NCBI GenBank assembly: GCA_965208425.1 | Contig: OZ242335.1 | Coordinates: forward strand, 2,119,181-2,183,180 | Reading direction: 5' to 3' | Source: Candidatus Poribacteria bacterium | Lineage (GTDB): Bacteria > Poribacteria > WGA-4E > PCPOR2b | Length of the DNA: 64,000 bases | Shown: positions 1 to 64,000 of the stretch, piece after piece | Layout: every line of letters begins with the position of its first letter | Position numbering within the stretch: position 1 is the stretch's first letter | Position numbers and translations under genes: made by a program | Notes under the pieces: model-generated | What the model was told of the DNA's origin: nothing | What the model saw: the letters and a program-made list of their open reading frames with translations, nothing else | Database searches by the model: none

Positions 1-340
1 AACCGAGTGCGTCATCAATCAACTCGGTGGGCAGGTCTAAAATATCGCCTCCCCTCGCCGCGCCTGCATTGTTGACCAAGATATCCACGCCGCCGAAGTG
101 TTCCACAGTCTCCTTCACAACTTTTTGGCAGCTTTCCAGAGTTGTCAGGTCAACTGCGACGGCGTATCCCTCACCACCGGCTCCGTTAATTTCGTCAACA
201 ACTTCGTCCAAAAGCTCTCGGTTGCGAGCGGTAACACAAACACGCGCTCCTTCACGAGCGAGTGCCAACGCACAGCACCGACCGATACCGCGACTCCCAC
301 CTGTTACGATTGCTCGTTTTTCCTTCAATCCTAAATCCAT
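1..340 (-). CDS. short-chain dehydrogenase/reductase (SDR) family oxidoreductase, N-terminal part; 3' end lies beyond the window start
   Basis: Minus-strand translation from ATG at 340-338 gives MDLGLKEKRAIVTGGSRGIGRCCALALAREGARVCVTARNRELLDEV...VNNAGAARGG. This carries the TGxxxGIG Rossmann motif and the NNAG motif of classical SDRs. A GGAGAGGGGG RBS sits just upstream. The ORF track missed it because it runs off the window edge. Confidence 0.8.
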   Translation of the reverse strand, partial: MDLGLKEKRAIVTGGSRGIGRCCALALAREGARVCVTARNRELLDEVVDEINGAGGEGYAVAVDLTTLESCQKVVKETVEHFGGVDILVNNAGAARGGDILDLPTELIDDALG

Positions 341-378
341 AGGTTTCCCCCTCTCCAAGATGTGGTAATGGTCACGGT

Positions 379-1377
379 TTACTCTTCTGGTCCAATTTTG
401 ACAATCATCTTGCCCATATTCTCGCCTTTGAAAAGACCGATAAATGCCTGTGGTGCGTTTTCCAAGCCTTCTACGATTGTTTCCTCCCAATGCATCTTGC
501 CTTCGCTGATCCACTGCCGCATATCGGCGTAAAACTCATCGGTGCGATCCGCATAGTCGGTAACGATGAAGCCCTGTAATTTCAGACGTTTACCGATGGC
601 AGTGCTAAGATTTTTAGGACCGGGCGTTGGGTCAACATCGTTGTAATGCGCAATCATACCACACAGAGGAATGCGTCCATGCATATTCATCAACGAGAGC
701 GCAGCTTCGAGATGTGCGCCGCCGACGTTTTCAAAGTAGATATCAATTCCGTCTGGACAGTGCTGCTTTAACTCGTCTATTAAGTTATCAACCCGCTTAT
801 AGTTAAATGCTACATCGACACCCGCCTTTTCCAAAAGCCAATTCACCTTATGATCCGAGCCGGCACTCGCAACGACACGACACCCTTTGATCTTGGCGAT
901 CTGGCAGACAATTGCACCGACTGCGCCGGAGGCAGCGGAGACGAATACCGTTTCTCCCGCTTTGGGGGCGCCAACATCTAGTAGTCCAAAATAGGCGGTG
1001 CGTCCGGGCATACCGACAGCACCGATAAAGGATTGGATTGGGGCGAGGGTCGGATCAATCTGGCTTAGGTTCTCTGCCGAAGCGAGGTAATACTCCCGCC
1101 AGCCGAGTCCGCCTAACACATAATCGCCAACCTGAAACGATTCACTCCCCGACTGAACAACCTGCCCGACACACCCACCCTCTAACGGCACACCGATCGC
1201 GACATTCCTGACAACCCCGCGCATATAGGGATCAACCGACATATAGATATTTCGTACAAGAACTTCGCCTGCTTTAGGTTCAGCGACCGTTACTTCGACA
1301 ATTTCAAAATCGCTCTCCTTGGGAATGCCGACAGGGCGTTGCTTGAGACGGATTTCGCGACTTACAATTTCACTCAT
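379..1377 (-). CDS. NADP-dependent oxidoreductase, medium-chain dehydrogenase/reductase family (YncB/CurA/PTGR1-like alkenal/one reductase)
   Basis: A 332-aa ORF. Its N-terminus, MSEIVSREIRLKQRPVGIPKESDFEIVEVTVAEPKAGEVLVRNIYMSVDPYMRG, is diagnostic of the YncB/leukotriene-B4 12-hydroxydehydrogenase subfamily. A GxGxxG NADP fold (AASGAVGAIVCQIAK) is present. Confidence 0.88.
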   Translation of the reverse strand: MSEIVSREIRLKQRPVGIPKESDFEIVEVTVAEPKAGEVLVRNIYMSVDPYMRGVVRNVAIGVPLEGGCVGQVVQSGSESFQVGDYVLGGLGWREYYLASAENLSQIDPTLAPIQSFIGAVGMPGRTAYFGLLDVGAPKAGETVFVSAASGAVGAIVCQIAKIKGCRVVASAGSDHKVNWLLEKAGVDVAFNYKRVDNLIDELKQHCPDGIDIYFENVGGAHLEAALSLMNMHGRIPLCGMIAHYNDVDPTPGPKNLSTAIGKRLKLQGFIVTDYADRTDEFYADMRQWISEGKMHWEETIVEGLENAPQAFIGLFKGENMGKMIVKIGPEE

Positions 1378-1574
1378 TTTTCTCTCCTCTGTAGTGATCT
1401 CCGGTGCAAGTTGGTGAGGCTGTTATTGCTAGGGCGTGTTGACATTTTGATATTCCCAATCCGGTAAGCATTCAAAGCGGCCTCCGCCGTGAATGGGTTG
1501 TAGGGAACAACGATCGTTGTTCTCTACGATGTCCCCACTAGGGCATAGAAGCAAGCCTAGCTCGTAGGGAACGG

Positions 1575-1925
1575 AGATCTCCGTTCCTTATGTTCTAAAC
1601 CAACGAGGCCATACGTTCAAAGAACGTCAACATTGGTTCAATTTGTTAAATGTCAACAGAACCTAGTACTCTGTCAGGCAAATTATGGTTGTGTATATTG
1701 ATTGAAAGCAAACAATAACATATCAGGACTTGCCCAGCCGAACGGTCAAAGCCGTTTCTCCCCCTTTAGCTGGCACTGAGGGGTGTGTGGGAGGGGCATC
1801 TCCCGCGAAGCGAGGATCCCGATAAATCGGGACCTGCCCCGATACGCCCGATGAATCGGGCAACTACAATCTGGAATGCGTAAGTCCTATAATTGCAAAA
1901 TGAGCACTAGTTGATTCATAAGTCC
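1575..1925 (+). repeat. composite MITE-like repeat element, copy A (about 280-350 bp); inverted copy at 9020-9300, partial direct copy at 8738-8850
   Basis: The reverse complement of 9061-9300 matches 1640-1880 almost base for base. Examples are caactagtaccctgtcaggcaaattatg..., gcaaacaataacatatcaggacttgcccag and the cccgataaatcggg core. The ends are TIR-like AGGACTTACGC / GCGTAAGTCCT. Confidence 0.85.
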
Positions 1926-2099
1926 CCCTGATAAGGGGGATTTAGAGGGTTAAAAGTAAAAAAATCTTGTGTCCTATGCTGAATTTGCATAATAAGCCCT
2001 GTTATTTTCACGTTTCACGCATCGCGTTCGATCTTTGACCGGAGAGCGTATCAACAGTTGCAAACTAGCGTCATTGATTAATATGATTCGGTTGGGGTA

Positions 2100-2972
2100 T
2101 CACGCCCAGACAAAGATTTCGTCATCGTCTTCCGAATAGCCGATAAAAGTCGCCAAAACCGTTCGAGGAGTATTGCCCTCTACAGGAGCCACTAGGTGGA
2201 TGCAACCGCTGTTGAACAGGTAGAAATCGCCCGGTTGAACCTCGATTTGCTGCTGTTCAATCTTGTTGTGTGCAGCGTATTCGTAATAGGTGCCAGCCGA
2301 GAGGTGGGAATGCACCTCCGGACTCCAAACGCACCGATGTATAATAGCTTGGGGACTCTTTCCATCGTGGGCGGAATTCTGTATACAGATGAGTCCCGCA
2401 AATTGGTGGGTGAAACGAGAGACCTCATAGTTAAAGAGCTTGTCATCTAGGCCGACATGGTTGACGTGGGGAACATATTCGTGACCCTCATAGTGAATCC
2501 GAAAGATAGCAGGTCCGTAGAGACGGCCATCGGGTTCGCGGGCGACCTTGACCTCCTTGTTCACCGCCAGTGCCGAGAGGCAATCGTAGAGGGTATCTAC
2601 CGGATTGTCAAATCCGTCGAAAAGATGGCTGAAAAGTTCGTGTGTGCTCGCCGAGTGTTCAAGGAAAGCGTCCTTATTTTCGATTTCATCATCTGATACC
2701 CTCAGACCGCCGCGGGCGCGGTTAACCAGACTCGAACCGACATCGATTCGGCTTGGCAAGTTCCCCTCCGGGTTAGGCTCCTCTGGATCACGTGTCATAC
2801 CCCGATCAATGAATCGCTGCATGAGTCCACTACAGTGGTCTGGATTGTACGCACCGCGTAGGGCAATACCCGGTATGCGAGCGTCCGCAAGGGCTTGGAG
2901 CGGGTCTGCCTCATGATCAAACACGGTCTCTAGGTCGGGTTCTAACACCGACCAACTTTCACTAAATGCCAT
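2100..2972 (-). CDS. hypothetical protein, possibly a cupin-fold Fe(II)/2-oxoglutarate-type oxygenase
   Basis: The ORF track runs to 3002, but an AGGAGGAGGG RBS precedes the ATG at 2972 (MAFSESWSVLEPDLE...). His-rich segments (HYEGHEYVPHVNHVGLDD; GCIHLVAP near the C-terminus) resemble the 2-His-1-carboxylate arrangement. No strong family match could be made by eye. Confidence 0.4.
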   Translation of the reverse strand: MAFSESWSVLEPDLETVFDHEADPLQALADARIPGIALRGAYNPDHCSGLMQRFIDRGMTRDPEEPNPEGNLPSRIDVGSSLVNRARGGLRVSDDEIENKDAFLEHSASTHELFSHLFDGFDNPVDTLYDCLSALAVNKEVKVAREPDGRLYGPAIFRIHYEGHEYVPHVNHVGLDDKLFNYEVSRFTHQFAGLICIQNSAHDGKSPQAIIHRCVWSPEVHSHLSAGTYYEYAAHNKIEQQQIEVQPGDFYLFNSGCIHLVAPVEGNTPRTVLATFIGYSEDDDEIFVWA

Positions 2973-3198
2973 TTTATCCCTCCTCCTAATTTCTGTTAAC
3001 ATTTGACAAATGAGATGACTTTGGGCTTCTGTAGGGGTAACCCTTGTGGTTACCCTGTGGTCTGAAGACTGTTTGTGTGTTGCGCAGGCACAAGTTTCTT
3101 AATCCCGATTTATCGAGGTCGCTTTGGATCCCGATCTCATTGGGGACTGCTATATTGAACGGATTCCTGTAGGGGCAATCCTTGTGGTTTCCCTGCTT

Positions 3199-4599
3199 CT
3201 AATTGATGACGGAAACCTCCCTCGCCAATGCGCCCATCGGATCCCATGCGGGTAGAACAATCGGTTCCGTCTCAAGGGCATCTTGCAGTTCATCAGGTAG
3301 ATACTCTTTTCGCGCAGCAATCTCAAACATATACTGGTCAAACCAGTTGTCATTCATCAGGTAGAACCCCTTACGCCCACTATCGGCACCCCAACTGTTT
3401 TCGACCCGCCAACGCCGTGGAATCTCTCTGCCGTTCTCCTGTATCACATCCACACCCGTGAATAGCATTGCGTGAGTCATCAGGGTCTGGTGATATTGGA
3501 GTCGTCCTGCTTTGTCAAGGGTGAATGGTGTGTCGTAGACCCCTTCGTAGTCAAATAGTTTCGCATCCCAGAGACCGAGATCGGTTTGCATCATCTTCCC
3601 AACATCGCACCCCATCCAGACCGGTTCCCCGTCCATAATAGTCTTCATCGCTATCTGTTTCATGAGGTCGATATCGATATTCAGGTATTTGACAATAGCA
3701 CCGCCCTCGACATTTCCGAGGCACTCAACTGTGAAGGTTTTGCCGATCGGGCTTGTTGGGCGTGGGTCGTGGACGAGGCAGACGTAATCATCGACCGGGA
3801 CGGTGATATATTTCTCTGCGAACTGTTGCGGCGTCATCTCCCCGTCACGGTGGAATTCTTTGTCCGCGTCGTTCCACTGCCAATCGAAATGGGTAGGCGG
3901 TGTGCCGAGATGAATAGATAGGATGCGGTGGATGACCGTGATAATCTCATCTTTGGCATCTACCAGTTCATCAAAACTCGCATCTTTTGATGCCATATCA
4001 CGAAGCGTCTTTGCACCCTCGCGCAGCTTATTCAATAGAATGCGATTCATCCGCATTGAACTTGAGGAACTCTGTGTCTCCGGCATAAACGCTTGGGGCA
4101 CGAGGCCATGTTTCTTAATCAGATTGACGAACATATTCCACTGTCCGCCATCTTCCAACGGGCTTTCAAGTAGCCATGCAACGCACCGATCATCTATGTC
4201 ACGGGCTACCATCTCAATCATCCGCTGCAGGAAATAGTTGGAACGTTCGAGCTTATCCCAGAAGAAGGTGTAGTTCTGGCTGAACTCAAATTCTTTCAGA
4301 TTCATCTTCTTCATCGCGCCGACGCGGAACAGGTTCAGTCCAGCGAACATCCAGCATCTGCCGCTGCTTTTCTGGTTCGTAACGCTCCAGTCATCTAACA
4401 CATGGCTGAAGGTGAAATCGCTGTTAGTAACAATCTGACGATCAAGGGCGATGTCATCGACGGCAATCTTACAGACGGCATTCTGCGCCATCCGATAAAC
4501 CGGGCTACCCTCAAAATCGTTGCGCAATTTTGTAATCCGGTGCGGGGACAGTGTCCCGTCTTGCAAACCTTCAAGTGACCTTAACGTATCGGCTGCCAT
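3199..4599 (-). CDS. pepC: aminopeptidase C / bleomycin hydrolase (C1B family cysteine peptidase)
   Basis: A 466-aa ORF. The active-site Cys motif QKSSGRCWMFAGLN is present. The overall length and the C-terminal ...ALAREVSVIN tail are typical of PepC/BLH. The RBS is GATAGGAG. Confidence 0.88.
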   Translation of the reverse strand: MAADTLRSLEGLQDGTLSPHRITKLRNDFEGSPVYRMAQNAVCKIAVDDIALDRQIVTNSDFTFSHVLDDWSVTNQKSSGRCWMFAGLNLFRVGAMKKMNLKEFEFSQNYTFFWDKLERSNYFLQRMIEMVARDIDDRCVAWLLESPLEDGGQWNMFVNLIKKHGLVPQAFMPETQSSSSSMRMNRILLNKLREGAKTLRDMASKDASFDELVDAKDEIITVIHRILSIHLGTPPTHFDWQWNDADKEFHRDGEMTPQQFAEKYITVPVDDYVCLVHDPRPTSPIGKTFTVECLGNVEGGAIVKYLNIDIDLMKQIAMKTIMDGEPVWMGCDVGKMMQTDLGLWDAKLFDYEGVYDTPFTLDKAGRLQYHQTLMTHAMLFTGVDVIQENGREIPRRWRVENSWGADSGRKGFYLMNDNWFDQYMFEIAARKEYLPDELQDALETEPIVLPAWDPMGALAREVSVIN

Positions 4600-5091
4600 A
4601 TCACAACTCCTATCTGTTAAAATTCAGTTGGTTTTTTGTATCCGCACCAGAGGTGCGAGATAATTGAGAGAGTCTAACCTAAGTTGCTAGTTATCTGCAG
4701 CGCGATAAAAGTCAACATCCTATACCCGTAGGTCGGGCATCTTGCCCGACATACAAAGCCCCAGCGGGGCGATAGGTGTATAGCAATGCCGAAATCCCAT
4801 ACTCCACAGCCCCAGCGGGGCGACAGGTATGGTGTTAATTTGATTGTTTCTAATATGTGTCGATTATGAAAAGTCGATCTACAGGTTGTCTAGCAACTTG
4901 CGTTAGTCTAGGAAATCAACGCAGGAGTCGGGAATTGGAATTCCCTCCTACACCAGACGGACGGTAGGAGCGATTTCCCAATCGCGACTTTCGCTCCGGA
5001 GAAGCGATATGTCTATAGAATGCCGATACCGCAGATGCCTGCACTCCAGCGGAGCGCAATGTGTATAGCAAAGCTAGTATCGAATCCAATC
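4600..5091. repeat. intergenic cluster of REP-type hairpin repeats of the CCCCAGCGGGGCGA(C/T)A(G/T)GTGTATAGCA and CTCCAGCGGAGCGCAATGTGTATAGCA families, plus a GTAGGTCGGGCATCTTGCCCGAC hairpin
   Basis: Units at about 4752, 4805, 4995 and 5045. The GTAGG-prefixed palindrome is at 4727-4752. The same families recur throughout the window. Confidence 0.8.
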
Positions 5092-6060
5092 CTACGGAAT
5101 CAACAAAACCTTACCCGTTGTCTGTCTACCTTCTAACGCACGGTGCGCATCCGCGGCATCTTGGAGTGGGAACGTCCGATCAATGCGCAGCTTCAATGTG
5201 CCAGAAGAAATCCATTCAAAGAGATCCCCCGCCCGTCCCATCAGCTCTTCCCGATCGGCAGCGTGATGCCCCAAACCCGGGCGCGTTACAAACAACGAGC
5301 CGCTCGACAGACGGCTTAGATCGAACGGCGGTACAGGCCCACTCGACTGCCCGAACAGAGCCAGATAACCGCGGGGCCGAAGGCAGTTGAGGCTCTTATC
5401 AAAGGTGGTCTTAGCAACGGAATCGTAGACCACATCAACCCCTCGACCATCGGTTAGACGTTTAACTTCGGCTTCAAAGTCGGTCTGTGTATAGAGGATG
5501 ACCTCATCGGCACCAGCCTCCGTGGCAAGCTGCGCTTTCTCCGGTGTGGAGACTGTACCAAATACACGTGCCCCCAACGTCTTAGCCATCTGAATGAGCA
5601 ACAAGCCGACTCCACCGGCGGCTGCATGAACCAATGCCGTGTCGCCGGTACTGAGTGGGTAGGTGCTGCGGGTCAGATAGTGTGCGGTCATACCTTGCAG
5701 CATCGCCGCCGCTGCCGACTGTGTATCAATTGAATTGGGCAGAGGGACAAGCACCGCAGACGGCACGATCGCTGCCTCAGTGTAGGATCCTTGGTGCATC
5801 GCATAGCCCACACGATCCCCTACATTGACCTCGGTAACACCCGGTCCAATTGCTTCGACCACACCTGCACCTTCCATCCCCGGCGTAAAGGGCATGTTGG
5901 TACTCGGATAGAGTCCCGTGCGGTGGTAAATGTCGATATAGTTTAGTCCCGCTGCTTCGATGCGCACCCGCGCTTCACCCGCACCGGGTTCACTCGTCGA
6001 AACTTCTTCATAGCGGAGTGCCTCTGGTCCGCCATGTTCATGAATACAAATAGCGTTCAT
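5092..6060 (-). CDS. qor: NADPH:quinone oxidoreductase (zeta-crystallin-like MDR family)
   Basis: A 322-aa ORF. It begins [20 protein letters not shown] and carries the [15 protein letters not shown] cofactor motif. It ends KVLLIP, as Qor proteins typically do. Confidence 0.85.
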
Positions 6061-6381
6061 CTGTCTATCTCCTGTTTTTTATGGGCTGATACCACGGTTA
6101 TAAAAAATATCAAATTCAACACCATGCCTGTCTTAAATCCACTTATTCTTCGGGAGAACGGTTGGTAGGGAACGCAGATCTGCGTTCCCTACAGAAATCA
6201 CTTCTCCACTCATTCGCTCCAGTTACTTTGAATCCCGGTGTTATCAAAAACAATCTCTATAATCCGGAAATATTGCAAGTTTTCTTAGCCCCAGCGGGGC
6301 GACAGGTGTGGCGTGAAGTTGGTGCTGCCCACCTAGGTTCTCATACATATCTTAGATTCGCCCAACCTATCGAACATAGGA

Positions 6382-7128
6382 TCAGAGCGCGTCAGGTGCC
6401 AACTCTCGCATTCGCTCTATCCACCGTTCGCGCTTCGGATGTCCTTCGGCATTGTCAACCCACGGACCGTAGTCAACCCTGTTGCCGATAATCTGTTTTT
6501 TGGTCACTTCTGCCTCCTCTGGCGTTTTCGGATTGTTGTAGTAAACCAAGACACACATCCGGCGATCAACCGCACCGCCCCAACTTGCATGCCAGCATCT
6601 TACATCGAAGGCAACCACGTCCCCCGGCTCCGATTCAAAAATGTAGGCGGGAACATCAGGGATTTCGAGTTCCAATTCATCCATCTTCTGCCGTAGTTCG
6701 CCGTGAAAGGATGACTCGTGCGATCCCGGTATCAACCGCAGCGCGCCGGTTTCCGCAGTCACCGGTTGCAGATAGTAGGCAAACTTGACGCCATACTGAT
6801 GGAGACTTCCTGTATCGGGATGCCAGCGCGTATCCCCGACGTAACGGTTAATGTCGGAAGCAATACCGAAGACATCTTCGCCGTAAAGTTGTTCCGCTAC
6901 ATCGCAGAATCGCGGGTCTTCCAGTAGTGAGGCGAGGAAAGGTGTATCGGGTCCCATCGTTATCAGCCAATGTCGGCGTGTGCCATCGAATGGGTCATCT
7001 CTAAACGCCTCCGTCATTGCCGCTTCAAACTCCGTGTTGATGGTCTTCAATTCGTCCTGACTGAACAACTGCCGAAAAGTCAGAAATCCGAAGGTCTGAA
7101 AGTGATTGATCTGTTCTTGCGTGAGCAT
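6382..7128 (-). CDS. phytanoyl-CoA dioxygenase (PhyH) family Fe(II)/2OG oxygenase
   Basis: The ORF track begins at 7152. An AGGAAGGA RBS favours the ATG at 7128 (MLTQEQINHFQTFGFLTF...). The PhyH-like N-terminus and a C-terminal His-containing segment (WHASWGG) are present. Confidence 0.75.
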   Translation of the reverse strand: MLTQEQINHFQTFGFLTFRQLFSQDELKTINTEFEAAMTEAFRDDPFDGTRRHWLITMGPDTPFLASLLEDPRFCDVAEQLYGEDVFGIASDINRYVGDTRWHPDTGSLHQYGVKFAYYLQPVTAETGALRLIPGSHESSFHGELRQKMDELELEIPDVPAYIFESEPGDVVAFDVRCWHASWGGAVDRRMCVLVYYNNPKTPEEAEVTKKQIIGNRVDYGPWVDNAEGHPKRERWIERMRELAPDAL

Positions 7129-7172
7129 TATGTTATTCCTTCCTCTCCACATCGCCTAAGCGCACCTCAAAA

Positions 7173-7203
7173 TTATGGTGAATGCTAAAAATAAATAGAC
7201 ATT
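7173..7203 (+). repeat. L-box (aATTATGGTGAATGCTAAAAATAAATAGAC), the left terminus of the dispersed MITE-like intergenic unit
   Basis: Near-identical boxes occur at 15455-15490, 34678-34705, 58875-58909 and 63131-63166. Each is followed by GTAGG hairpins. Confidence 0.75.
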
Positions 7204-7312
7204 AATAGTAGTAGGCACACGCCGTGTGCCGTAACTCTTTCTTCCCAGTGCTTACCAAACATTCCATCTAACCCGGTAGGTGCGGTTTCTAACCGCACCG
7301 GCTTTGACTATC

Positions 7313-7337
7313 CCATTAATTCTAAGATCTACCATAG
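7313..7337 (+). promoter_or_regulatory. R-box (CCATTAATTCTAAGATCTACCATAG), the right terminus of the same unit; a candidate promoter-like element
   Basis: Copies at 12634-12666, 15634-15668, 26623-26653, 34781-34808, 46927-46957, 59076-59108 and 63213-63243. Most of them lie 30-330 bp upstream of plus-strand start codons. Confidence 0.6.
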
Positions 7338-7553
7338 TTTCAGTCTGTAGGTCGAGATTCATATCTCGACAGCCTTGTGCTTTATTCTTGACATCAATTT
7401 TGCTTTAGTATATCCTTTCGGCACTTACAATTCAATCGAAAAAGTCCTTGTGAATTGTAAGTCAACGAAGGGTACTGTATCTGAACACTAGTCACCAATT
7501 CTACCGTTTTGAAGATCTGTAAATACACGACGCAGGAGGTATAAGCAAATAAT

Positions 7554-8423
7554 ATGTCGAACACAATCAATCCACCGCAGATCCGACACATGGCAACGCT
7601 CTGGACCCTAACAGACTATGGCGATGCTGATGGAGAATGGTCTATGGATCGGAAACTACGGGAGATAAAAAATGCCGGATTCGACGGCTTTCTTGGTCGA
7701 GTGCCGGTCGTCACCGCCGAGCATGTCCAAGGGTATGGACTGCTGTTTGCAGCGACTGTAGATATAGGGGAGGCAGCGGAGGTCGAGCCAAAACTTAAGG
7801 AAATCAAAGAGGTGGGCGCGGTCTGTGTCAACGTGCAGATGCTCGACCACGACACTTCAACTGAAGAAGCGCTAACGCGGGCACGTCAAGTGATGGACAC
7901 CGCAGGCAAGCTGGAAATGGATGTCGCCATTGAGGTCCACCGCGACACCTGCACCGAAACGCCGGAGAAGGCTTATGCCCTCGCAGAAGGCTTTGAGCAG
8001 GCGGAGGGACGACCGCTAAAGATGACGTGGGATTTCTCACACCCCGCTATTATCAAGCACCTATCGCCACCGTACTGGGATCGATTGGCAGAACGGGTTG
8101 ACCTGATCCAACTCGCCCAGCAGTTCCATTTCCGTCCGTTCAACGGTCACCATTGTCAAATCCCCGCACTCGGTCACGATGGTGAGTTCACGCCGGAGTT
8201 CTTGGACTGGCTTGAATTCGCGGATCGGCTCATCGAAGTCTGGCTGCAAGCGGCGCCACCGGGGCGCGAGATGTTTGTCTGCCCAGAGCAGGGCGCGATG
8301 GGCTATACCCTATCAGTCTTTCCAGATCGATGGAAGGATGTGCAAGCCATTCGAGGCGAGGTAGAGCGGGTTTGGCAAAAGCATATCAAGAACTGGACAC
8401 CACCACAATCGAATGAAACGTGA
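7554..8423 (+). CDS. sugar phosphate isomerase/epimerase (xylose-isomerase-like TIM-barrel family)
   Basis: A 289-aa ORF with a GGAGGT RBS. The composition and the length are typical of AP-endonuclease-2/xylose-isomerase-like TIM barrels. A TTGACA-type promoter-like sequence lies at 7389. Confidence 0.6.
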   Translation: MSNTINPPQIRHMATLWTLTDYGDADGEWSMDRKLREIKNAGFDGFLGRVPVVTAEHVQGYGLLFAATVDIGEAAEVEPKLKEIKEVGAVCVNVQMLDHDTSTEEALTRARQVMDTAGKLEMDVAIEVHRDTCTETPEKAYALAEGFEQAEGRPLKMTWDFSHPAIIKHLSPPYWDRLAERVDLIQLAQQFHFRPFNGHHCQIPALGHDGEFTPEFLDWLEFADRLIEVWLQAAPPGREMFVCPEQGAMGYTLSVFPDRWKDVQAIRGEVERVWQKHIKNWTPPQSNET

Positions 8424-9455
8424 TTCGTAAAACGTGAAAACAATGAGTTCATGGGTTCATTTAGCCCCAGAGGGGCGACATGTCTATAGTACACAGGTAA
8501 ACAAATACCCTAAAGCCCCAGAGGGACGACATGTATATCCCAAGGGTGGAACATAAGAAGACTGAATTAACCAACCGACTAATGAACCGATGAACTCCCC
8601 GATAAATCGGGATCCGAAGTGGCTTGACCGATCCATACCCAGCAGGATGATATATATAAAAAAATACAATGGTTGGTAGGGAACAACGATCGTTGTTCCC
8701 TACGAGTTGGAACGTAGAAGTGCGTATATTTCGTAGGGAACGGTGATCTCCGTTCCATTTGTTAAATGTCAACAGAACCTAGTACTCTGTCAGGCAAATT
8801 ATGCTTGTGTATATGGATTGGAAGCAAACAATAACATATTAGGACTTACGCACTTCAGTAGTGAACAACGATCGTTGTTCACTATGGGCTTTTCTATGGA
8901 GTCTCTGTTGTAGTTGCCCGATTTATCGGGCGTTGTTGGGCGTTGGTGCGGCGATAAATCGCCGAACTACAGGATTTTGAGCGTTCAACTGCGTAAGTCC
9001 TGATATATAATAGCTGCAAAACTTATATGACTGAGTACTAGTGCTCAGTCAGATAAGTTTTACAATTATAGGACTTACGCATTCCAGATTGTAGTTGCCC
9101 GATTCATCGGGCGTATCGGGGCAGGTCCCGATTTATCGGGATCCTCGCTTCGCGGGAGATGCCCCTCCCACACACCGCTCAGTGCCCGCTAAAGGGGGCG
9201 AAAGGGCTTTGACCGTTCGGCTGGGCAAGTCCTGATATGTTATTGTTTGCTTTCAATCAATATACACAAGCATAATTTGCCTGACAGGGTACTAGTTGAT
9301 AAACCAAACGCTAGAAAGCAATCTATTAGGCGGGAATTAGAATTCCCTCTTACACTACGCAAAGTATACGGGGTGAGGCGTACCCTTCCGAATCATGACT
9401 TGCTTCGCTCCAATTGTACAAACTTTAGTAAAAAACTCAAAGGAGATTTTCTTTA
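8424..9455. repeat. 1-kb non-coding repeat nest (MITE/REP graveyard)
   Basis: It contains CCCCAGAGGGGCGACATGTCTATAG x2 with a conserved 23-bp spacer. It also holds GTAGGGAACAACGATCGTTGTTCCCTAC palindromes, a partial direct copy (8738-8850) and a full inverted copy (9020-9300) of the 1575-1925 element, and an 80-bp perfect-ish palindrome at 8990-9075. No ORF has protein-like composition. Confidence 0.85.
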
Positions 9456-12128
9456 ATGCAAATTCAGATTAAACCCAGTTTTCTGTTTTTCGTGTTTACG
9501 TTGTTCGTGTGCCTCAATTCCTTTTTCCTAGGGAATAGTGCTGCCCAAGTTCAAGATGAACCCATTGGTATATCTGCCAACTATACTTTTGAAACGATTG
9601 ATGTTCCCGGCGTCGAGTTTTTGGCGATAACAGCCAGTAGCGACTTTGAGGATTACGCCGGCTACACACTGAGCCCTGATGGTGAAAAGGAAGTCGGCTT
9701 TACACTCATTGATGGCGTTTTTGAGACCTATGATTTCCCCGGCTCGCAGAAAACCCATTTCTACGCGCTTGGTAATAATGGGCTAGCTGCGGGTCACTAC
9801 CAGGATAGCGACGGTCTGTATCATGGCGTTATTGTGGAAGATGGCGAAATGCGGCAATACCATTTTCCGGGTGCGGTCCAAACGGAGATATACGGGTATA
9901 GCGATTCGACGGGGGCAATGACGGGTAATTTTATTGATACTTCTGGCATTCGTCGTGGATTCTCAGGAGATGAAATAATTGAGTATCCCGGGGCAACGGC
10001 AACTTATGCCACTTTTGTGAACGACGTAGGCAATGTCGTGGGTAGCTACATAGATGCTGAAGGTACATATCATGTATACGTGCGTGGTCCCGGGGGTAGT
10101 TTTGCAACTCTGGATATTCCAGCAGGATCGGATCCCGAATACTTTTTTCTGCAAGGTATTAATAACGCCCTGATTGCTGTCGGTCGAGCCAAAGCGGTGG
10201 GTGATGTCCCGCGCACCTATGCCGGCAATGCCATCGGTCTACAAGAATTGCAGTTTCCGGGCAGCGTCAGCACGGAAGGCTGGAATGTTAATCAGGATGG
10301 CTCTATCGTGGGACACTATGACTCTGCGGATGGACGTAGACACGGGTTTATCGCTAGACCGAAAGCGGGTACTCCACAAGCACGACCCGGTGTTGTGCAG
10401 CCTGCCCTCAACTATACCTTTGAGAGTATTGATGTTCCCGGTGTAGATTTTCTGGCGGTAACTGCGAGTAGCGACTTTGAGGATTACGCCGGCAACATGC
10501 GGAGTGCTGATAGTGAAAAAGATATCGGCTTTACACTCATTGACGGCGTTTTTGAGACGTATGATTTCCCTGACTCGCAGGGCACCTATTTCTATGCACT
10601 CGGCAATGATGGGACAGCTGCGGGTCACTACCAAGATAGCGATGGTCTTTACCACGGTGTTATCTTAGAAAATGGCGAACTGCGTCAATATGATTTTCTA
10701 GGTGCTGTCGAAACGTTCATATACGGGTATAGTGATGCGACGGGACGACTAACGGGTAGTTTTATAGATGCTGATGGTGTTCGCCGTGGTTTCTCAGGAG
10801 ATCTAATAATTGAATACCCTGGGGCATCGGCAACCTACGCCGATTTTGTGAACTGGTCAGGCAATATCGTGGGCAGCTACGTGGATGCTGAAGGTATGTA
10901 TCATGCATACACGCGTAGTCCGGTGGGCAGATTTCTATCTATGGACCTTCCAAACGCAACAAATCTGGAATACTTTTTTCTGCACGGTCTCAACAATGCA
11001 AGGGCTGTCGTTGGTCGCGCCAAAGCGGTGGGTGATGTCCCGCGCACCTATGTCGGCAACCCCCTCAATCTACAAGAATTGCGGGTACCGGGCAGCGTCA
11101 GCACGGAAGGGTGGAATATCAATCAGGACGGCTCCGTCGTCGGACACTATGACTCAGCAGGTGGGCGCAGACATGGCTTTATTGCCAGACTCACTTCCGA
11201 GGCGGTGAGCGATTATTTTGGCAACGTCTTCAACGTCACACTGGCTAAAGGTCTGAACATGATCTCTGTGCCGTTGTCACCACCAGCGCCGATGACTGCA
11301 AAATCGCTTGCGGGGCTGACAGGGGCAACCACCGTCATCACACTCGATACGGCAAACCAGCAGTTCGTCGGGTGGACACCAACCGCACCGGACGACGGTT
11401 TTCCAATTGAGGGTGGGAAAGGTTATATCGTCAATGTTCCGGAAACTCGCCAATTTGCCTTCGTCGGGTCAGAATGGACAAATCAGACGGAAACTGCAGC
11501 AGCACCTGCTATCTCCGTGGAGCCGGTCCAAGAAGCGTGGGCGTTCGTTGTAAGTGGTCACTTGGACGGCAAAGCAGCGTTTGATGGTTATCAAGTTATC
11601 GTCCGTAATCTGAGGACAAATCACACAATAACCACCTCGGTACGTGGTGATTACTTCGCCGCTGCGACCGCTGACTTGGCACGGCGGAGTGTTGTCGAAG
11701 TTGGAGATGTGCTTGAAGTCCGTGTTATCGGGCCGGGTGGAAATGTTGAATCACACACCCTCAATTACGAAGTAACCCCTGAAGACCTAGCGAACGCGGT
11801 TATGTCTATCAGGCTTGATAGTATCGGTCAACCGAAGCTGACGCAGTTGTTGCAGAACTTCCCCAATCCGTTTAACCCTGAAACTTGGATTCCATACCAG
11901 CTTGAAACAGCCGCAGATGTCACCCTCCACATTTACCACACAGCAGGTGATATCGTGCGGACGCTGGATCTCGGTTTCAAGGGACAAGGGTTCTATATGA
12001 CGCGCTCTAGGGCAGCGTACTGGGATGGGCGCAATAACTTGGGCGAGCAGGTTGCTTCTGGGGTTTACTTCTACAGCTTACATACCCCTGACTTTTCAGC
12101 GACTCGGAAGATGTTAATTTTGAAGTAG
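9456..12128 (+). CDS. secreted HAF-like-repeat protein with C-terminal NPFNPET (FlgD-Ig / T9SS-type) sorting-like domain, paralog 1 of 3
   Basis: An 890-aa ORF with an AAAGGAG RBS. The signal peptide is MQIQIKPSFLFFVFTLFVCLNSFFLGNSAAQ. Two ~290-aa tandem super-repeats are each made of ~45-aa units of the pattern FPG..T..YGIN..G.VVG.Y.D..G..HGFIA, which is HAF/DUF3466-like. A conserved ~300-aa C-terminal module ends ...LLQNFPNPFNPETWIPYQLETAADVTLHIY...VASGVYFYSL...RKMLILK. Confidence 0.85.
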   Translation: MQIQIKPSFLFFVFTLFVCLNSFFLGNSAAQVQDEPIGISANYTFETIDVPGVEFLAITASSDFEDYAGYTLSPDGEKEVGFTLIDGVFETYDFPGSQKTHFYALGNNGLAAGHYQDSDGLYHGVIVEDGEMRQYHFPGAVQTEIYGYSDSTGAMTGNFIDTSGIRRGFSGDEIIEYPGATATYATFVNDVGNVVGSYIDAEGTYHVYVRGPGGSFATLDIPAGSDPEYFFLQGINNALIAVGRAKAVGDVPRTYAGNAIGLQELQFPGSVSTEGWNVNQDGSIVGHYDSADGRRHGFIARPKAGTPQARPGVVQPALNYTFESIDVPGVDFLAVTASSDFEDYAGNMRSADSEKDIGFTLIDGVFETYDFPDSQGTYFYALGNDGTAAGHYQDSDGLYHGVILENGELRQYDFLGAVETFIYGYSDATGRLTGSFIDADGVRRGFSGDLIIEYPGASATYADFVNWSGNIVGSYVDAEGMYHAYTRSPVGRFLSMDLPNATNLEYFFLHGLNNARAVVGRAKAVGDVPRTYVGNPLNLQELRVPGSVSTEGWNINQDGSVVGHYDSAGGRRHGFIARLTSEAVSDYFGNVFNVTLAKGLNMISVPLSPPAPMTAKSLAGLTGATTVITLDTANQQFVGWTPTAPDDGFPIEGGKGYIVNVPETRQFAFVGSEWTNQTETAAAPAISVEPVQEAWAFVVSGHLDGKAAFDGYQVIVRNLRTNHTITTSVRGDYFAAATADLARRSVVEVGDVLEVRVIGPGGNVESHTLNYEVTPEDLANAVMSIRLDSIGQPKLTQLLQNFPNPFNPETWIPYQLETAADVTLHIYHTAGDIVRTLDLGFKGQGFYMTRSRAAYWDGRNNLGEQVASGVYFYSLHTPDFSATRKMLILK

Positions 12129-12706
12129 CCCCGTAGGTTGGGTAGAGCGTTAGCGAAACCCAACATAATCAACTTTCGCTCTCTGGTAGGTGCGGTTTCC
12201 AACCGCACCGCATTCAATCCAATCCGGTAGGTGCGGTTTCCAACCGCACTGCATCAGCACAGAAAGTTCATGTAGGTCGAGATTCACATCTCGACAAAAT
12301 CTCTTGGAAAATTGACCTATAGGAGGGCTAAATGTAGGGGCAGGTTTCTTAATCCCGCCTGTCCCGATTTATCGGGGATCTATCGGGGTCTTGTGCCTGC
12401 CCAAAAAGATGAGCGCGGAGTAGCCCCGTAGGTTGGGCAGAGCGTTAGCGAAACCCAACATAATCAACTTTTGCCCTCTGGTAGGTGCGGTTTCATGAAG
12501 TTTAATTTATTAATTCGGTAATCCCGATTTTCCTCGAAACATAGGGTAGGCGCGGTTTTCAACCGCGCTGGCGTCGATAGCAAATTACCGAAGTATTTTT
12601 TTATCTTCATCCAACCGCACCGGTTTCAAATGTCTCATTAATTCTAAAATCTACCGTAAATTATAGAAATGGGCAACATCAGTCCACCGAAAAGGAGCTT
12701 TTCTTT
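12129..12706. repeat. BIME-like cluster of GTAGG-prefixed REP hairpins between paralogs 1 and 2
   Basis: It contains CCCCGTAGGTTGGGTAGAGCGTTAGCGAAACCCAAC x2 (12127, 12418), GTAGGTGCGGTTTCCAACCGCACC x3, GTAGGTCGAGATTCACATCTCGAC, GTAGGGGCAGGTTTCTTAATCCCGCCTGTCCCGATTTATCGGGG, and then the R-box at 12634. Confidence 0.85.
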
Positions 12707-15411
12707 ATGCACAGTCAGGCCAAACCCAATTTTCTGTTTTACATCTTTACGTTGTTCGTATGCCTCAATTCCTTTTTCTTAAGTAACACCGATGCACAAA
12801 CCGATAATGACTCAACTCCCCCACCGCCTGAATTCAGCTACACTTATGAGAGTATTGATGTCCCCGGCGTAAATTTTTTAGCGTTGACAGCGAGTTCTGA
12901 CTTTGAGGATTACGCGGGTTACACGCGTAGTGCTGATGGTGAAAAGGAAGTCGCCTTTACACTCATTGATGGGGTTTTTACGACCTATGATTTCCCCGGC
13001 TCGCAGAAAACTCGTTTCTATGCGCTTGGTAATGATGGGACAGCTGCGGGCCACTACCAAGATAGCGATGGTCTTTACCATGGTGTCGTCTTGAAAAATG
13101 GCGAATTGCGCCAGTACGATTTTGAGGGTGCAGTCCAAACGGAGATATATGGTTTCAGTGATGCAACGGGCGTTCTGACGGGTAATTTTATAGATGCTTC
13201 TGGCGTTCGCCGTGGATTCTCAGGGGACACAATCGTTGAAGCGCCTGATGCAACAGCAACATACGCCGATTTTGTGAACGCGAGTGGCGCTATCACAGGA
13301 AGTTACGTAGGTGCTGACGGTCTATATTATCCATACGTGCGCACCCTGAATGGCACATTTGTAATTCACGACTATCTGGATTCATCAACTCTGGAATACT
13401 TTTTTGTGCACGGTCTCACTGATACAAGGATTATCGTTGCACGAGCTAAAGCGATAGGTGATATTCCACGTTCCTATGTCGGCACATCCCAGCAAGGATT
13501 ATCTGAATTACAGTTTCCGGGCAGTGTTAGCACAGAGGGTTGGAATATTAATCAAGATGGGTCTGCCGTCGGGTATTACGACTCTGCGGATGGACGTAGA
13601 CACGGATTTATCGCCAGACCCACTGCGGAAACTGCTGAAAAATTCAGAGATATAGCTTATCCCCCCCCACCTGAATTCAATTATACTTATCAGAGCATTG
13701 ATGTTCCGGGAATAGATTTTCTGGCGTTGACGGCGAGCAGCGACTTTGGGGGGTATGCAGGCTACGCGCGAAGTCCTGATGGTGAAAAGGAAGTTGCGTT
13801 TACACTCATTGACGGTGTGTTTACAACGTATGATTTTCCCGGCTCACAGGGTACCTATTTCTATGCACTCGGCAATAATGGGTTAGCTGCAGGGCACTAC
13901 CAAGATAGCGATGGCCTTTACCATGGTGTCGTCTTGGAAAATGGTGAACTGCGCCAATACGATTTTGAGGGTGCGGTCCAAACGGAGATATATGGTTTCA
14001 GCGATGCAACGGGTGTTCTGACGGGTAATTTTATAGATGCTTCTGGTGTTCGTCGTGGATTTTCAGGGGACACAATCGTTGAAGCGCCTGATGCAACAGC
14101 AACATACGCCGATTTTGTGAACTCACAAGGTCTTGTCGTAGGCAGCTACATGGATGCTGATGGTTTATTTCATGCCTACGCGCGCACCTTGAGTGGTCGG
14201 TTTATACTTCTTGACTATCTTGACCCGCTAACTCTGGAATACTTTTTTTTACACGGTATTAACGACGGGGGGGAAGGGGTGTATTTGTGATTGCCCGATC
14301 CAAATTTGTGGATGATATTCCACGCTCCTATGTCGGCTCATATCTGTACGGGCTACACGAATTGTGGTTTCCGGGTAGCGTGAGCACAGAGGGTTGGAAT
14401 ATCAATCAGGACGGCTCCGTCGTCGGACACTATGACTCAGCAGATGGGCGCAGACACGGGTTTATTGCCAGACTCGGCACTAAATCAGAGAGCGATTATT
14501 TTAGTAACGCCTTCAATATCACGCTCGATAAAGGTTTGAACATGATTTCTGTGCCGTTGTCACCACCAACACCGATGACTGCGAAGTCACTTGCCGCGCT
14601 GACAGGGGCGACCACCGTCATCACACTCGATACGGCAAACCAGCAGTTCGTCGGGTGGACGCCAAGTGCACCGGACGACGGGTTTCCTATTGAAGGTGGG
14701 AAAGGTTATATCGTCAATGTTCCGGAAACTCGCGAATTTGCCTTCGTCGGGTCAGAATGGACAAATCAGACGGAAACTGCAGCAGCACCTGCTATCTCCG
14801 TGGAGCCGGTCCAAGAAGCGTGGGCGTTCGTTGTAAGTGGTCACTTGGACGGCAAAGCAGCGTTTGACGATTACCAAGTAATCGTCCGTAACCTCAGAAC
14901 AGACAGGGTGATAACTGCTTCGGTGCAAGGTGATTACTTCGCCGCGGCAACCGCCGACTTGGCGCGCCGGAGCGTTGTCGAAGTTGGAGATGTCATTGAA
15001 GTCCGTGTTATTGGGCCGGGTGGAAATGTTGAATCACACACGCTCAACTTTGAAGTAACCCCTGAGGACCTAGCGAACGCGGTTATGTCTATCAGGCTTG
15101 ACAGTATCGGTCAACCGAAACTGACGCAGCTGTTGCAGAACTTCCCCAATCCGTTCAACCCGGAGACATGGATTCCATACCAGCTTGAAACAGCCGCAGA
15201 TGTCACCCTCCAGATTTATGATACGTCTGGCGATCTGGTGCGGACATTAGATCTCGGTTTCAAGGGACAAGGGTTCTATATGACACGCTCTAGGGCAGCG
15301 TACTGGGATGGGCGTAACAATTTGGGCGAGCAGGTTGCCTCTGGGATTTACTTCTACAGTTTGCATACCCCTGACTTTTCAGCGACTCGGAAGATGTTAA
15401 TTTTGAAGTAG
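12707..15411 (+). pseudogene. secreted HAF-like-repeat protein paralog 2, reading frame broken at a G7 homopolymer (about 14265-14290). The ORF track splits it into 12707-14290 and 14287-15411.
   Basis: The N-terminal part (527 aa, MHSQAKPNFLFYIFTLFVCLNSFFL...) stops at HGINDGGEGVYL*. The downstream frame continues IARSKFVDDIPRSYVGS..., homologous to the IVARAKAIGDIPRSY segment of the intact repeats. The C-terminal module is more than 90% identical to those of paralogs 1 and 3. Confidence 0.75.
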
Positions 15412-15709
15412 CCCCGTAGGTTGGGTAGAGCGTTAGCGAAACCCAACATAATCAACTATGGTGGATTCTAAAAACAGATAGACACTTTCGTCCTTTGGTA
15501 GGTGCGGTTTCCAACCGCACCGCATCGGCACAGTTAGAAACAGTGCCTACCAAACCGGAGAACGGTAGGTGCGGTTTCCTAACCGCACCCGTGCCGACTC
15601 GTCGAGCATCCTTGATAAATCGGGATTTGAAGTGTCTCATTAATTCTAAGATTCACTATAAATTATAGGAATGGACAACATTAGTCCACCGAAAGGGAGT
15701 TTTTTCTTT

Positions 15710-18382
15710 ATGCACAATCAGACCAAACCCAATTTTCTGTTTTTCGTGTTTATGTTGTTCGTATGCCTCAATTCCTTTTTCCTAGGGAATAGTGCTGCCC
15801 AAGTTCAAGATGAACCCGTTGGTATATCTGCCAACTATACTTTTGAAACGATCGACGTTCCGGGCGTAGATTTTTTAGCGTTGACGGCAAGTTCCGATTT
15901 TGAGGATTATGCCGGTTACACGAAAAGTGCTGATGGTGAAAAAAATGTCGGTTTTACACTGATTGATGGCATTTTTATAACCTACGATTTCCCTGGTGCC
16001 CAAAACACGTATTTCTACGCGCTTGGTAATGATGGGCGCGCTGCGGGCTACTACGAAGATAGCGAGGGTTTGCACCACGGTGTTATCTTGGAAGATGGTG
16101 AGATACGGCAATACGATTTCCCCGATGCTGTGCAAACAGAGATATACGGTATTAGTGACGCGACGGGAGTATTGACGGGTAATTGGATAGATGCTGCTGG
16201 TGTTCAGCGTGGATTTACAGGAGACACAATCCTTGAGTTCCCCGGGGCAACAGCAACATTCTCCGATTTCGTCAACTCCGCAGGCAATATGTTCGGCAGC
16301 TACATAGATGCTGACGGGCTATTTCAAGAATATGCATATTCCTCGGATGGCAGGTATATAGCTTTCGATCTCGCAAATGCAGAAAATCTCGAATTCTTTT
16401 ATGTGCATGGTTATAACGATACAAAGACAAGGGTTGCCCGAGGTAAAGTGTTCGGTGATGTCACACGCACTTATCTAGGTACATTTGTTGACGGTCTGCG
16501 GGAATTGAAGGTTCCGGGCAGCGTCAGCACAGAAGGTTATAATATCAATCAGGACGGTTCTGTTGTCGGGTTCTATGAGACACCCGATGGACGTAGACAC
16601 GGGTTTATTGCCAAACCCATTGAAGTCGTTGATAAACCCGTTTTCCAAATCAGTGGCTTCAACTATACTTATGAGAATATTGATGTACCGGGCGTAGATT
16701 TTCTGTCGTTGACAGCAAGTTCTGACTATGAAGATTACGCGGGCTACACGAAAAGTGCCGATGGCGAAAAAATGGTCGCCTTTACCCTTATTGATGGTGT
16801 TTTTAAGACCTACGATTTTCCCGGTTCACAGAATACCTATTTCTTTGCACTCGGTAATAATGGCGATGCTGCCGGCTACTACGAGGATAGCGAGGGGCAC
16901 CACCGCGGTATCGTCCTACAAAATGGCGAGTTACGCCAATACGATTTTCCGGGCTCCGTTGAAACAGAAATATACGGCATTTCTGATGCAACGGGGAACC
17001 TGACGGGTAATTGGACAGATGCTTCCGGCGTGCGTCGCGGATTCACAGCGGACATAATCGTTGAGTATCCGGGGGCATCGGAAACATTCGCCGATTTTAT
17101 CAATGCGTCAGGGGGTATGGTCGGCAGCTACGTAGATGCCGAGGGTACATATACACCATACCTACGCGCTGGAGATGGCAGGTTTGTATCTTTCGACCTT
17201 CCGACCGAAGAAACTTATGAATTCTTTTATGTGCACGGTCAAACCGATACGAAGATTTCCGTTGCTCGAGGCAAAGTCGTAGGTGATGTTCCCCGCACTT
17301 ATGTCGGTTCATTCCTTGGGGGGCTCCATGAATTGAAAGTTCCAGGCAGCGTTTCAACGGAAGGGTACAATATCAATCAGGACGTTTCTGTCGTTGGACA
17401 CTATGACTCCCCGGATGGACGCAGACACGGCTTTATCGCAAGACTCGTTGATAAAGCAGAGAGCGAGCATTTCGGCAATACTTATACCGTCACGCTGGAT
17501 AAAGGTCTGAACATGATCTCTGTGCCGTTGTCACCACCAGCGCCGATGACTGCAAAATCGCTTGCGGGGCTGACAGGAGCGACAACCGTCATCACACTCG
17601 ATACGGCAAACCAGCAATTTGTCGGGTGGACACCAACCTCACCGGACGACGGTTTTCCAATTGAAGGTGGAAAAGGCTATATCGTCAATGTTCCGGAAAC
17701 TCGCGAATTTGCCTTTGTCGGGTCAGAATGGACAAATCAGACGGAAACTGCAGCAGCACCCGGTATATCCGCGGATCCAGTCCAAGAAGCGTGGGCGTTC
17801 GTTGTGAGTGGTCACTTGGAGGGTAAACAAGCGTTTGACGGTTATCAAGTAATCGTCCGTAATCTGAGAACAAACGAGGTGATAACCACCGCAGTACGAG
17901 GCGATTACTTCGCCGCTGCAACCGCCGACTTGGCGCGGCGGAGCGTCGTCGAAGTTGGAGATGTCATTGAGGTCGATGTCATCGGTCCCGACAGAAATGT
18001 TGAATCACACACCCTCAATTATGAAGTGACCCCTGAAGACCTAGCGAATGCGGTTATGTCTATCAGGCTTGACAGTATCGGTCAACCGAAGCTGACTCAG
18101 TTGTTGCAGAACTTCCCCAATCCGTTCAACCCGGAGACATGGATTCCATATCAGCTTGAAACAGCCGCAGATGTCACCCTCCAGATTTATGATACGTCTG
18201 GCGATCTTGTGCGGACGTTGGATCTCGGTTTCAAGGGACAAGGGTTCTATATGACGCGCTCTCGGGCCGCGTACTGGGACGGACGCAACAACTTGGGTGA
18301 GCAGGTTGCCTCTGGAATTTACTTCTACAGTTTGCATACCCCCGACTTTTCGGCGACACGCAAGATGCTGATTTTGAAGTAG
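15710..18382 (+). CDS. secreted HAF-like-repeat protein with C-terminal NPFNPET sorting-like domain, paralog 3 of 3
   Basis: The ORF track starts at 15671. Homology to the paralog N-termini and the GAAAGGGAG RBS favour the ATG at 15710 (MHNQTKPNFLFFVFMLFVCLNSFFLGNSAAQ). The architecture matches paralog 1. The C-terminal 300 aa are almost identical to those of paralogs 1 and 2. Confidence 0.85.
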   Translation: MHNQTKPNFLFFVFMLFVCLNSFFLGNSAAQVQDEPVGISANYTFETIDVPGVDFLALTASSDFEDYAGYTKSADGEKNVGFTLIDGIFITYDFPGAQNTYFYALGNDGRAAGYYEDSEGLHHGVILEDGEIRQYDFPDAVQTEIYGISDATGVLTGNWIDAAGVQRGFTGDTILEFPGATATFSDFVNSAGNMFGSYIDADGLFQEYAYSSDGRYIAFDLANAENLEFFYVHGYNDTKTRVARGKVFGDVTRTYLGTFVDGLRELKVPGSVSTEGYNINQDGSVVGFYETPDGRRHGFIAKPIEVVDKPVFQISGFNYTYENIDVPGVDFLSLTASSDYEDYAGYTKSADGEKMVAFTLIDGVFKTYDFPGSQNTYFFALGNNGDAAGYYEDSEGHHRGIVLQNGELRQYDFPGSVETEIYGISDATGNLTGNWTDASGVRRGFTADIIVEYPGASETFADFINASGGMVGSYVDAEGTYTPYLRAGDGRFVSFDLPTEETYEFFYVHGQTDTKISVARGKVVGDVPRTYVGSFLGGLHELKVPGSVSTEGYNINQDVSVVGHYDSPDGRRHGFIARLVDKAESEHFGNTYTVTLDKGLNMISVPLSPPAPMTAKSLAGLTGATTVITLDTANQQFVGWTPTSPDDGFPIEGGKGYIVNVPETREFAFVGSEWTNQTETAAAPGISADPVQEAWAFVVSGHLEGKQAFDGYQVIVRNLRTNEVITTAVRGDYFAAATADLARRSVVEVGDVIEVDVIGPDRNVESHTLNYEVTPEDLANAVMSIRLDSIGQPKLTQLLQNFPNPFNPETWIPYQLETAADVTLQIYDTSGDLVRTLDLGFKGQGFYMTRSRAAYWDGRNNLGEQVASGIYFYSLHTPDFSATRKMLILK

Positions 18383-18456
18383 CTCCGTAGGTTGGGTAGA
18401 GCGTTAGCGAAACCCAACATGATGAGTTTAATGCGGAGTCAGGAAGGACTAAAAAA

Positions 18457-19293
18457 ATGCCTGTCTTAACGGCAGAAGATCGAAAGTTCTGGGAAGAAAA
18501 CGGCTATGTGGTCGTTCACAACGCCGTTCCAACCGAAAATCTCAAAGCTGCCGAGCGGGCGGTATGGGATTTTTTGGAGATGCAGCCCGACGAGCCTGCG
18601 AGCTGGTATCCCGACCCGCCTCGCTCCACCATCATGACGGAGATGTATCAGCATCAGGCACTATGGGACAACCGTCAGTATCCTCGTATTCATCAAGCGT
18701 TTGCGGAGATTTGGGATACTGAACAGTTGTGGGTGAGCATTGACCGCGCCAGCATGAACCCGCCAGAGCTACCGGATTGGAAATACCCCGGCAAACTTCA
18801 CTGGGATACTCAATTGGAACCGCCGATTGAGTTCTGGGTTCAGGGGGTGCTATACCTGACAGACACCGCAGCCGACCAAGGCGCGTTCACCTGTGTACCG
18901 GGCTTCCATCACCAACTGGAGGGTTGGCTCAAAGACTTGCCCCCGGAGACGAATCCGCGTGAGCAAGATCTGAACAGCCTCGGTGCTAAATCGATTCCTG
19001 GGAAAGCAGGTGATCTCATCATCTGGCACAGTGCCTTGCCCCACGGCAGCAGTTCCAACACAGCCATGGTCCCACGCGTGGTCCAGTACATCACCATGTT
19101 CCCATCGCAAAGATACGGTGAGGATGCCCGAAACCATCGCATCAAAGCGTGGCAAGATCGCCTAGCGGGACTGGTCATTGAGGTCACCGGTATAACCACG
19201 TGGGAACTCCGAAACGAGAAAGAGCATCAAATAGGTCAGACAGCAGAACTGTCTCCACTGGGGCGAAAATTGTTAGGACTGGATCAATGGTAG
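18457..19293 (+). CDS. phytanoyl-CoA dioxygenase (PhyH) family protein
   Basis: A 278-aa ORF with an AGGAAGGA RBS. The N-terminus reads LTAEDRKFWEENGYVVVHNAV, and a C-terminal WHSALPHGSSSN His motif is present. Confidence 0.8.
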   Translation: MPVLTAEDRKFWEENGYVVVHNAVPTENLKAAERAVWDFLEMQPDEPASWYPDPPRSTIMTEMYQHQALWDNRQYPRIHQAFAEIWDTEQLWVSIDRASMNPPELPDWKYPGKLHWDTQLEPPIEFWVQGVLYLTDTAADQGAFTCVPGFHHQLEGWLKDLPPETNPREQDLNSLGAKSIPGKAGDLIIWHSALPHGSSSNTAMVPRVVQYITMFPSQRYGEDARNHRIKAWQDRLAGLVIEVTGITTWELRNEKEHQIGQTAELSPLGRKLLGLDQW

Positions 19294-19577
19294 TAGGCAC
19301 GCTCTGTGTGCCGTAACCTGCCCCCATTTCCGTAGGTCGGGCATCCCCCGCGGGATCCTCCCGGACTTGTCCGGTGCTTCGTAGGGAACGCAGATCTGCG
19401 TTCCATTTTTTTTACGTATTACGAATTACGTATTATACTTCATTAACCCCAGTTGCTTTGAATCCCGATCCTATCGGGGCAGGGCGGTATGTTTATAGAA
19501 TACCAGCGATCTAAATCTTCTCAAGCCCCAGCGGGGCGACATGTGTGTAGAACGTCATCCAAAAAAGGAAACGACAA

Positions 19578-20567
19578 ATGGAAAAGCGAACAGTCGGCAA
19601 ATCCGGCATTGAGATCTCTGTAATGGGAATCGGCGGCTGGTCCTATGGCGGCGGAGACTACTGGGGTCCCCAAGCGCAAGAGGACGTTGATGCTGTGGCA
19701 CACGCTGCGCTCGACAACGGCATCAACTTCTTTGACACCGCAGAAGGCTACAACGAGGGACGGAGCGAAGAAGCGGTCGGTAGAGCCTTAAAAGGGCGGC
19801 GAGATGAAGCGGTGATCGCCACCAAGATCAGTCCGAACAATACCGAACCCACAGTGCTACGCGAACATTGCGGAGCCAGTCTCGATCGACTGCAAACGGA
19901 TTACATCGATATCTATATCGTTCATTGGCCCATCACAGAACACTCCGTTGAGGATGCGTTTACAACCCTGAACGCATTGAAGGAGGAGGGCAAAATCCGC
20001 TCGATCGGTGTCAGCAACTTTGGTGTAGAGCAACTGTCCGAAGCCCTTGCCACCGGCGTTCAGATCGATGTGAACCAGCTCTGCTACAATCTCCTGTCAC
20101 GGGGGATTGAGTTGGAGATTTTACCGTTATGCCAAAAACACGGGATGGGTATTCTGGGATATATGCCGCTGCTGCAAGGGCTCCTGACCGGTATGTATAA
20201 AACAGCGGAGGAGCTACCACCTGTCCATGCGCGGTTCCGGCATTTCCGTGGTGATCGAGAAAAGGCAGGTCATGGTGAGCAAGGAGCGGAGGAGGAGATG
20301 TTCGCTGCCGTCGAAGGTATCAGAAAAGTTGCCGAGGCAGAGGGGGTTCCCATGAGTCGGCTTGCAATCGCTTGGACCATTGCAAAGCCCGGCATCACCT
20401 GTGAGTTGGTCGGCACCCGCAATCTATCGGAGCTCCAAGAAAATCTACACGTTGCATCGCTCTCTCTTTCTTCTGAGACTATCGCAAAATTGGATGAGAT
20501 AACAACGCCGCTGCTTCAGAAGCTCGGTGCAAATGTGGATTACTTCCTAGCGCGGCGGACTCATTAA
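19578..20567 (+). CDS. aldo/keto reductase family oxidoreductase
   Basis: A 329-aa ORF. The N-terminus MEKRTVGKSGIEISVMGIGGWSYGG, plus DTAEGYNEGRSEE and IDIYIVHWP, are canonical AKR motifs. Confidence 0.88.
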   Translation: MEKRTVGKSGIEISVMGIGGWSYGGGDYWGPQAQEDVDAVAHAALDNGINFFDTAEGYNEGRSEEAVGRALKGRRDEAVIATKISPNNTEPTVLREHCGASLDRLQTDYIDIYIVHWPITEHSVEDAFTTLNALKEEGKIRSIGVSNFGVEQLSEALATGVQIDVNQLCYNLLSRGIELEILPLCQKHGMGILGYMPLLQGLLTGMYKTAEELPPVHARFRHFRGDREKAGHGEQGAEEEMFAAVEGIRKVAEAEGVPMSRLAIAWTIAKPGITCELVGTRNLSELQENLHVASLSLSSETIAKLDEITTPLLQKLGANVDYFLARRTH

Positions 20568-20679
20568 TCCCGCTGCCCATGCCATCAATTTTACTAGCTT
20601 TTTGATTGATATTGCTATATGTTTTCCAACCTCTTCCCAACTAACGCACCTTGAACTATGAACTACCCTCAATTAACTT

Positions 20680-20955
20680 ATGCTGTTTGAATGGGACGAG
20701 CACAAAAATCAAGCGAATATAGCAAAACATGGTATCGATTTTAATGATGCCAAGAACGTATTCCTCGATCCCCATCGTATTGAGCGAGTTGATAATCGCC
20801 AAGACTATGGTGAAATTCGTTTTCAAACAATTGGCATGGTTGGAGGAAGGTTACTATTTGTTGCTTATACCTATCGGGCTGAAAACACAAGAATCATTTC
20901 AGCAAGGAGAGCAGAACGTCATGAGACAAGAAAATATCACGAAAGTTACGCTTGA
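20680..20955 (+). CDS. brnT: BrnT-family (DUF497) type II toxin, a ribonuclease toxin
   Basis: A 91-aa ORF. MLFEWDEHKNQANIAKHGIDFNDAKNVFLDPHRIE...RIISARRAERHE matches the BrnT/DUF497 signature. Confidence 0.75.
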   Translation: MLFEWDEHKNQANIAKHGIDFNDAKNVFLDPHRIERVDNRQDYGEIRFQTIGMVGGRLLFVAYTYRAENTRIISARRAERHETRKYHESYA

Positions 20956-21298
20956 CCCAAATAATCCATCAAAGGGAAAAACTGACTGGGAAGAGGTGGA
21001 CGCAATGACGGAGGAGGAGATCCGCGCTGCAGCATTGTCAGATCCAGACGCGCAACCTGTAACATCAGAAGGACTAGAAGAATTTAAGCCTGTTCCCGAT
21101 GCGAAGGCAATCCGTGAGGGGATGAACCTCACTCAGAAAGAGTTTGCCTCTCGCTTTCAACTTTCGCTAAGGACACTCCAAGATTGGGAGACAGGCCGAC
21201 TTGAGCCGGATCCAGCAGCTAAAGCATTGCTCCGAATTATCCTCCATAGTCCCGAACTAGTCGAGAAGGTCCTGAACGGAGAAAATCCTGCACACTAA
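20921..21298 (+). CDS. cognate antitoxin, BrnA-like with an XRE-type helix-turn-helix
   Basis: An internal ATG at 20921 is preceded by an AGGAGA RBS. The ORF overlaps the brnT 3' end by 35 nt. The protein is MRQENITKVTLDPNNPSKGKTDWEEVDAMTEEEIRAAALSDPDAQP...MNLTQKEFASRFQLSLRTLQDWETGRLEPDPAAKALLRII, which reads as an HTH_XRE. The 189-aa frame in the ORF track (20729-21298) is probably an over-extension. Confidence 0.65.
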   Translation: MRQENITKVTLDPNNPSKGKTDWEEVDAMTEEEIRAAALSDPDAQPVTSEGLEEFKPVPDAKAIREGMNLTQKEFASRFQLSLRTLQDWETGRLEPDPAAKALLRIILHSPELVEKVLNGENPAH

Positions 21299-21581
21299 CG
21301 GGACCGGATACTTATACTTTTTAGTAATAACCAATGGTGCTAGTTTGCAGCTGTTGATAACGTGATACGTGAAAAGCATTGGTTCATCGCTTCATTTAGC
21401 CCCAGCGGGGCGACATGTGTATAGCACACAGATAAACAAATACTCTAAAGCCCCAGCGGGGCGACATGTGTATCCGAAGGGTGGCACGCAAGAAGAATGG
21501 ATGAACTCTTGAACAATGTGGAAGCGATTTTCTCACTAGCTAGCATCAAAGGTTAATAAACGTTTTCAAAGGATTACAAAA

Positions 21582-23132
21582 ATGACACCAGACCACGATG
21601 TCATAATTATCGGCGGCGGACATAACGGCTTAGTTACCGCGGGGTATCTAGCGGAGGCGGGGTTAGATGTCCTGCTATTGGAGCGTCGTGATTTCCTCGG
21701 CGGCGCATGTGTGACCGAAGAACTGTTCCCCGGCTACCGATTTTCCGCCTGCTCCTATATCTGCCATCTGTTACAGAACAAAGTCATCGAAGAACTAGAG
21801 CTGCGCAAGCACGGCTTTGAAGTCTATCACCTCGATCCCTCACGCTTCCAGCCGTATCCCGACGGTTCACGGTTACTCGTCTGGGATGATGTGGAGCGCA
21901 CCCAAGAAGAGATCTCTCGCTTCTCCCGCCGCGATGCAGAAAACTTTCCAAAATGGTTAGACTTTTGGAAACGCGCAGCAAGCATTATCTACCCATACTT
22001 TCTGACAACACCGCCAACGATCAGCGAAATCGCCGAACGGTTACGCGGCACCGATGACGAGATGTTTTTTGACCGGCTGCTCACCGTAAGCGTGAAAGAC
22101 GTACTGACCGAGTGCTTTGAATCAGAGACGATGCAGGGCGCGTATGCCCAAGCCCAAGACGCCGGCGACCTCAACGCGCCGGGGAGCGCGTGGGCTTACA
22201 CCTTCATCAAATGTGGTGCCTTTACAAAACCCGAAAATAACGGCATCGTCAAGGGTGGGATGGGAGGCATCACACAGGCGATGGCTGCGTCCGCACGGGC
22301 GCGCGGAGCAACGCTACAGACCGATGCCACAATCGACCACATCATCGTTGAGAACGGAACAGCCTGTGGTGTCGCCCTTGCAGACGGTACAGAGATCCGT
22401 AGCCGCATCGTTGTCTCAAACGCCGACCCCAAACGCACCTTCCTCAAACTCGTTCCGTGTGAACATCTCAATCCCAACTTTGTGGAAAGCACAACGCGGT
22501 TGAAAACGAACGCCGCTTATCTCAAATTCCACGCCGCGCTCAACGACCTCCCCGACTTCTCTGCGTACTTCAACGGAGACTTCGATCCACGCTACCTGTC
22601 GGAGATCAAGATCTGCCCGTCCATCGAATACTATGAGCAGAGTTGGGAGGACACCAAACGTGGTGATCCATCAAGGGCGCCTGTGATGGAGGTACAAATC
22701 CCGTCCGTCTACGATCCAACGATGGCACCGGCGGGACACCATGTCATGTCGATCTGGGTGCTTTACGCCCCCGTCCATCTGCGGGAGGGAACGTGGGATG
22801 AACGTCGGCAGGAGGTCGGTGAAGCGCTTATCGATACGGTCTCTACCTACGCACCGAATCTGCGGGATATTATTGTGGACTGGTCGCTATTTACACCCAT
22901 TGACTTGGAACGGCGGGTCGGTCTCACCGACGGAAATATCCGTCACCTCGATATCGTTGCGAGCCAATTCCTCGCCCAACGTCCGCTCGGCGGTTGGGCG
23001 CACTACCGCACACCTATCACCAATCTCTACCTCTGCGGCGCAGGCACACACCCCGGCGGCGAGGTAACTGGCGCACCAGGACATAACGCCGCCGCTGTTA
23101 TTCTCTCGGATTGGTCAAACGCGGGGAATTGA
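21582..23132 (+). CDS. FAD/NAD(P)-binding oxidoreductase, phytoene desaturase (CrtI)/amine-oxidase superfamily (COG1233-like)
   Basis: A 516-aa ORF. It carries a DVIIIGGGHNGLVTAGYLAEAGLDVLLLERRDFLGG dinucleotide-binding motif. Its length and C-terminal region are typical of CrtI-related proteins. Confidence 0.8.
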   Translation: MTPDHDVIIIGGGHNGLVTAGYLAEAGLDVLLLERRDFLGGACVTEELFPGYRFSACSYICHLLQNKVIEELELRKHGFEVYHLDPSRFQPYPDGSRLLVWDDVERTQEEISRFSRRDAENFPKWLDFWKRAASIIYPYFLTTPPTISEIAERLRGTDDEMFFDRLLTVSVKDVLTECFESETMQGAYAQAQDAGDLNAPGSAWAYTFIKCGAFTKPENNGIVKGGMGGITQAMAASARARGATLQTDATIDHIIVENGTACGVALADGTEIRSRIVVSNADPKRTFLKLVPCEHLNPNFVESTTRLKTNAAYLKFHAALNDLPDFSAYFNGDFDPRYLSEIKICPSIEYYEQSWEDTKRGDPSRAPVMEVQIPSVYDPTMAPAGHHVMSIWVLYAPVHLREGTWDERRQEVGEALIDTVSTYAPNLRDIIVDWSLFTPIDLERRVGLTDGNIRHLDIVASQFLAQRPLGGWAHYRTPITNLYLCGAGTHPGGEVTGAPGHNAAAVILSDWSNAGN

Positions 23133-23140
23133 GCTGGCCC

Positions 23141-24652
23141 TCACTCCAGCCAGAACGCATACAACTTTGCACCCCGCAATATGAAGCGAAGGCATACCGC
23201 CTTTTCGTTGACTAAACGGGGCGAATCTTTCCATCTTAATTTCCCGCGCAGATGATCTCCGTTGAGAGGGAGGCATTCACGCTCGGACAGTCCCGGAAGT
23301 GGCTGCATCGTCTCCGCATCCAGAATTTCAGCACGAAGTTCACCGCGTGGGACATCTGCGTTGACATACAGATCCGTTCCGTTTAGCATAAATCGTTCTG
23401 TGACAATCTCTCCTTCTCCTTCAGCATCGAGAGAAACGAACCCATCAAGCCTCAGTATTGACAAGTGCAGCGCACCCGCATCGTTAAAATATTCGGCATA
23501 GTCTTCGCTGTAGATGCTATGGTGACCACGAAAGCGGTGGGCATTGTGATAAATCCGTATCTCGCGGTTTTCGTGCACGATGGGACGACTACACACAGCA
23601 ACCTGAGCCGTGCCGTAATTTACCCCGTCCCACGGCTCAACCCCGATAAACACTTCCCGGTCTGCCACACGCTCCCAATTATACAGATTGCGAGACACCG
23701 CCAGTTCCACCTGATTGATACCACAATGGTTCATCTGTGGAAGGTCGGGACCAGCGGGATTAAACAGTAACGGGAAACCGATGTACATGCCTTCGTAAGG
23801 CATCAGCGGCATCATGTAGAGTTGAGCGATATAATCTGTATCTTCGAGGACAGGTGGTGTGAGATACGCAGGGTTTTCGACAACCTCCTGAATGCGACGC
23901 TTACGATTCTCTCTATCAATTTCGTCGGTATGCAGAGCCAGTTTCGGTTCGGTCCAGTTCGCAAAGTCGGCACTCGTTGAAACCCAAAGGGAACGTCCCC
24001 ATACTGTGCGCTGTTTCACAGTGGCGACATACTGATTACTAATTTCGTCATAGATGAAGTTTGAGGTGTCTTCGCTGGGAACGGGGGCCACATCGAGTAA
24101 GGTCCAACGGAAACCGTCCGGCGAAACGCCGGGCAAGCGTCCCATATTGCGCCCATCGCTGAAAAGTCCCTTATAGCGACGCTGCGGGTCACCGTCGCGT
24201 TCATCACGAATGACATGATAAAGGTGCTGCTCGATGATATCTGGTGGATTGTAGACCCCCCGACGGGTCAGGAACTCTAGCTTGGAGTCGTAGGCGATGT
24301 TATTGTTCTTCGATCCCTGCCGTTGGTAAAGTCCGAGCGAAGGTGTTTCCCAATGAACCCCGTCAGTTGATGTTGCGTAATGCTTACGACTGCTTTCCGC
24401 GGTGTCGCTTTGTCCGGGCGGAATGGCGTAGTGTGCGTCATACCACCATTCCCAGATCCCTTTTTCGGAGTTCCATTGCGGCGCGTTTCCGCTCTGGACA
24501 TACACCTGCTCACGAAAACGATCGGCTTTCAGAATTGGACCGTGTTTATCTGGCTGATGCAACGTCCGTTTCACGTTGGCCATGCTTGCTATGGCGTGAT
24601 CGTCGAGGAATAGTTGTTTGTGCTGCGCCGGATTGATTTGTGAGGGTGTCAT
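23141..24652 (-). CDS. hypothetical protein, probable glycoside-hydrolase-like beta-propeller/beta-sandwich enzyme
   Basis: A 503-aa ORF. The N-terminal LFLDDHAIASMANVKRTLHQP...PIL pattern is common in GH32/43/130-type propeller enzymes. I could not assign a family with confidence. Confidence 0.4.
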   Translation of the reverse strand: MTPSQINPAQHKQLFLDDHAIASMANVKRTLHQPDKHGPILKADRFREQVYVQSGNAPQWNSEKGIWEWWYDAHYAIPPGQSDTAESSRKHYATSTDGVHWETPSLGLYQRQGSKNNNIAYDSKLEFLTRRGVYNPPDIIEQHLYHVIRDERDGDPQRRYKGLFSDGRNMGRLPGVSPDGFRWTLLDVAPVPSEDTSNFIYDEISNQYVATVKQRTVWGRSLWVSTSADFANWTEPKLALHTDEIDRENRKRRIQEVVENPAYLTPPVLEDTDYIAQLYMMPLMPYEGMYIGFPLLFNPAGPDLPQMNHCGINQVELAVSRNLYNWERVADREVFIGVEPWDGVNYGTAQVAVCSRPIVHENREIRIYHNAHRFRGHHSIYSEDYAEYFNDAGALHLSILRLDGFVSLDAEGEGEIVTERFMLNGTDLYVNADVPRGELRAEILDAETMQPLPGLSERECLPLNGDHLRGKLRWKDSPRLVNEKAVCLRFILRGAKLYAFWLE

Positions 24653-24666
24653 GACATTAACTTTCC

Positions 24667-26469
24667 TTACCAGTAAGCGATCGCCTCAGCAATCTCACCG
24701 AGATGTGCCCCATTCCATGTAACATCCGCCACAATGGGAAGAGCGTGGGTGGTAAACTGTTTTGGGAACGTTGCCTTTACCTGATAGATGGTGTTCGTGT
24801 TTCCAGACACTCGGAGGTCTATCGTTGTCCGAGAAAGCTGCACACCATCAGCCGAACGGAAGCGAAGGGTGCATTCCCGCGCCTCCGCCTCATGATTGGT
24901 GATATTAATGTCGAACGTCACCGTGGCTCCGGGTTGGATACGAACCTTGTAAGGATAAAACTCCACCCAATGCGGGTCCATTCCCATATTAGGGTGCGGC
25001 TGATCGAGGATCTGCGTAAAGAGATCCGTCCACCGGTCCATCCAACCAACCCACCGCTCCGACTTCGCCCGATCGAACGCAATACACCCACCATGACCGG
25101 TAAAAAGATAATCTGGGTCGGCATTGAGAATCTGTTGGGGCATATCGCGGTAGCTCGAAACAGGCGTCCGGTTCTTGGGGATGAACGAGTGGATAAAGTC
25201 CCTGTTTTCCCGGAAGCAAAGCCCAGAGATATTGTCACCCACACTAAGGAATTTCTGTCCATCCACCGTGAACCAGATGAGGTGATGGTAAAAGGTCTGC
25301 CCCGGATGCTGCTCAACGAAAAAGTCAATCCCGCGCCACTGGAAAGCCTCTCCCCGTTCAACGACGTGGTGTACCGTCATCCCGTCCGGCACCGCACAAG
25401 GCATATCGTAATTTTCTGGCTGCTCTAGGATATCCTTGAGTTCAGGAGACGATACCACCTGCGTCCCGTAACGTGCTTGCAACATCGGGTAGCCGGCAAG
25501 ATGGTCGTCGTGGTAGTGGGTTGGCAGAAACCATTCGACGGTATGAATCCCCAACTCCGTTTCGAGATAGGGCGACAGATTGTCGATATAGCGGTGCGGA
25601 TTGGCGCTGATGGGTGCGTTGGAGGTGTAGCCGCAGTCGATAAAAAGCGCGTGTCCCTCATCGTCCCGGACAATGTAGGTGTTAGCCATGGAGTTCGTAA
25701 TTTCGTATACATGCTCCGTGATTTGACGAAATTCAGGGCGATAATATTCGTAGGATTGGGCGTGAAAAAGTTCATACAACTCCTCCAACGCCGCTTGCAA
25801 TTCAGAGAACGATTCCTCGGTCGGTTCAAACGGCTCGCCGTGCCCCGGCAAAATCAGATCTACGTCAAGCTCCGCGGCGGTCTTCAGGCTCTCCAGATGA
25901 TTGATATGCCCTTGGAAATCCATATAGTTCCACTGGCTCCAGAAATAGTCCCGAATTTTCCCGCTACCCGACATCAAGTCCCCACAGGCGAGTATCCGCT
26001 TCCCGTCTAGCTCGAAAAGATAACCCACCGCACCGAAGGTATGCCCCGGCAGCGGAATCACATCGAAACGAATCCCCTCCCATGACACGCTCTCGTAGTC
26101 GTAAGCGTACTCATCCGACTCAATATTCTCCAAAGCACCAAAGCAGGGATAGTAGGAGGTATAATTATCATAGATATCGTAGGACGCCTTGAGGAGGTCA
26201 GTCTCCTCAAAGAAACGCTGCTCCGCAAACGGTAAAACGACCTCTGCGCCGTCCCTTACCCAGTAGTCTGCAGCGGAACAGGTGTCCCGATGAAAGTGGG
26301 TAAGTAACATCTGATCGACCTCCTGAACACCGTTCGACTCAAGTGTCGTCGGAGATGTCCCGCAGTCAATCAGCAGTGTTTTACCATTTATAGTTATTCC
26401 ATACACGCTGCATGTGTCTTGGACGAAAAAGAGATGATCTGTCAGTTTTCTCATAATAAGCTGCCTCAC
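24667..26469 (-). CDS. MBL-fold metallo-hydrolase with two tandem metallo-beta-lactamase domains
   Basis: A 600-aa ORF. The first domain has LLIDCGTS...THFHRDTC...GHTFG...CGDL...PGHGEPF. The second has LFIDCGYTS...THYHDDHLAG...GHGGC. Confidence 0.8.
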   Translation of the reverse strand: MRQLIMRKLTDHLFFVQDTCSVYGITINGKTLLIDCGTSPTTLESNGVQEVDQMLLTHFHRDTCSAADYWVRDGAEVVLPFAEQRFFEETDLLKASYDIYDNYTSYYPCFGALENIESDEYAYDYESVSWEGIRFDVIPLPGHTFGAVGYLFELDGKRILACGDLMSGSGKIRDYFWSQWNYMDFQGHINHLESLKTAAELDVDLILPGHGEPFEPTEESFSELQAALEELYELFHAQSYEYYRPEFRQITEHVYEITNSMANTYIVRDDEGHALFIDCGYTSNAPISANPHRYIDNLSPYLETELGIHTVEWFLPTHYHDDHLAGYPMLQARYGTQVVSSPELKDILEQPENYDMPCAVPDGMTVHHVVERGEAFQWRGIDFFVEQHPGQTFYHHLIWFTVDGQKFLSVGDNISGLCFRENRDFIHSFIPKNRTPVSSYRDMPQQILNADPDYLFTGHGGCIAFDRAKSERWVGWMDRWTDLFTQILDQPHPNMGMDPHWVEFYPYKVRIQPGATVTFDINITNHEAEARECTLRFRSADGVQLSRTTIDLRVSGNTNTIYQVKATFPKQFTTHALPIVADVTWNGAHLGEIAEAIAYW

Positions 26470-26705
26470 TTACTTTTGATTTTGGATTATGTTAAGAAAT
26501 GGTGCAACAAAACCGGTTCGCTCATATAAAGAGGTCGTACAACACTTTCACGCCCCGTGTTTGGTAGGCGCTCCCCGATAAATCGGGATCGCAAGCAGAG
26601 TTTCCAACTGCGCCGATTTGCAGTGTCCAATTAATTCTAAAATCTACCATAATATTTTGTATTTCCATAGATTCGCGTTAATTCGCGGATGCTTTGCACC
26701 TCTCC

Positions 26706-27740
26706 TTACCTCTTCTCCATAAACGCCAGAACATCCATACATTCCCCGTTTCGACGCACCGACTCCCAACCTGCAAGCACCGGGGCTAAAGAGAAAAGCC
26801 CGTCGTGATAGTCGTTCAGCAAGAGGCTGGGGTTATTGGTGCGCACAGCTTCAATGAAAACGCGGTCCTGCTCAAACCACGGATCAAACTCATCCGCTTG
26901 ATAAACCGTTTCACCATCGACTTCGATCGAGTCGTAGCCGTAGACCGCCAGATGCCCGCCCTCGTAGAAGATTGTAAACCACGGTTCCGCCCGAAAATTG
27001 GGCGCAGCAGAAATAAAAGTCAACGTCATTGTCGCCCCGTTGGAGAAGCAGTAGTTGAACGAAGAGGTCAGCGGGTTGTGATAAGATGGGCGCTGGCAGT
27101 AGAACGCTTGCGCTCGCCCGACGTCTAAGCCTGTCATGAAACGTGAGTAGTCGGTCGCGTGGACACCCCAATCCAACGCCTGTCCGCCCGATTTGTCCAT
27201 ATCCGACCACCAAGAGTCCTTTTGCGATCCAGATGGGGGTTCAGGGAGTCCGCTAACACTCTGGAATCGGACGTGGACAATTTTCTGCCCTGTCAGACGT
27301 TTACGGGCTTCCTGAAAAATTGGACGATACCGTTCCCGAAAACAGACCGTGCTGATCACACCTGCATCCCGAATCGCATCGTTAATGCTGTGTGCAACCT
27401 CCATCGTCAGTGTCTGCGGTTTTTCACTGAAAATGTGAATCCCTTTTGTTGCGGCAGCTGCTTCGACATCTGTGCGTGCATACGCGGGGACGACCGAGTA
27501 AAGCGCGTCCATATCTTCGCTGTTCACCATCTCGTGTCCGTCAGCGTAGGTGTTAGAAATATTGAACGCTTCAGCCGTTGATTTAAGCGACTGTGGACTA
27601 CTATCACAGATCGCGACAATTTCAACGCCATCAAGTTTCAGCAGGTTCGGTATGTGAGTTCGATTTGCCCAAGACCCGCATCCATAAATGCCGATGCGAA
27701 TTTTGCTGTCCGTTGAAGCCATAAAAAGGGTATCCTCCAT
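26706..27740 (-). CDS. Gfo/Idh/MocA family NAD(P)-dependent oxidoreductase
   Basis: A 344-aa ORF with a KIRIGIYGCGSWANRTHIPNL Rossmann N-terminus. The start may instead be the second ATG at 27722 (MASTDSK), which lies downstream of GGAGGA. Confidence 0.82.
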   Translation of the reverse strand: MEDTLFMASTDSKIRIGIYGCGSWANRTHIPNLLKLDGVEIVAICDSSPQSLKSTAEAFNISNTYADGHEMVNSEDMDALYSVVPAYARTDVEAAAATKGIHIFSEKPQTLTMEVAHSINDAIRDAGVISTVCFRERYRPIFQEARKRLTGQKIVHVRFQSVSGLPEPPSGSQKDSWWSDMDKSGGQALDWGVHATDYSRFMTGLDVGRAQAFYCQRPSYHNPLTSSFNYCFSNGATMTLTFISAAPNFRAEPWFTIFYEGGHLAVYGYDSIEVDGETVYQADEFDPWFEQDRVFIEAVRTNNPSLLLNDYHDGLFSLAPVLAGWESVRRNGECMDVLAFMEKR

Positions 27741-27979
27741 TATGCCAATTCGATTGGGTTAACAATCCAAGTATACTCCATCTTCGTATTATGTTCAAGA
27801 GGGTTTATATATGCTGGAAATTCTCCCGTCTGCTCTTGGGGATTTTACTTGACTTTTCCTCACAAATTCCTTACACTTTGAACACTTGTAGTGCCGGAAT
27901 TTTAGTGCCTTCCAAAGGCGATCAAAAGGACAATTCATTCAACTAAAAATGTGCGAAAAACAATTAGCGAAGGAGAATA

Positions 27980-30148
27980 ATGAATCACAGAGTACATAAT
28001 CAGATCGTCAACTTTATTTGGGGGATTGCGGACGATGTGTTGAGAGACATCTACACACGTGGGAAATACCGAGACATTATTCTCCCGTTCACCGTTCTAA
28101 GAAGATTGGATGCCCTCTTAGAGCCCACAAAAGAAAAAGTGCGCGAAGTCAACCAATTCCTGATTGAGAACCAGATTGATGATAAATCTGCTCTAAAGGG
28201 GCAATCTGGCTATAAGTTTTATAATACCTCGAGGTTCACTTTCAAAATCTTGTTGAACGATCCAAACCACATCGGTTCAAACTTGAAAAATTATCTGGAC
28301 GGTTTCAGTGAAGATGTGCAGCAAATTATCAGCAAATTCAAACTCAAGAACCAACTCGAAACATTGGAAGATGCTGGTATCACCTTTGCCTTGATTTCAA
28401 AATTCGTTTCCAGAGACATCAATCTGAGTCCCGAAGAAGCAGTAAATAGCAAAGGTGAAATACTGCCTCCGTTAACCAACTTGGGAATGGGTTATGTCTT
28501 TGAGGAATTGATCCGAAGGTTCAGTGAGGAGAACAACGAGGAAGCCGGTGAACACTTTACCCCAAGAGAAATCATCAAACTGATGACTCATCTGCTATTC
28601 CTACCGGTGAAGGATAAACTCACAGAGGGCACAACATATCTGATTTATGACCCCGCCTGTGGGTCGGGCGGAATGCTTACAGAAGCGGAACTGTTTGCCA
28701 AGGAATTGACGCAGGAGCGAAATGAATTTTTCCTTTATGGACAAGAGGTCACCCCGGAAACCTACGCGACTTGCACGGCAGACATGCTAATCAAGGACAA
28801 AGATCCTGAAAACATCGCCCACGGTTCTACTCTCTCAGAAGACAGTTTCCCGCACCTGCGATTTGACTTCATGCTCTCCAATCCGCCCTATGGCAAAAGT
28901 TGGAAACTTGACTATGATGCGATTGTTGGTGACAAAAAGCAAATCAAAGACGATCGATTTCGCGTCGGTGTCCCCAGAGTCAGCGACGGACAACTCCTTT
29001 TTCTCTCCAATATGATCTCTAAAATGAAGCACGACACGGCACTCGGAAGTAGGATCGCTATTGTTCATAACGGATCTGCTATCTTTACGGGGGAGGCTGG
29101 AAGTGGCGAGAGTGAAATCCGTAAACAGATGATTGAAAATGATTGGTTGGAGTGTATTATTGAACTTCCCCAGAACATCTTTTACAACACCGGGATTTCA
29201 ACCTACATCTGGATTCTTTCCAATCGGAAGCCGAACCGCCGCCAAGGGAAAATACAACTTATTGATGCCTCCCAACTTTACCAGAAGCTCAACAAGAATT
29301 TAGGGCAGAAGAATTGTGAGTTAACGGACGAGCACATCGACAAAATTACGCAGCTCTATCTTAACTTTGCAGAAAGCGAGATCTCAAAGATTTTTGGGAA
29401 CGCAGAATTTGGCTATCAAAAAATCACCGTTGATCGACCATTACGGCTGTCCGCTAGATTCACCCCTGAGGCAGTCGAAACGCTCCGTTTTGCGAATGTC
29501 CTCCGGGCTGAAATGGAATGGGTTTATAAACGATTTGGCGATGCAGTTTATGAGGATTTAACACCCCATAAGCAACAGATTGAGGCGTATATCGCTTACA
29601 ACGAAATCAAGATCAGCCCCGCAAATAATAAGAAAAAGCTACTTGACCCGAAGTTTTGGAACACACAAAGAAAAGTCATGGAAGCAGCCGAAAAGTTGAT
29701 GGTGGAGTTGGGCGACTACGAATCTAATGACTTTAATAAATTCCGACATGCGGTTGATGATACCCTCAAAATGTTTGGGATTTCACTCAGTGCAATCGAA
29801 AAGAAAACAATTTTCAATGCCGTTAGTTGGAAGGACGAAAGTGCACAACCTGTCATCAAAAAATGGGACCGGGATGGCACGTTCCATTATGAGCCTGATC
29901 CAGACCTAAGAGATACAGAAAATGTTCCGTTGGTGCAAGAGATTGACGACTACTTCCAAACGGAAGTTCTGCCCTATGTACCTGATGCGTGGATCGATGA
30001 AGATAAAACTGTTAAAGGCTATGAGATTCCCTTTACCAAATACTTCTACCGGTATCAACCGTTGCCAAGTCTTGAGGAGATTACTGCTGACGTTCTTGTT
30101 CTTACACAGGAAACCGAGGGCATTTTACAGGATATCATCGAATCGTAG
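27980..30148 (+). CDS. hsdM: Type I restriction-modification system, DNA methyltransferase subunit M (long form, 722 aa)
   Basis: The RBS is AAGGAGAA. Motif I is IYDPACGSGGML and motif IV is MLSNPPYGKSW (NPPY, N6-adenine). An HsdM_N-like N-terminus is present, plus a ~200-aa C-terminal extension. Confidence 0.9.
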   Translation: MNHRVHNQIVNFIWGIADDVLRDIYTRGKYRDIILPFTVLRRLDALLEPTKEKVREVNQFLIENQIDDKSALKGQSGYKFYNTSRFTFKILLNDPNHIGSNLKNYLDGFSEDVQQIISKFKLKNQLETLEDAGITFALISKFVSRDINLSPEEAVNSKGEILPPLTNLGMGYVFEELIRRFSEENNEEAGEHFTPREIIKLMTHLLFLPVKDKLTEGTTYLIYDPACGSGGMLTEAELFAKELTQERNEFFLYGQEVTPETYATCTADMLIKDKDPENIAHGSTLSEDSFPHLRFDFMLSNPPYGKSWKLDYDAIVGDKKQIKDDRFRVGVPRVSDGQLLFLSNMISKMKHDTALGSRIAIVHNGSAIFTGEAGSGESEIRKQMIENDWLECIIELPQNIFYNTGISTYIWILSNRKPNRRQGKIQLIDASQLYQKLNKNLGQKNCELTDEHIDKITQLYLNFAESEISKIFGNAEFGYQKITVDRPLRLSARFTPEAVETLRFANVLRAEMEWVYKRFGDAVYEDLTPHKQQIEAYIAYNEIKISPANNKKKLLDPKFWNTQRKVMEAAEKLMVELGDYESNDFNKFRHAVDDTLKMFGISLSAIEKKTIFNAVSWKDESAQPVIKKWDRDGTFHYEPDPDLRDTENVPLVQEIDDYFQTEVLPYVPDAWIDEDKTVKGYEIPFTKYFYRYQPLPSLEEITADVLVLTQETEGILQDIIES

Positions 30149-30277
30149 GTCGAATTTCAAAATTCGACGATAATATTCATCAATATGTAGTTCTCTACGA
30201 ATTGTGCGAAATCTTACTCCTTGACAACCTAGGGAGTTTCAAATCAAGACAACATCTGGTAAGTATTTGCGTCATTC

Positions 30278-31621
30278 GTGATGAAGTACAACTGTCAACG
30301 AACGAAAAGCGAACTAATAAAAATGTACAAACGGTATAACAGTTATAAGGAATCCGGATTCGCGTGGCTGGGGGAGATTCCGAGTCATTGGGAAGCGTCC
30401 ACGATCAATGCTCTAACAAAGGTTGTAAGTCGAAAAAATAAACCGAGCGAGCCATTGCTTTCTGTTTACAGGGATTATGGAGTTATTCTGAAAAGTTCAA
30501 GAGATGATAATTATAATAAGCCCGGACAAGATTTAAGTGCCTACAAGTTTGTTAAGCCTACGAATCTAGTCCTAAACAAGATGAAAACGTGGCAAGGGTC
30601 GCTTGGTGTCTCGGAGCTTCAGGGAATTGTGAGCCCTGCATATATCACGTGTGAGTTAGACATCTCAAATGTATTTCCAAAGTATTTGCATTATCTACTG
30701 CGATGCCACAATTACATTTATGAGTATAACAGATTATCGTATGGCGTAAGAACTAACCAGTGGGACATGAGGTACGATGATTTTAAGAAAATACCTGTGT
30801 TTTTGCCATCGAAGCAAGAACAACATGCCATTGCCGCCTTTCTTGACCGCAAGATTACCGAAATCGACCGCTTCATTGCTAGTGAAGAGAAGCTCATTGC
30901 CCAGTTAAATGGGCAGAGAGCTGTCATTATCAACCATGCTGTTACAAAGGGACTTGACTCGGACGTGCAAATGAAAACGTCGAAGGTTAAGTGGATTGTG
31001 GAGATGCCAAAACACTGGACAATTACAAAATTGAAATATACTTCCAACATTCCTGTGACTTATGGTCTTAATATTGAGGCAGATAGATATACTACAGAAG
31101 GAATCAGATTGATTAGAATTACTGATATTGATGAAAAAGGTGGTCTCCGAAAAAGAGGGGTTTATCTGCCTGAAAACTGTGTTCCTCGAGAGCAGATGCT
31201 TAATGGTTATGATTTGCTTTTGTCTCGTAGTGGCGCAACGGTGGGAAAATCCTATTTGCACCTTGAAGCAGGGCAATACACTAGTGCAGGCTATCTGGTT
31301 AGATTTAACTTCGGTGATTATTACACGTCTAAGTTTATTTATTACGTAACACAATCACACTTTTATCGGAATTGGCTTGAGCAACAGATAATTATAGCGA
31401 CAATTCAGAATGTTAATGGCGAAAAGTATTCAAATTTTCAACTCCCTATTCCTTCGCATCAAGAACGGAAACATATTGTCAACTTCCTCAACTACAAAAC
31501 TAAACAGATCGACGAGTTTGTATCCAAAGAACGCCAAAAAATCGAGCTTATCAAACAATACCGCCAAGTCCTCATCTCTCAAGCGGTCACCGGAAAAATT
31601 GATGTGAGAGGGACAGTATGA
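30278..31621 (+). CDS. hsdS: Type I restriction-modification system specificity subunit S (two target-recognition domains)
   Basis: A 447-aa, AT-rich ORF of about 38% GC. A duplicated TRD architecture is separated by conserved coiled regions (...EKLIAQLNGQRAVII... and ...ELIKQYRQVLISQAVTGKIDV). The start is uncertain: 30278 or 30323. Confidence 0.85.
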   Translation: MMKYNCQRTKSELIKMYKRYNSYKESGFAWLGEIPSHWEASTINALTKVVSRKNKPSEPLLSVYRDYGVILKSSRDDNYNKPGQDLSAYKFVKPTNLVLNKMKTWQGSLGVSELQGIVSPAYITCELDISNVFPKYLHYLLRCHNYIYEYNRLSYGVRTNQWDMRYDDFKKIPVFLPSKQEQHAIAAFLDRKITEIDRFIASEEKLIAQLNGQRAVIINHAVTKGLDSDVQMKTSKVKWIVEMPKHWTITKLKYTSNIPVTYGLNIEADRYTTEGIRLIRITDIDEKGGLRKRGVYLPENCVPREQMLNGYDLLLSRSGATVGKSYLHLEAGQYTSAGYLVRFNFGDYYTSKFIYYVTQSHFYRNWLEQQIIIATIQNVNGEKYSNFQLPIPSHQERKHIVNFLNYKTKQIDEFVSKERQKIELIKQYRQVLISQAVTGKIDVRGTV

Positions 31622-31676
31622 TTAACCCTCCCTAGGTTGATTTTGACAACTCGGCCTACAAGTGTAAGGACAAAAA

Positions 31677-34658
31677 TTGATGAATACAACAGACATGCGC
31701 GAGCGAGGTTTTCAGAAATCCATTGCGGGATACCTCACCCAAACCAACGGCTACCGAGAGACGAAATCAGGAGACTACAATACAGAATTCTGTGTCAACA
31801 GAGCCCAATTGCTGGAGTTTATCAAAAAAACCCAAGAAGACGCTTACGAACTCATTCAGAAAAGGGGTGAGCGGGAGTTTTTGGTACGTTTAGATGAAAA
31901 AATTGAAAAGAGGGGAGTTGTCGAGGTCCTCCGCAAAGGAATCAAACACTTCGACAAAACCGTTCGTGTTTTCTACACGCAACCTGTATCGGAGCTCAAC
32001 CCTCTGGATAGCGAACGGTACAACGCCAATATCTTCTCTGTAACGCAGGAATTGATTTATAGCGAAAATAATAACAACGAGCTAGACCTTGTTATTTTTA
32101 TTAATGGTTTACCAATCATCACAATGGAGTTGAAGAACGGCTATACTAAGCAGTCCGTTTTTAACGGCATCCGTCAATATCAGAATGACCGTGACTCCAA
32201 GGAGAAGCTATTCAACCTCGCCAGATGCCTCGTCCACTTCGCTGCCGATACCGACTTGGTCTATATGACAACGCATCTGAAGAACAAACACACCCAATTT
32301 TTGCCATTCAATAAAGGGCAGAACAATGGGAAACCTACCCCCCCTTACGGCGCAGGCAACCCCGTCAACCCAAACGGTGAAAAAACACACTATCTTTGGG
32401 AGGAGGTGCTTACCAAAGATAGCTTGAGCAATATTATTGAGAGGTTCGCCCAAGTGGTTGTCGAAAAAGATGAGGATACCCAAGAAACAGCAAGAAGACT
32501 AATCTTTCCAAGATACCATCAACTCAAAGTCGTTCGGAATTTGCTATCACACGCCAAAGAGAATGGTGTCGAGCAAAAATACCTCATCCAGCATTCGGCG
32601 GGCTCCGGTAAATCCCATTCTATCACGTGGCTTGCCCACCAACTTGTCGGTTTGCATGACCAAACCAATACCCAGAACATCTTTGACAGTGTAATCGTTG
32701 TTACGGATCGAACTGTCTTGGATGAGCAGATCCGAGAACACATCAAGGATTTTGCACAGGTAAAAGATGTCGTCGCTGCTATCACCGGAGTTGGAGACAC
32801 TAAGACTCAGCAACTTGAGTCTGCCATCGTGGACCAGAAAAAGATCATCACTACAACGATACAGACGTTTCCATTCCTCGTTGACAAAATCGAAAAGATG
32901 GAAGGTGCTAACTTTGCGATTATCATTGATGAAGCCCACAGCAGTCAAAGTGGGGAATTTACTGCCAAAATGAACACGGTTTTAGCGAACAAAGAGCCGA
33001 ACGATGAAGATGAGGAAGTCGAAGAGACGTGGGAAGACACAATCAACGCGCTAATCAACGCTCGCAAGATGCTCACAAATGGCAGCTATTTCGCCTTTAC
33101 TGCAACGCCTAAAAGCAGGACACTTGAAACCTTCGGTCAAAAAGGAACAGATGGCAAATTCTATCCCTTCCATCTCTACTCAATGAAGCAGGCGATTGAA
33201 GAAGAGTTTATTCTTGACGTTTTGCAAAATTACACGACATACAACTCTTACTATAAGCTCATCAAAACTGTTGAGTACAACCCTGATTACGACATCAAGA
33301 GTGCCCAGAGAGAACTCCGCCATTACGTTGAAAATCACGAATACGCAATCACCCAAAAAGCCCGAGTCATGATTGACCACTTTATGCAAGAAGTAAAGCA
33401 CCGCATTCACGGTCAAGCAAAAGCAATGGTCGTCACGAGCTCCATCCCGAATGCGATTAAATACAAAGAGGCGTTTGACACCTACCTAAAGGAACTTAAC
33501 TCATCATATAAAGCGATTATCGCCTTTTCCGGCACGAAGCAGCACAAGAGTATTGAAGTACGCGAATCCGACCTCAACGGATTCCCGGATAACGATAACG
33601 ATATCCGCAAACATTTCAAAAAAGAGGAATACAAGTTCCTTATCGTCGTCGAGAAATTCCAAACCGGTTTTGACCAACCTCTTTTACACACGATGTATGT
33701 TGATAAAAAGTTGGCAGGTGTCCATGCTGTTCAAACCTTATCTCGATTGAATCGAGCGTATAAGCCCCATAAGAGAGATACGTTTGTCTTGGATTTTGTG
33801 AATACGGTTGACGACATCAGAGAAGCGTTTGAACCCTATTACACAACCACTATCTTGACCGAAGAAACCGACCCCAACCGGCTCAACGATCTGCAAGAAG
33901 TTTTGGAGGGTTATCAGGTTTACTCAGAAGTAAAGGTGAAAGAATTCTGCATGTTGTATCACAGTGGTGCGGAGAGGTCTGAAGTCGCTCCAATTCTGGA
34001 TGCTGCTGCCCAAATCTTCAAAGACGATTTATCTGAGGAAGAAAAGATTGATTTCAAAACCCAAGCCAGATCATTTGAGCGAACTTATAGTTTTCTAGGG
34101 TGTCTCCTTGACTTCAATAATCCCTATTGGGAGGAGTTGTGGTGGTTTCTGAAATTTCTCATTCCCAAGCTCACAATTGACAATACCGAGGACTTTGCTG
34201 CCGACATTCTGGATGAGGTTGATATGGAGAGCTACAGAGTTTCGATACAGGGGATGACAAACATTGCGTTGGAAGAAGAGGATAGTGAGGTTGCTCCGCT
34301 TTCAATTATCGAAAGTGGTCAACAGCGTGATCCTGATCTCGACAGCTTGGAAAATATCATTGAAGCGTTCAATCAGCGTTTCGGAGACATTGAATGGGAG
34401 GATAACGATAAGGTTCGCAGAATCTTGAGTGAAGAAATCCCAAATGAGCTGAAAGGCAACAGTGATACGATCCAGACAATCCAGAGCTCAGATCCGCAGA
34501 ATGCGAAAATCGCCTCTGACAGGAAACTTGCTGAATTTATGCGAGCGTTGTTGTTCACGCACACGGAGATCTATAAGAAATTCACCGATGATCCTGACTT
34601 CAAGAGTCAATACGAAGATTTTGTATTCGATATCCTGCGGCAACAGAGAGATCGTTAG
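31677..34658 (+). CDS. hsdR: Type I restriction enzyme endonuclease/helicase subunit R
   Basis: A 993-aa ORF. The N-terminal PD-(D/E)xK nuclease is ELDLVIFINGLPIITMELKN. SF2 helicase Walker A is HSAGSGKSHSITW and the DEAH box is IIIDEAHSSQ. The C-terminus is typical of HsdR. Confidence 0.9.
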   Translation: MMNTTDMRERGFQKSIAGYLTQTNGYRETKSGDYNTEFCVNRAQLLEFIKKTQEDAYELIQKRGEREFLVRLDEKIEKRGVVEVLRKGIKHFDKTVRVFYTQPVSELNPLDSERYNANIFSVTQELIYSENNNNELDLVIFINGLPIITMELKNGYTKQSVFNGIRQYQNDRDSKEKLFNLARCLVHFAADTDLVYMTTHLKNKHTQFLPFNKGQNNGKPTPPYGAGNPVNPNGEKTHYLWEEVLTKDSLSNIIERFAQVVVEKDEDTQETARRLIFPRYHQLKVVRNLLSHAKENGVEQKYLIQHSAGSGKSHSITWLAHQLVGLHDQTNTQNIFDSVIVVTDRTVLDEQIREHIKDFAQVKDVVAAITGVGDTKTQQLESAIVDQKKIITTTIQTFPFLVDKIEKMEGANFAIIIDEAHSSQSGEFTAKMNTVLANKEPNDEDEEVEETWEDTINALINARKMLTNGSYFAFTATPKSRTLETFGQKGTDGKFYPFHLYSMKQAIEEEFILDVLQNYTTYNSYYKLIKTVEYNPDYDIKSAQRELRHYVENHEYAITQKARVMIDHFMQEVKHRIHGQAKAMVVTSSIPNAIKYKEAFDTYLKELNSSYKAIIAFSGTKQHKSIEVRESDLNGFPDNDNDIRKHFKKEEYKFLIVVEKFQTGFDQPLLHTMYVDKKLAGVHAVQTLSRLNRAYKPHKRDTFVLDFVNTVDDIREAFEPYYTTTILTEETDPNRLNDLQEVLEGYQVYSEVKVKEFCMLYHSGAERSEVAPILDAAAQIFKDDLSEEEKIDFKTQARSFERTYSFLGCLLDFNNPYWEELWWFLKFLIPKLTIDNTEDFAADILDEVDMESYRVSIQGMTNIALEEEDSEVAPLSIIESGQQRDPDLDSLENIIEAFNQRFGDIEWEDNDKVRRILSEEIPNELKGNSDTIQTIQSSDPQNAKIASDRKLAEFMRALLFTHTEIYKKFTDDPDFKSQYEDFVFDILRQQRDR

Positions 34659-35078
34659 GAGACTGGTGGGGCCTATTTTATAGTGAATTCTAAAAATAAA
34701 TAGACGTCAAAAGTAGTAGGCACACGGCGTGTGCCCTAACTGTGTGCACAAGGTTGCTGACCTCGCTTGTTCATAGTGTCTAGTGAATTCTGAAATCTAC
34801 TATAAATTGCTGTGGAATAGGTACAGAACATTGGTTGAGTTTCTTCAAGATTTTCCAAGAACAAAAAGACGAAAAATCTATCAACGCTGAACTGAATAGA
34901 CTAAGGACTTTAGTAACTGGTATAGATAGGGAAACCGACCACCAAATAACTGACGCATTGGAAAAATCGTGTCGGGTATTGATGATCTGTTGTATCAAAG
35001 ACAAACATAGGATTTGGCGTTGTGAACTTAATCGCACTCCACACAGAACCCAACGTAGAATAACCTCAAAGAGAAAAA

Positions 35079-35515
35079 CTATGAGCACAGACAAGGAAAA
35101 ACTCCAAAAGTATGAAGAAGATACTGAACAAGAAATAAAGGACGAAATCAACGAACTAGACAACAGAAAAGCACTAACCGCTCAAATAACATGTACATCC
35201 CTGCTAATCATATCTTCGATGATGATAGGATACACAGCCAAACTTCCAACAACCACATGCCTAACAAAGCTAACATTCACAGCATTTACATCAACCATCA
35301 TACTAACCATAATCTCACTTATCATTAGCAAGATAAAGCTAGACAAAGACATCAAAAAATACATTACAAAGATAAAAGAAAGAGACTTTAAGCCCGAAGA
35401 AAAACCATACAATGAAGACGCATTATCAAGAACAGGAGAATACCTATCGGTATTATCAATAGTAACATTCCTAACCGGCATAATCACAGCAACAATAACA
35501 ATAATCTTAACATAA
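35079..35515 (+). CDS. hypothetical small membrane protein (low-complexity, A-skewed); coding strand uncertain
   Basis: MSTDKEKLQKYEEDTEQEIKDEINELDNRKALTAQITCTSLLIISSMMIGYTAKL... has 3-4 predicted TM helices. The 226-aa ORF-track extension begins with TTG at 34835. Overlapping minus-strand ORFs of similar length exist because of extreme strand compositional skew. Confidence 0.3.
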
Positions 35516-35530
35516 TCCCCAAAGAAAGGA

Positions 35531-35719
35531 TTGAGCATGAACACGAAAGAAAAGGATACACCACGAGACAAAGAAGACCCCATACGAGAGCATGGCATAC
35601 CATCCAGAACCCCCACCATACCAATAACAGAGCCACCAATACCAACAGATACTCCTGAAGAAGCACCAGAAACCCCACAGCCCGATAACCCACCACCTGA
35701 AGAACCAGAAAAGGAGTAG
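35531..35719 (+). CDS. hypothetical small acidic Pro/Glu/Thr-rich protein
   Basis: A 62-aa ORF with an AAAGGA RBS: MSMNTKEKDTPRDKEDPIREHGIPSRTPTIPITEPPIPTDTPEEAPETPQPDNPPPEEPEKE. It is low complexity and may not be coding. Confidence 0.25.
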   Translation: MSMNTKEKDTPRDKEDPIREHGIPSRTPTIPITEPPIPTDTPEEAPETPQPDNPPPEEPEKE

Positions 35720-35767
35720 CAAACACAATCTCAAGTCATAAACTTAGCAACGCCTAGGATTTAAACC

Positions 35768-36157
35768 TTGACCTATGGAGATTTCAAAATGCAACTCGAA
35801 GATTATTTTGACTTTTTGTCGGAGGATGATATTCGGATTAAAGACACGCGCATCGGCATTGAGAGCGTTCTATACGAGTATATCCATCGCGACCAGGAGC
35901 CAAAAGCCATAGTGCAGTGCTACCACACGCTTTCTCTGGAACAAGTTTACGCAACGATTCTCTATTATCTGCACAACAAAGAAAGGGTCGGTGCGTATTT
36001 GGCAGATTACCTCGAATACTGTCGAAAGTCGAAAGAGGACTACGAGAAAAATCTACCACCTGTAGTGGCGCGACTCCGACAACTCAAAGCAGAACGTGAA
36101 TCAGGGGAAGCGAGAATTGTTCATTCGCCCACCGAACCGGGCGACATAATGCCCTAA
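35768..36157 (+). CDS. DUF433-like protein (putative antitoxin-like DNA-binding fold)
   Basis: A 129-aa ORF. IRIKDTRIGIESVLYEY...QCYHTLSLEQVYATILYYLHNKERV resembles the DUF433 core (RI.GTRI.V..VL... P.Lt.eqv.aAL.YY). Confidence 0.4.
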   Translation: MTYGDFKMQLEDYFDFLSEDDIRIKDTRIGIESVLYEYIHRDQEPKAIVQCYHTLSLEQVYATILYYLHNKERVGAYLADYLEYCRKSKEDYEKNLPPVVARLRQLKAERESGEARIVHSPTEPGDIMP

Positions 36158-36166
36158 AAAACCGAA

Positions 36167-37411
36167 TCACACCCCTTCTAGCGTAAACCGCATCCCATTA
36201 AATCGCCGCCCCAACGCAGCCGCCCGACCCTTAACACCTTCGACATCATCACCCTTCAACGCATCGACGATACAATCCGCAACCTCCGGCACATCCGTCG
36301 CCGTCATACCGCGTCGAGTCACCTCTTGAACCCCAATCCGTAAGCCGTGCTCCCCCAACTCCGGAGGCACACTCGCCCCACCGGCGATGATATTACACGC
36401 CTCCAGCTGATCTGCCATCGCTTTGCTCTCGCCAAACTCGGCAACAATCGGTATCAATGTATGTGATTCCGTGAAGCCAAGTTCCTGCCCAAGGAGACGA
36501 ATCCCCCGTTGGTGCAACGCCTGCCCCAACGCCTTTGCGTTGCTGATAATTGCGTCCGCATGTTCTTCACCGCAAGCTATCCACTCCAGAAATGTCCCCG
36601 CCAACGCTGGCAAACGACCGAGGTGATGGTTACTCTCAAGCAAAGGTGCAACCGCAGGACCAATCTGTTCCGCAAGTGCTCTGTCATTGGTCAAAATTAT
36701 TCCACCCTGTGGTCCAGCGAGGGTTTTATGCGTACTGGAGATAATCACGTCCGCGCCCTCCTCGAACGGTGACTGAAACCGTCCGCCGGCGATAAGCCCC
36801 ATAACGTGGGCAGCGTCATAGATCAGGTATGAATCGGGCCTGTATCGGTTCATCGCTTCCTTCAGTTCGCGGACAGGCTGCGGAAAGAGAAACACACCCG
36901 AGCCAATCGTCACCAATTTGGGACGATGCTTCTCGATCAGCGCAACCGTCTGATCAATGTCGATATTAGACCGAAGGCCGTCCCACGGGATCTCAATAGA
37001 TTCGAGCGACACCTTCAACGAGGAGGAGGCTAGCTTCTGTGCATATTGGTGCCCGTTATGAACCTCCAACGCAATATCGCCGGGGCGTGCTAACCCAAAA
37101 GTGGTTGCGATACCCGCAATGTTGCCGGAGAGCGGGCGGAGATCGACATACGCCGCGCCAAAGAGTTGCTTTGCCAGCTCCTGAGCCAATTCTTCAATCT
37201 CGACGATGAACCGATTCCCTTGATAACTCCGCGCCCGTAAATCAATACCGCTGTAGTTTCCGTAACGCTGATCCAAATCTTCGACCAGCAGCCCCTCCAC
37301 CAACGGACTCGGAACATTTTCGGAGGCGATAAGATTCAGGCAATCCCCGCGAAATGTGTTGTGCTGCTCCAATAAAGAATTAATCTCTTTGACTTTTTGG
37401 TTAAAATCCAT
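36167..37411 (-). CDS. serine hydroxymethyltransferase (SHMT)-fold PLP-dependent enzyme, divergent GlyA-like
   Basis: A 414-aa ORF. NLIASENVPSPLV matches the SHMT N-terminal signature. SSTHKTLAGPQGG is the PLP-lysine motif (TTTHKTLRGPRGG in canonical GlyA). It is shorter and more divergent than housekeeping GlyA. Confidence 0.7.
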   Translation of the reverse strand: MDFNQKVKEINSLLEQHNTFRGDCLNLIASENVPSPLVEGLLVEDLDQRYGNYSGIDLRARSYQGNRFIVEIEELAQELAKQLFGAAYVDLRPLSGNIAGIATTFGLARPGDIALEVHNGHQYAQKLASSSLKVSLESIEIPWDGLRSNIDIDQTVALIEKHRPKLVTIGSGVFLFPQPVRELKEAMNRYRPDSYLIYDAAHVMGLIAGGRFQSPFEEGADVIISSTHKTLAGPQGGIILTNDRALAEQIGPAVAPLLESNHHLGRLPALAGTFLEWIACGEEHADAIISNAKALGQALHQRGIRLLGQELGFTESHTLIPIVAEFGESKAMADQLEACNIIAGGASVPPELGEHGLRIGVQEVTRRGMTATDVPEVADCIVDALKGDDVEGVKGRAAALGRRFNGMRFTLEGV

Positions 37412-37562
37412 AGAAACCTCGTTCTATACAAGTGCGAAGAGAAACCGAGTTTTTTCTTGAAAACTCGGTTTCTTTGCACTATTTCTTAACATGAGCCATT
37501 GTTTTTACGTTTCACGCATCACGTTTCACGTTATCAACAGCTGCAAACTAGCACCATCGGTT

Positions 37563-38936
37563 CTATAGCTGCCCCGATGTCACATCCCAGTCCTCTAGTA
37601 AGGCTTGGTAGGTTGGGTGTTCATAACGCGAAAGTAGGAACAATGGCGCATATTCGGGAAGTGCTCCACCGGTGACGTGAGTTGCCAATAATTCACCCGC
37701 CGCCTGAGATGCCATAATGCCGTAGCCCGACAGCCCTCCAATCACATACGCCCCCTCAACCGGCAAGGGACCAATCAACGGTCGATTCTCCTGCGTCTTA
37801 CAGTAATACCCACCATCGGCGTAGGCTCGGCTACCGTGACCAAAATACGCCGACAGACCGGGAATCATCCGGGCAAGCCCACGTATCAGAATTTCGGGAT
37901 AATCTGAATCGAACATTGGGGGCCAAACGGGGGGACAGGGTTCAATATCATACGTCCAGATGGCGAGAAGCACAAGGGTGTCGCCGTCCATGCGTGACCG
38001 GAAATGAACGCCAGCCGGAAATTCATCGAGCAGCCAACGATTCTTGTCATCCGCAGCGAATTTTTCACGTTCTTCGTCGGTCCAAGGCAAATTAATCGGA
38101 TCGCTCCAAAACAACAACGGTGTGTCCGTCGGCACAATCCCCAACTCATCTCGAAGGGCAATCTTACCGTGCAGCTCATTGAAAACAGGAATGTCCACCC
38201 CCAGCATCACGCCAACCTCTTTGAGATACGGTCCCGCAGCGATGACAAAGGTGCCGGTATTGATACGATCGCCGGATTGAAGCTGAACCTGCGTAACCCG
38301 ATTGTCAGTGACGGTCACACCCCTTACACAATCACGGACGAGACGAATACCAGCGCGTTGTGCCTCCGCTAACAACCATCTCCCCAGTTTCTGTGCATCT
38401 AGCCACCCTGCACGGCGGACGTGCAACCCTGCGATCGCATCTTCCGTCACGAACGGAAACTTTGCCCGGACGAGATCCGGCGAGAGAAGCAGATCTACCC
38501 CGGTGGGAAGCCCTTCAAAACCTTCGGGCGGTGAGGGTATGTAAGGGATAGGACCCGGATGTTCCCGAACCGGTCCAGCGCCGAGGGCAGAGGTTTCAGC
38601 AGCCGCATACTTCATAATGGGGATTTGACCCTCATTTGCTGTTAAGAAAACATAACCGCGGCGGTTCATTTGGAAACAGTTATCTGTTTCTTGCGCCAAT
38701 TCCTCTAACAGATCAATGGAACGGTTCACGAAACGCACCATTGTATCGCCGGGACCGGGCCACCAGTTTCGATACGCTTCCGTCCCTTTATTGCTCGTTA
38801 GCGTCAGCGGTTCGCGCTCATCGACGAGGACGATATCCTTGGCTCCGCCCCGGACTGCTAGATGATACGCCGCCGCGATCCCAGCCATTCCCGCACCACA
38901 GATAACAATCTCTGAGCTTATCCTTGTCACTCCCAA
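37563..38936 (-). CDS. FAD-dependent oxidoreductase (DAO / glycine-sarcosine oxidase-like)
   Basis: A 457-aa ORF. VICGAGMAGIAAAYHLA is a dinucleotide-binding motif. A DAO-family-like C-terminus is present. It sits directly upstream of the SHMT-like gene and is co-oriented with it. Confidence 0.75.
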   Translation of the reverse strand: MGVTRISSEIVICGAGMAGIAAAYHLAVRGGAKDIVLVDEREPLTLTSNKGTEAYRNWWPGPGDTMVRFVNRSIDLLEELAQETDNCFQMNRRGYVFLTANEGQIPIMKYAAAETSALGAGPVREHPGPIPYIPSPPEGFEGLPTGVDLLLSPDLVRAKFPFVTEDAIAGLHVRRAGWLDAQKLGRWLLAEAQRAGIRLVRDCVRGVTVTDNRVTQVQLQSGDRINTGTFVIAAGPYLKEVGVMLGVDIPVFNELHGKIALRDELGIVPTDTPLLFWSDPINLPWTDEEREKFAADDKNRWLLDEFPAGVHFRSRMDGDTLVLLAIWTYDIEPCPPVWPPMFDSDYPEILIRGLARMIPGLSAYFGHGSRAYADGGYYCKTQENRPLIGPLPVEGAYVIGGLSGYGIMASQAAGELLATHVTGGALPEYAPLFLLSRYEHPTYQALLEDWDVTSGQL

Positions 38937-39318
38937 ATCCCTTCTTCAGAACCAGTGTTCGATTCTTGCTTCTACGTTCATAATTCACCTAAATCTACCA
39001 TAGGGCATCGGCTGAAAAATGTCAAGCGAAAATTAGGAGTTAGACTTCGGAAATCTCTTGTCCAGAACCGTTAAATCGGTTATCCTTTCGTCTAATAACC
39101 CAAGCTGCTACCCATTGAAGATCTATCTGTTTTCTCGTAGGGGCGGGGTTCCCCCGTCCGTAAAATCAGTCTTTCGCTCCAGCGGAGCGAGATGTCTATA
39201 GCACGGCGATAAGATCAATCCCTGCGCTCCAGTTTTGAATCCCGATTTATCGGGGAGGAGCGCAATGTGTATAGCAGTGAACCAATGAACCTGATCATTT
39301 CCACGAAAGAGAAAAAAT

Positions 39319-40155
39319 ATGAAATACATCGACGCACATGTGCACGTTTGGACGGACGATTTCGATCGCTATCCACTCAGTCCACCATTTCAGGAAAGCG
39401 ACATGAACCCCAAAACCTTCTACCCCGAAGAGCTCCTCGCCCACGCCGAACCATCGGGTGTTGATCGGATTGTGCTAATCCAGATGAGTTACTACCAGTT
39501 TGATAACACCTACATGCTCGATGTGATGGCGGGGTATCCGGACGTGTTTTCAGGAACTGCCATCGTTGATTGGGAGACGGAAAGGCCTGATGAAACGATG
39601 CTACAGCTTGCCGAGAAGGGTGTCCGCGCATTTCGCATCTATCCGACAGATACGCCAATCGAGAGTTGGTTAGACGGTCCGGGATTTGAGCGGATGTTTC
39701 TCACTGGCGCAGCGCACAACCTCGCCATCTGTCCGCTAATTAATCCAGATGCTTTGCCCGCTCTCAGTAGACAGTGTGAACGATTTCCAGAAACCCCGGT
39801 CATCATCGACCATTTCGCTCGGATTGGCGCGGACCAGCCGGTCTGTGATGAGCATATCGACCAACTGTGTGCGATGGCGAAACACCCAAAGGCGATGGTA
39901 AAGGTTTCTGCCTTTTACGGACTCGGTGAAAAAGTAGCGCCCTATGACGATCTAAAACCGATGATTCGGCGTGTTTATGACGCGTTTGGATCCGATCGAT
40001 TAATGTGGGCAAGCGACTGTCCCTTCCAAGTTGTTGATCACACCTATGAGGACAGTCTCTCCCTGATACGGGATAGATTGGATTTCCTATCTGACTCAGA
40101 TAAAGAGCAAATTCTCCGAAAAACCGCAGAGGATTTCTTCTTCCCGGGCACTTAG
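39319..40155 (+). CDS. amidohydrolase-2 family metal-dependent hydrolase (ACMSD/TIM-barrel type)
   Basis: A 278-aa ORF. MKYIDAHVHVW is the metal-binding start. It also has a ...IIDHFAR... segment and a D (WASDCPF) near the C-terminus. Confidence 0.8.
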   Translation: MKYIDAHVHVWTDDFDRYPLSPPFQESDMNPKTFYPEELLAHAEPSGVDRIVLIQMSYYQFDNTYMLDVMAGYPDVFSGTAIVDWETERPDETMLQLAEKGVRAFRIYPTDTPIESWLDGPGFERMFLTGAAHNLAICPLINPDALPALSRQCERFPETPVIIDHFARIGADQPVCDEHIDQLCAMAKHPKAMVKVSAFYGLGEKVAPYDDLKPMIRRVYDAFGSDRLMWASDCPFQVVDHTYEDSLSLIRDRLDFLSDSDKEQILRKTAEDFFFPGT

Positions 40156-40692
40156 ATTATGCTGGTGAATCTCCATTTACCAATTTAGACTGGGCAATCG
40201 CGTGTGAAAGATATTGAAACCAAAGATGGTAGGGGCAGCCCTTGTGGCTGCCCTTGCGTCAAAAGCCTACTTTGCACCAATCCAGCAACACTGTGGCTGC
40301 TACATTTACTTATCCCTATCCTCTGTGGAGCCTGATGCCTGAGAGGCATAGGGATTTCACACCTAACTTCTTATCCTGTTAATCCGTTAATCCTGAAAAT
40401 CCTGATTCAGACAACAAGCCGCGCCATCCGCCGAATCCGCGATTCAGACAATACCGATGAATTGCCATCTGCCGATCCACAGGAAAACCCTTGCCCAATA
40501 CCGCAAAATCGGTTATCCTGTTTCCTGCTCGACACGTTTTATACTTTCTTTTTAATGAACCCCGAGATTGGGTGTCCAAACTCGACAGCGCCAATGAACC
40601 AATGAACTAATGAACCAATGAACCTGACCAACGTTCTTCACGTTTCACGCTTTGTACATTCTTTTTCCATAAGCCATAGGAGACAACAACCG

Positions 40693-41622
40693 ATGACAGA
40701 CTATCGCTTCAAAATTGGAATGGACCTTCAGATGACAGGCTTATCTTACGTCGAGGCGCTTGCCCTCGCTGAGGAACTCGACGCAAAGTATGGGTGGTTT
40801 GGCTTCCTCGACTGGGCGATCGACGGCGAGATAACCGATGCAGCCGTTGACGAGATGGGCGAACAAGCAGCCCGGCACGGGGTCGAGCTATTCATGATTG
40901 GGGCTGGTGGTTCCTTCAGCAAGCTGCATCTCGAAGATCTGGAATTGGAAACACTACAAGACCATCCAGAGTTTCAGGAGGATTTCAATCGCCTAATTCA
41001 GACAATGGAGATCGCTAACCGGCTCGGTGTGAGTTCGGTGCTATCTTACACCTTCGCATGGCCCGGCGAATACTCCGCTCAGAAGCCGACTTGGCCCATG
41101 CGCTGGCTGACGCGCGGCGGCGTTATCGCTGACGTTGATATGGAGAAGTTGGTCAAAGTCTTCTCACTTGTGGCAGCGCAAGCAGAGCAGCACGATATCG
41201 ACGTTGTGCTTGGCAATCTACCTTGGCACTATACCAACACGACTAGGCACTGTCGCGAACTAATTGAGCGGGTTGGATCTACGCGGCTGAAAATTATGTG
41301 GCACCCGTCCGACAACCATACCGCCGGCGAATCGGATTCAGCGACTGCGGGCTTTATTAACGTGCGGCCCTACCTCCATTCGCTCCACGTAAAAGATCTC
41401 GAAGTCCTTGATGGACTGAAAAACAATTTTGAATATTGTCCGTTTGGCGAAGGCGATGTTGATTACCCGACGGTGCTGCGAAATCTGCGTGACCATCGCT
41501 GCGATGTGGTCTTTGCCGTCGCCACCCATTTTAAGCCACCGAGCGGTTCTGGCGCAGATGCGATGCGGATTAACTTTGCCAAGATTAGACCGCTTATTGA
41601 ACAGGTAGAAGCGGGCGGATAA
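40693..41622 (+). CDS. sugar phosphate isomerase/epimerase (xylose-isomerase-like TIM barrel)
   Basis: The ORF track starts at 40618. An AGGAGA RBS favours the ATG at 40693 (MTDYRFKIGMDLQM...). The length and composition are TIM-barrel-like. Confidence 0.65.
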   Translation: MTDYRFKIGMDLQMTGLSYVEALALAEELDAKYGWFGFLDWAIDGEITDAAVDEMGEQAARHGVELFMIGAGGSFSKLHLEDLELETLQDHPEFQEDFNRLIQTMEIANRLGVSSVLSYTFAWPGEYSAQKPTWPMRWLTRGGVIADVDMEKLVKVFSLVAAQAEQHDIDVVLGNLPWHYTNTTRHCRELIERVGSTRLKIMWHPSDNHTAGESDSATAGFINVRPYLHSLHVKDLEVLDGLKNNFEYCPFGEGDVDYPTVLRNLRDHRCDVVFAVATHFKPPSGSGADAMRINFAKIRPLIEQVEAGG

Positions 41623-41633
41623 GGAGGGGACTG

Positions 41634-42683
41634 ATGGCAGAACAACTGAACGTTGCGATCATCGGTTGCGGCGGGATTAGTGGTGCCCATATACCGAACA
41701 TCCTGAAAACGGCAGAGATCCGTCTCGTCGCCACAATGGATGTGGTTGAGGAGGGGGTGAGCAGGAACGGACGGCGGGTCGGGGCACGTGTACGTGCTGA
41801 AGAAGGCAACGCTGACTACTACACAACCGACCTCGACCGCATACTCTCCGATCCCAACATTGATGCCGTGTTAATCTGCTCAACCCACGATACCCATGCG
41901 GACATCGCTATCAAAGCCTGTGCCGCGGGCAAACATATCTTCGCCGAGAAACCGTTGGCGATGACACTGGATGAAGCACGACGGGTTCAGCAAGCTGTAC
42001 ATGAATCGGGGGTACAACTGATGAGCGGTTGGTGGTTCAAGCACTCGCCAGTAACCAAACGGCTGCGCGAGGTCATCCCTCAGCCGTACTATACCCTTTT
42101 CACCTGCCGTGTCTTGTACGACAAACCGAACGATCCCGAAGGTCCCTACGGCCGCGACGGTATCCTCGACAACTCCGGCTACAACCTCCACTGGATTTGG
42201 CACGTCATGCGTTCGCAACCGGTGGAGATCCTTGCAATGGGCTACGACGGGCAACCGACAAACACCAGCACGATCATCATTCGCTTCGCCAACGGCGGGA
42301 TTGGGACCTCTGTCTTCAGCACTGTCGGCAGTGGCGGCGCTCTCCCCAAGCACTACGCCGAGGTCTTGGCTGGGCCCATAAGTGCAGCAACGGTCCGCTT
42401 CGGAAATCTCACATTCCAAGGAACTGACGAGCTAGGCATTGAGCATAACGAATACCACAACGGCTTCGACGAGGAGATGGGTATGTTCGCACGGTTGTGT
42501 CTCGAGGGCGGTCCAAACCCGATGGATGCGTGGGAAGCCTGTGTACCGACGCTCATTTTTGAGAAGGCAATTGAGTCTATGCGGACACATCAACCGGTGC
42601 CTGTAAACATTGAGGACGAATTCTATCTACCCGATGGCAAGCTACCCGCCAGCATTGAGAACTTCGGTGATGTGGCAGATTAA
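41634..42683 (+). CDS. Gfo/Idh/MocA family oxidoreductase
   Basis: A 349-aa ORF. LNVAIIGCGGISGAHIPNI is a Rossmann motif. An EKP motif (FAEKPLAMT) is present. Confidence 0.85.
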   Translation: MAEQLNVAIIGCGGISGAHIPNILKTAEIRLVATMDVVEEGVSRNGRRVGARVRAEEGNADYYTTDLDRILSDPNIDAVLICSTHDTHADIAIKACAAGKHIFAEKPLAMTLDEARRVQQAVHESGVQLMSGWWFKHSPVTKRLREVIPQPYYTLFTCRVLYDKPNDPEGPYGRDGILDNSGYNLHWIWHVMRSQPVEILAMGYDGQPTNTSTIIIRFANGGIGTSVFSTVGSGGALPKHYAEVLAGPISAATVRFGNLTFQGTDELGIEHNEYHNGFDEEMGMFARLCLEGGPNPMDAWEACVPTLIFEKAIESMRTHQPVPVNIEDEFYLPDGKLPASIENFGDVAD

Positions 42684-42896
42684 ATTGGCGTCCGTTTCTA
42701 GGGCGTGTTGACATTTATGTAAGGTGCGTTTGTCATTTGATGATAGCTGTCCAATCGTAGGGGCGAGGTTTCCTCGCCCAACGGGTTGGGAAACCCACCC
42801 CCTACAAGAATCGACCTAATGTAGGGGCAACCCTTCTGGTTGCCCTGACTTGTGTTTGCTTAACGTTTCATTTCCAGAATTAATGGGACCGCCGCC

Positions 42897-43451
42897 ATGA
42901 AAGAAGGTCAGATCATTAGGACAATCCAAAACAACGGTGAGACGGTTATCTTCCGCTATCCGCGGTGGCAGGATGTCCCTGCGTATGTCGAGATGTGCAA
43001 TATCCTGCATCAGGAACGGGTGATGGCATACCACGCGGAGACTAGTTTTGCTAAGGGCTGTGAAAGACTGAGTGGGATCCTTGTCGATCTGGAAACCGGA
43101 AAACGCTCACATCTCCTAATAGAAATGGAGGGGCAGATCGTCGGAGAGGGGAGCCTACAACTCGATACCGCTCATCGAATGGGGACGCTGGGAATAAAAA
43201 TCATCGGCAGGTGTCGCAGACGTGGGCTGGGCAGGGAAATGATGCTGCTCTTGGAGGAGGAAGGTCGAAAGTTCGGTTTGCGACGAATCTACCTGCACGT
43301 CTGGCACTTGAACGAAGCTGCCATCAACCTATATCAGAAGATCGGATACCGAGAGGTGGGGCGTGTACCCGAATGGTACAGCATGAAAGATGATGACGGC
43401 AACCTTGTTTACTCAGATCTCATCGAAATGATAAAGGACATCGGGGATTAA
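42897..43451 (+). CDS. GNAT family N-acetyltransferase
   Basis: A 184-aa ORF. The acetyl-CoA binding motif is RRRGLGREMMLLLEEEGRKFGLRRIYLHVWHLNEAAINLYQKIGY. Confidence 0.8.
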   Translation: MKEGQIIRTIQNNGETVIFRYPRWQDVPAYVEMCNILHQERVMAYHAETSFAKGCERLSGILVDLETGKRSHLLIEMEGQIVGEGSLQLDTAHRMGTLGIKIIGRCRRRGLGREMMLLLEEEGRKFGLRRIYLHVWHLNEAAINLYQKIGYREVGRVPEWYSMKDDDGNLVYSDLIEMIKDIGD

Positions 43452-43582
43452 GCTTAATGCTAATGGAAGTTACACACTCTAACCCCAATCTTATCGGGAT
43501 TCTATGAATGAAACGTGAAACGTGATGCGTGAGAGGCTTGTTTTATCACGTGTTTATTTGCCTTGAGCGTTCAGCCTCGGTC

Positions 43583-44521
43583 CTACTTTGTTACCTTTAT
43601 TTTCCCTAAAAGCGTTGGAGTCAATTCCTGTGGCGAGACAGATAGGGTGGCATTCCGTTCTTGTGGGGCAAAATCATCGCCTGCCCCGTAGGTCAGCTGT
43701 GTCAACCTCCTATCAGCGAGCCGGAACTGAAAAATCTTCCATTGATTGTTGTCCTTCCATTTACCAGCAAAGAGAACCGACTTGCCATCGACAGAAAAAG
43801 CGGCGGAATGATAAACCATCTCTAGCCTAGCTGGGACAGGCACCCGCCGCGATCTAATAATTGCTCTCTTAAATTGGTTAAGCGTGGCAATAACGAGCGT
43901 GTCCTTATCTGCCGGCATGTCCGCTTCTGCATACAGAAGCTGCTGCCCATCGGGCGACCACCCTTCCAAAATCATCGCTCTTGCTATCTCGGGGTGCTCT
44001 GCAAGCCGCGCCGGTGCTCTGCCCTGTGCGTTTATCACATAAATAGAGTAGCTACCAAAAGCAAATTGGGTTCCATCGGGCGACCACTTCGGTTTGTCAA
44101 TAAACCGTCCATGTCGTGTGATCTGTTTTACATTACTGCCATCGGCCTCCATCACGAACAGGGAAGACGGGTTCTTGCGCCTGCTGGTAAATGCAATTCG
44201 TGAACCGTCCGGCGACCATGTAGGAGATGAATCAGACGCAGGGTGATTGGTCAGATTGCGTTGATTCCTCCCATCGGCATCCATCAGATATATCTCCTTG
44301 TTCCCGTCTCGATCGCTTTCAAAGGCAATCTGTCGTCCATCGGGAGACCAAACAGGCGAGGAATCGGCAGCCGCGTTAAATGTCAACCGCGCGGGATTGT
44401 TCCCGTTGGCGTTCATAGTATAGATTTCTTCATTTCCCTCCCGATTGGAATAAAAGACAATTTTGCCCCAAAGGGGAGGAGTGACAAGCCAAAGGCAAGC
44501 CACGAAAATATAGATACGCAT
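43583..44521 (-). CDS. TolB-like periplasmic beta-propeller (PD40/WD40-like repeat) protein, paralog 1 of 3
   Basis: A 312-aa ORF with a signal peptide. It has repeated PD40 units (SPVWSPDGRQIAFESDRDGNKEIYLMDADG...). Confidence 0.85.
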   Translation of the reverse strand: MRIYIFVACLWLVTPPLWGKIVFYSNREGNEEIYTMNANGNNPARLTFNAAADSSPVWSPDGRQIAFESDRDGNKEIYLMDADGRNQRNLTNHPASDSSPTWSPDGSRIAFTSRRKNPSSLFVMEADGSNVKQITRHGRFIDKPKWSPDGTQFAFGSYSIYVINAQGRAPARLAEHPEIARAMILEGWSPDGQQLLYAEADMPADKDTLVIATLNQFKRAIIRSRRVPVPARLEMVYHSAAFSVDGKSVLFAGKWKDNNQWKIFQFRLADRRLTQLTYGAGDDFAPQERNATLSVSPQELTPTLLGKIKVTK

Positions 44522-44538
44522 CGTTACACCTCTGATTT

Positions 44539-45483
44539 TTACTTGGTTGTCTTAATCTCACCCCAAAGCGTTGAGGTTAGTTGCTGTGGCGAGACCGACA
44601 GAGGCGAAAGCCATTCGTGTGGGGCAAAGTCATCGCCTCTGCTGTCAGTCAACTGTGTCAACTTCCTATCCGCCAGCCGGAACCGATAAATATCCCAAGT
44701 ATCGGCATCATTGGGTTTACCAGAAAAAAGTATCGACTTCCCATCAGCAGAAAAAGCAGCAGAATGGAAAACTATCTGTAACCGACTTGACACCGGCACC
44801 CGCCTCCATTGGATAATCATTCTCCGTCTGATAGGCTCTAGCGTGGCAACAACGAGCGTGTGTTTGTCTGATGCCAAGGCCGCCTCTGAAAACAAAATCT
44901 GCGTTCCATCCGGTGACCACCCTTCCAAGAACATCGCGCTCTCCACATTGGGACGTTTTGAAACCTTCCACGGCGCTCTGCCCTCAGCGTTGACCACATA
45001 AATAGGACTGTCACCAAAAGCGATTTGCTTGCCAGTCGGCGACCACTTTGATTTGGTGACAAGCCGCCAGCCCTTAACCCCCTTCACATTTCCCCCATCA
45101 GCAGCCATCATAAAAAGGGAGGAAAAACCGTCCGGATTACGTTCGCTGATAAAAACAATCTGTGAACCATCGGGCGACCAGTCAGGATAGGAGTCAACCG
45201 CAAGATGATTGCTCAGATTGCGCGGATTCGTTCCGTCAGCGCTCATCACATACACCTCCATGTTCAAATCGAAATCGCTCTGAAACAGAATCTGCTCCCC
45301 ATCAGGAGACCAAACGGGATAAGAATCGCTTGCCCCGTTGAACGTGAGTCGAATCTGGTGGGTCCCGTCCGATTTCATCGTGTAGATTTCTTCGTTTCCA
45401 TCACGATTGGAATAAAATACAATTTTGCCATGAAGGGGGCTCGTGGTAAGCCAAAGAATCGTCACAAGCAGGAAGTTTCGCAT
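44539..45483 (-). CDS. TolB-like periplasmic beta-propeller protein, paralog 2 of 3
   Basis: A 314-aa ORF with a signal peptide and PD40 repeats. It shares the C-terminal tail [20 protein letters not shown] with paralog 3. Confidence 0.85.
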   Translation of the reverse strand: MRNFLLVTILWLTTSPLHGKIVFYSNRDGNEEIYTMKSDGTHQIRLTFNGASDSYPVWSPDGEQILFQSDFDLNMEVYVMSADGTNPRNLSNHLAVDSYPDWSPDGSQIVFISERNPDGFSSLFMMAADGGNVKGVKGWRLVTKSKWSPTGKQIAFGDSPIYVVNAEGRAPWKVSKRPNVESAMFLEGWSPDGTQILFSEAALASDKHTLVVATLEPIRRRMIIQWRRVPVSSRLQIVFHSAAFSADGKSILFSGKPNDADTWDIYRFRLADRKLTQLTDSRGDDFAPHEWLSPLSVSPQQLTSTLWGEIKTTK

Positions 45484-45492
45484 AGAACACCT

Positions 45493-46464
45493 CTATTTCG
45501 CTGTCTTAATCTCACCCCAAAGCGTTGAGGTCAGTTGCTGTGGCGAGACCGACAGGCGCAGATTCCACTCTTGTGGAGCACCATCTCTGCCCGGACTGTC
45601 GGTCAACTGTATCAGCTGTTTATCAATCAATCTAAAGCGATAGATATTCCTGTTACCCTCCTGTTTGCTACTAAAAAGGATAGACTTGCCATCAGCAGAG
45701 AAACAAAGGTTATGAAAAGGCATCGGTGGCATCTTCACCGGCACCCGTTTGAAAACCTGTTGCGGTTTTGACGGGTGTAGGGAGGCAATAACCGGGGTGG
45801 GCTCAACCGCTATATCATTTACCACCTCTTTATACAAAATCTGTTTCCCATCGGACGACCAGCCGCCCAAAAGTCGCCATGTGTCCGGTATCGTTTCAGT
45901 GACCTGCCATAGGCCCGTGCCATCGGGACGAATGGCAAAGATGTTTCCCGTCTCTGCACCATCGGGACCAATAGGATGCAATTCTGACCCCTCAAAGAGT
46001 ATCCATTGTCCATCGGGCGACCACTTGGGGTCTCCAGCCCCCCAAAACTCTGTCACCTGTTGGACATTGCCGCCATCGGCGTCCATCACGAAGATGTTAT
46101 AGATATGGTCTTGATCGTCATCCTTATACCTCTGAAACGCAATATGATTTCCGTCAGGAGACCAACTGGGCGATTCATCGTCGAAGGAATGGGTCAGCCG
46201 CCGTTGATTGGTTCCATCGGCGTCCACCACATAAATACCACCGCTGTCGTCATGATAGCTATGGAACACAATCTGTCGTCCGTTGGGAGACCAAGCAGGA
46301 TGGGCACCATCTACATCGTTGAATGTCAGCCGTGTCAGGTTGCTCCCGTCCGAGTTCATCGTGTAGATTTCAGCGTTTCCACCACGAGTGGAATGAAACA
46401 CAATTTTAGCTTCAAGGGTGTTGGTAGCAAGCCAAAGGCAAGCCACAGCGATAATAATGCGCAT
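45493..46464 (-). CDS. TolB-like periplasmic beta-propeller protein, paralog 3 of 3
   Basis: A TGGAGA RBS favours the ATG at 46464 ([25 protein letters not shown]). The ORF track extends to 46479. PD40 repeats are present. Confidence 0.85.
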
Positions 46465-46981
46465 AATAAACATCTCCATTTACCCATCGCTGAACAAAAC
46501 GCCTAGGCAACATACAAGAACCATGCCAATCTCCGATGCCCTGTCTATTCGGTTTAACAGCGATATTAACCGTGCAAGTGTTCAATAAATGAACAAGAGT
46601 GTTCATGAAATGCCCCCCTTCTAAACCTATCCTCGACCAGTTGGGGATTCAAAGTAACTTGTGGGTCCCCTATTGGATTTATCCGTCTTTTCACGTTTCA
46701 CGCATCACGCATCATGTTTCACGTTTTAACTTTTTTATGGTATTTTACATAAAAAACATATAAAAACATTTGCAAAACTGCGTTGCGTGTGGTATTATTA
46801 ACGCCCGGAATCAACTAGTGAACCTAACTATGGTAAATTAAAAAAATAAGTAGACATTTACCAATAACTCCGACCTACGCGAAGTTTCCCAAGTCCCCCT
46901 GACAAGGCGGATTTAGGGGGTTGGGAGTGTCTAAGTAATTCTAAAATCTACCATAATTAACCTTGTGCACCCGCCCACAAA

Positions 46982-47980
46982 ATGACGAACACACGACTCA
47001 TTGACACTTTCAATCGAGAACATACGAACCTGCGGATTTCCGTGACTGACCAGTGCAACTTCCGCTGCATCTACTGTATGCCGGAAGATATGCAGTTCAT
47101 GGAAGATGACGCGATCATGACGTTTGACGAAATTGTTCACCTCGCTCGTATCTTCGTCGATTTGGGAATCAATAAGATCCGGCTTACGGGTGGAGAACCG
47201 TTAGTTCGTCGGGGGGTGCCAGAGCTAATCAAGCAGCTTGGAGAAATCCAAGGGTTGAAAGACATCAGCTTAACGACAAACGGCATCGGCTTAATCACGC
47301 AGGCAAAAGACCTCTACGATGCCGGGCTTCGCCGAATCAATGTCAGCCTCGATACATTGGATGAAGCGAAATTTGAGCAGATGACACGCCGCAAGGTGCT
47401 TTCAAGAGTGTTGGAAGGGCTGCAGGAAGCACAACGTTGTGGATTTGATCCAATCAAAGTAAATGCGGTGGCAATGAAGGGTTTTACCGACGATGAGGTT
47501 GTTGACCTTGCAAAATTTGCTCGCGATAATTCTTACCAACTCCGGTTCATCGAGTTCATGCCGTTAGATGCAGACGACATCTGGGGACGGAATATGTTCA
47601 TTCCGGGTAAGGAGATTATCGATAAAATTGATGCGGTCTATCCACTGAATTCGGTCAGCATGAACGGCGATGCGAAACATGATCCAGCAAAGCTTTATCA
47701 GTTTGAAGACGGTGAGGGGGATGTCGGGTTTATCTCCTCCGTAACCGAACCGTTTTGTGAACAGTGCAATCGGGTTCGTCTCACCGCCGACGGTCAACTG
47801 CGGACATGTCTGTTTTCTATTACAGAGACCGATCTATTAACCCCGCTGCGCGCCGGTGCCCCCGACGAAACTATCGAGGATCTGATTGTTGAAGCAGTGA
47901 AACAGAAAGAAGCGGGACACGAGATTAACGCAGTAAACTTTGTCAAACCGAAACGAAACATGTCCATGATTGGCGGTTAG
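46982..47980 (+). CDS. moaA: GTP 3',8-cyclase (molybdenum cofactor biosynthesis protein A), radical SAM
   Basis: A 332-aa ORF. It has the CNFRCIYCMP radical-SAM cluster and the C-terminal CEQCNRVRLTADGQLRTCLFS second cluster. Confidence 0.92.
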   Translation: MTNTRLIDTFNREHTNLRISVTDQCNFRCIYCMPEDMQFMEDDAIMTFDEIVHLARIFVDLGINKIRLTGGEPLVRRGVPELIKQLGEIQGLKDISLTTNGIGLITQAKDLYDAGLRRINVSLDTLDEAKFEQMTRRKVLSRVLEGLQEAQRCGFDPIKVNAVAMKGFTDDEVVDLAKFARDNSYQLRFIEFMPLDADDIWGRNMFIPGKEIIDKIDAVYPLNSVSMNGDAKHDPAKLYQFEDGEGDVGFISSVTEPFCEQCNRVRLTADGQLRTCLFSITETDLLTPLRAGAPDETIEDLIVEAVKQKEAGHEINAVNFVKPKRNMSMIGG

Positions 47981-48197
47981 AGACATTGGGCATTAAGCAC
48001 ATTATCCTGTAGGTCGAGATTCACATCTCGACACCCAACCATCACGGCAGCATGTGGTAACCCTCGCTCCAGAGGAGCGATATGTCTATAGAATGCCGAG
48101 ACCTCTAAGATCCGCACTCCAGAGGAGCGCAATGTGGATAACAGTCAACAGGATCTAGCAACTACGTTAATATACAGAAGGAGTCAAACAAGAATTA

Positions 48198-49028
48198 ATG
48201 AGTACCGAACTAATCATCAAAGATTTACATGTTAGCGTGGAAGATCAGCCTATTATCAAAGGCTTGAACTTGAGTGTTAAGCAGGGTGAAATCCACGCAC
48301 TTATGGGACCAAATGGATCCGGCAAGAGCACCCTCGCCAACGCACTGATGGGGAATCCGTTCTATACGATTGATTCTGGGGAAGTTACCATCGGCGGAGA
48401 GAATATCCTTGAATTAGACCCGAATGAACGCGCAAAGTTAGGGCTTTTCCTAGCGTTTCAATATCCAACGGCGATCCCCGGTGTCAGCATGGCGAACTTC
48501 CTCCGTATGGCGGTGAGTGCCGTGCGGTCTGAGGATTCAAATGGGTCAGATACAACCGAACTTATCCCGATGCGAGAGTTTCGACGTGAGTTGCGTGCAA
48601 AGATGAAACAGCTCGGTGTCGATGAATCGTTCGCACGACGCTACCTCAACGACGGGTTCTCCGGGGGCGAGAAGAAAAGAGCCGAAGTCTTACAACTAGC
48701 GATGCTTGAACCCAAGATCGCCATCCTCGACGAAACCGATTCGGGGTTGGATATCGACGCAGTCCGTATCGTTGGCGAAAGCGTCAATCAATTGATCGGT
48801 CCAAACCTCGGTGTATTGATTATTACGCACTACCCACGCCTGCTCAACTACATCCGTCCGCAGTTCATACATATTCTGCTAGACGGCAGGGTGGTCGAAT
48901 CCGGAGGATGGGAACTCGCTGAACTGCTGGAGGAGAAAGGGTACGATCCCATCCGTGAGGCACACGGTCTCACAGAGGCTGTTGTCGAAGCCGAGCCTGA
49001 AGATACATTGCCCTCTCTAAGAGCATAA
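48198..49028 (+). CDS. sufC: Fe-S cluster assembly ATPase SufC
   Basis: A 276-aa ORF with an AGGAG RBS. Walker A is GPNGSGKSTL. The ABC signature is FSGGEKKR. LHVSVEDQPIIKGLNL is typical of SufC. Confidence 0.92.
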   Translation: MSTELIIKDLHVSVEDQPIIKGLNLSVKQGEIHALMGPNGSGKSTLANALMGNPFYTIDSGEVTIGGENILELDPNERAKLGLFLAFQYPTAIPGVSMANFLRMAVSAVRSEDSNGSDTTELIPMREFRRELRAKMKQLGVDESFARRYLNDGFSGGEKKRAEVLQLAMLEPKIAILDETDSGLDIDAVRIVGESVNQLIGPNLGVLIITHYPRLLNYIRPQFIHILLDGRVVESGGWELAELLEEKGYDPIREAHGLTEAVVEAEPEDTLPSLRA

Positions 49029-49316
49029 AGACGAGTCTCATGTAAAGAAATTGTGTAACAGCAATCGTAGATGCTTGCGTCCTGATTTATCGGAGAGCGA
49101 TGGTCACTCCGCCCGAACATTTCGGGTTTTGGTCAGGTTGTAGGGGTAACCCCCCGATAAATCGGGATTAAGAAACTTGTGGTTGCCCGTCTTTAGTTTT
49201 TCTTTTTTATTTGTGTAGATTCGCGTTAATTCGTGGATCCTTTAATACTTTGCACTTCTTTTTACATGAACCAAAAATAAAACAGATCCACCGAAAGCGG
49301 AAAGGAACTACGAAAA

Positions 49317-50729
49317 ATGGCAGAACAAGAAAAGCCGAACGAGACGGTAGACATTGGCGAATATAAATATGGGTTTCATGATGATGTTAAGCCTGTTTTC
49401 AAATCGCGAAAGGGTTTGGATACTGAGGTCATCAACGAAATGTGTGATGTCAAAGGCGAACCTGACTGGATGCGTGAATACCGGCTGAAAGCCTATGACA
49501 TCTTTAAGCAGAAGCCAGAACTGAAGTGGGGCGGTGACCTCTCTGATCTCGACTACGACGACATCTACTACTACGTCAAAGCCTCTGACCGCGTCGAGCG
49601 CAGTTGGGACGATGTACCAGATGACATCAAGAACACCTTTGATCGACTCGGCATCCCGGAAGCGGAACGGAAATTCCTCGCCGGTGTCGGTGCCCAATAC
49701 GATTCAGAGGTTGTCTATCATAACATCGAAGAAGAGTTAGAGAAAATCGGCGTTATCTTCGTCGATACCGATACCGCTATCCGTGAATATCCGGATCTGG
49801 TCAAAGAGTATTTCGGTACAGTGATTCCGTCTGCGGATAACAAACTTGCCGCGCTCAACTCAGCGGTCTGGTCGGGTGGATCTTTCATCTACGTCCCGCC
49901 CGGGGTGAAAGTCGATTATCCGCTGCAGGCGTACTTCCGTATCAATAGCGAGAACATGGGTCAGTTTGAGCGGACGTTGATTATCGCCGACGAAGGCGCA
50001 GAGGTGCACTACGTCGAAGGCTGCACGGCGCCAACCTTTTCCAGTGAATCGTTACACAGTGCTGTCGTCGAGATTATCTGTAAAAAGGGATCGCGTGTGC
50101 GCTACACCACTATCCAAAACTGGGCGAATAATGTATATAATCTCGTGACCAAGCGAGCAACGGCTTACGAAGATGCCCACATGGAATGGATCGACGGTAA
50201 CCTCGGCTCAAAACTCACGATGAAGTACCCAAGCATTTACATGATGGAGCCCGGTGCACACGGAGAAATCCTCTCAATCGCATTTGCAACCAAGGGACAA
50301 CATCAGGACGCCGGTGGCAAGGTCATTCACTGTGCGCCGAACACCAGTTCGCGTATCACCTCCAAGTCGATTAGCAAAGACGGAGGACGTTCCAGCTACC
50401 GTGGCGAGTTGAAAGTGCTTAATGGCGCGAAAGGGTGTAAGTCCAACGTCGAATGTGATGCCCTGATTCTTGATGAGGAATCACGTTCCGATACCTATCC
50501 GGTTATCCAGATTGACGCAGACGATGTGAACGTCGGTCACGAAGCGCGTGTCAGCAAGATCGGCGAGGAGCAGCTCTTTTATCTGATGAGCCGCGGGCTT
50601 TCCGAAGAGGAAGCCTCCACGATGATTGTCAACGGATTCATCGAGCCACTTGTAAAAGAACTCCCAATGGAGTACGCGGTCGAAATGAACCGCCTGATCC
50701 AACTCCAGATGGAAGGTTCGGTAGGATAA
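49317..50729 (+). CDS. sufB: Fe-S cluster assembly protein SufB
   Basis: A 470-aa ORF. The conserved SufB core is [21 protein letters not shown]...[10 protein letters not shown]. Confidence 0.9.
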
Positions 50730-50864
50730 CGCAAGTTGCTAGTTGATAAACTAAGTGCTGGAAACGGACGCAAGAGTCGGGAATTGGAATTCCCTCCTAC
50801 AAAAAAACAGACTGTAGGAGCGATATCCGAATCGCGACAAGAGACTCAATGTTGAGAAAATAAC

Positions 50865-51113
50865 ATGGCAACAGTTACCCTTGACGAAATTCAACGTGAT
50901 TTTTTGGGCTATCTCCACCGCGTTCAAGCCGGTGAAACGCTTGTCATCATGCAAGTTGATAAACCTGTGGCGACAATGAAACCGATTGAGATGAATCATA
51001 CACAGGAACTTCGCCCTTTTGGCTTGTGTGCGGGCGAATTTCGAGTTCCTGATGACTTTGATGATCTGTTGCCAGAAGAAATTATCAAGCAATTTGAGGG
51101 CAGCAAGTTGTAG
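50865..51113 (+). CDS. Phd/YefM-like type II antitoxin family protein (orphan; no toxin gene follows)
   Basis: An 82-aa ORF. MATVTLDEIQRDFLGYLHRVQAGETLVIMQVDKPVATMKP has the antitoxin N-terminal fold pattern. The C-terminal EFRVPDDFDDLLPEEIIKQFEG tail is typical of this group. It is inserted between sufB and sufD and flanked by repeat clusters (50760-50860, 51120-51300). Confidence 0.5.
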   Translation: MATVTLDEIQRDFLGYLHRVQAGETLVIMQVDKPVATMKPIEMNHTQELRPFGLCAGEFRVPDDFDDLLPEEIIKQFEGSKL

Positions 51114-51337
51114 AGAATAACAATCGTTGTTCCCTACGATGCTGATTCTTATCGGGGCTGCTCCGTTAAGCCCCAGCGGGGCGACATGTGTGTTTTTGCT
51201 CCAGAGGAGCAGCATGTCTATAGAAGGACAATACGTCCAACGCTCGCGCTCCAGAGGAGCGCAATATGTATAGCAAGGGTGAATCACCACAACCCGAAGT
51301 CCCGGCGGAGCTTGAGTTACAATATCGTTAGATAGAG

Positions 51338-52747
51338 ATGGAGACTGAATTGCCTTCAGAGTTAAAACACAATCCCCCTTACGAGGTTCAAGCGGGGGAT
51401 TTTTCACGAGAATTTGTAGAACATATATCCAAAACGCAGGACGAACCCCGTTGGATGCGTGAACGGAGACTGGCAGCATATGATGTTTACGACCAATTGC
51501 CAATTCCCAAGACACCCAATGAGGATACGTGGAGGCGGACGACGGATATGCACGTCCAAGACTATTGGCGTCGTACTGACCTTCGTCGGTTCAAGCTGGA
51601 TCAGTATCATCCCATTTCGCTTTCGCCTTCCGAATCCGCCGAACATGCCCCACTGCCTGATGGGCTAGCAAATCGGCTGGCATCGTTGAATGGAGAGCCG
51701 GGGCAGATAGTTCAGCAGGACGGGATCGTTCGCAATGTTGCGTTGGCAGAAGACCTTGAACGTAAGGACATTTACTTCGCAGATATGAATACCGCGTTGA
51801 AGGAACGCCCTGAGCTGGTCGAATCCTATTTTATGACCAAAGCCGTGCCGGTCGATTGGAATAAGTTCGATGCGCTCCACGGTGCGTTTTGGCAGGGTGG
51901 TTATCTGTTACATGTGCCACAAGGCACCGTCCTTGAAGTTCCATTGCGTGTGTTTGTCGCACTCTCTGAGGCGGGACGAACAGATCTATCACACACGCTA
52001 ATCATTGCCGATGAGGGTAGTCAAGTCACTGTTCTGGAAGAGCAGCTCTCTACAGATGCGGATACGCCCGGATTGCACTGTGGGGCTGTCGAAATTCTTG
52101 TCGCAGACAATGCCCATGTGAACTACGTCGGGGTACAAAGGTGGAATCTCCGGACTTGGAATTTTTCGACACAACGGGCGATTATCGGGAGAGACGCACA
52201 GTTGCGTTGGGCATCGAGTGCTTTAGGGAGTCGTGTGAGCAAACTCAATCAGTTATCGGTGTTGGAGCAGCCGGGCAGTCACGTCGAGATGCTCGGATTG
52301 ACCTTTACACACGCCCGGCAGCACCTCGATATTCACACATATCAGGACCATCAAGCGCCTCACACAACAAGCGATCTGCTCTATCGAACTGTCCTCAAGG
52401 ATCGCTCGCGGAGTGTGTGGGCGGGCATGATCCACGTCCACCCCGGTGGTCAACATACCGATGCCTATCAGAAGAACGATAATCTGATGTTAAGCGACCA
52501 TGCCCGCGCAGACCCCCTGCCCGGACTCGAAATCTTAGCCAGTGAAGGCATCCGTTGTACACACGGTGCTACAGCAGGTCCTATCGATAAAGATCAGGTG
52601 TTTTACCTCATGAGTCGTGGCTTGTCTCACGACGCAGCAGAACGGTTGATTGTTGACGGCTTTTTTGAACCCGTGATGCAGCGGATTTCGTTAGAATCGG
52701 TTCGGACGCAGCTTCAGCAATCGATCGATCACAAATTAGCGATGTAA
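51338..52747 (+). CDS. sufD: Fe-S cluster assembly protein SufD
   Basis: A 469-aa ORF, paralogous to SufB ([16 protein letters not shown]...). Its position after sufB supports the call. Confidence 0.85.
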   Translation: METELPSELKHNPPYEVQAGDFSREFVEHISKTQDEPRWMRERRLAAYDVYDQLPIPKTPNEDTWRRTTDMHVQDYWRRTDLRRFKLDQYHPISLSPSESAEHAPLPDGLANRLASLNGEPGQIVQQDGIVRNVALAEDLERKDIYFADMNTALKERPELVESYFMTKAVPVDWNKFDALHGAFWQGGYLLHVPQGTVLEVPLRVFVALSEAGRTDLSHTLIIADEGSQVTVLEEQLSTDADTPGLHCGAVEILVADNAHVNYVGVQRWNLRTWNFSTQRAIIGRDAQLRWASSALGSRVSKLNQLSVLEQPGSHVEMLGLTFTHARQHLDIHTYQDHQAPHTTSDLLYRTVLKDRSRSVWAGMIHVHPGGQHTDAYQKNDNLMLSDHARADPLPGLEILASEGIRCTHGATAGPIDKDQVFYLMSRGLSHDAAERLIVDGFFEPVMQRISLESVRTQLQQSIDHKLAM

Positions 52748-52796
52748 CCGTGCAAAAACCACAGCGCGTTTACTATGGGAAATCGTGTGATTACCC

Positions 52797-52912
52797 AGGG
52801 CGTGTTGACATTTTGATGTTGCTAATTCGGTGAACGCTGTAATCATTGGGTAATCTGGCAAATGTAGCGCAAACTGTTAGTTTGCGACCTAGATCACAAT
52901 CTAACAAATTGT
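52797..52912 (+). repeat. 115-bp dispersed element, copy 1; an inverted copy lies at 57885-58000
   Basis: CAGGGCGTGTTGACATTTTGATGTTGCTAATTCGGTGAACGCTGTAATCATTGGGTAATCTGGCAAATGTAGCGCAAACTGTTAGTTTGCGACCTAGATCACAATCTAA matches the reverse complement of 57885-58000 at more than 85%. Confidence 0.85.
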
Positions 52913-53221
52913 GGTACAAAAGGCCACTTTTACAAAAAAACTTTGTTGGGTTTCACTCTATCCGTCTATAAGCAGGTGTTGTTGGACGACCAAGCCTCTA
53001 TTGGGCTTGAGAGGGATTCCCGTTTAACCGTTCAACCCAACCTACGGACTGTTAAATGTTAACAGAACCTAGCATTTAAGAGGTCATTTAACAGGAACCG
53101 ATTAAATACACTAGTTCATCAGTTCAGAGGTTCATCCATGAACCTATAAACCCCTGACTGTTTACGCATCACGTTTCACGTTTCATTCTTCACACTTTTC
53201 AAAATTGAAAGGAACCTAACA

Positions 53222-53596
53222 ATGAGTCAGCCAAAAATTACCGCTTATATGAAACCTGTTTGCGGTTGGAGCAATGGTGTCCGCGCGATCTTCCAAAAAT
53301 ATGGTTTGGAATACGACGATCGCGACATTATCAACAACGCAGATAACTATCGTGAAATGGTCGAGAAGAGTGGTCAGCCACTTCAACCGACAATTGAGAT
53401 CAATGACGAGATTATCGCTGATGTCAGCGGCGACGAAGTCGAAGCATACCTCATCGCAAAAGGTTATGTCCAACAGAGTGATGCCGAGGCTGGCGTGCCG
53501 ACAGACGCGGCATGTGAAGACCACGGCGAAACAGTCGATGTCTCGTTCTCAGGTGGGAAATTGACCAACTGGGCAAGCAACCTGTTTTCAAAATAA
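53222..53596 (+). CDS. glutaredoxin-like thioredoxin-fold protein with C-terminal extension
   Basis: A 124-aa ORF with an AAAGGAA RBS. KITAYMKPVCGWSNGVRAIFQKYGLEYDDRDI resembles the glutaredoxin/NrdH fold, with a CGWS active-site variant. Confidence 0.5.
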   Translation: MSQPKITAYMKPVCGWSNGVRAIFQKYGLEYDDRDIINNADNYREMVEKSGQPLQPTIEINDEIIADVSGDEVEAYLIAKGYVQQSDAEAGVPTDAACEDHGETVDVSFSGGKLTNWASNLFSK

Positions 53597-53599
53597 ATC

Positions 53600-53660
53600 C
53601 GTAATGCGTAAAACGTGAAACGTAAAAACATTCATTGTTACGTTTTACGTTTTACGCCTT
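53600..53660. promoter_or_regulatory. dyad-symmetric heptad-repeat element (GCGTAAAACGTGAAACGTAAAAAC / GTTACGTTTTACGTTTTACGC) between the grx-like gene and sufS
   Basis: This is an imperfect ~21-bp-arm inverted repeat built from (A/T)ACGT(G/T)AA heptads. Related heptad clusters lie at 2006-2030, 37503-37535, 43508-43532, 46688-46727, 53161-53192 and 55663-55700. Confidence 0.55.
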
Positions 53661-53691
53661 CATCCTTGGAATCCCGATGCACGCCCAACCC

Positions 53692-54939
53692 ATGAACAAT
53701 TTACTCAATGAACTTGATATCGAAGCTATCCGAAGCGATTTTTCCATTCTACAAACGGAAAACGATCTACCCTTGATCTATCTGGATAGCGCCGCGACCT
53801 CCCAAACACCGGATTGCGTCATTGAGGCGATGGATGCATATTACCGGACCTATAACTCAAATATACATCGGGGCATCTACCGTATTTCCGAGGAAGCGAC
53901 CGCCAAGTATGAGGAGGCGCGAAAGCGGATCGGACGGTTCATCAATGCCCGCCGTTCCAGCCAAATTATCTTTACACGAAACACCACCGAATCGATCAAC
54001 TTAGTTGCATATAGTTGGGGGAGTGCCAATCTCCGAGAGGGCGATGAAATCCTTGTCACGGTAATGGAACACCACAGCAACCTCCTACCGTGGCAGTTGC
54101 TATCCCAACGCACCGGAGCGAAGCTGCGATTTATTGAAATCACCGACGAAGGGGTATTGCAGCTTGATGATTTGGAAACGCTGTTGACAGAACGCACCAA
54201 GATAGTTGCAATGACCCACGTTTCCAACGTCCTCGGTACTATCAATCCCGTTCAGGAACTTATAGCCGCTGCCCACGGTGTCGGCGCGAAAGTGCTGATT
54301 GATGGTGCACAGAGCGTGCCGCATTTTGACGTGGATGTACAGGAGCTAGATTGCGATTTTCTCGCTTTTTCAGGGCACAAAATGTGCGGTCCCACCGGCA
54401 TAGGCGTTCTGTACGGCAAGTCAGACCTCTTGGAGGAGATGCCGCCATTTTTGGGCGGTGGTTCGATGATCCGCTCCGTCCAGCGTGAAAGTTCGACCTA
54501 CGCCGATGTGCCAGCCAAATTTGAAGCAGGGACGCCAGCCATTTCAGAAGCAATCGGACTTGGAGCTGCCGTAGACTATCTTGACAACGTTGGATTAGAA
54601 GCGATCTTTGTGCATGAGCAAGAGTTACTTGAATATGCACACCAAAAACTGGTCGAAATTGAGGGCATTACCATCTATGGTCCCAAGCCCCGGCAAAAAA
54701 CAGGAGCAATCACATTTAACTTGGAGGGGATCCACCCTCACGATTTAGCAGGCGTCTTAGATACGGTTGGAGTAGCAGTCCGCGCCGGCCACCATTGTGC
54801 ACAACCGCTCATGCATAAATTTGGGGTTATCGCTACAGTCCGCGCAAGTTTCTACCTTTACAACAAACTTGACGAGATCGACACCCTGCATGAAGGATTG
54901 CTGAAAGCCCAACGTATGCTGACACGGAGACGAAGATGA
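53692..54939 (+). CDS. sufS: cysteine desulfurase SufS
   Basis: The ORF track starts at 53635; a more likely start is 53692 (MNNLLNELDIEAIRSDFSIL...). Conserved motifs are PLIYLDSAATSQTP, HHSN, the SGHKMCGPTGIGVLYG PLP-lysine motif and the RAGHHCAQP catalytic Cys loop. Confidence 0.9.
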   Translation: MNNLLNELDIEAIRSDFSILQTENDLPLIYLDSAATSQTPDCVIEAMDAYYRTYNSNIHRGIYRISEEATAKYEEARKRIGRFINARRSSQIIFTRNTTESINLVAYSWGSANLREGDEILVTVMEHHSNLLPWQLLSQRTGAKLRFIEITDEGVLQLDDLETLLTERTKIVAMTHVSNVLGTINPVQELIAAAHGVGAKVLIDGAQSVPHFDVDVQELDCDFLAFSGHKMCGPTGIGVLYGKSDLLEEMPPFLGGGSMIRSVQRESSTYADVPAKFEAGTPAISEAIGLGAAVDYLDNVGLEAIFVHEQELLEYAHQKLVEIEGITIYGPKPRQKTGAITFNLEGIHPHDLAGVLDTVGVAVRAGHHCAQPLMHKFGVIATVRASFYLYNKLDEIDTLHEGLLKAQRMLTRRRR

Positions 54940-55334
54940 ACATTTACGAAGAAGACATTCTCGATCATTACGAAAACCCAAGCAATTACGGAACCCTTGA
55001 GAATCCAGACATCTCTTATGAAGAGGACAATCCCCTATGCGGCGATCAGATTCGTATGGATCTCAAGGTAGAGGACGGTGTTATAACCGACCTGCGGTTC
55101 TGTGGACACGGTTGCACTATCAGCCAAGCAGCCGCTTCAATGTTGACAGAAGAGGTTAAGGGCAAACATCTAAATGAAGTCAAACAGTTAAGCAGAGATG
55201 ATATTTTAGATATGCTCGGTATCCCCTTAGGTCCCGTCCGTCTCAAGTGTGGACTGTTAGCACTCAAAGTGCTAAAAGCCGGTGCGTATGGCATCAAGGG
55301 TTGGCCCGGAGAAGAAGACGAGGAGACGGAATGA
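54936..55334 (+). CDS. sufU: SUF-system NifU/IscU-family scaffold protein SufU
   Basis: A 132-aa ORF. Its ATGA overlaps the sufS stop. It has the NPLCGDQIRMDLKVEDGVITDLRFCGHGCTIS three-Cys scaffold. Confidence 0.85.
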   Translation: MNIYEEDILDHYENPSNYGTLENPDISYEEDNPLCGDQIRMDLKVEDGVITDLRFCGHGCTISQAAASMLTEEVKGKHLNEVKQLSRDDILDMLGIPLGPVRLKCGLLALKVLKAGAYGIKGWPGEEDEETE

Positions 55335-55645
55335 GCGAGTTTTTTGAGGTCGCAAAAGTCAGCGAACTGCCACCGGGGGGGAAAAAACTGGTTGAGGTGG
55401 ACGACATACCCGTCGCGCTATTCAACGTGAACGGCGAGTTTTTCGCCATCGAAGATGTCTGCACCCACGATGGAGGTCCCCTCGCTGAAGGCGAACTCGA
55501 CGGCGACGAGATCGAATGCCCGCGACACGGAGCACGTTTCAACGTCTGCACCGGTGCAGCACTGTGTATGCCAGCGACCGAACCTGTCGAGTGTTACGAA
55601 GTCAAAGTTGAGGGCGATGCGGTTTTCGTCCGCACAGATTATTAA
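55331..55645 (+). CDS. Rieske [2Fe-2S] ferredoxin-like protein
   Basis: The start at 55331 (MSEFFEV) overlaps the sufU stop with ATGA. CTHDGGPL...CPRHGARF gives the CxH...CxxH Rieske ligands. The ORF-track start at 55247 is probably an over-extension. Confidence 0.8.
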   Translation: MSEFFEVAKVSELPPGGKKLVEVDDIPVALFNVNGEFFAIEDVCTHDGGPLAEGELDGDEIECPRHGARFNVCTGAALCMPATEPVECYEVKVEGDAVFVRTDY

Positions 55646-55722
55646 ACCTTTGGTGCTAGTTGGTTTCACGTTTTACGTTTTACGCATCACGTTTTACTCT
55701 CAGTTGTGAATGGAGGATTCTG

Positions 55723-56022
55723 ATGGTAACAGAAGATTCTGTATTTGAAGCGGTCAAAGAGATTATCGATCCAGAGGTTGGTATCAATATTGTTGATATG
55801 GGACTGATTTACGGCGTTGATATTGAGGACGAAACTGTTAACATCACAATGACCCTCACCAGCCCAGGCTGTCCTGCCGGTGGACAACTTATCAATGGAA
55901 CGCAGCATGTCACCCAACAACTTGAGGGTGTTGACGAGGTGAACATCAATGTCGTTTGGACGCCGCGTTGGACCCCAGAGATGATGACCGAAGAAGCTAA
56001 GGACGAGTTAGGTATCTTTTAA
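55723..56022 (+). CDS. SufT/DUF59 (MIP18-family) Fe-S assembly accessory protein
   Basis: A GGAGGA RBS precedes the ATG at 55723 (MVTEDSVFEAVKEIIDPEVGINIVDMGLIYGV...LTSPGCP...). This is the typical DUF59 signature. Confidence 0.8.
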   Translation: MVTEDSVFEAVKEIIDPEVGINIVDMGLIYGVDIEDETVNITMTLTSPGCPAGGQLINGTQHVTQQLEGVDEVNINVVWTPRWTPEMMTEEAKDELGIF

Positions 56023-56073
56023 CCTAGAGGCATCTAATTCTCCTGTGGGAGGGATTTCCCAATCCCGACGCTC

Positions 56074-56442
56074 ATGAGACAGCAACAACCAAAAACGATC
56101 AAAAGGTTGGGGAACGACGGTCTACAAATCCTCTGGAAAGATGGGCACGAGAGCGAATACACCTATCCATATCTCAGGCGTATGTGTCCATGTGCAGAGT
56201 GTTCAACAATAAGGCACAGGGGACAGGACGTTCACTCCCTATTCGGTCCAGAAGGACTCGGCGATCCCAACCAGATTTCAGTGCCAGCCGATACCCAACC
56301 CCTTAACCTTGAACTTGTTGGTCGTTATGCCATCCAGTTTACTTGGAGCGATGGCCATTCGACCGGCATCTATTCTTTTGAAACACTCAGAGAAATCTGC
56401 CCTTGTCCGCGGTGTGTCTCGAATGATGAAAGGAAGATTTGA
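56074..56442 (+). CDS. DUF971 domain protein
   Basis: A 122-aa ORF with two copies of the W.DGH...Y....LR..CPC..C motif (LQILWKDGHESEYTYPYLRRMCPCAEC; FTWSDGHSTGIYSFETLREICPCPRC). Confidence 0.7.
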   Translation: MRQQQPKTIKRLGNDGLQILWKDGHESEYTYPYLRRMCPCAECSTIRHRGQDVHSLFGPEGLGDPNQISVPADTQPLNLELVGRYAIQFTWSDGHSTGIYSFETLREICPCPRCVSNDERKI

Positions 56443-56696
56443 CGATGAAGCGTCTGAACTGGGAGCAAGCCGATTCGCACAAAGCCAAACAGATATGGGA
56501 GGAATACCAGGAGCAGCATAATCTTTCAGATCGAATTGGGCAAACAGCGGGAATCGATCCGAAAAGTAAACGCATTTGGTTTGGCTCTTCAATTCGAGAT
56601 ATTGTTGTGAAAAGGACTAACGAAGGCTTGAGTTCTCCGCTTTTCTTTCAACGAGTCGGCTCTGAAACCTATTTTCGCAAGGGTGGTCGCCGGTGA
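56439..56696 (+). CDS. hypothetical small protein, likely translationally coupled to the downstream retropepsin-like protease
   Basis: An 85-aa ORF. It overlaps both the upstream and the downstream gene by 4 nt. Its GC content is lower than in the suf genes. Confidence 0.4.
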   Translation: MTMKRLNWEQADSHKAKQIWEEYQEQHNLSDRIGQTAGIDPKSKRIWFGSSIRDIVVKRTNEGLSSPLFFQRVGSETYFRKGGRR

Positions 56697-57055
56697 TTCA
56701 CGGAACGGTCTCCGTTGATGGTGTGCCAACAATCCCTCTGTCAATTGCTAGTCAAGATTGGAGGGCTACTATTGACACAGGCTTCAACGGCGATCTGGAA
56801 TTGCCTGAATCTCTACGAGATTCTTTGAATGCTCGTTATGTTGGTCAAGCGACTTCTGCTTTAGCCGGAGGCCAAACGATTGAAGAAGCTGTTTATTTAG
56901 TCGATTTTCCTTTTGATGGTGAAGTCATTCAGGCAGAGGCGACTTTCGTTGTCGAGCATCATATTCTGATAGGTACTTGTCTGTTGCGAGAGTATCGTTT
57001 ACAGATTAATTTTGTACTCCAAACTGTTGAATTGGAAAAGGTTGCTATTTCATAA
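56693..57055 (+). CDS. retropepsin-like (clan AA) aspartic protease
   Basis: A 120-aa ORF. IDTGFNGDLELP contains the D-T/S-G catalytic triad in its usual context. The size and the hydrophobic C-terminal dimerization region fit bacterial clan AA proteases. Confidence 0.6.
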   Translation: MIHGTVSVDGVPTIPLSIASQDWRATIDTGFNGDLELPESLRDSLNARYVGQATSALAGGQTIEEAVYLVDFPFDGEVIQAEATFVVEHHILIGTCLLREYRLQINFVLQTVELEKVAIS

Positions 57056-57110
57056 CTAAGGAAATCTGTCCCTGTCCGCAGTGTACTTAATCGAAACTGA
57101 GGTATAAAAA

Positions 57111-57482
57111 TTGAAAACAGCAGACACCTCTCCCTCCGAAGTGCCTCCACCATTTCAGCCAGAGAAACACGAAATCTCGGTCCAAGAACTCAAGGGTAAA
57201 CTCGATCAAGGCGAACCGATCCAACTTATTGATGTTCGAGAACCGGTGGAACATCAGATCGTTTGTCTTGAAGAGGCACAACTTATCCCGATGAATGATC
57301 TCCCCCAACATATTGAGCAACTCGATCCGAGCCAAGAAATCATACTCCATTGTCATCACGGAATACGAAGTATGCAAGTCGCCTACTACCTATACCAGAA
57401 CGGTTTCCAAAATGTGAAAAGTTTGACCGGCGGAATTGACCAGTGGGCAATTGAAATTGATCCCACACTAAATCGTTACTGA
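57111..57482 (+). CDS. rhodanese-like sulfurtransferase domain protein
   Basis: A 123-aa ORF with the IQLIDVREPVEH...ILHCHHGIRS active-site Cys loop (CHHGIRS). Confidence 0.85.
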   Translation: MKTADTSPSEVPPPFQPEKHEISVQELKGKLDQGEPIQLIDVREPVEHQIVCLEEAQLIPMNDLPQHIEQLDPSQEIILHCHHGIRSMQVAYYLYQNGFQNVKSLTGGIDQWAIEIDPTLNRY

Positions 57483-57500
57483 TTCTTAGAGAGGATTAAA

Positions 57501-64000: not shown

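Follow-up and report, generated by a model that had tools for sequence, protein, structure and literature searches.

How does a small hairpin come to lie inside the loop of another repeat? The question is raised by a stretch of Candidatus Poribacteria DNA of 64,000 nucleotides, hereafter the window, which carries a moaA-sufCBDS block, oxidoreductase genes, a type I restriction-modification island and three paralogous surface-protein genes. An earlier note on this DNA took several repeats within repeats for insertions of one micro-hairpin, proposed a hierarchy of elements and saw in them direct evidence of recent mobility. The phenomenon is richer than that note reported.

Results

A dispersed hairpin module of about 24 nt

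The 14-mer core CCCGATAAATCGGG of the module, here called H, occurs 16 times in the 64-kb window at one mismatch or fewer, against 0.02 expected from dinucleotide-preserving shuffles, and looser matching raises the number to about 20. Together with the exact filled and empty junctions described below, this count confirms that the nested micro-hairpin is real, but the palindrome of 16 bp proposed for it shrinks to a core of 14 nt. Aligned and oriented by their A-rich loop, 58 copies drawn from the window and from the Poribacteria loci give the consensus C-CCCGATAAATCGGG-ATYCAAANC of about 24 nt. Conservation in the flanks of these 58 copies is limited to positions -1 to +9, outside which the composition is random, and we therefore take the unit to measure about 24 nt.

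H consists of a GC-rich hairpin of 5-6 bp (CCCGA-TAAA-TCGGG) followed by a tail of about 6-12 nt, which usually starts with AT and often ends with AAC, and as an insert it measures 20-27 nt. It has a single hairpin and neither GTAG, terminal inverted repeats (TIRs) nor a target duplication. The stem sequence is near-invariant between species and the tails drift, the types found being ATTCAAA(GCA)AC, ATTAAGAAAC, ATTTTCAAC, ATCGAAACC, ATGCAGCAC, ATCGCAAGCAGA, ACAGGC, CAACTACA and GTAAACTA. Few H variants exist; one has the compensated stem CCCGAC..GTCGGG. All 17 counted copies in the window (the 16 core matches and a loop variant at 19464) are intergenic, while intergenic DNA makes up 19% of the window. 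Seven are on the plus strand and ten on the minus strand of a mostly plus-strand window, and their spacing is irregular.

Truly free copies are a minority. Among three sites that the earlier note had listed as free, only the second looks so, lying at 8598-8611 (plus strand, tail ATCCGAAGTGG, no recognisable host stem) and not at 8590. The first, 1818-1831, belongs to a composite with two hairpins 29 nt apart (1818-1860, plus strand), which is repeated in inverted form at 9127 (the inverted copy spans 9098-9140, minus strand); the third, 12363-12376, is a module within another module, inside a GGGCAGG/CCTGCCC stem. Four further copies lie on the minus strand at 3104-3117 (core CTCGATAAATCGGG, tail ATTAAGAAAC), 8917-8930 (tail CAACTACAA), 62776-62789 (tail GTAAACTA) and 63071-63084 (core CCCGATAGATCGGG, tail ATTTTGCTAC). 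When the longest exact flanking complement was measured, a perfect complement of at least 5 nt was found for 47% of H copies versus 20% of shuffled flanks; in constrained minimum-free-energy folds, the number of enclosing base pairs gave no distinction between real and shuffled flanks.

Repeats in the window are flanked by heptamer arrays, and the asymmetric repeats are biased in strand (P 18/0 in ten clusters, right TIR of E1 8/0, R1 9/2, R3 4/0) independently of gene strand. GC skew in turn follows gene strand, so no replication direction can be read from it.

Filled and empty hosts differ by the module alone

The hosts of H are the hairpin repeat P, REP-like hairpins of the form GTAGG...CCTAC, the central hairpin (R1) of a 105-nt MITE (E1), the further repeat family K1 and H itself. 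Clean filled and empty pairs are available in at least seven host contexts, and distinct insertion contexts number at least ten. The comparison of interrupted with uninterrupted copies that the earlier note had suggested turns out clearly, for in P, R1/E1, R2, R5, R6, K1 and H the two forms differ by the module alone. The target duplications that it had advised looking for are absent from the junctions of the clean pairs, where the host bases are also intact. Imprecise junctions occur at L115 6366 (L-numbers label the loci fetched from other genomes) and at the deepest level of the nest at about 59.0 kb.

The site that prompted the question is a filled R1 hairpin, GGTAGGCGCT^GTTTCCAACTGCGCC, at 26563-26614 on the plus strand. 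It carries an H of 27 nt at 26573-26599 (plus strand; CCCCGATAAATCGGGATCGCAAGCAGA, that is CCCCGATAAATCGGG with the tail ATCGCAAGCAGA), which is an exact indel relative to the empty hairpin at 63179-63203 and to L016, L092 and L115. The earlier note had rightly seen a hairpin near 26560 carrying the module and an identical empty form elsewhere; the last G of its insert is a host base, and the empty form does not lie at 63181-63205 as it had placed it. The flanks of filled and empty R1 align across the entire 105-nt E1, with 27 nt extra in the filled form.

P units have the form ..GCCCCAG(C/A)GGGGCGACATGTGTATAG and usually stand as doublets 51 nt apart. Across the window and the Poribacteria loci, 8 of 44 units are filled and 36 are empty. 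The insertion site is always CCAG^(C/A)GG, and the module is always antisense to P (8/8). Its two forms, TTTTGAATCCCGATTTATCGGGG (23 nt) and TTGCTYTGAATCCCGATTTATCGGGG (26 nt), differ solely by a 3-nt indel, and the filled units include both stem variants, both loop bases and both short and long tails. The A or C that follows the insert corresponds to the two loop variants of empty P, which means that nothing has been lost or duplicated. P stems pair as GCCCC/GGGGC (14), GCTCC/GGAGC (13) or GCACC/GGTGC (1), mixed pairs being almost absent, and this clear covariation points to host hairpins that are constrained in structure. Three such units lie in the window: that at 39224-39274 holds the 23-nt CCCCGATAAATCGGGATTCAAAA in its loop at 39233-39255 (minus strand), that at 62951-63001 holds a 26-nt H with the tail ATTCAGAGCAA in its loop at 62959-62984 (minus strand), and that at 19446-19498 holds the variant CCCGATAGGATCGGG with the tail ATTCAAAGCAA and the loop ATCCTAT at 19453-19479 (minus strand). 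All three had been noticed before as split units or a related variant, under the spans 39205-39262, 62938-62990 and 19458-19500, which our alignments replace.

The GTAGG...CCTAC hairpins include several compensated stem types and have loops of 3-5 nt in 38 of 43 cases with strict arms; R2, R4, R5 and R6 share the layout of REP sequences with a GTAGG foot. R5, GTAGGGGCAACC^CTTGTGGTTGCCC, is empty at 3031-3055, 40229-40253 and 42821-42845 and is filled by CCCCGATAAATCGGGATTAAGAAA at 49140 and in L078. In the window the filled R5 spans 49140-49188 in the sufC-sufB spacer, with a 24-nt H (tail ATTAAGAAA) in its loop at 49152-49175 on the plus strand. R2, GTAGGTCGGGCATC^TTGCCCGACCTAC, is empty at 4728-4754 and 62871-62897 (the latter GTAGGTCGGGCATCTTGCCCGACCTAC, strand undefined) and is filled by CCCGATAAATCGGGATTTTCAAC in L118, where H stands at position 4738 and the REP starts at 4765 on the minus strand. 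R6, GTAGGCGGGGCATC^TTGCCCCGCC, is empty in L093 and filled by CCCGATAAATCGGGATCCAAAGCGAC in L030, and K1, ..CTCGCCC^CTACGATT.., is empty at 42718 of the window and in L078 and filled by CCCGATAAATCGGGATGCAGCAC in L009, L012, L028 and L080.

H inserts in or beside loops, always facing the same way with respect to the loop of its host and mostly after C (YC^T in four host families), but at GCGCT^G in R1. The H strand reads TC^T in all six R2/R6 cases and in all eight P cases. Predicted folds retain the host stem with H inside for P and R5; in the predicted fold of filled R1 the H hairpin forms and the host stem is disturbed. Tails are partly shared between hosts: ATTCAAAGCAAC is common to P, R6-like and other stems, ATTAAGAAAC is common to R5, H itself and other places, and ATCGCAAGCAGA accompanies R1 only (26574 and about 59012).

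H is not the only module of its kind. Two others, H2, CCC(T/C)GGTCACGGGATCCTCTCGGAC, and H3, use the same REP loop site as H, GGGCATC^TTGCC, and share with it the layout CCC-loop-GGG-AT...AC; an R2 hairpin at 19332-19374 (plus strand) carries H3 CCCCGCGGGATCCTCCCGGAC at GGGCATC^TTG.

Nesting reaches three levels

H also inserts into H, the site being ATC^GGG in the 3' arm. At 12344-12388 on the minus strand the arrangement is CCCCGATAGATC^CCCGATAAATCGGGACAGGC^GGGATTAAGAAAC, with the inner unit at 12357-12376, and the same junction is found in L061, L118 and L044. The inner unit is of two types, one with the tail ACAGGC in four genomes and one with the tail ATTAAGAAAC in L071.

E1 is a MITE of about 105 nt with imperfect TIRs of about 32 nt and the R1 hairpin at its centre. 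An intact, compact copy lies at 63133-63242 on the plus strand, with TIRs of about 32 nt and the empty R1 already described. H occupies four alternative positions in E1, one per copy and never combined; a degenerate H, CTTGATAAATCGGG, sits between R1 and the right TIR of one copy (15611-15624, plus strand). The copy at 58874-59107 (plus strand) has expanded from about 105 to about 234 nt and forms a three-level nest. It contains R1 at 58916-58940, the hairpin CCCGATTCTCGGG at 58974 and H at 58989, and also an inverted composite of R1 and H that carries a further H (59027-59040, tail GTAAACTA). The hierarchy of elements proposed earlier is thus upheld: H always forms the innermost layer, its REP-like or P hosts being able in turn to sit in the MITE, and within H itself no element of the REP-like, P or E1 families was observed.

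Relatives lack the module or share whole composites

A scan with the motif CCCGATAAATCGGGAT, covering one genome per bacterial species, matched at least 119 loci. Among the matches listed, the only organisms hit repeatedly are about 12 Candidatus Poribacteria genomes with 24 loci, and those in other phyla are single chance hairpins, for example in tRNA-like tandem units. Matches of the window itself by blastn are confined to the same 24 Poribacteria loci, the neighbours of its proteins likewise bear Poribacteria names, and viral contigs scanned for H gave chance hairpins only.

Presence or absence at orthologous sites was scored for whole host elements, the relatives being about 86% identical. 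The nearest, L120-L122, are syntenic with the window at about 86% DNA identity; in their 23.7 kb H is absent, and P and REP-like repeats are present. A segment of 172 nt at 26502-26673 (plus strand), made up of an E1 copy with its nested H, is specific to the window and absent from L120 and L122, where the spacer between the GFO and metallo-beta-lactamase genes measures 69-73 nt, compared with 236 nt in the window. The spacers of moaA-sufC-sufB-sufD are likewise longer, at 217, 288 and 608 nt versus 90-133, 45-47 and 0-95 nt in two relatives, which have a SufB 87% identical and none of the repeat families. L123 and L124 lack repeats of every family. P doublets are present in one genome and absent from the other at two further spacers, where the alignments are poor. 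Between L020 and L067, which are 90% identical and form the sole orthologous locus pair among the fetched genomes, no H polymorphism was found.

Whole composites are shared at other sites. A composite of 174 nt (62884-63057), which consists of a P doublet with H and includes the filled unit at 62951-63001, has a counterpart with 93.7% identity at positions 1469-1641 of L012, a locus of another species with unrelated flanking genes, so that the two sites are not orthologous. Identical junctions also recur between species for P with H, for site c of E1 and for K1 with H. Composites at non-orthologous sites imply that some filled units were copied as such and not hit independently, and at least part of the nesting would then have been inherited and spread in this form. 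The claim of recent mobility is not borne out, since the same composites recur in other Poribacteria species.

Search for an enzyme

Pfam scans of the window found no transposase of any kind and no cas genes. The window also has no CRISPR-like arrays, no tRNA and no Rfam match at the gathering threshold or at E<=5. A tblastn search with IS200, IS608 and RAYT queries found no Y1 or RAYT gene in about 290 kb of Poribacteria sequence; the RAYT query did detect a Y1 transposase in one unrelated locus. A TnpB-only element in L120 and a fragment of one in L056 were considered as partners of H and rejected, as they show no connection with it.

Discussion

The reading that we favour, at a probability of roughly 60%, is that H is a non-autonomous module of about 20-27 nt that inserts precisely into loops, is copied further in composites and is served by a putative enzyme acting in trans. 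H inserts into or beside the loops of hairpin repeats in one orientation and mostly after C, and other modules with an H-like layout dock at the same REP loop site. Filled hosts are then copied as composites, giving up to three levels of nesting and swollen intergenic and intercistronic spacers. The movement itself may be due to an enzyme that recognises single-stranded hairpin DNA, a step that we favour weakly. Against this reading stand the failure to find a transposase in the window or a Y1/RAYT gene in the 290 kb searched, and a target motif that is loose, being mostly after C but GCGCT^G in R1.

As to the type of enzyme, we would give about one chance in three to a HUH/Y1 transposase such as RAYT or the TnpA of IS200/IS605. 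We consider this candidate because the hosts are REP-like, target duplications are absent, the element ends in a hairpin plus some 10 nt and the repeats are oriented one-sidedly. The CT dinucleotide at which RAYTs cleave REP sequences would fit the C^T junctions. However, H departs from REPs and from the ends of IS200/IS605 in having a single hairpin and lacking GTAG.

The same data admit a reading in which H is not mobile now, a few ancient insertions or illegitimate recombinations having been amplified and gene-converted as composites by the mobility of their hosts. We think this unlikely, though it deserves real weight. Junctions that are identical in different species mean that amplification of composites or gene conversion of P could explain many filled units, and the 174-nt composite shared with L012 at a non-orthologous site, the restriction of the tail ATCGCAAGCAGA to the R1 context and the mere 3-nt indel between short and long P tails all agree with it. 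A purely one-off origin is nevertheless opposed by the ten or more insertion contexts, by tail types that unrelated hosts have in common, by H within H with two inner types, and by H2 and H3 at one loop site, that is, by several cassettes using the same site.

We regard it as distinctly improbable that selection has placed H in loops for a function that it has there, as a binding site for a protein or as an RNA element with a resemblance to Cas6-type CRISPR repeats, and that it is not a selfish element. The hairpin with ATTGAAAC-like tails is similar to the 3' part of Cas6-cut type I/III CRISPR repeats, and the tails ATTGGAAAC, ATTAAGAAAC and ATCGAAAC look like the 8-nt CRISPR handle. A stem that hardly changes between species while the tails drift, and copies within operons, as between sufC and sufB, would also suit a functional role. 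But the copies are oriented either way to transcription and are antisense in P, they form neither arrays nor a regular spacing, no Rfam family matches them at a threshold as loose as E<=5, and H is missing from the same operons in related genomes.

The earlier note had named one outcome that would overturn its reading, namely that the long-loop forms are ancestral and the short ones arose by deletion, leaving no polarity of insertion. The alignments show the opposite, and we hold this alternative to be very improbable. Nothing specific favours deletion, except that exact enzymatic excision would yield identical pairs. In every host family the great majority of copies are empty (36 of 44 in P), with tight canonical loops (3-5 nt in 38 of the 43 GTAGG hairpins), from which it follows that the long-loop forms are derived. 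Moreover, E1 holds inserts at four positions in separate copies and never together, and since unrelated hosts hold the same module, an ancestor would have needed H everywhere. Judged from these comparisons the polarity is insertion, not deletion. Least probable of all is that the insertions are by-products of replication, through template switching or hairpin-primed synthesis between repeats with no dedicated enzyme, because, even if every partner is a hairpin, the DNA is dense in repeats and the searches brought no enzyme to light, the exact junctions recur at the same nucleotide, one unit of about 24 nt appears at unrelated sites, and inspection of the P and REP/K1 pairs revealed no useful junction microhomology.

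Comparison with known systems

By description, the closest precedent for H appears to be the small dispersed repeats (SDRs) of the Nostocaceae. SDR1-8, as Elhai and co-workers are said to have described in 2008, are hairpin families of 21-27 nt without sequence similarity to one another, which reportedly show precise nesting within one another and within mini-transposons and are adjoined by heptamer arrays. H resembles them in its unit of 20-27 nt, which recurs at many scattered sites (16-20 in the 64 kb), in its precise nesting in small repeats and mini-transposons (P, R1/E1, R2, R5, R6, K1 and H), in the heptamer tandem arrays nearby and possibly, too, in the hairpin layout common to H, H2 and H3. 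It differs in belonging to sponge-symbiont Poribacteria, in targeting GTAGG REP-like and P loops, not the HIP1 octamer, and presumably in sequence. We thus class H as a new SDR-like family of nested mini-repeats, from a phylum new to such elements, and not as a new kind of system. Nostocaceae SDRs are mentioned in passages of PMC5861425 and PMC3116915, and the former gives no SDR-like repeats outside the Nostocaceae among HIP1-rich cyanobacteria (PMC5861425). Literature searches found no descriptions of Poribacteria repeats.

The host hairpins R2, R4, R5 and R6 recall REP, BIME and REPIN sequences (PMC3116915) in their GTAGG foot, compensated stems and short loops. They are likewise intergenic and intercistronic and form mosaic clusters. 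H, in contrast, has no GTAG and is shorter, and so is not the GTAG-bearing palindrome by which REPs are defined. To our knowledge, small modules inserted in REP loops are not part of the description of REPs or REPINs. Insertion sequences of the IS1397/ISKpn1 type do insert into the loops of REP sequences, or palindromic units, as a passage of PMC3116915 states (its refs 41-42). They share with H the use of REP hairpin loops as specific targets, but they measure about 1.4 kb, encode a transposase and make target duplications, whereas H has about 24 nt, is non-coding and makes none.

The ends of IS200/IS605 elements, PATEs and the 3' ends of Helitrons and IS91 have a hairpin followed by about 10 nt to the element end, and in elements of the IS200/IS605 type there is no target duplication, insertion takes place 3' of a short motif and a strand bias is expected. 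H has the same hairpin plus 10-nt end and lack of duplication; IS200/IS605 elements, however, have two hairpin ends and a fixed tetra- or pentanucleotide target, and H, with one hairpin and a loose YC^, lies outside that group. MITEs exceed about 100 nt and have TIRs and target duplications, and BOX and Correia-type repeats are modular. H is like these in being non-autonomous and in its nesting and mosaics, and E1, at about 105 nt, is itself a MITE of the TIR type; yet H reaches a quarter to a fifth of such a length and shows neither TIRs nor duplication, which sets it apart from MITEs. Its irregular spacing, without arrays or cas genes, sets it equally apart from CRISPR repeats.

Implications

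How elements of 20-27 nt move is a question outstanding since the Nostoc SDRs, and a distant second system gives comparative leverage on it through its very clean junctions, its several cassettes at one docking site and its related lineages without H. We consider it possible, if doubtful, that these hairpin cassettes of about 24 nt represent a second, independent system with a candidate enzyme acting in trans, in which docking in REP loops is specific for site and orientation and several cassettes use one site. If true, hairpin-loop-targeted transposition of single-stranded DNA would exist in two or more phyla at a size smaller than that of any known element. A comparison of the genes of Poribacteria that carry H with the genes of those that lack it could identify the enzyme. 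For the sponge symbionts themselves, nested repeats inflate the intercistronic spacers of housekeeping operons such as suf; they will break metagenome-assembled genomes built from short reads and may serve as strain markers.

Repeat families and their orientation

All of the asymmetric repeat families in the window share one orientation, which is independent of gene strand. The plus and minus strand counts are 18/0 for P, a hairpin repeat that usually occurs as doublets, 8/0 for the right terminal inverted repeat (TIR) of the ~105-nt MITE E1, 9/2 for the REP-like hairpin R1 and 4/0 for the repeat R3. For example, the P units at 4766-6296 sit between minus-strand genes, and at another Poribacteria locus, L028, where the genes are all on the minus strand, 6/6 P units lie on the plus one. 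This common orientation may reflect a replication-strand bias.

Copies of the E1 right TIR are found at 7285-7338, 12607-12660, 15609-15662, 34753-34806, 46904-46957, 59054-59107 and 63189-63242. The repeat terminates in TATAAT or CATAAT, and a plus-strand gene starts 10-220 nt downstream of its end in 7 of 8 copies. The end of the right TIR could act as a portable -10 element; a consensus scan detected no -35 match.

Genes in the window

R3 (GTAGGTTGGGTAGAGCGTTAGCGAAACCCAAC), at 12124-12199, 12419-12494, 15407-15482 and 18378-18453, accompanies three tandem paralogous surface-protein genes at 9456-18382 (890 aa, 527+374 aa and 903 aa). Its onset overlaps the final bases of every one of these paralogues, and one further copy lies in the spacer after a surface-protein gene. 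The genes contain internal repeats of ~831 nt. A scan of one of them, 9456-12128, identified a C-terminus of the FlgD_ig/CHU_C type (type IX secretion). An ortholog is present at locus L071. The 527+374 aa pair (12707/14287) looks like a single gene broken in two. A second set of three tandem paralogues, encoded on the minus strand at 43583-46479, has relatives at loci L020 and L067, and the one member scanned (43583-44521) encodes a PD40/WD40 beta-propeller protein. The sufB-sufD spacer is swollen in the window and is 0-95 nt in repeat-free relatives; within it, an 82-aa ORF at 50865-51113 has the look of a putative Phd/YefM-like antitoxin.

Between the GFO and SHMT genes lies a type I restriction-modification island with additional small genes (27980-36157). 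It comprises HsdM, a presumed HsdR of 993 aa, and a 447-aa ORF with a match to the HsdS region in the syntenic relative L120. In relative L121, GFO and SHMT sit next to each other, and L120 carries a different island between them (HsdS, DUF433/DUF5615, TnpB and an N4/N6 methylase). The interval looks like a variable defence-island hotspot.

Heptamer and octamer arrays

Short tandem arrays with the units TTACGTA, CCAATGAA, TTTCACG and GTTTTAC, at 19412-19435, 40591-40624, 46689-46726 and 55663-55697, adjoin dispersed repeats and recall the heptamer arrays around the small dispersed repeats of Nostoc. Contig L209 from IMG/VR (labelled viral, GC 0.51), which shows no similarity to the Poribacteria loci at the DNA level, carries hairpins, CCCGGTAAATCGGG and CCCGATAAATCGGG at 3200-3290 and 5850-5900, that resemble H, the ~24-nt hairpin-plus-tail module, and are directly flanked by heptamer arrays. 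L209 may represent a similar hairpin/heptamer architecture in another organism.

Follow-up and report, generated by a model that had tools for sequence, protein, structure and literature searches.

A composite defence island in Candidatus Poribacteria with a putative mobile two-gene insertion between relics of an older occupant

Positions 27741–36166 of the sequence analysed here, a stretch of 64,000 nucleotides referred to as the window, constitute an 8.4-kb defence island of composite origin in Candidatus Poribacteria. The island occupies a recombination hot spot flanked by two housekeeping genes, a Gfo/Idh/MocA gene and an SHMT-like gene. The explanation of the whole that we consider probable is a composite of a conventional Type I restriction-modification (R-M) system, relics, and a 739-bp mobile insertion with two genes located between these relics, and the two-gene module on the insertion has not been described previously. 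The source is the genome of a sponge symbiont. The GC content of the region is lower than that of its flanks, with 42.5% in the island and 40.2% in hsdS against 48.9% in the window; a first-pass annotation had the direction of this difference right, but its figures of 52% for the window and 38% for hsdS should be replaced. Its observations are confirmed in part and its interpretation is supported in part, since the island is horizontally variable and low in GC, as expected for horizontal acquisition, but appears to be the result of at least three separate events and not a single acquired unit.

CDSs at 27980–34658 form a complete Type I R-M operon of conventional make-up, with a long HsdM of a family that is already catalogued, and as first annotated hsdM, hsdS and hsdR are co-oriented (plus strand) and complete, with full domain sets by Pfam, PADLOC and NCBIfam. 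The product of hsdM (27980–30148) is 722 aa long with HsdM_N, N6_Mtase and a C-terminal extension (Pfam; PADLOC PDLC03029), that of hsdS (30278–31621) is 447 aa with two target-recognition domains (two stretches of Pfam Methylase_S; PADLOC Specificity_I, E 4e-101), and that of hsdR (31677–34658) is 993 aa with an HSDR_N nuclease, an SF2 motor and a T1R_D3-like region (Pfam; PADLOC REase_I; TIGR00348, E 4.5e-66). HsdM had been noted as about 200 aa longer than the classical form, but its residues 2–720 align with the PADLOC profile PDLC03029 (MTase_I) from one end to the other (profile positions 2–660 of 661, E 6e-266), and because it is a member of an existing family the 722-aa protein is not unusual. 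The same 722-aa protein is carried by L012 and L014 with 85–87% amino acid identity, and in these two other species the operon is found at the same spot, adjoining the same SHMT-like gene, with a nucleotide identity of 83–89%. The central part of hsdS diverges from that of L012, which is expected for exchange of specificity domains. Compared with long-HsdM Type I systems (PDLC03029, Specificity_I, REase_I) the order hsdM-hsdS-hsdR is the same, all defining domains are present, and the operon in the window is without any structural difference.

Comparison of related Poribacteria genomes identifies the Gfo/Idh/MocA and SHMT-like junction as a hot spot with varying occupants. Empty sites, which had been proposed as a check, exist in three relatives (L006, L008 and L011), L001 has a RAYT gene and REPs (NF047646, E 1e-42), a Type II methyltransferase gene followed by a 313-aa gene and DUF433 is found in L002, L003, L005 and L009, and DUF433 together with DUF5615 in L010 and L012. 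The Type II methyltransferase and the 313-aa gene are also present in L007 and L064. In the window, hsdR is followed by a spacer unique to this genome (34659–34809), with a palindrome GGCACACGGCGTGTGCC at 34719–34735 and a 22-nt direct repeat at 34674 and 34774, and a 127-bp stretch of the spacer matches, at 77% identity, another intergenic site of L005. Downstream of this is a 206-bp 3' remnant (34810–35015, plus strand, codons ~246–313) of a putative Type II restriction gene, recognized by comparison with the sequences of relatives and carrying a 1-nt frameshift at an A-run; the 313-aa gene is intact in L002, L003, L005, L007 and L009. A DUF433 (COG2442) antitoxin-type gene had been noticed downstream of the A-rich stretch, and it is present at 35789–36157 (plus strand, 122 aa, Pfam E 4e-6), with 89–92% amino acid identity to six relatives and with its stop codon 9 bp from that of the SHMT-like gene, leaving no toxin gene between them. 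VapBC-type toxin-antitoxin pairs of DUF433 (COG2442) and PIN-like proteins are a known system (PMC2701414, PMC3834315), but the window keeps the antitoxin-type gene only and the toxin gene is missing, whereas the adjacent DUF5615 PIN-like partner is kept in L010 and L012 only. The 122-aa protein is an orphan of antitoxin type with a DUF5615 PIN-like toxin as its natural partner, and together with the Type II remnant it is a leftover of an older occupant, consisting of a Type II R-M system and a DUF433/DUF5615 pair, that is still intact in relatives.

Exactly between the Type II remnant and the orphan DUF433 gene is a 739-bp segment (35016–35754, plus strand; A 44.7%, C 25.2%, G 14.2%, T 16.0%) that is absent from six relatives and is a separate insertion, probably mobile, which is framed by a target duplication of 8 bp and has inverted repeats at its ends. 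In L002, L003, L005, L007, L009 and L012 the sequence corresponding to position 35015 is directly joined to that of 35755. The duplicated target TAGGATTT is located at 35008–35015, where the stop codon (TAG) of the remnant gene falls within it, and again at 35755–35762, and the inverted repeats (35016–35032 and 35738–35754, GGCGTTG...CAACGCC) are perfect over the first 7 nt and identical in 13 of 17 positions overall. No other GGCGTTG/CAACGCC pair with matching 8-bp flanks is found in the 1.6 Mb of sequence searched. The right end carries a motif, CTCAAGTCATAAACTTAGCAACGCC (35730–35754), which is conserved in homologous modules elsewhere. Strong A-richness of the plus strand had been reported for 34660–35760, and it holds for 35000–35750, but the span is better given as the sharply bounded insertion.

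The insertion has two predicted genes on the plus strand, one (35081–35515) for a 144-aa protein with a charged N-terminal helix, a TM1–TM2 hairpin, a K/E-rich linker and TM3, and one (35537–35719), preceded at a distance of 6 nt by a Shine-Dalgarno-like AAAGGA, for a Pro/Glu-rich peptide of 60 aa, and these form a conserved gene pair in sponge-associated bacteria. An extra small system next to the R-M genes had been anticipated, and the module does adjoin the operon on its hsdR side. The Pro/Glu-rich peptide was also predicted correctly and is conserved beside the TM gene; a small multi-TM protein is likewise present, but of the overlapping ORFs on both strands it is the plus-strand one that encodes it. 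The 145-aa ORF on the minus strand (35182–35619) shares third-codon positions with the plus-strand genes, bridges the gap between them and is not conserved in homologous loci, and was rejected as a shadow. The longest plus-strand open frame is matched by 0.1% of dinucleotide shuffles and there is a strong G1/T2 codon periodicity. Three full-length homologues of the TM protein were found in an exhaustive phmmer search, and profile searches brought the unannotated family to 26 in total, nearly all of 141–164 aa and, as far as seen, confined to metagenomes and MAGs of sponge-associated origin. In each of the eight close-subfamily loci examined the TM gene is followed by a Pro-rich ORF whose ribosome-binding site is of the GAAAGG type, the small ORF has a dN/dS of 0.28–0.44, and P0024 is a fusion of the TM protein with a Pro-rich tail. 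The TM gene of one subfamily has a dN/dS of roughly 1 or more, consistent with an arms race and also with relaxed constraint. Searches of Pfam and PHROGs with the TM protein gave no match, its AlphaFold model is moderate (pLDDT 68.6, pTM 0.51), and no structural neighbour of the model was found in the PDB.

MITEs and mobile insertion cassettes (MICs), the latter a concept from the literature on Bacillus cereus MIC231, derive from IS elements but are non-autonomous; they are bounded by terminal inverted repeats and target duplications, and some carry passenger genes. The insertion may be a passenger-carrying cassette of this type, which would be moved in trans by an enzyme recognizing the conserved terminal motif. 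It is likewise small, encodes no transposase or recombinase, and has inverted repeats starting with GG, a target duplication and two passenger genes that fill nearly the whole element, but its strand composition is far more skewed than usual, and searches of the window and of 78 related loci turned up no second copy, cognate transposase or parent IS. One protein, P0004, is found with identical sequence in two distinct neighbourhoods, and the terminal motif TCAnnAACT[TG]AGCAACGCC is kept also in modules whose coding sequences are down to about 30% amino acid identity. In other genomes, unlike in MICs and MITEs, the same module is bounded by direct and not inverted copies of the motif, at 521–539 and 1218–1236 in L080 and at 499–512 and 1182–1195 in L109, an arrangement that suggests site-specific recombination and is at odds with a simple TIR transposon. 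It is possible, if doubtful, that the element is not derived from a TIR transposon but is a cassette of the integron or dif-module kind that integrates by site-specific recombination, with crossover normally taking place within the ~14-bp core AACT[T/G]AGCAACGCC and the copy in the window being an off-target or secondary event. Apparently unoccupied sites AAAAGCCTATAACTGAGCAACGCC near the modules in L110 and L111, a degenerate direct motif copy in the window at 35046–35059, and several homologues lying in cassette arrays with a tyrosine recombinase at the head all agree with this. The module also resembles integron cassettes and the Xer-dependent dif modules known from the Acinetobacter plasmid literature in being tiny and promoter-poor, in having no more than one or two genes, and in carrying at the 3' end a conserved sequence of recombination type. 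Those systems, however, make no target duplication, and here the 8-bp duplicated target is unlike the core and the motif copy at the left end is inverted, the duplication and the inversion being hallmarks of DDE transposition; the IS1595 family is one of those for which a duplication of 8 bp is typical (PMC8101967). The island has no recombinase gene, the motif does not match the integron attC consensus (RYYYAAC...GTTRRRY) and does not occur in 1.4 Mb of sequence from other Poribacteria loci, and the window is without attC-like R''/R' cores, a folded attC of at least 55 nt, or an integrase.

As for function, the module could be a self-contained membrane-attacking effector with a small regulator, where a SLATT-like pore former would be held in check, or triggered, by the Pro-rich peptide, and the pair would act as an abortive-infection or addiction module. 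Loci with the module are mostly in defence islands, and neighbours of the homologues include Type I hsdR, GmrSD, HaeII R-M, a TIR-TPR protein, SIR2, an MTase-HNH fusion, BrnT/A and HicB. Matches of the TM protein family include RT-associated SLATT (best E 8e-4 and 2e-3), PycTM (4.5e-4), CBASS 2TM effectors (0.014 and 0.024) and NCBIfam SLATT_5 (0.007), none of them at curated or conventional significance, and these weak matches fall repeatedly in one region, from the motif before TM1 through TM2 (profile positions ~17–95). TM-rich sequences draw spurious profile matches. SLATT proteins have been described as mobile accessory effectors with 2–3 TM segments, predicted to form pores (PMC9226505). 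Like the SLATT/2TM effectors of CBASS, Pycsar, RADAR and DRT, the TM protein is small, mobile and found in defence islands, and its family has a conserved polar motif before the TM1–TM2 hairpin and 2–3 TM helices, but all matches are sub-threshold and the window is without a cyclase, reverse transcriptase or other signal-generating partner. The module instead pairs the TM protein with a proline-rich peptide of 45–62 aa, a partner that to our knowledge has not been reported for SLATT systems. The pair might also be real and mobile without being anti-phage, either as a plain addiction module that stabilizes the cassette by post-segregational killing or as a membrane protein outside defence, for example one acting in envelope stress or in the interaction with the sponge host. 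We hold this to be rather unlikely; it agrees with the sub-threshold homologies, with selfish cargo also gathering in defence islands and with the restriction to sponge-associated sequences, but the recurrence of restriction, GmrSD, TIR, SIR2 and toxin-antitoxin genes beside the homologues and the clustering of matches on 2TM/SLATT effectors, always in the same part of the protein, argue against it.

The first-pass annotation had suggested that the membrane protein and DUF433 work as a pair, an accessory to the R-M system with an abortive-infection or toxin-antitoxin-like role, and the genes are adjacent on the same strand with both families found in defence contexts, but this is highly improbable, as six relatives have DUF433 here beside Type II R-M or a DUF5615 toxin and without the TM protein, the other module loci examined never place DUF433 beside the TM gene, and the insertion boundary and target duplication separate the two, the TM gene having arrived later with the peptide. 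Hardly any weight can be given to the A-rich stretch being hypermutated or decayed non-coding debris, or an assembly chimera, with ORFs as compositional accidents: the unusually long open frames on both strands, the lack of Pfam, PHROG or Rfam matches and a first word-indexed homology search without any match would fit, but the two-gene architecture is conserved in homologues down to 25–40% amino acid identity, the small ORF is under purifying selection, a fused version of the pair exists, and the exact duplication and inverted repeats at the borders are not the product of a chimeric join.

At 35000–35750 the plus strand has an AT skew of up to +0.53, a GC skew of about -0.3, and an A+C fraction of 0.71 compared with a window mean of 0.513 ± 0.038. 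The same A-rich, G-poor signature, limited to the module, recurs in L079 and L113 and in the six remaining close loci, and the 121 non-coding nt of the insert share it; the extreme A+C-rich, G+T-poor sense strand may be a heritable trait of the subfamily. Such a strand would give an essentially unstructured mRNA, the predicted fold of the 739-nt insert being -79 kcal/mol (z = -0.47), and the skew could reflect selection at the RNA level or deamination of the opposite strand in a single-stranded stage of the life cycle of the element. At the other end of the island, a low-GC intergenic leader (27741–27979) is located upstream of both hsdM and the divergent Gfo/Idh/MocA gene, and its positions 27867–27891 (TTCCTTACACTTTGAACACTTGTAG) are common to L001, where REP copies and the RAYT gene come next.

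Most of the island between the Gfo/Idh/MocA gene and the SHMT-like gene (27741–36166) is routine, and what is worth following is a 739-bp cassette at 35016–35754 with its unannotated gene pair. The first-pass annotation described an ordinary defence island and had the outline right, but the fine structure was misread. The GC content is 42.5% for the island and 40.2% for hsdS, with 48.9% for the window and 52–54% for the flanking genes, so the island does lie below its surroundings but by a smaller gap than had been claimed. Exact-sequence look-ups of five window proteins (the 144-aa ORF, DUF433 in two start variants, the SHMT-like protein and HsdM) retrieved no contig from the genome collection searched. 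Comparison was made with 78 loci retrieved with the SHMT-like flanking protein, the closest of which are all Candidatus Poribacteria MAGs with at most 96% amino acid identity, and junction states were read from blastn of window positions 24–40 kb against these loci followed by protein checks. On this comparison the junction is a hot spot with many states. It is empty in L006, L008 and L011 (18–215 bp), which is the empty site that had been proposed as a check, and it contains an N6_N4 methyltransferase, a 313-aa gene and DUF433 in L002, L003, L005 and L009, the methyltransferase and the 313-aa gene in L007 and L064, DUF433 with a DUF5615 PIN-like gene in L010, the same Type I operon as in the window, abutting the SHMT-like gene, in L014, and the Type I operon with DUF5615, DUF433 and an IS3-interrupted 313-aa gene in L012. 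Judged by these varied contents the island is a composite and not a single acquired unit. The closest relative, L001, has a REP-associated tyrosine transposase at 11246–11960 (NF047646, E 1e-42) with three flanking REP copies, TAGGTCGAGATTCACATCTCGAC, and the 25 bp before the first REP are still present in the window at 27867–27891. The IS3-family element of L012 (18986–20748, HTH_21/rve ORFs) splits the 313-aa putative restriction gene, so that the Type II system has been inactivated at the hot spot in a further, independent way.

The complete, co-oriented hsdM-hsdS-hsdR unit of the earlier annotation stands, with three co-oriented ORFs that fill the span within 27980–34658, have full domain sets and are called by PADLOC. 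HsdM (722 aa) contains HsdM_N (PF12161, E 3e-20) and N6_Mtase (PF02384, E 3e-66), and is called MTase_I, residues 2–720 matching positions 2–660 of the 661 in profile PDLC03029 (E 6e-266). This match is end to end, and the "long form" that had been taken as unusual is therefore an existing curated family; the same 722-aa protein is also encoded in L012 and L014. HsdS (447 aa) has two Methylase_S stretches in Pfam, that is two target-recognition domains, and is called Specificity_I (PDLC03105, residues 16–446 against profile positions 3–440 of 448, E 4e-101). HsdR (993 aa) shows the HSDR_N nuclease, an SWI2_SNF2/ResIII SF2 translocase motor and a T1R_D3-like domain in Pfam, is called REase_I by PADLOC, and matches TIGR00348 with E 4.5e-66 at a score under the curated cut-off of that model. 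At the gene level all three proteins thus have the domain content of Type I R-M, and the operon is predicted to encode such a system with m6A methylation and ATP-dependent restriction. The operon of L014 has 89% nucleotide identity to that of the window over 6.7 kb, in hsdS as throughout the rest. In L012, hsdM and hsdR show 83–86% nucleotide identity and the centre of hsdS (window 30394–31536) is almost unalignable, which is consistent with target-recognition-domain exchange between otherwise homologous systems. A heavy load of defence genes has been reported for sponge symbionts (e.g. PMC5649159), and the R-M island is one further case.

Positions 34810–35015, downstream of hsdR, constitute the last ~68 codons of the 313-aa gene, with 89% amino acid identity to L009; the 5' side is cut off and there is a one-base frameshift in an A-run. 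The 313-aa gene has no Pfam match and is a putative restriction enzyme. A 127-bp stretch after hsdR (34681–34807), with the palindrome GGCACACGGCGTGTGCC and a 22-nt direct repeat, is 77% identical to an intergenic stretch of L005 (7262–7388) that lies across the Gfo gene, and is possibly a small mobile intergenic element. DUF433 (35789–36157; PF04255, E 4e-6, 26.9 bits against a cut-off of 23.6) encodes a protein with 89–92% identity to the copies in six relatives. Its stop lies 9 bp from that of the SHMT-like gene, so the DUF5615 partner, seen just in L010 and L012, is missing here, and no PIN-like toxin gene is found beside it. DUF433/COG2442 proteins are the antitoxin-type part of PIN-associated VapBC-like pairs (PMC2701414, PMC3834315); the window shares this protein but differs from the pairs in having no adjacent toxin gene, and its DUF433 is an orphan. 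On the minus strand at the DUF433 start region (35763–35822) there is an Rfam match to NsiR4, a cyanobacterial sRNA, with 21.5 bits against a gathering score of 40 (E 0.06), which is probably due to chance. A 38-bp palindrome upstream of the SHMT-like gene (37438–37475, AGAGAAACCGAGTTTTTTCTTGAAAACTCGGTTTCTTT) recurs with 100% identity in L009, L010 and L014, at positions unrelated to this one, which marks it as a dispersed hairpin repeat of terminator-like or REP-like type.

The borders of the cassette are given by the uninterrupted site ...CAAACATAGGATTTAAACCTTGAC..., continuous in L002, L003, L005, L007, L009 and L012, where 26 nt separate the stop of the 313-aa gene from the DUF433 start. 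In the window the 739 bp are bracketed by copies of TAGGATTT at 35008–35015 and 35755–35762, an 8-mer that is single-copy at the site of the six relatives and slightly diverged in L005 and L007. The ends are terminal inverted repeats, GGCGTTGTGAACTTAAT on the left against GGCGTTGCTAAGTTTAT as reverse complement of the right end, with the first 7 positions perfect and 13 of 17 identical overall. GGCGTTG...CAACGCC with matching 8-bp flanks is the sole such pair in the 1.6 Mb examined, and there is no second copy of the element in the 64-kb window or the 78 related loci. Only an insertion in this lineage with target-site duplication accounts economically for these data; the duplication would not arise from a chimeric join in the assembly. 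The insertion records one move, with sharp borders and a date, of a two-gene family that has no annotation.

The element consists of a 65-nt leader, a gene for a 144-aa protein with three transmembrane segments (TM gene, 35081–35515), a 21-nt spacer with AAAGGA, a gene for a 60-aa Pro/Glu-rich peptide (35537–35719) and a 35-nt tail, all on the plus strand. These are the only notable ORFs, and neither the ORF listing nor Pfam gives a transposase inside the element. Blastn of the insert found no match in plasmids or phages, and the left-end 20-mer was not found in a scan of viral contigs. Matches to the end motif GTCANNAACTTAGCAACGC, one viral and 26 metagenomic, are without skew, extended motif or genes and were set aside as chance or unrelated. 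A structured non-coding RNA was rejected, as no Rfam family reaches its gathering score, the single match below threshold in this region is outside the insert, and the fold is no better than that of shuffled sequences. A fragment of mitochondrial or host DNA, suggested by the mtDNA-like skew, was likewise rejected, with no Pfam match on either strand and a bacterial gene pair with ribosome-binding sites. The remnant frameshift and the insertion together leave one open frame of 226 codons (34835–35515) that joins remnant, leader and TM gene; it is probably accidental, although read-through translation could occur.

The plus-strand A-richness that had been noted here is confirmed, and it is extreme over 35000–35750, with an AT skew up to +0.53, a GC skew of about -0.3 and an A+C content of 0.71, which exceeds the window mean (0.513) by over 5 SD. 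Open frames on both strands exceed those of at least 99.8% of dinucleotide shuffles, as is expected where sense and antisense third codon positions coincide, which they do here. The plus strand is favoured as the coding one: it is tiled across the element by two ATG ORFs, the first encoding three regular hydrophobic segments of 23–25 residues with a codon periodicity where G is enriched at position 1 and T at position 2. Exhaustive phmmer against 1.84 billion representatives gave three full-length relatives of 142–146 aa, and profile searches among 5.8 billion protein clusters extended the family to 26 proteins, nearly all of 141–164 aa, none named and none with a Pfam domain. With the 144-aa protein alone a word-indexed homology search gave no match and peptide-pattern scans of genome, viral and metagenome collections no relative, and for the family PHROGs, Pfam and the PDB yielded no usable sequence match.

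In all eight readable loci of the close subfamily a proline-rich ORF of 45–62 codons comes within 10–30 nt after the TM gene and is preceded by a GAAAGG-type ribosome-binding site. The peptide is of an acidic-tailed type, ...PQPDNPPPEEPEKE, in the window, L080 and L110–L112, and of a basic type, ...GGAKPPHGK..KPKPKKK, in L079, L081, L109 and L113. Close pairs have a dN/dS of 0.28–0.44, and the small ORF is under purifying selection. In the homologue P0024 a proline-rich tail forms one polypeptide with the TM protein, and from this natural fusion contact of the peptide with the C-terminal face of the TM protein would be predicted. The homologous loci do not conserve the long antisense ORF. The family homology, the conserved pair, the fusion and the lack of antisense conservation all indicate that the minus-strand 145-aa ORF is a shadow, and that the true pair, as predicted from these comparisons, is the 144-aa three-TM protein with the 60-aa peptide. 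In the modules (TM gene plus proline-rich ORF) of L109, L113 and L079 the TM gene has a dS of 0.09–0.13, 3–4 times lower than the 0.29–0.57 of the adjacent proline-rich ORF, and a dN/dS of about 1–1.8, which suggests synonymous-site constraint on the TM gene, diversifying selection on the protein, or mosaic recombination.

The sense strand of the element is 45% A and 14% G. TM genes in L079, L080, L109 and L110–L113 have A of 0.42–0.46 and G of 0.11–0.13, with a weaker skew in L081 (A 0.38, G 0.18), and in L079 and L113 the anomaly is limited to the module, neighbouring genes having a positive GC skew. Third codon positions of the window TM gene are 57% A, 25% C, 10% G and 9% T, against 15, 22, 36 and 27% in the SHMT-like gene, and the 121 non-coding nt of the insert are biased alike. 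The distant member P0013 in L115 has ordinary composition and a longer partner with a zinc ribbon at its end; the skew is thus a trait of the close subfamily. It might reflect selection for an unstructured mRNA of rare codons, and the predicted fold of the 739-nt transcript, -79 kcal/mol with z = -0.47, is almost unstructured. Alternatively, it might reflect C and A deamination specific to the bottom strand while this is single-stranded, a pattern known from the vertebrate mitochondrial heavy strand. The signature is rare and measurable, and could be used to find more such cassettes and to ask how they move.

Homologues of the module lie in neighbourhoods that are, by their predicted products, rich in conflict genes: Type I hsdR, GmrSD and a HaeII-type R-M in L079; a TIR-TPR protein, GGACT, Schlafen-AlbA and a UvrD helicase in L081, with the homologue two genes after the TIR-TPR protein; HicB in L109; an MTase-HNH fusion in L111; MUG113, FRG-TPR and BrnT/BrnA in L113; and SIR2, SMEK and GmrSD in L115. 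Every family member was scanned against PADLOC, and the weak matches obtained are nearly all to one functional class and to the same segment, a conserved LSNSQ..DR motif through TM2 at profile positions of about 17–95. They are to RT-associated SLATT (RTasSLATT; E 8e-4, 2e-3, 0.011 and weaker), PycTM (E 4.5e-4) and CBASS 2TM effectors (E 0.014 and 0.024), with a weak match also to NCBIfam SLATT_5 (E 0.007). The window protein itself matches none of the PADLOC or NCBIfam SLATT, 2TM and PycTM models, and the Pfam SLATT models gave no match. Its AlphaFold model has a moderate pLDDT of 68.6 with long helices at 3–54, 60–99 and 114–143, and Foldseek against PDB returned nothing under E 0.6.

SLATT proteins have been described as mobile, predicted pore-forming (accessory) effectors of CBASS, RADAR and DRT systems with 2–3 TM segments (PMC9226505), and for this reason a SLATT-like membrane effector is favoured for the TM protein, with a predicted membrane-permeabilising role. 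The window protein is like SLATT/2TM effectors in its small size and three TM segments, but the element differs in having the proline-rich peptide only and no signal-producing or sensing partner (CD-NTase, cyclase, RT or adenosine deaminase). We infer from sequence that the small partner may regulate or trigger the TM effector, and the pair would then act in abortive infection or as an addiction module. The SLATT/2TM class may gain from it a stand-alone form with a peptide partner.

As to movement, the element has features of a MITE or mobile insertion cassette, namely terminal inverted repeats, a target-site duplication at an insertion absent from relatives and no transposase. It fits a non-autonomous derivative of a DDE transposon with passenger genes, for which the inverted ends and the 8-bp duplication of the window argue. 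Duplications of 8 bp are made by several other IS families besides IS1595. They are typical of the IS1595 family (PMC8101967), which the window element resembles in this respect. The module in L110 adjoins an IS1595-family transposase gene, and no matching ends were seen by eye in its flanks.

The module also resembles a site-specific cassette with attL/attR-like ends. The right-end motif, which has changed far less than the genes, reads CTCAAGTCATAAACTTAGCAACGCC in the window and CTCAAGTCAAGAACTTAGCAACGCC in L080, where the proteins are ~30% identical, with a variant TCATGAACTGAGCAACGCC in L109 and L113. Direct copies of the motif flank the module in L080 and L109, apparently unoccupied sites, AAAAGCCTATAACTGAGCAACGCC, are found near the modules in L110 and L111, and a degenerate direct copy is present in the window at 35046–35059. 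An integron gene cassette can be dismissed, since TAGCAAC and GTTGTGA misfit the RYYYAAC...GTTRRRY attC cores and 739 bp separate the inverted motifs, where a single attC site would span 55–140 nt; there is no integron integrase, recombinase or transposase among the island ORFs. P0004, an identical protein in two different neighbourhoods, confirms at sequence level that the module has moved recently.

In related loci there are arrays of small same-strand ORFs without Pfam domains (L113 4138–11842, L079 4181–7322, L081 2726–5904). They are separated by a 22-bp palindromic site with variable spacer, TCCGATAA-N6-TTATCGGA, also found at L109 1251–1272 and absent from the window and the 78 Poribacteria loci. 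Tyrosine recombinases stand at the head of the arrays in L113 and L081, 84% identical to each other and with different cargo, and the arrays suggest a cassette system with lox/dif-type sites, akin to integrons or dif modules.

It is conceivable, but we consider it rather improbable, that the 739-bp element belongs to a hitherto undescribed class of miniature cassettes of sponge symbionts, which would be defined by the conserved terminal site TCAnnAACT[T/G]AGCAACGCC and mobilised in trans, with a novel membrane-attack module of two components as cargo, a SLATT-like pore former and a sometimes fused proline-rich peptide. The skew would then record a single-stranded stage, the A+C-rich sense strand arising where C and A are deaminated in its complement, as in the vertebrate mitochondrial heavy strand, and together with the recombinase arrays the class would amount to integron-like capture at non-attC sites.

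A variant of the module travels in L110 (7653–8748) and L111 (5311–6427) as a 1.1-kb unit. The unit has two hairpin-containing repeats (CACTCCAAA..AG.A.AAAG plus hairpin), an intrinsic terminator, a consensus promoter TTGACA-18-TATAAT and a terminal hairpin GGTTGCTAT...ATAGCAACC, and the 8-mer that is duplicated in the window is located ~120 nt upstream of its TM gene.

Follow-up and report, generated by a model that had tools for sequence, protein, structure and literature searches.

The (T/A)T(C/T)ACG(T/C) heptads scattered through this stretch of Candidatus Poribacteria DNA represent a new addition to an already known class of heptanucleotide repeats that lie between genes; they are not an operator of the suf genes. 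In the explanation that we consider probable, they are intergenic heptanucleotide tandem repeats of the Poribacteria lineage, belonging to the STRR / long simple sequence repeat (SSR) class rather than marking the site of a specific regulator, and the inverted pair of arrays between grx and sufS has been co-opted as a hairpin.

Heptad arrays in the non-coding DNA of the window

The window is the whole 64,000-nucleotide stretch analysed here. Arrays of the unit, written WTYACGY below, were present at all nine sites listed in the earlier note (2006, 37503, 40631, 43508, 46688, 53161, 53600, 55663 and 60755), and three further sites were found: 21360-21373 and 8418-8438, both on the minus strand, and a weaker ATTACG array at 19411-19435 (Table 1). 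A pattern of two consecutive WWYAYGY units matched 19 times in the window, against 0.28 +/- 0.45 expected from dinucleotide-preserving shuffles, none of which reached 19. Tandem Repeats Finder placed period-7 arrays of 2-5.4 copies at matching positions. The invariant core of the unit is T..ACG. By inspection, the forward unit is free of start and stop codons and the reverse unit carries GTG/ATG and TGA/TAA.

All 10 strict heptad arrays lie in non-coding DNA, which by our approximate gene map makes up only 20.7% of the window, so the restriction has a p of about 1e-7. The arrays occur at a density of about one per 5-6 kb; the evidence for dispersed copies covers the 64 kb of the window and about 60 kb of relatives, from which a genome-wide count is an extrapolation. 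The heptads have company: many families of short repeats make up a mosaic in the non-coding DNA of the window, and the heptads are one of a dozen, the others including several hairpins starting GTAGG, octamer arrays of CCAATGAA and a 25-nt companion of the heptads. The companion region at 21325..21375 is 95% identical over 44 nt, inverted, to 37519-37562, and the heptads at 8418..8438 belong to a 146-nt repeat common to 21361-21506. An Rfam search of the whole window at the gathering threshold gave no match to any RNA family, and no description of the heptad family turned up in full-text literature searches, whether for repeats of Poribacteria or for the repeat sequences themselves. To our knowledge, the heptads bear no resemblance to a Fur, IscR, SufR or RirA box, which agrees with the earlier note.

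The earlier note had placed almost all arrays directly upstream of start codons. This is true of four sense-oriented arrays, which lie within 45 nt of a start (40637, 53161, 53644 and 55665, at distances of 19-43 nt), but six others sit just past stop codons in reverse orientation (2007, 8418, 21360, 37504, 43513 and 53606), one of them in a convergent gap, and two (46690 and 60752) lie upstream of sigma-70-like promoters. Three clusters do fall within the suf region, at grx, sufS and sufT, as the note had it. Across the window, the neighboring genes are functionally unrelated (ADH, WelO5-like, HTH, amine oxidase, SHMT, DAO, acetyltransferase, beta-propeller, MoaA-like, Grx, SufS and SufT).

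Table 1. Heptad arrays of the window, with associated elements and the genes of the suf region
Feature	Position	Strand	Setting
Two to three heptads TTTTCACGTTTCACGCATCGCG and companion repeat	2005..2083	+	Just past the stop (2100) of the minus-strand WelO5-like gene
Reverse heptads AACGTGATTCGTAAAACGTGAAAA	8418..8438	-	Overlap the stop codon of the gene at 7554-8423; reverse octamers and a REP-like element come next
Weaker variant array TTTACGT ATTACGA ATTACGT ATTA	19411..19435	+	
Companion repeat TATCAACAGCTGCAAACTAGCACCAT and two heptads	21325..21375	-	27-62 nt past the stop (21298) of the HTH-protein gene
Four-unit array, then companion repeat TATCAACAGCTGCAAACTAGCACCAT	37503..37562	+	92 nt upstream of the SHMT gene start; the array also follows the minus-strand DAO oxidoreductase gene, 31 nt beyond its stop codon and reverse in its sense
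Composite of (CCAATGAA)x4 octamers, then heptads TTCACGT TTCACGC	40591..40650	+	43 nt upstream of ATG 40693 of a sugar-phosphate isomerase/epimerase-like gene
Reverse array GAATGAAACGTGAAACGTGATGCGTGA	43506..43551	-	Single forward unit ATCACGT 18 nt away; convergent gap between acetyltransferase stop 43451 and PD40 beta-propeller stop 43583
Forward array, 5 units	46688..46726	+	Roughly 45 nt ahead of the -35 promoter box of the MoaA-like radical-SAM gene (ATG 46982)
Sigma-70-like promoter TTGCAA-17-TATTAT with TG extension	46770..46798	+	Kept in relatives; the 46688 array lies outside it
sufC-like gene	48198		
sufB	49317		
sufD	51338		
ATGAAC-type octamer repeats	53115-53150		Precede the 53161 array
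Forward array TTTACGC ATCACGT TTCACGT TTCA	53161..53185	+	Ends 37 nt before the grx ATG (53222)
grx	53222-53596		
Heptad dyad: 5' arm of three reverse units GCGTAAAACGTGAAACGTAA; loop region AAACATTCATTG; 3' arm of three forward units TTACGTTTTACGTTTTACGC	53606..53657	+	Between grx stop 53594-53596 and sufS ATG 53677
sufS	53677-54939		
sufU/NifU-N	54936		
Rieske	55331		
Forward array, 4-5 units	55663..55697	+	Between the Rieske stop (55645) and the sufT ATG (55723)
sufT-like gene	55723		
GBBH-like gene	56074		
Two heptads CTTCACGTTTCACGA	60749..60765	+	About 65 nt upstream of promoter-like TTGAGA-17-TACACT, which is conserved, in front of gene 60875

A conserved inverted pair between grx and sufS

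In the region 53597-53665 two arrays, GCGTAAAACGTGAAACGTAAAAAC and GTTACGTTTTACGTTTTACGC, form the inverted repeat that the earlier note had described just upstream of sufS. The arms reported by a repeat finder (53603-53628 and 53635-53660) are 88% complementary and 6 nt apart. The dyad starts 9 nt past the grx stop, inside a sufBD-grx-sufSU-Rieske-sufT cluster, and ends 20 nt before the sufS ATG. The sense RNA of 86 nt (53594-53679) has a predicted folding energy of -29.6 kcal/mol (z = -6.7), compared with -26.9 for the antisense; trimmed to the hairpin, the predicted values are -27.4 kcal/mol sense versus -24.2 antisense, with a stem of 20 bp.

We compared the window with syntenic loci from related Poribacteria, on two TARA contigs (L001 and L002), in a 6.10-Mb genome (L003) and in a 6.28-Mb genome (L004/L005), whose sufS DNA is 89-92% identical to that of the window (63-76% at four-fold degenerate sites). 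The dyad is present in all of these close relatives and on two more distant Grx-encoding metagenome contigs, L126 (Grx 83% identical in protein sequence) and L129 (71%), in the latter with both arms switched to ATTACGC units. The orthologous heptad dyads have predicted energies of about -27 to -34 kcal/mol when trimmed, and up to -36.6 kcal/mol with flanks. The sense hairpin is predicted to be stabler than the antisense in five of six orthologues, for instance -29.8 versus -14.6 kcal/mol in L003, -33.6 versus -22.9 in L001 and -25.3 versus -18.9 in L126. In an alignment of the 20 stem pairs in six sequences, 96.7% of cells are paired and four pairs carry compensatory double changes, a covariation score that 0 of 500 shuffles reached. 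The imperfections comprise 11 G·U cells versus 3 A·C cells on the sense strand, the orthologues sharing ancestry so that the G·U events are not independent of one another. The arms of the window are 90-92% identical to those of L001, L003 and L005, against 63-76% at four-fold degenerate sites, and the loop region is 58-67% identical to those of L001 and L003.

To judge from these sequence comparisons, the hairpin has evidently been kept by selection, although the high identity of the arms could come from homogenization toward the family consensus instead of selection for pairing. The dyad has the look of a conserved hairpin, formed on the sense strand where grx ends, rather than of a promoter feature of sufS. 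Other lineages differ at this place: in L128, L130, L131/132 and L133, where Grx is 69-77% identical and sufS still lies downstream, the junction has no heptads, and each has an unrelated strong hairpin instead, the region folding at a predicted -23 to -32 kcal/mol. The maintained feature is therefore a stem-loop directly 3' of grx.

A classical intrinsic terminator is not supported, for lack of a U-run: none follows the stem in the window (the tail reads CCUUCAUCCUUGG), and the dyad is not among the terminator-like sites of the window. Simple termination at the dyad is unlikely, given the missing U-run and a sufS start only 20 nt on. The lack of a U-run, and of space for a promoter ahead of sufS, leads us to infer an intercistronic RNA element rather than a full terminator or an operator. 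An inverted pair inside a transcription unit would fold as an RNA hairpin, of which this dyad is the clearest case, and its likely role is that of an intercistronic stem-loop, either a stabilizer or a partial attenuator or processing site. Such a stem-loop would shield the upstream grx message from 3' exonucleases, or give partial termination or processing, and might thereby uncouple the expression of grx from that of sufSU.

Orientation, distribution and turnover of the arrays

A scan of a collection of species-representative genomes for four consecutive WTYACGY units (about 44 bits of information) gave matches in at least 120 stretches. Among the matches listed are some from Chloroflexota (Anaerolineae, Chloroflexia, Caldilineaceae and Thermoflexales), Vulcanimicrobiota, Verrucomicrobiota, Acidobacteriota, Calditrichota, Planctomycetota, Nitrospirota, Desulfobacterota and Poribacteria. 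Among them, 145 of 167 arrays are non-coding by a crude ORF heuristic, and of the arrays no more than 60 nt from a start, 44 are forward and 20 reverse. In other genomes the arrays often abut arrays of dissimilar heptamers (among them GGGTCAG, AGTGCTG, GAGTGGC, GTGAAGG, CATTGCT and CCCTATC). Viral contigs contained 48 stretches with four-unit arrays, and three control heptamers matched to WTYACGY in degeneracy and composition were as frequent there or more so (WTYAGCY in at least 120, TWYGACY in 77 and WTYCAGY in 88). We therefore read the spread across phyla as the general abundance of 7-nt tandem repeats, and not as a specific motif conserved together with a binding partner.

Where two arrays lie within 120 nt of each other in inverted orientation, they almost always occur in the order 5'-(CGTGAAA)n..(TTTCACG)n-3', by 50 to 1 across the cross-phylum loci, the single opposite case being dubious. 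With the strict unit the count is 44 to 0, at viral loci 7 to 0, and the sub-families ATTACGC (7 to 0) and CATCACG (4 to 0) are equally polar. Inverted pairs are distributed over co-directional, convergent and divergent gaps as 26/10/8, which matches the background of 420/113/116, so that the polarity is not a consequence of gene arrangement; a preference of the dyads for terminator or promoter contexts was likewise discarded on this distribution. By crude ORF heuristics, on which all of these cross-phylum statistics rest, the gene on the side to which 5'-TTTCACG-3' points is the nearer one for 121 of 174 arrays, and for 82 of 112 single arrays (p about 1e-6). A scan of period-7 arrays that was blind to family found that each heptamer family has its own consistent order, with the purine-rich arm first in 69 of 99 pairs.

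The arrays have a polarity, with the strand reading 5'-TTTCACG-3' generally directed at the nearest gene. With each array pointing to its nearest gene, two arrays in one gap make an inverted pair of the form 5'-(CGTGAAA)n-loop-(TTTCACG)n-3'. Part of the reason may be that the GTG/ATG and TGA/TAA that the reverse unit supplies in all frames are harmful in 5' leaders; it is also possible that the order matters through the hairpin, since no order but the observed one puts a U-rich, weakly hybridizing arm on its 3' side. Across phyla, the dyads in 22 co-directional gaps showed no general advantage of the sense strand in stability (12 versus 10). We accordingly set aside RNA-level selection acting on all dyads, and an RNA-level function cannot be generalized from the grx|sufS dyad.

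The same arm order could be explained if the dyads were bidirectional intrinsic terminators that work without a U-tract, the purine-arm-first arrangement placing the U-rich arm 3'. The hairpins are strong, the polarity of 50 to 1 fits, in the L126 orthologue the stem runs straight into UUUU, and in L128 a canonical terminator-like hairpin stands at the grx|sufS junction. We nevertheless hold this explanation to be improbable: the dyad of the window lacks a U-run and does not count among the terminator-like sites, full termination 20 nt ahead of a sufS start with no promoter room would shut off sufSU, divergent gaps show no depletion of dyads, and the genome possesses canonical hairpin-plus-U elements (for example at 37440-37475).

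The arrays might instead serve as RNA platforms in 5' UTRs for a post-transcriptional regulator, such as S1, Csp, a CsrA-like protein or a HutP-like one reading ACG every 7 nt. Sense arrays end 19-43 nt before the starts of four window genes and near the starts of many genes in other phyla, so close that the 5' UTR must often include them; start and stop codons are absent from the forward unit, in contrast to the reverse one, and a parallel proposal exists for the TAACTGA repeats of Beggiatoaceae (PMC4679880). Many arrays, however, follow stops or precede promoters, they are dispensable in close relatives, and no candidate protein was found, which leaves this a quite unlikely account. We give a similarly slim chance to a broader idea, in which a conserved nucleic-acid-binding protein reads the T..ACG heptads as a cis-code, either ParB, as a nucleoid protein on tandem half-parS units (GTTTCAC), or an RNA-binder of (U)UUCACG every 7 nt in untranslated regions. 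Were it true, the arrays would constitute a genome-wide architectural or post-transcriptional network, and the near-absolute order of the inverted pairs, purine arm first, would be a functional requirement, not a by-product.

By the earlier note, arrays missing from the promoters of orthologous genes in close relatives would refute an operator, and that is the outcome here: the array is missing before grx in three of four other lineages and before sufT in two of three. The grx-upstream array is kept in L002 and not in L001, L003 or L004/5, where the site holds a small hairpin (L001 and L003) or ATGAAC octamers (L004/5). The sufT-upstream array is kept in L004/5, is missing from the 12-nt gap of L003, and is replaced by another repeat in L001. 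The array at 60752, before gene 60875 (153 aa), is kept in one of two relatives, with three units in L005 and none in L003. Even where position is kept the arrays change: the MoaA-upstream array stands at the same place in L003, L004 and L005, with 5, 3 or 5 units in altered order, and the isomerase-upstream composite, with four octamers and two heptads in the window, has three octamers and a single heptad in L003. The promoter hexamers and an AT-rich block beside the arrays are conserved throughout the relatives, and the promoters lie outside the arrays. One pair of arrays, 43513 (-) and 46690 (+), was considered as the insertion marks of a three-gene cassette missing in L003; the 43513 array forms its own small dyad, and the two are therefore independent.

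The earlier note had offered two explanations for the arrays, the expansion of a CACGTG-like core and the operator of an uncharacterized regulator. The first holds in essence: unit number and order vary among relatives, and no CACGTG core is required, the invariant part being T..ACG. The arrays, which are short, degenerate and head-to-tail, change in unit number, most probably through slipped-strand mispairing, and persist only in non-coding DNA, beside many other small repeat families.

The second, in which a transcription factor, perhaps one connected with Fe-S or molybdenum-cofactor genes, binds the tandem heptads upstream of promoters as operators or enhancer-like sites, is in our estimation very unlikely. 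It would account for the strictly intergenic location, for the several arrays just upstream of starts or promoters, for the MoaA-upstream array whose position is kept in four lineages, and for the 44 to 20 excess of forward arrays near starts across phyla. By inspection, TTCACG and TTTACG also resemble a -35 hexamer at four of six positions; their possible -10 partners were only weak and inconsistent, and we rejected the -35-like reading. Against an operator, presence varies between orthologous promoters at about 90% sufS nucleotide identity, half of the window arrays follow stops (including the one in the convergent gap), and unit number and order change even where position does not. The neighbors, unrelated enzymes and hypothetical proteins, have no functional coherence, one array per 5-6 kb is too dense for a specific regulon, and dyads occupy gap types in background proportions. 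The positional conservation of the MoaA-upstream array may leave room for some DNA-level role at that site.

Consecutive TTTCACG units spell GTTTCAC, the half-parS heptanucleotide bound by ParB of P. aeruginosa and several other species (PMC7022226), and the arrays could accordingly be tandem half-parS sites recruiting ParB as a nucleoid-associated protein, with head-to-head pairs avoided as ectopic parS. The half-site heptanucleotide is GTTTCAC or GTTCCAC. The window does contain GTTTCAC 21 times where about 8 are expected, and 16 of the copies are intergenic; no parS-forming orientation was found: a search of the window for the full 16-bp palindrome, TGTTNCACGTGAAACA, allowing up to 3 mismatches, had no match, and there were no head-to-head pairs. 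Only 13 of 27 units, however, yield GTTTCAC, the others giving GTTTTAC or GCATCAC; the heptads vary where parS is fixed and are invariant where parS is free; and the control heptamers are equally common in viral contigs. Avoidance of parS is an unlikely cause of the polarity because the ATTACGC and CATCACG sub-families, which are unable to make parS, share it, and we regard the whole proposal as highly implausible. A phase-variation (contingency) SSR was dismissed on the degenerate units, the short tracts of 2-5 units and the housekeeping nature of the genes.

Comparison with known repeat systems

The heptads add heptanucleotide intergenic repeats in a phylum for which the searchable literature holds no prior description of them, provide independent cross-phylum support for the polarity rule reported in Xanthomonas and Nostoc, and offer, in the grx|sufS junction, a concrete and testable case of a heptad repeat evidently used as an RNA hairpin, with sister lineages carrying unrelated hairpins. 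More generally, motif searches in repeat-rich genomes such as those of Poribacteria will yield 'promoter motifs' that are simple-sequence families, and a comparison of orthologous intergenic gaps separates these from real regulatory sites.

The heptads share with the STRR (short tandemly repeated repetitive) sequences of heterocystous cyanobacteria and with long SSRs their short head-to-tail arrays of 7-nt units, dispersed copies with a non-coding bias, variation in unit number and thus in length, the lack of a known function and, as a further feature of the class, polarity toward the nearest ORF. They differ in the unit itself, (T/A)T(C/T)ACG(T/C), in its degeneracy, in their occurrence in Poribacteria (with similar arrays in Chloroflexota and others) and in being often combined with octamer arrays and REP-like hairpins. 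Long SSRs, for which polymerase slippage has been proposed, are most often heptamers (Mrazek et al., 2007, as summarised in PMC4679880).

Polarity of a similar kind is known from the GGGAATC and GGGGA(C/T)T heptamers of Xanthomonas and Nostoc, which lie mostly on the non-coding strand before ORFs and on the coding strand after stops, whatever the ORF orientation (Rehm et al., 2015, PMC4692102). Like the heptads, GGGAATC repeats are intergenic, vary in length at the same loci, have unrelated neighbors, follow a purine-rich-strand polarity rule and occur in inverted pairs that can form stem-loops (PMC4692102). The heptads have no G-tracts, and therefore no G-quadruplex potential, and show no preference for four units. 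GGGAATC repeats are under-represented between divergent genes (PMC4692102), whereas by crude gene calls the heptads are not. The TAACTGA repeats of marine Beggiatoaceae, cyanobacteria and Bacteroidetes (MacGregor, 2015, PMC4679880) resemble the heptads in having 2-6 direct copies, mostly forward before starts, with no pattern in the function of the downstream gene and a scattered distribution across phyla. They overlap the ribosome-binding region and comprise 169 direct sets versus 1 indirect (PMC4679880), whereas the heptads are often inverted and half of them follow stops.

In function, the closest likeness may be to the REP/BIME/REPIN elements of Enterobacteria and Pseudomonas, which are also dispersed intergenic repeats, form stable hairpins between cistrons or at 3' ends, and occur as inverted doublets. 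REP hairpins stabilize upstream mRNA in operons such as malEFG. REP sequences are unique imperfect palindromes of 20-40 nt, moved by RAYT transposases, and not tandem heptads. The grx|sufS dyad nonetheless has a REP/BIME-like placement, a hairpin built from a repeat family just 3' of a cistron inside an operon, and by analogy it may act as a stabilizer there.

Hairpin repeats in the non-coding DNA

Non-coding DNA makes up roughly 21% of the window and is dense with at least 10 families of short hairpin repeats, four of which are listed in the table. Several of these families start with GTAGG, which we take to resemble the GTAG head of the REP elements recognised by RAYT transposases. The 608-nt gap between sufB and sufD (50730-51337) is composed of REP-like repeats, at 50768-50838 and 51104-51276. 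An open reading frame on the reverse strand that overlaps this gap (50751-51515, 254 aa, with no Pfam match) is probably spurious.

Positions of repeat and dispersed elements
Element	Sequence	Location	Positions
Hairpin repeat (examples)	GGTAGGTGCGGTTTCCAACCGCACCG	window	7272-7301, 12185-12210, 15497-15522, 57811-57840
Hairpin repeat (examples)	CCGTAGGTTGGGTAGAGCG..AACCCAACAT	window	12131-12166, 15414-15449, 18385-18420
Hairpin repeat (examples)	TGTAGGTCGAGATTCACATCTCGACA	window	7345-7371, 12271-12296, 48006-48033, 62723-62750
Hairpin repeat (examples)	AGCCCCAGCGGGGCGACA	window	4757-4779, 6287-6310, 19524-19550, 21398-21424, 51169-51192
Companion repeat	TATCAACAGCTGCAAACTAGCACCAT(T/C)GGTT	window	2049-2083 (+), 21325-21359 (-), 37532-37562 (+), 55650-55662 (partial)
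Octamer arrays	CCAATGAA/ATGAAC	window	40591-40624, 53115-53150, 8441-8460, 21379-21396
Terminator-like element	AAACCGAGTTTT..AAAACTCGGTTTCTTT	window	37440-37475
		L004/L005	12018-12052
		L128	~505-545
Dispersed element	AAGTCCCCCTGA(T/C)AAGGGGGATTTAGGGGGTT..TAATTCTAAAATCTACCATA	window	1920-1951, 46891-46965
		L001	2880-2960, 4985-5045
T-arm-like sequence with flanking TTTCAGC/GCTGAAA arrays	GGTTCGAATC	L230	71-213
		L246	1877-2019
		L258	14525-14667

Elements accompanying the heptads

Two further repeats occur with the heptads, the 7-nt tandem units of the intergenic arrays. A companion repeat of ~25-35 nt is joined directly to heptads in the window, every copy having a stop codon on one side and the reverse heptads on the other; its opposite strand carries a promoter-like TTGCAA-N18-TATGAT/TACTAA directed back into the 3' end of the gene. 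Arrays of octamers also lie alongside heptads, mostly on the gene-distal side. One octamer array differs by a 16-nt indel, equal to two units, between L004 (9490-9510) and L005 (9480-9520), loci of a related 6.28-Mb genome that are near-identical apart from this difference; the indel is direct evidence of slippage unit by unit.

At the junction of grx and sufS, the inverted pair of heptad arrays is replaced in the more distant contig L128 by a canonical terminator-like element (A-run, stem, T-run) that is repeated across differing loci and lineages. The same gap is 170 nt longer in the TARA contigs L001 and L002 because of a second dispersed element.

Gene content and base composition

Three PD40 beta-propeller genes on the reverse strand (43583-46479) separate an acetyltransferase gene from a MoaA-like gene in the window. 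Two of the three are visible at the locus edge in L004 and L005, and none is present in L003, from a related 6.10-Mb genome, where both flanking repeat clusters adjoin (4061-4315); the difference between the window and L003 is an indel of ~3 kb with repeat-rich DNA at its borders. The gene at 60875-61336 contains a coding tandem repeat (61020-61225, periods 21 and 75 nt), and its 153-aa product is coiled-coil-like, with numerous weak Pfam coiled-coil matches. Positions 28000-36000, with a G+C content of 0.41-0.44 compared with ~0.50 elsewhere and a high AT skew (maximum 0.23), may be horizontally acquired DNA.

Heptamers in the window and in other contigs

Across the arrays of the window, TTTCACG units in tandem spell the string GTTTCAC; of its 21 occurrences in the window, 16 are intergenic. 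Some ParB proteins bind GTTTCAC as the half-parS heptanucleotide (PMC7022226). Inverted TTTCAGC/GCTGAAA heptamer arrays flank a sequence with a tRNA-like T-arm in three viral contigs that are related to one another, here in the opposite order, with the pyrimidine arm first. Upstream of grx in L133, a more distant Grx-encoding contig, we found an inverted pair of heptamers from another family (2895-3000; TTATCAG.. / ACTGACA..), which is close to the TAACTGA repeats of Beggiatoaceae and cyanobacteria.
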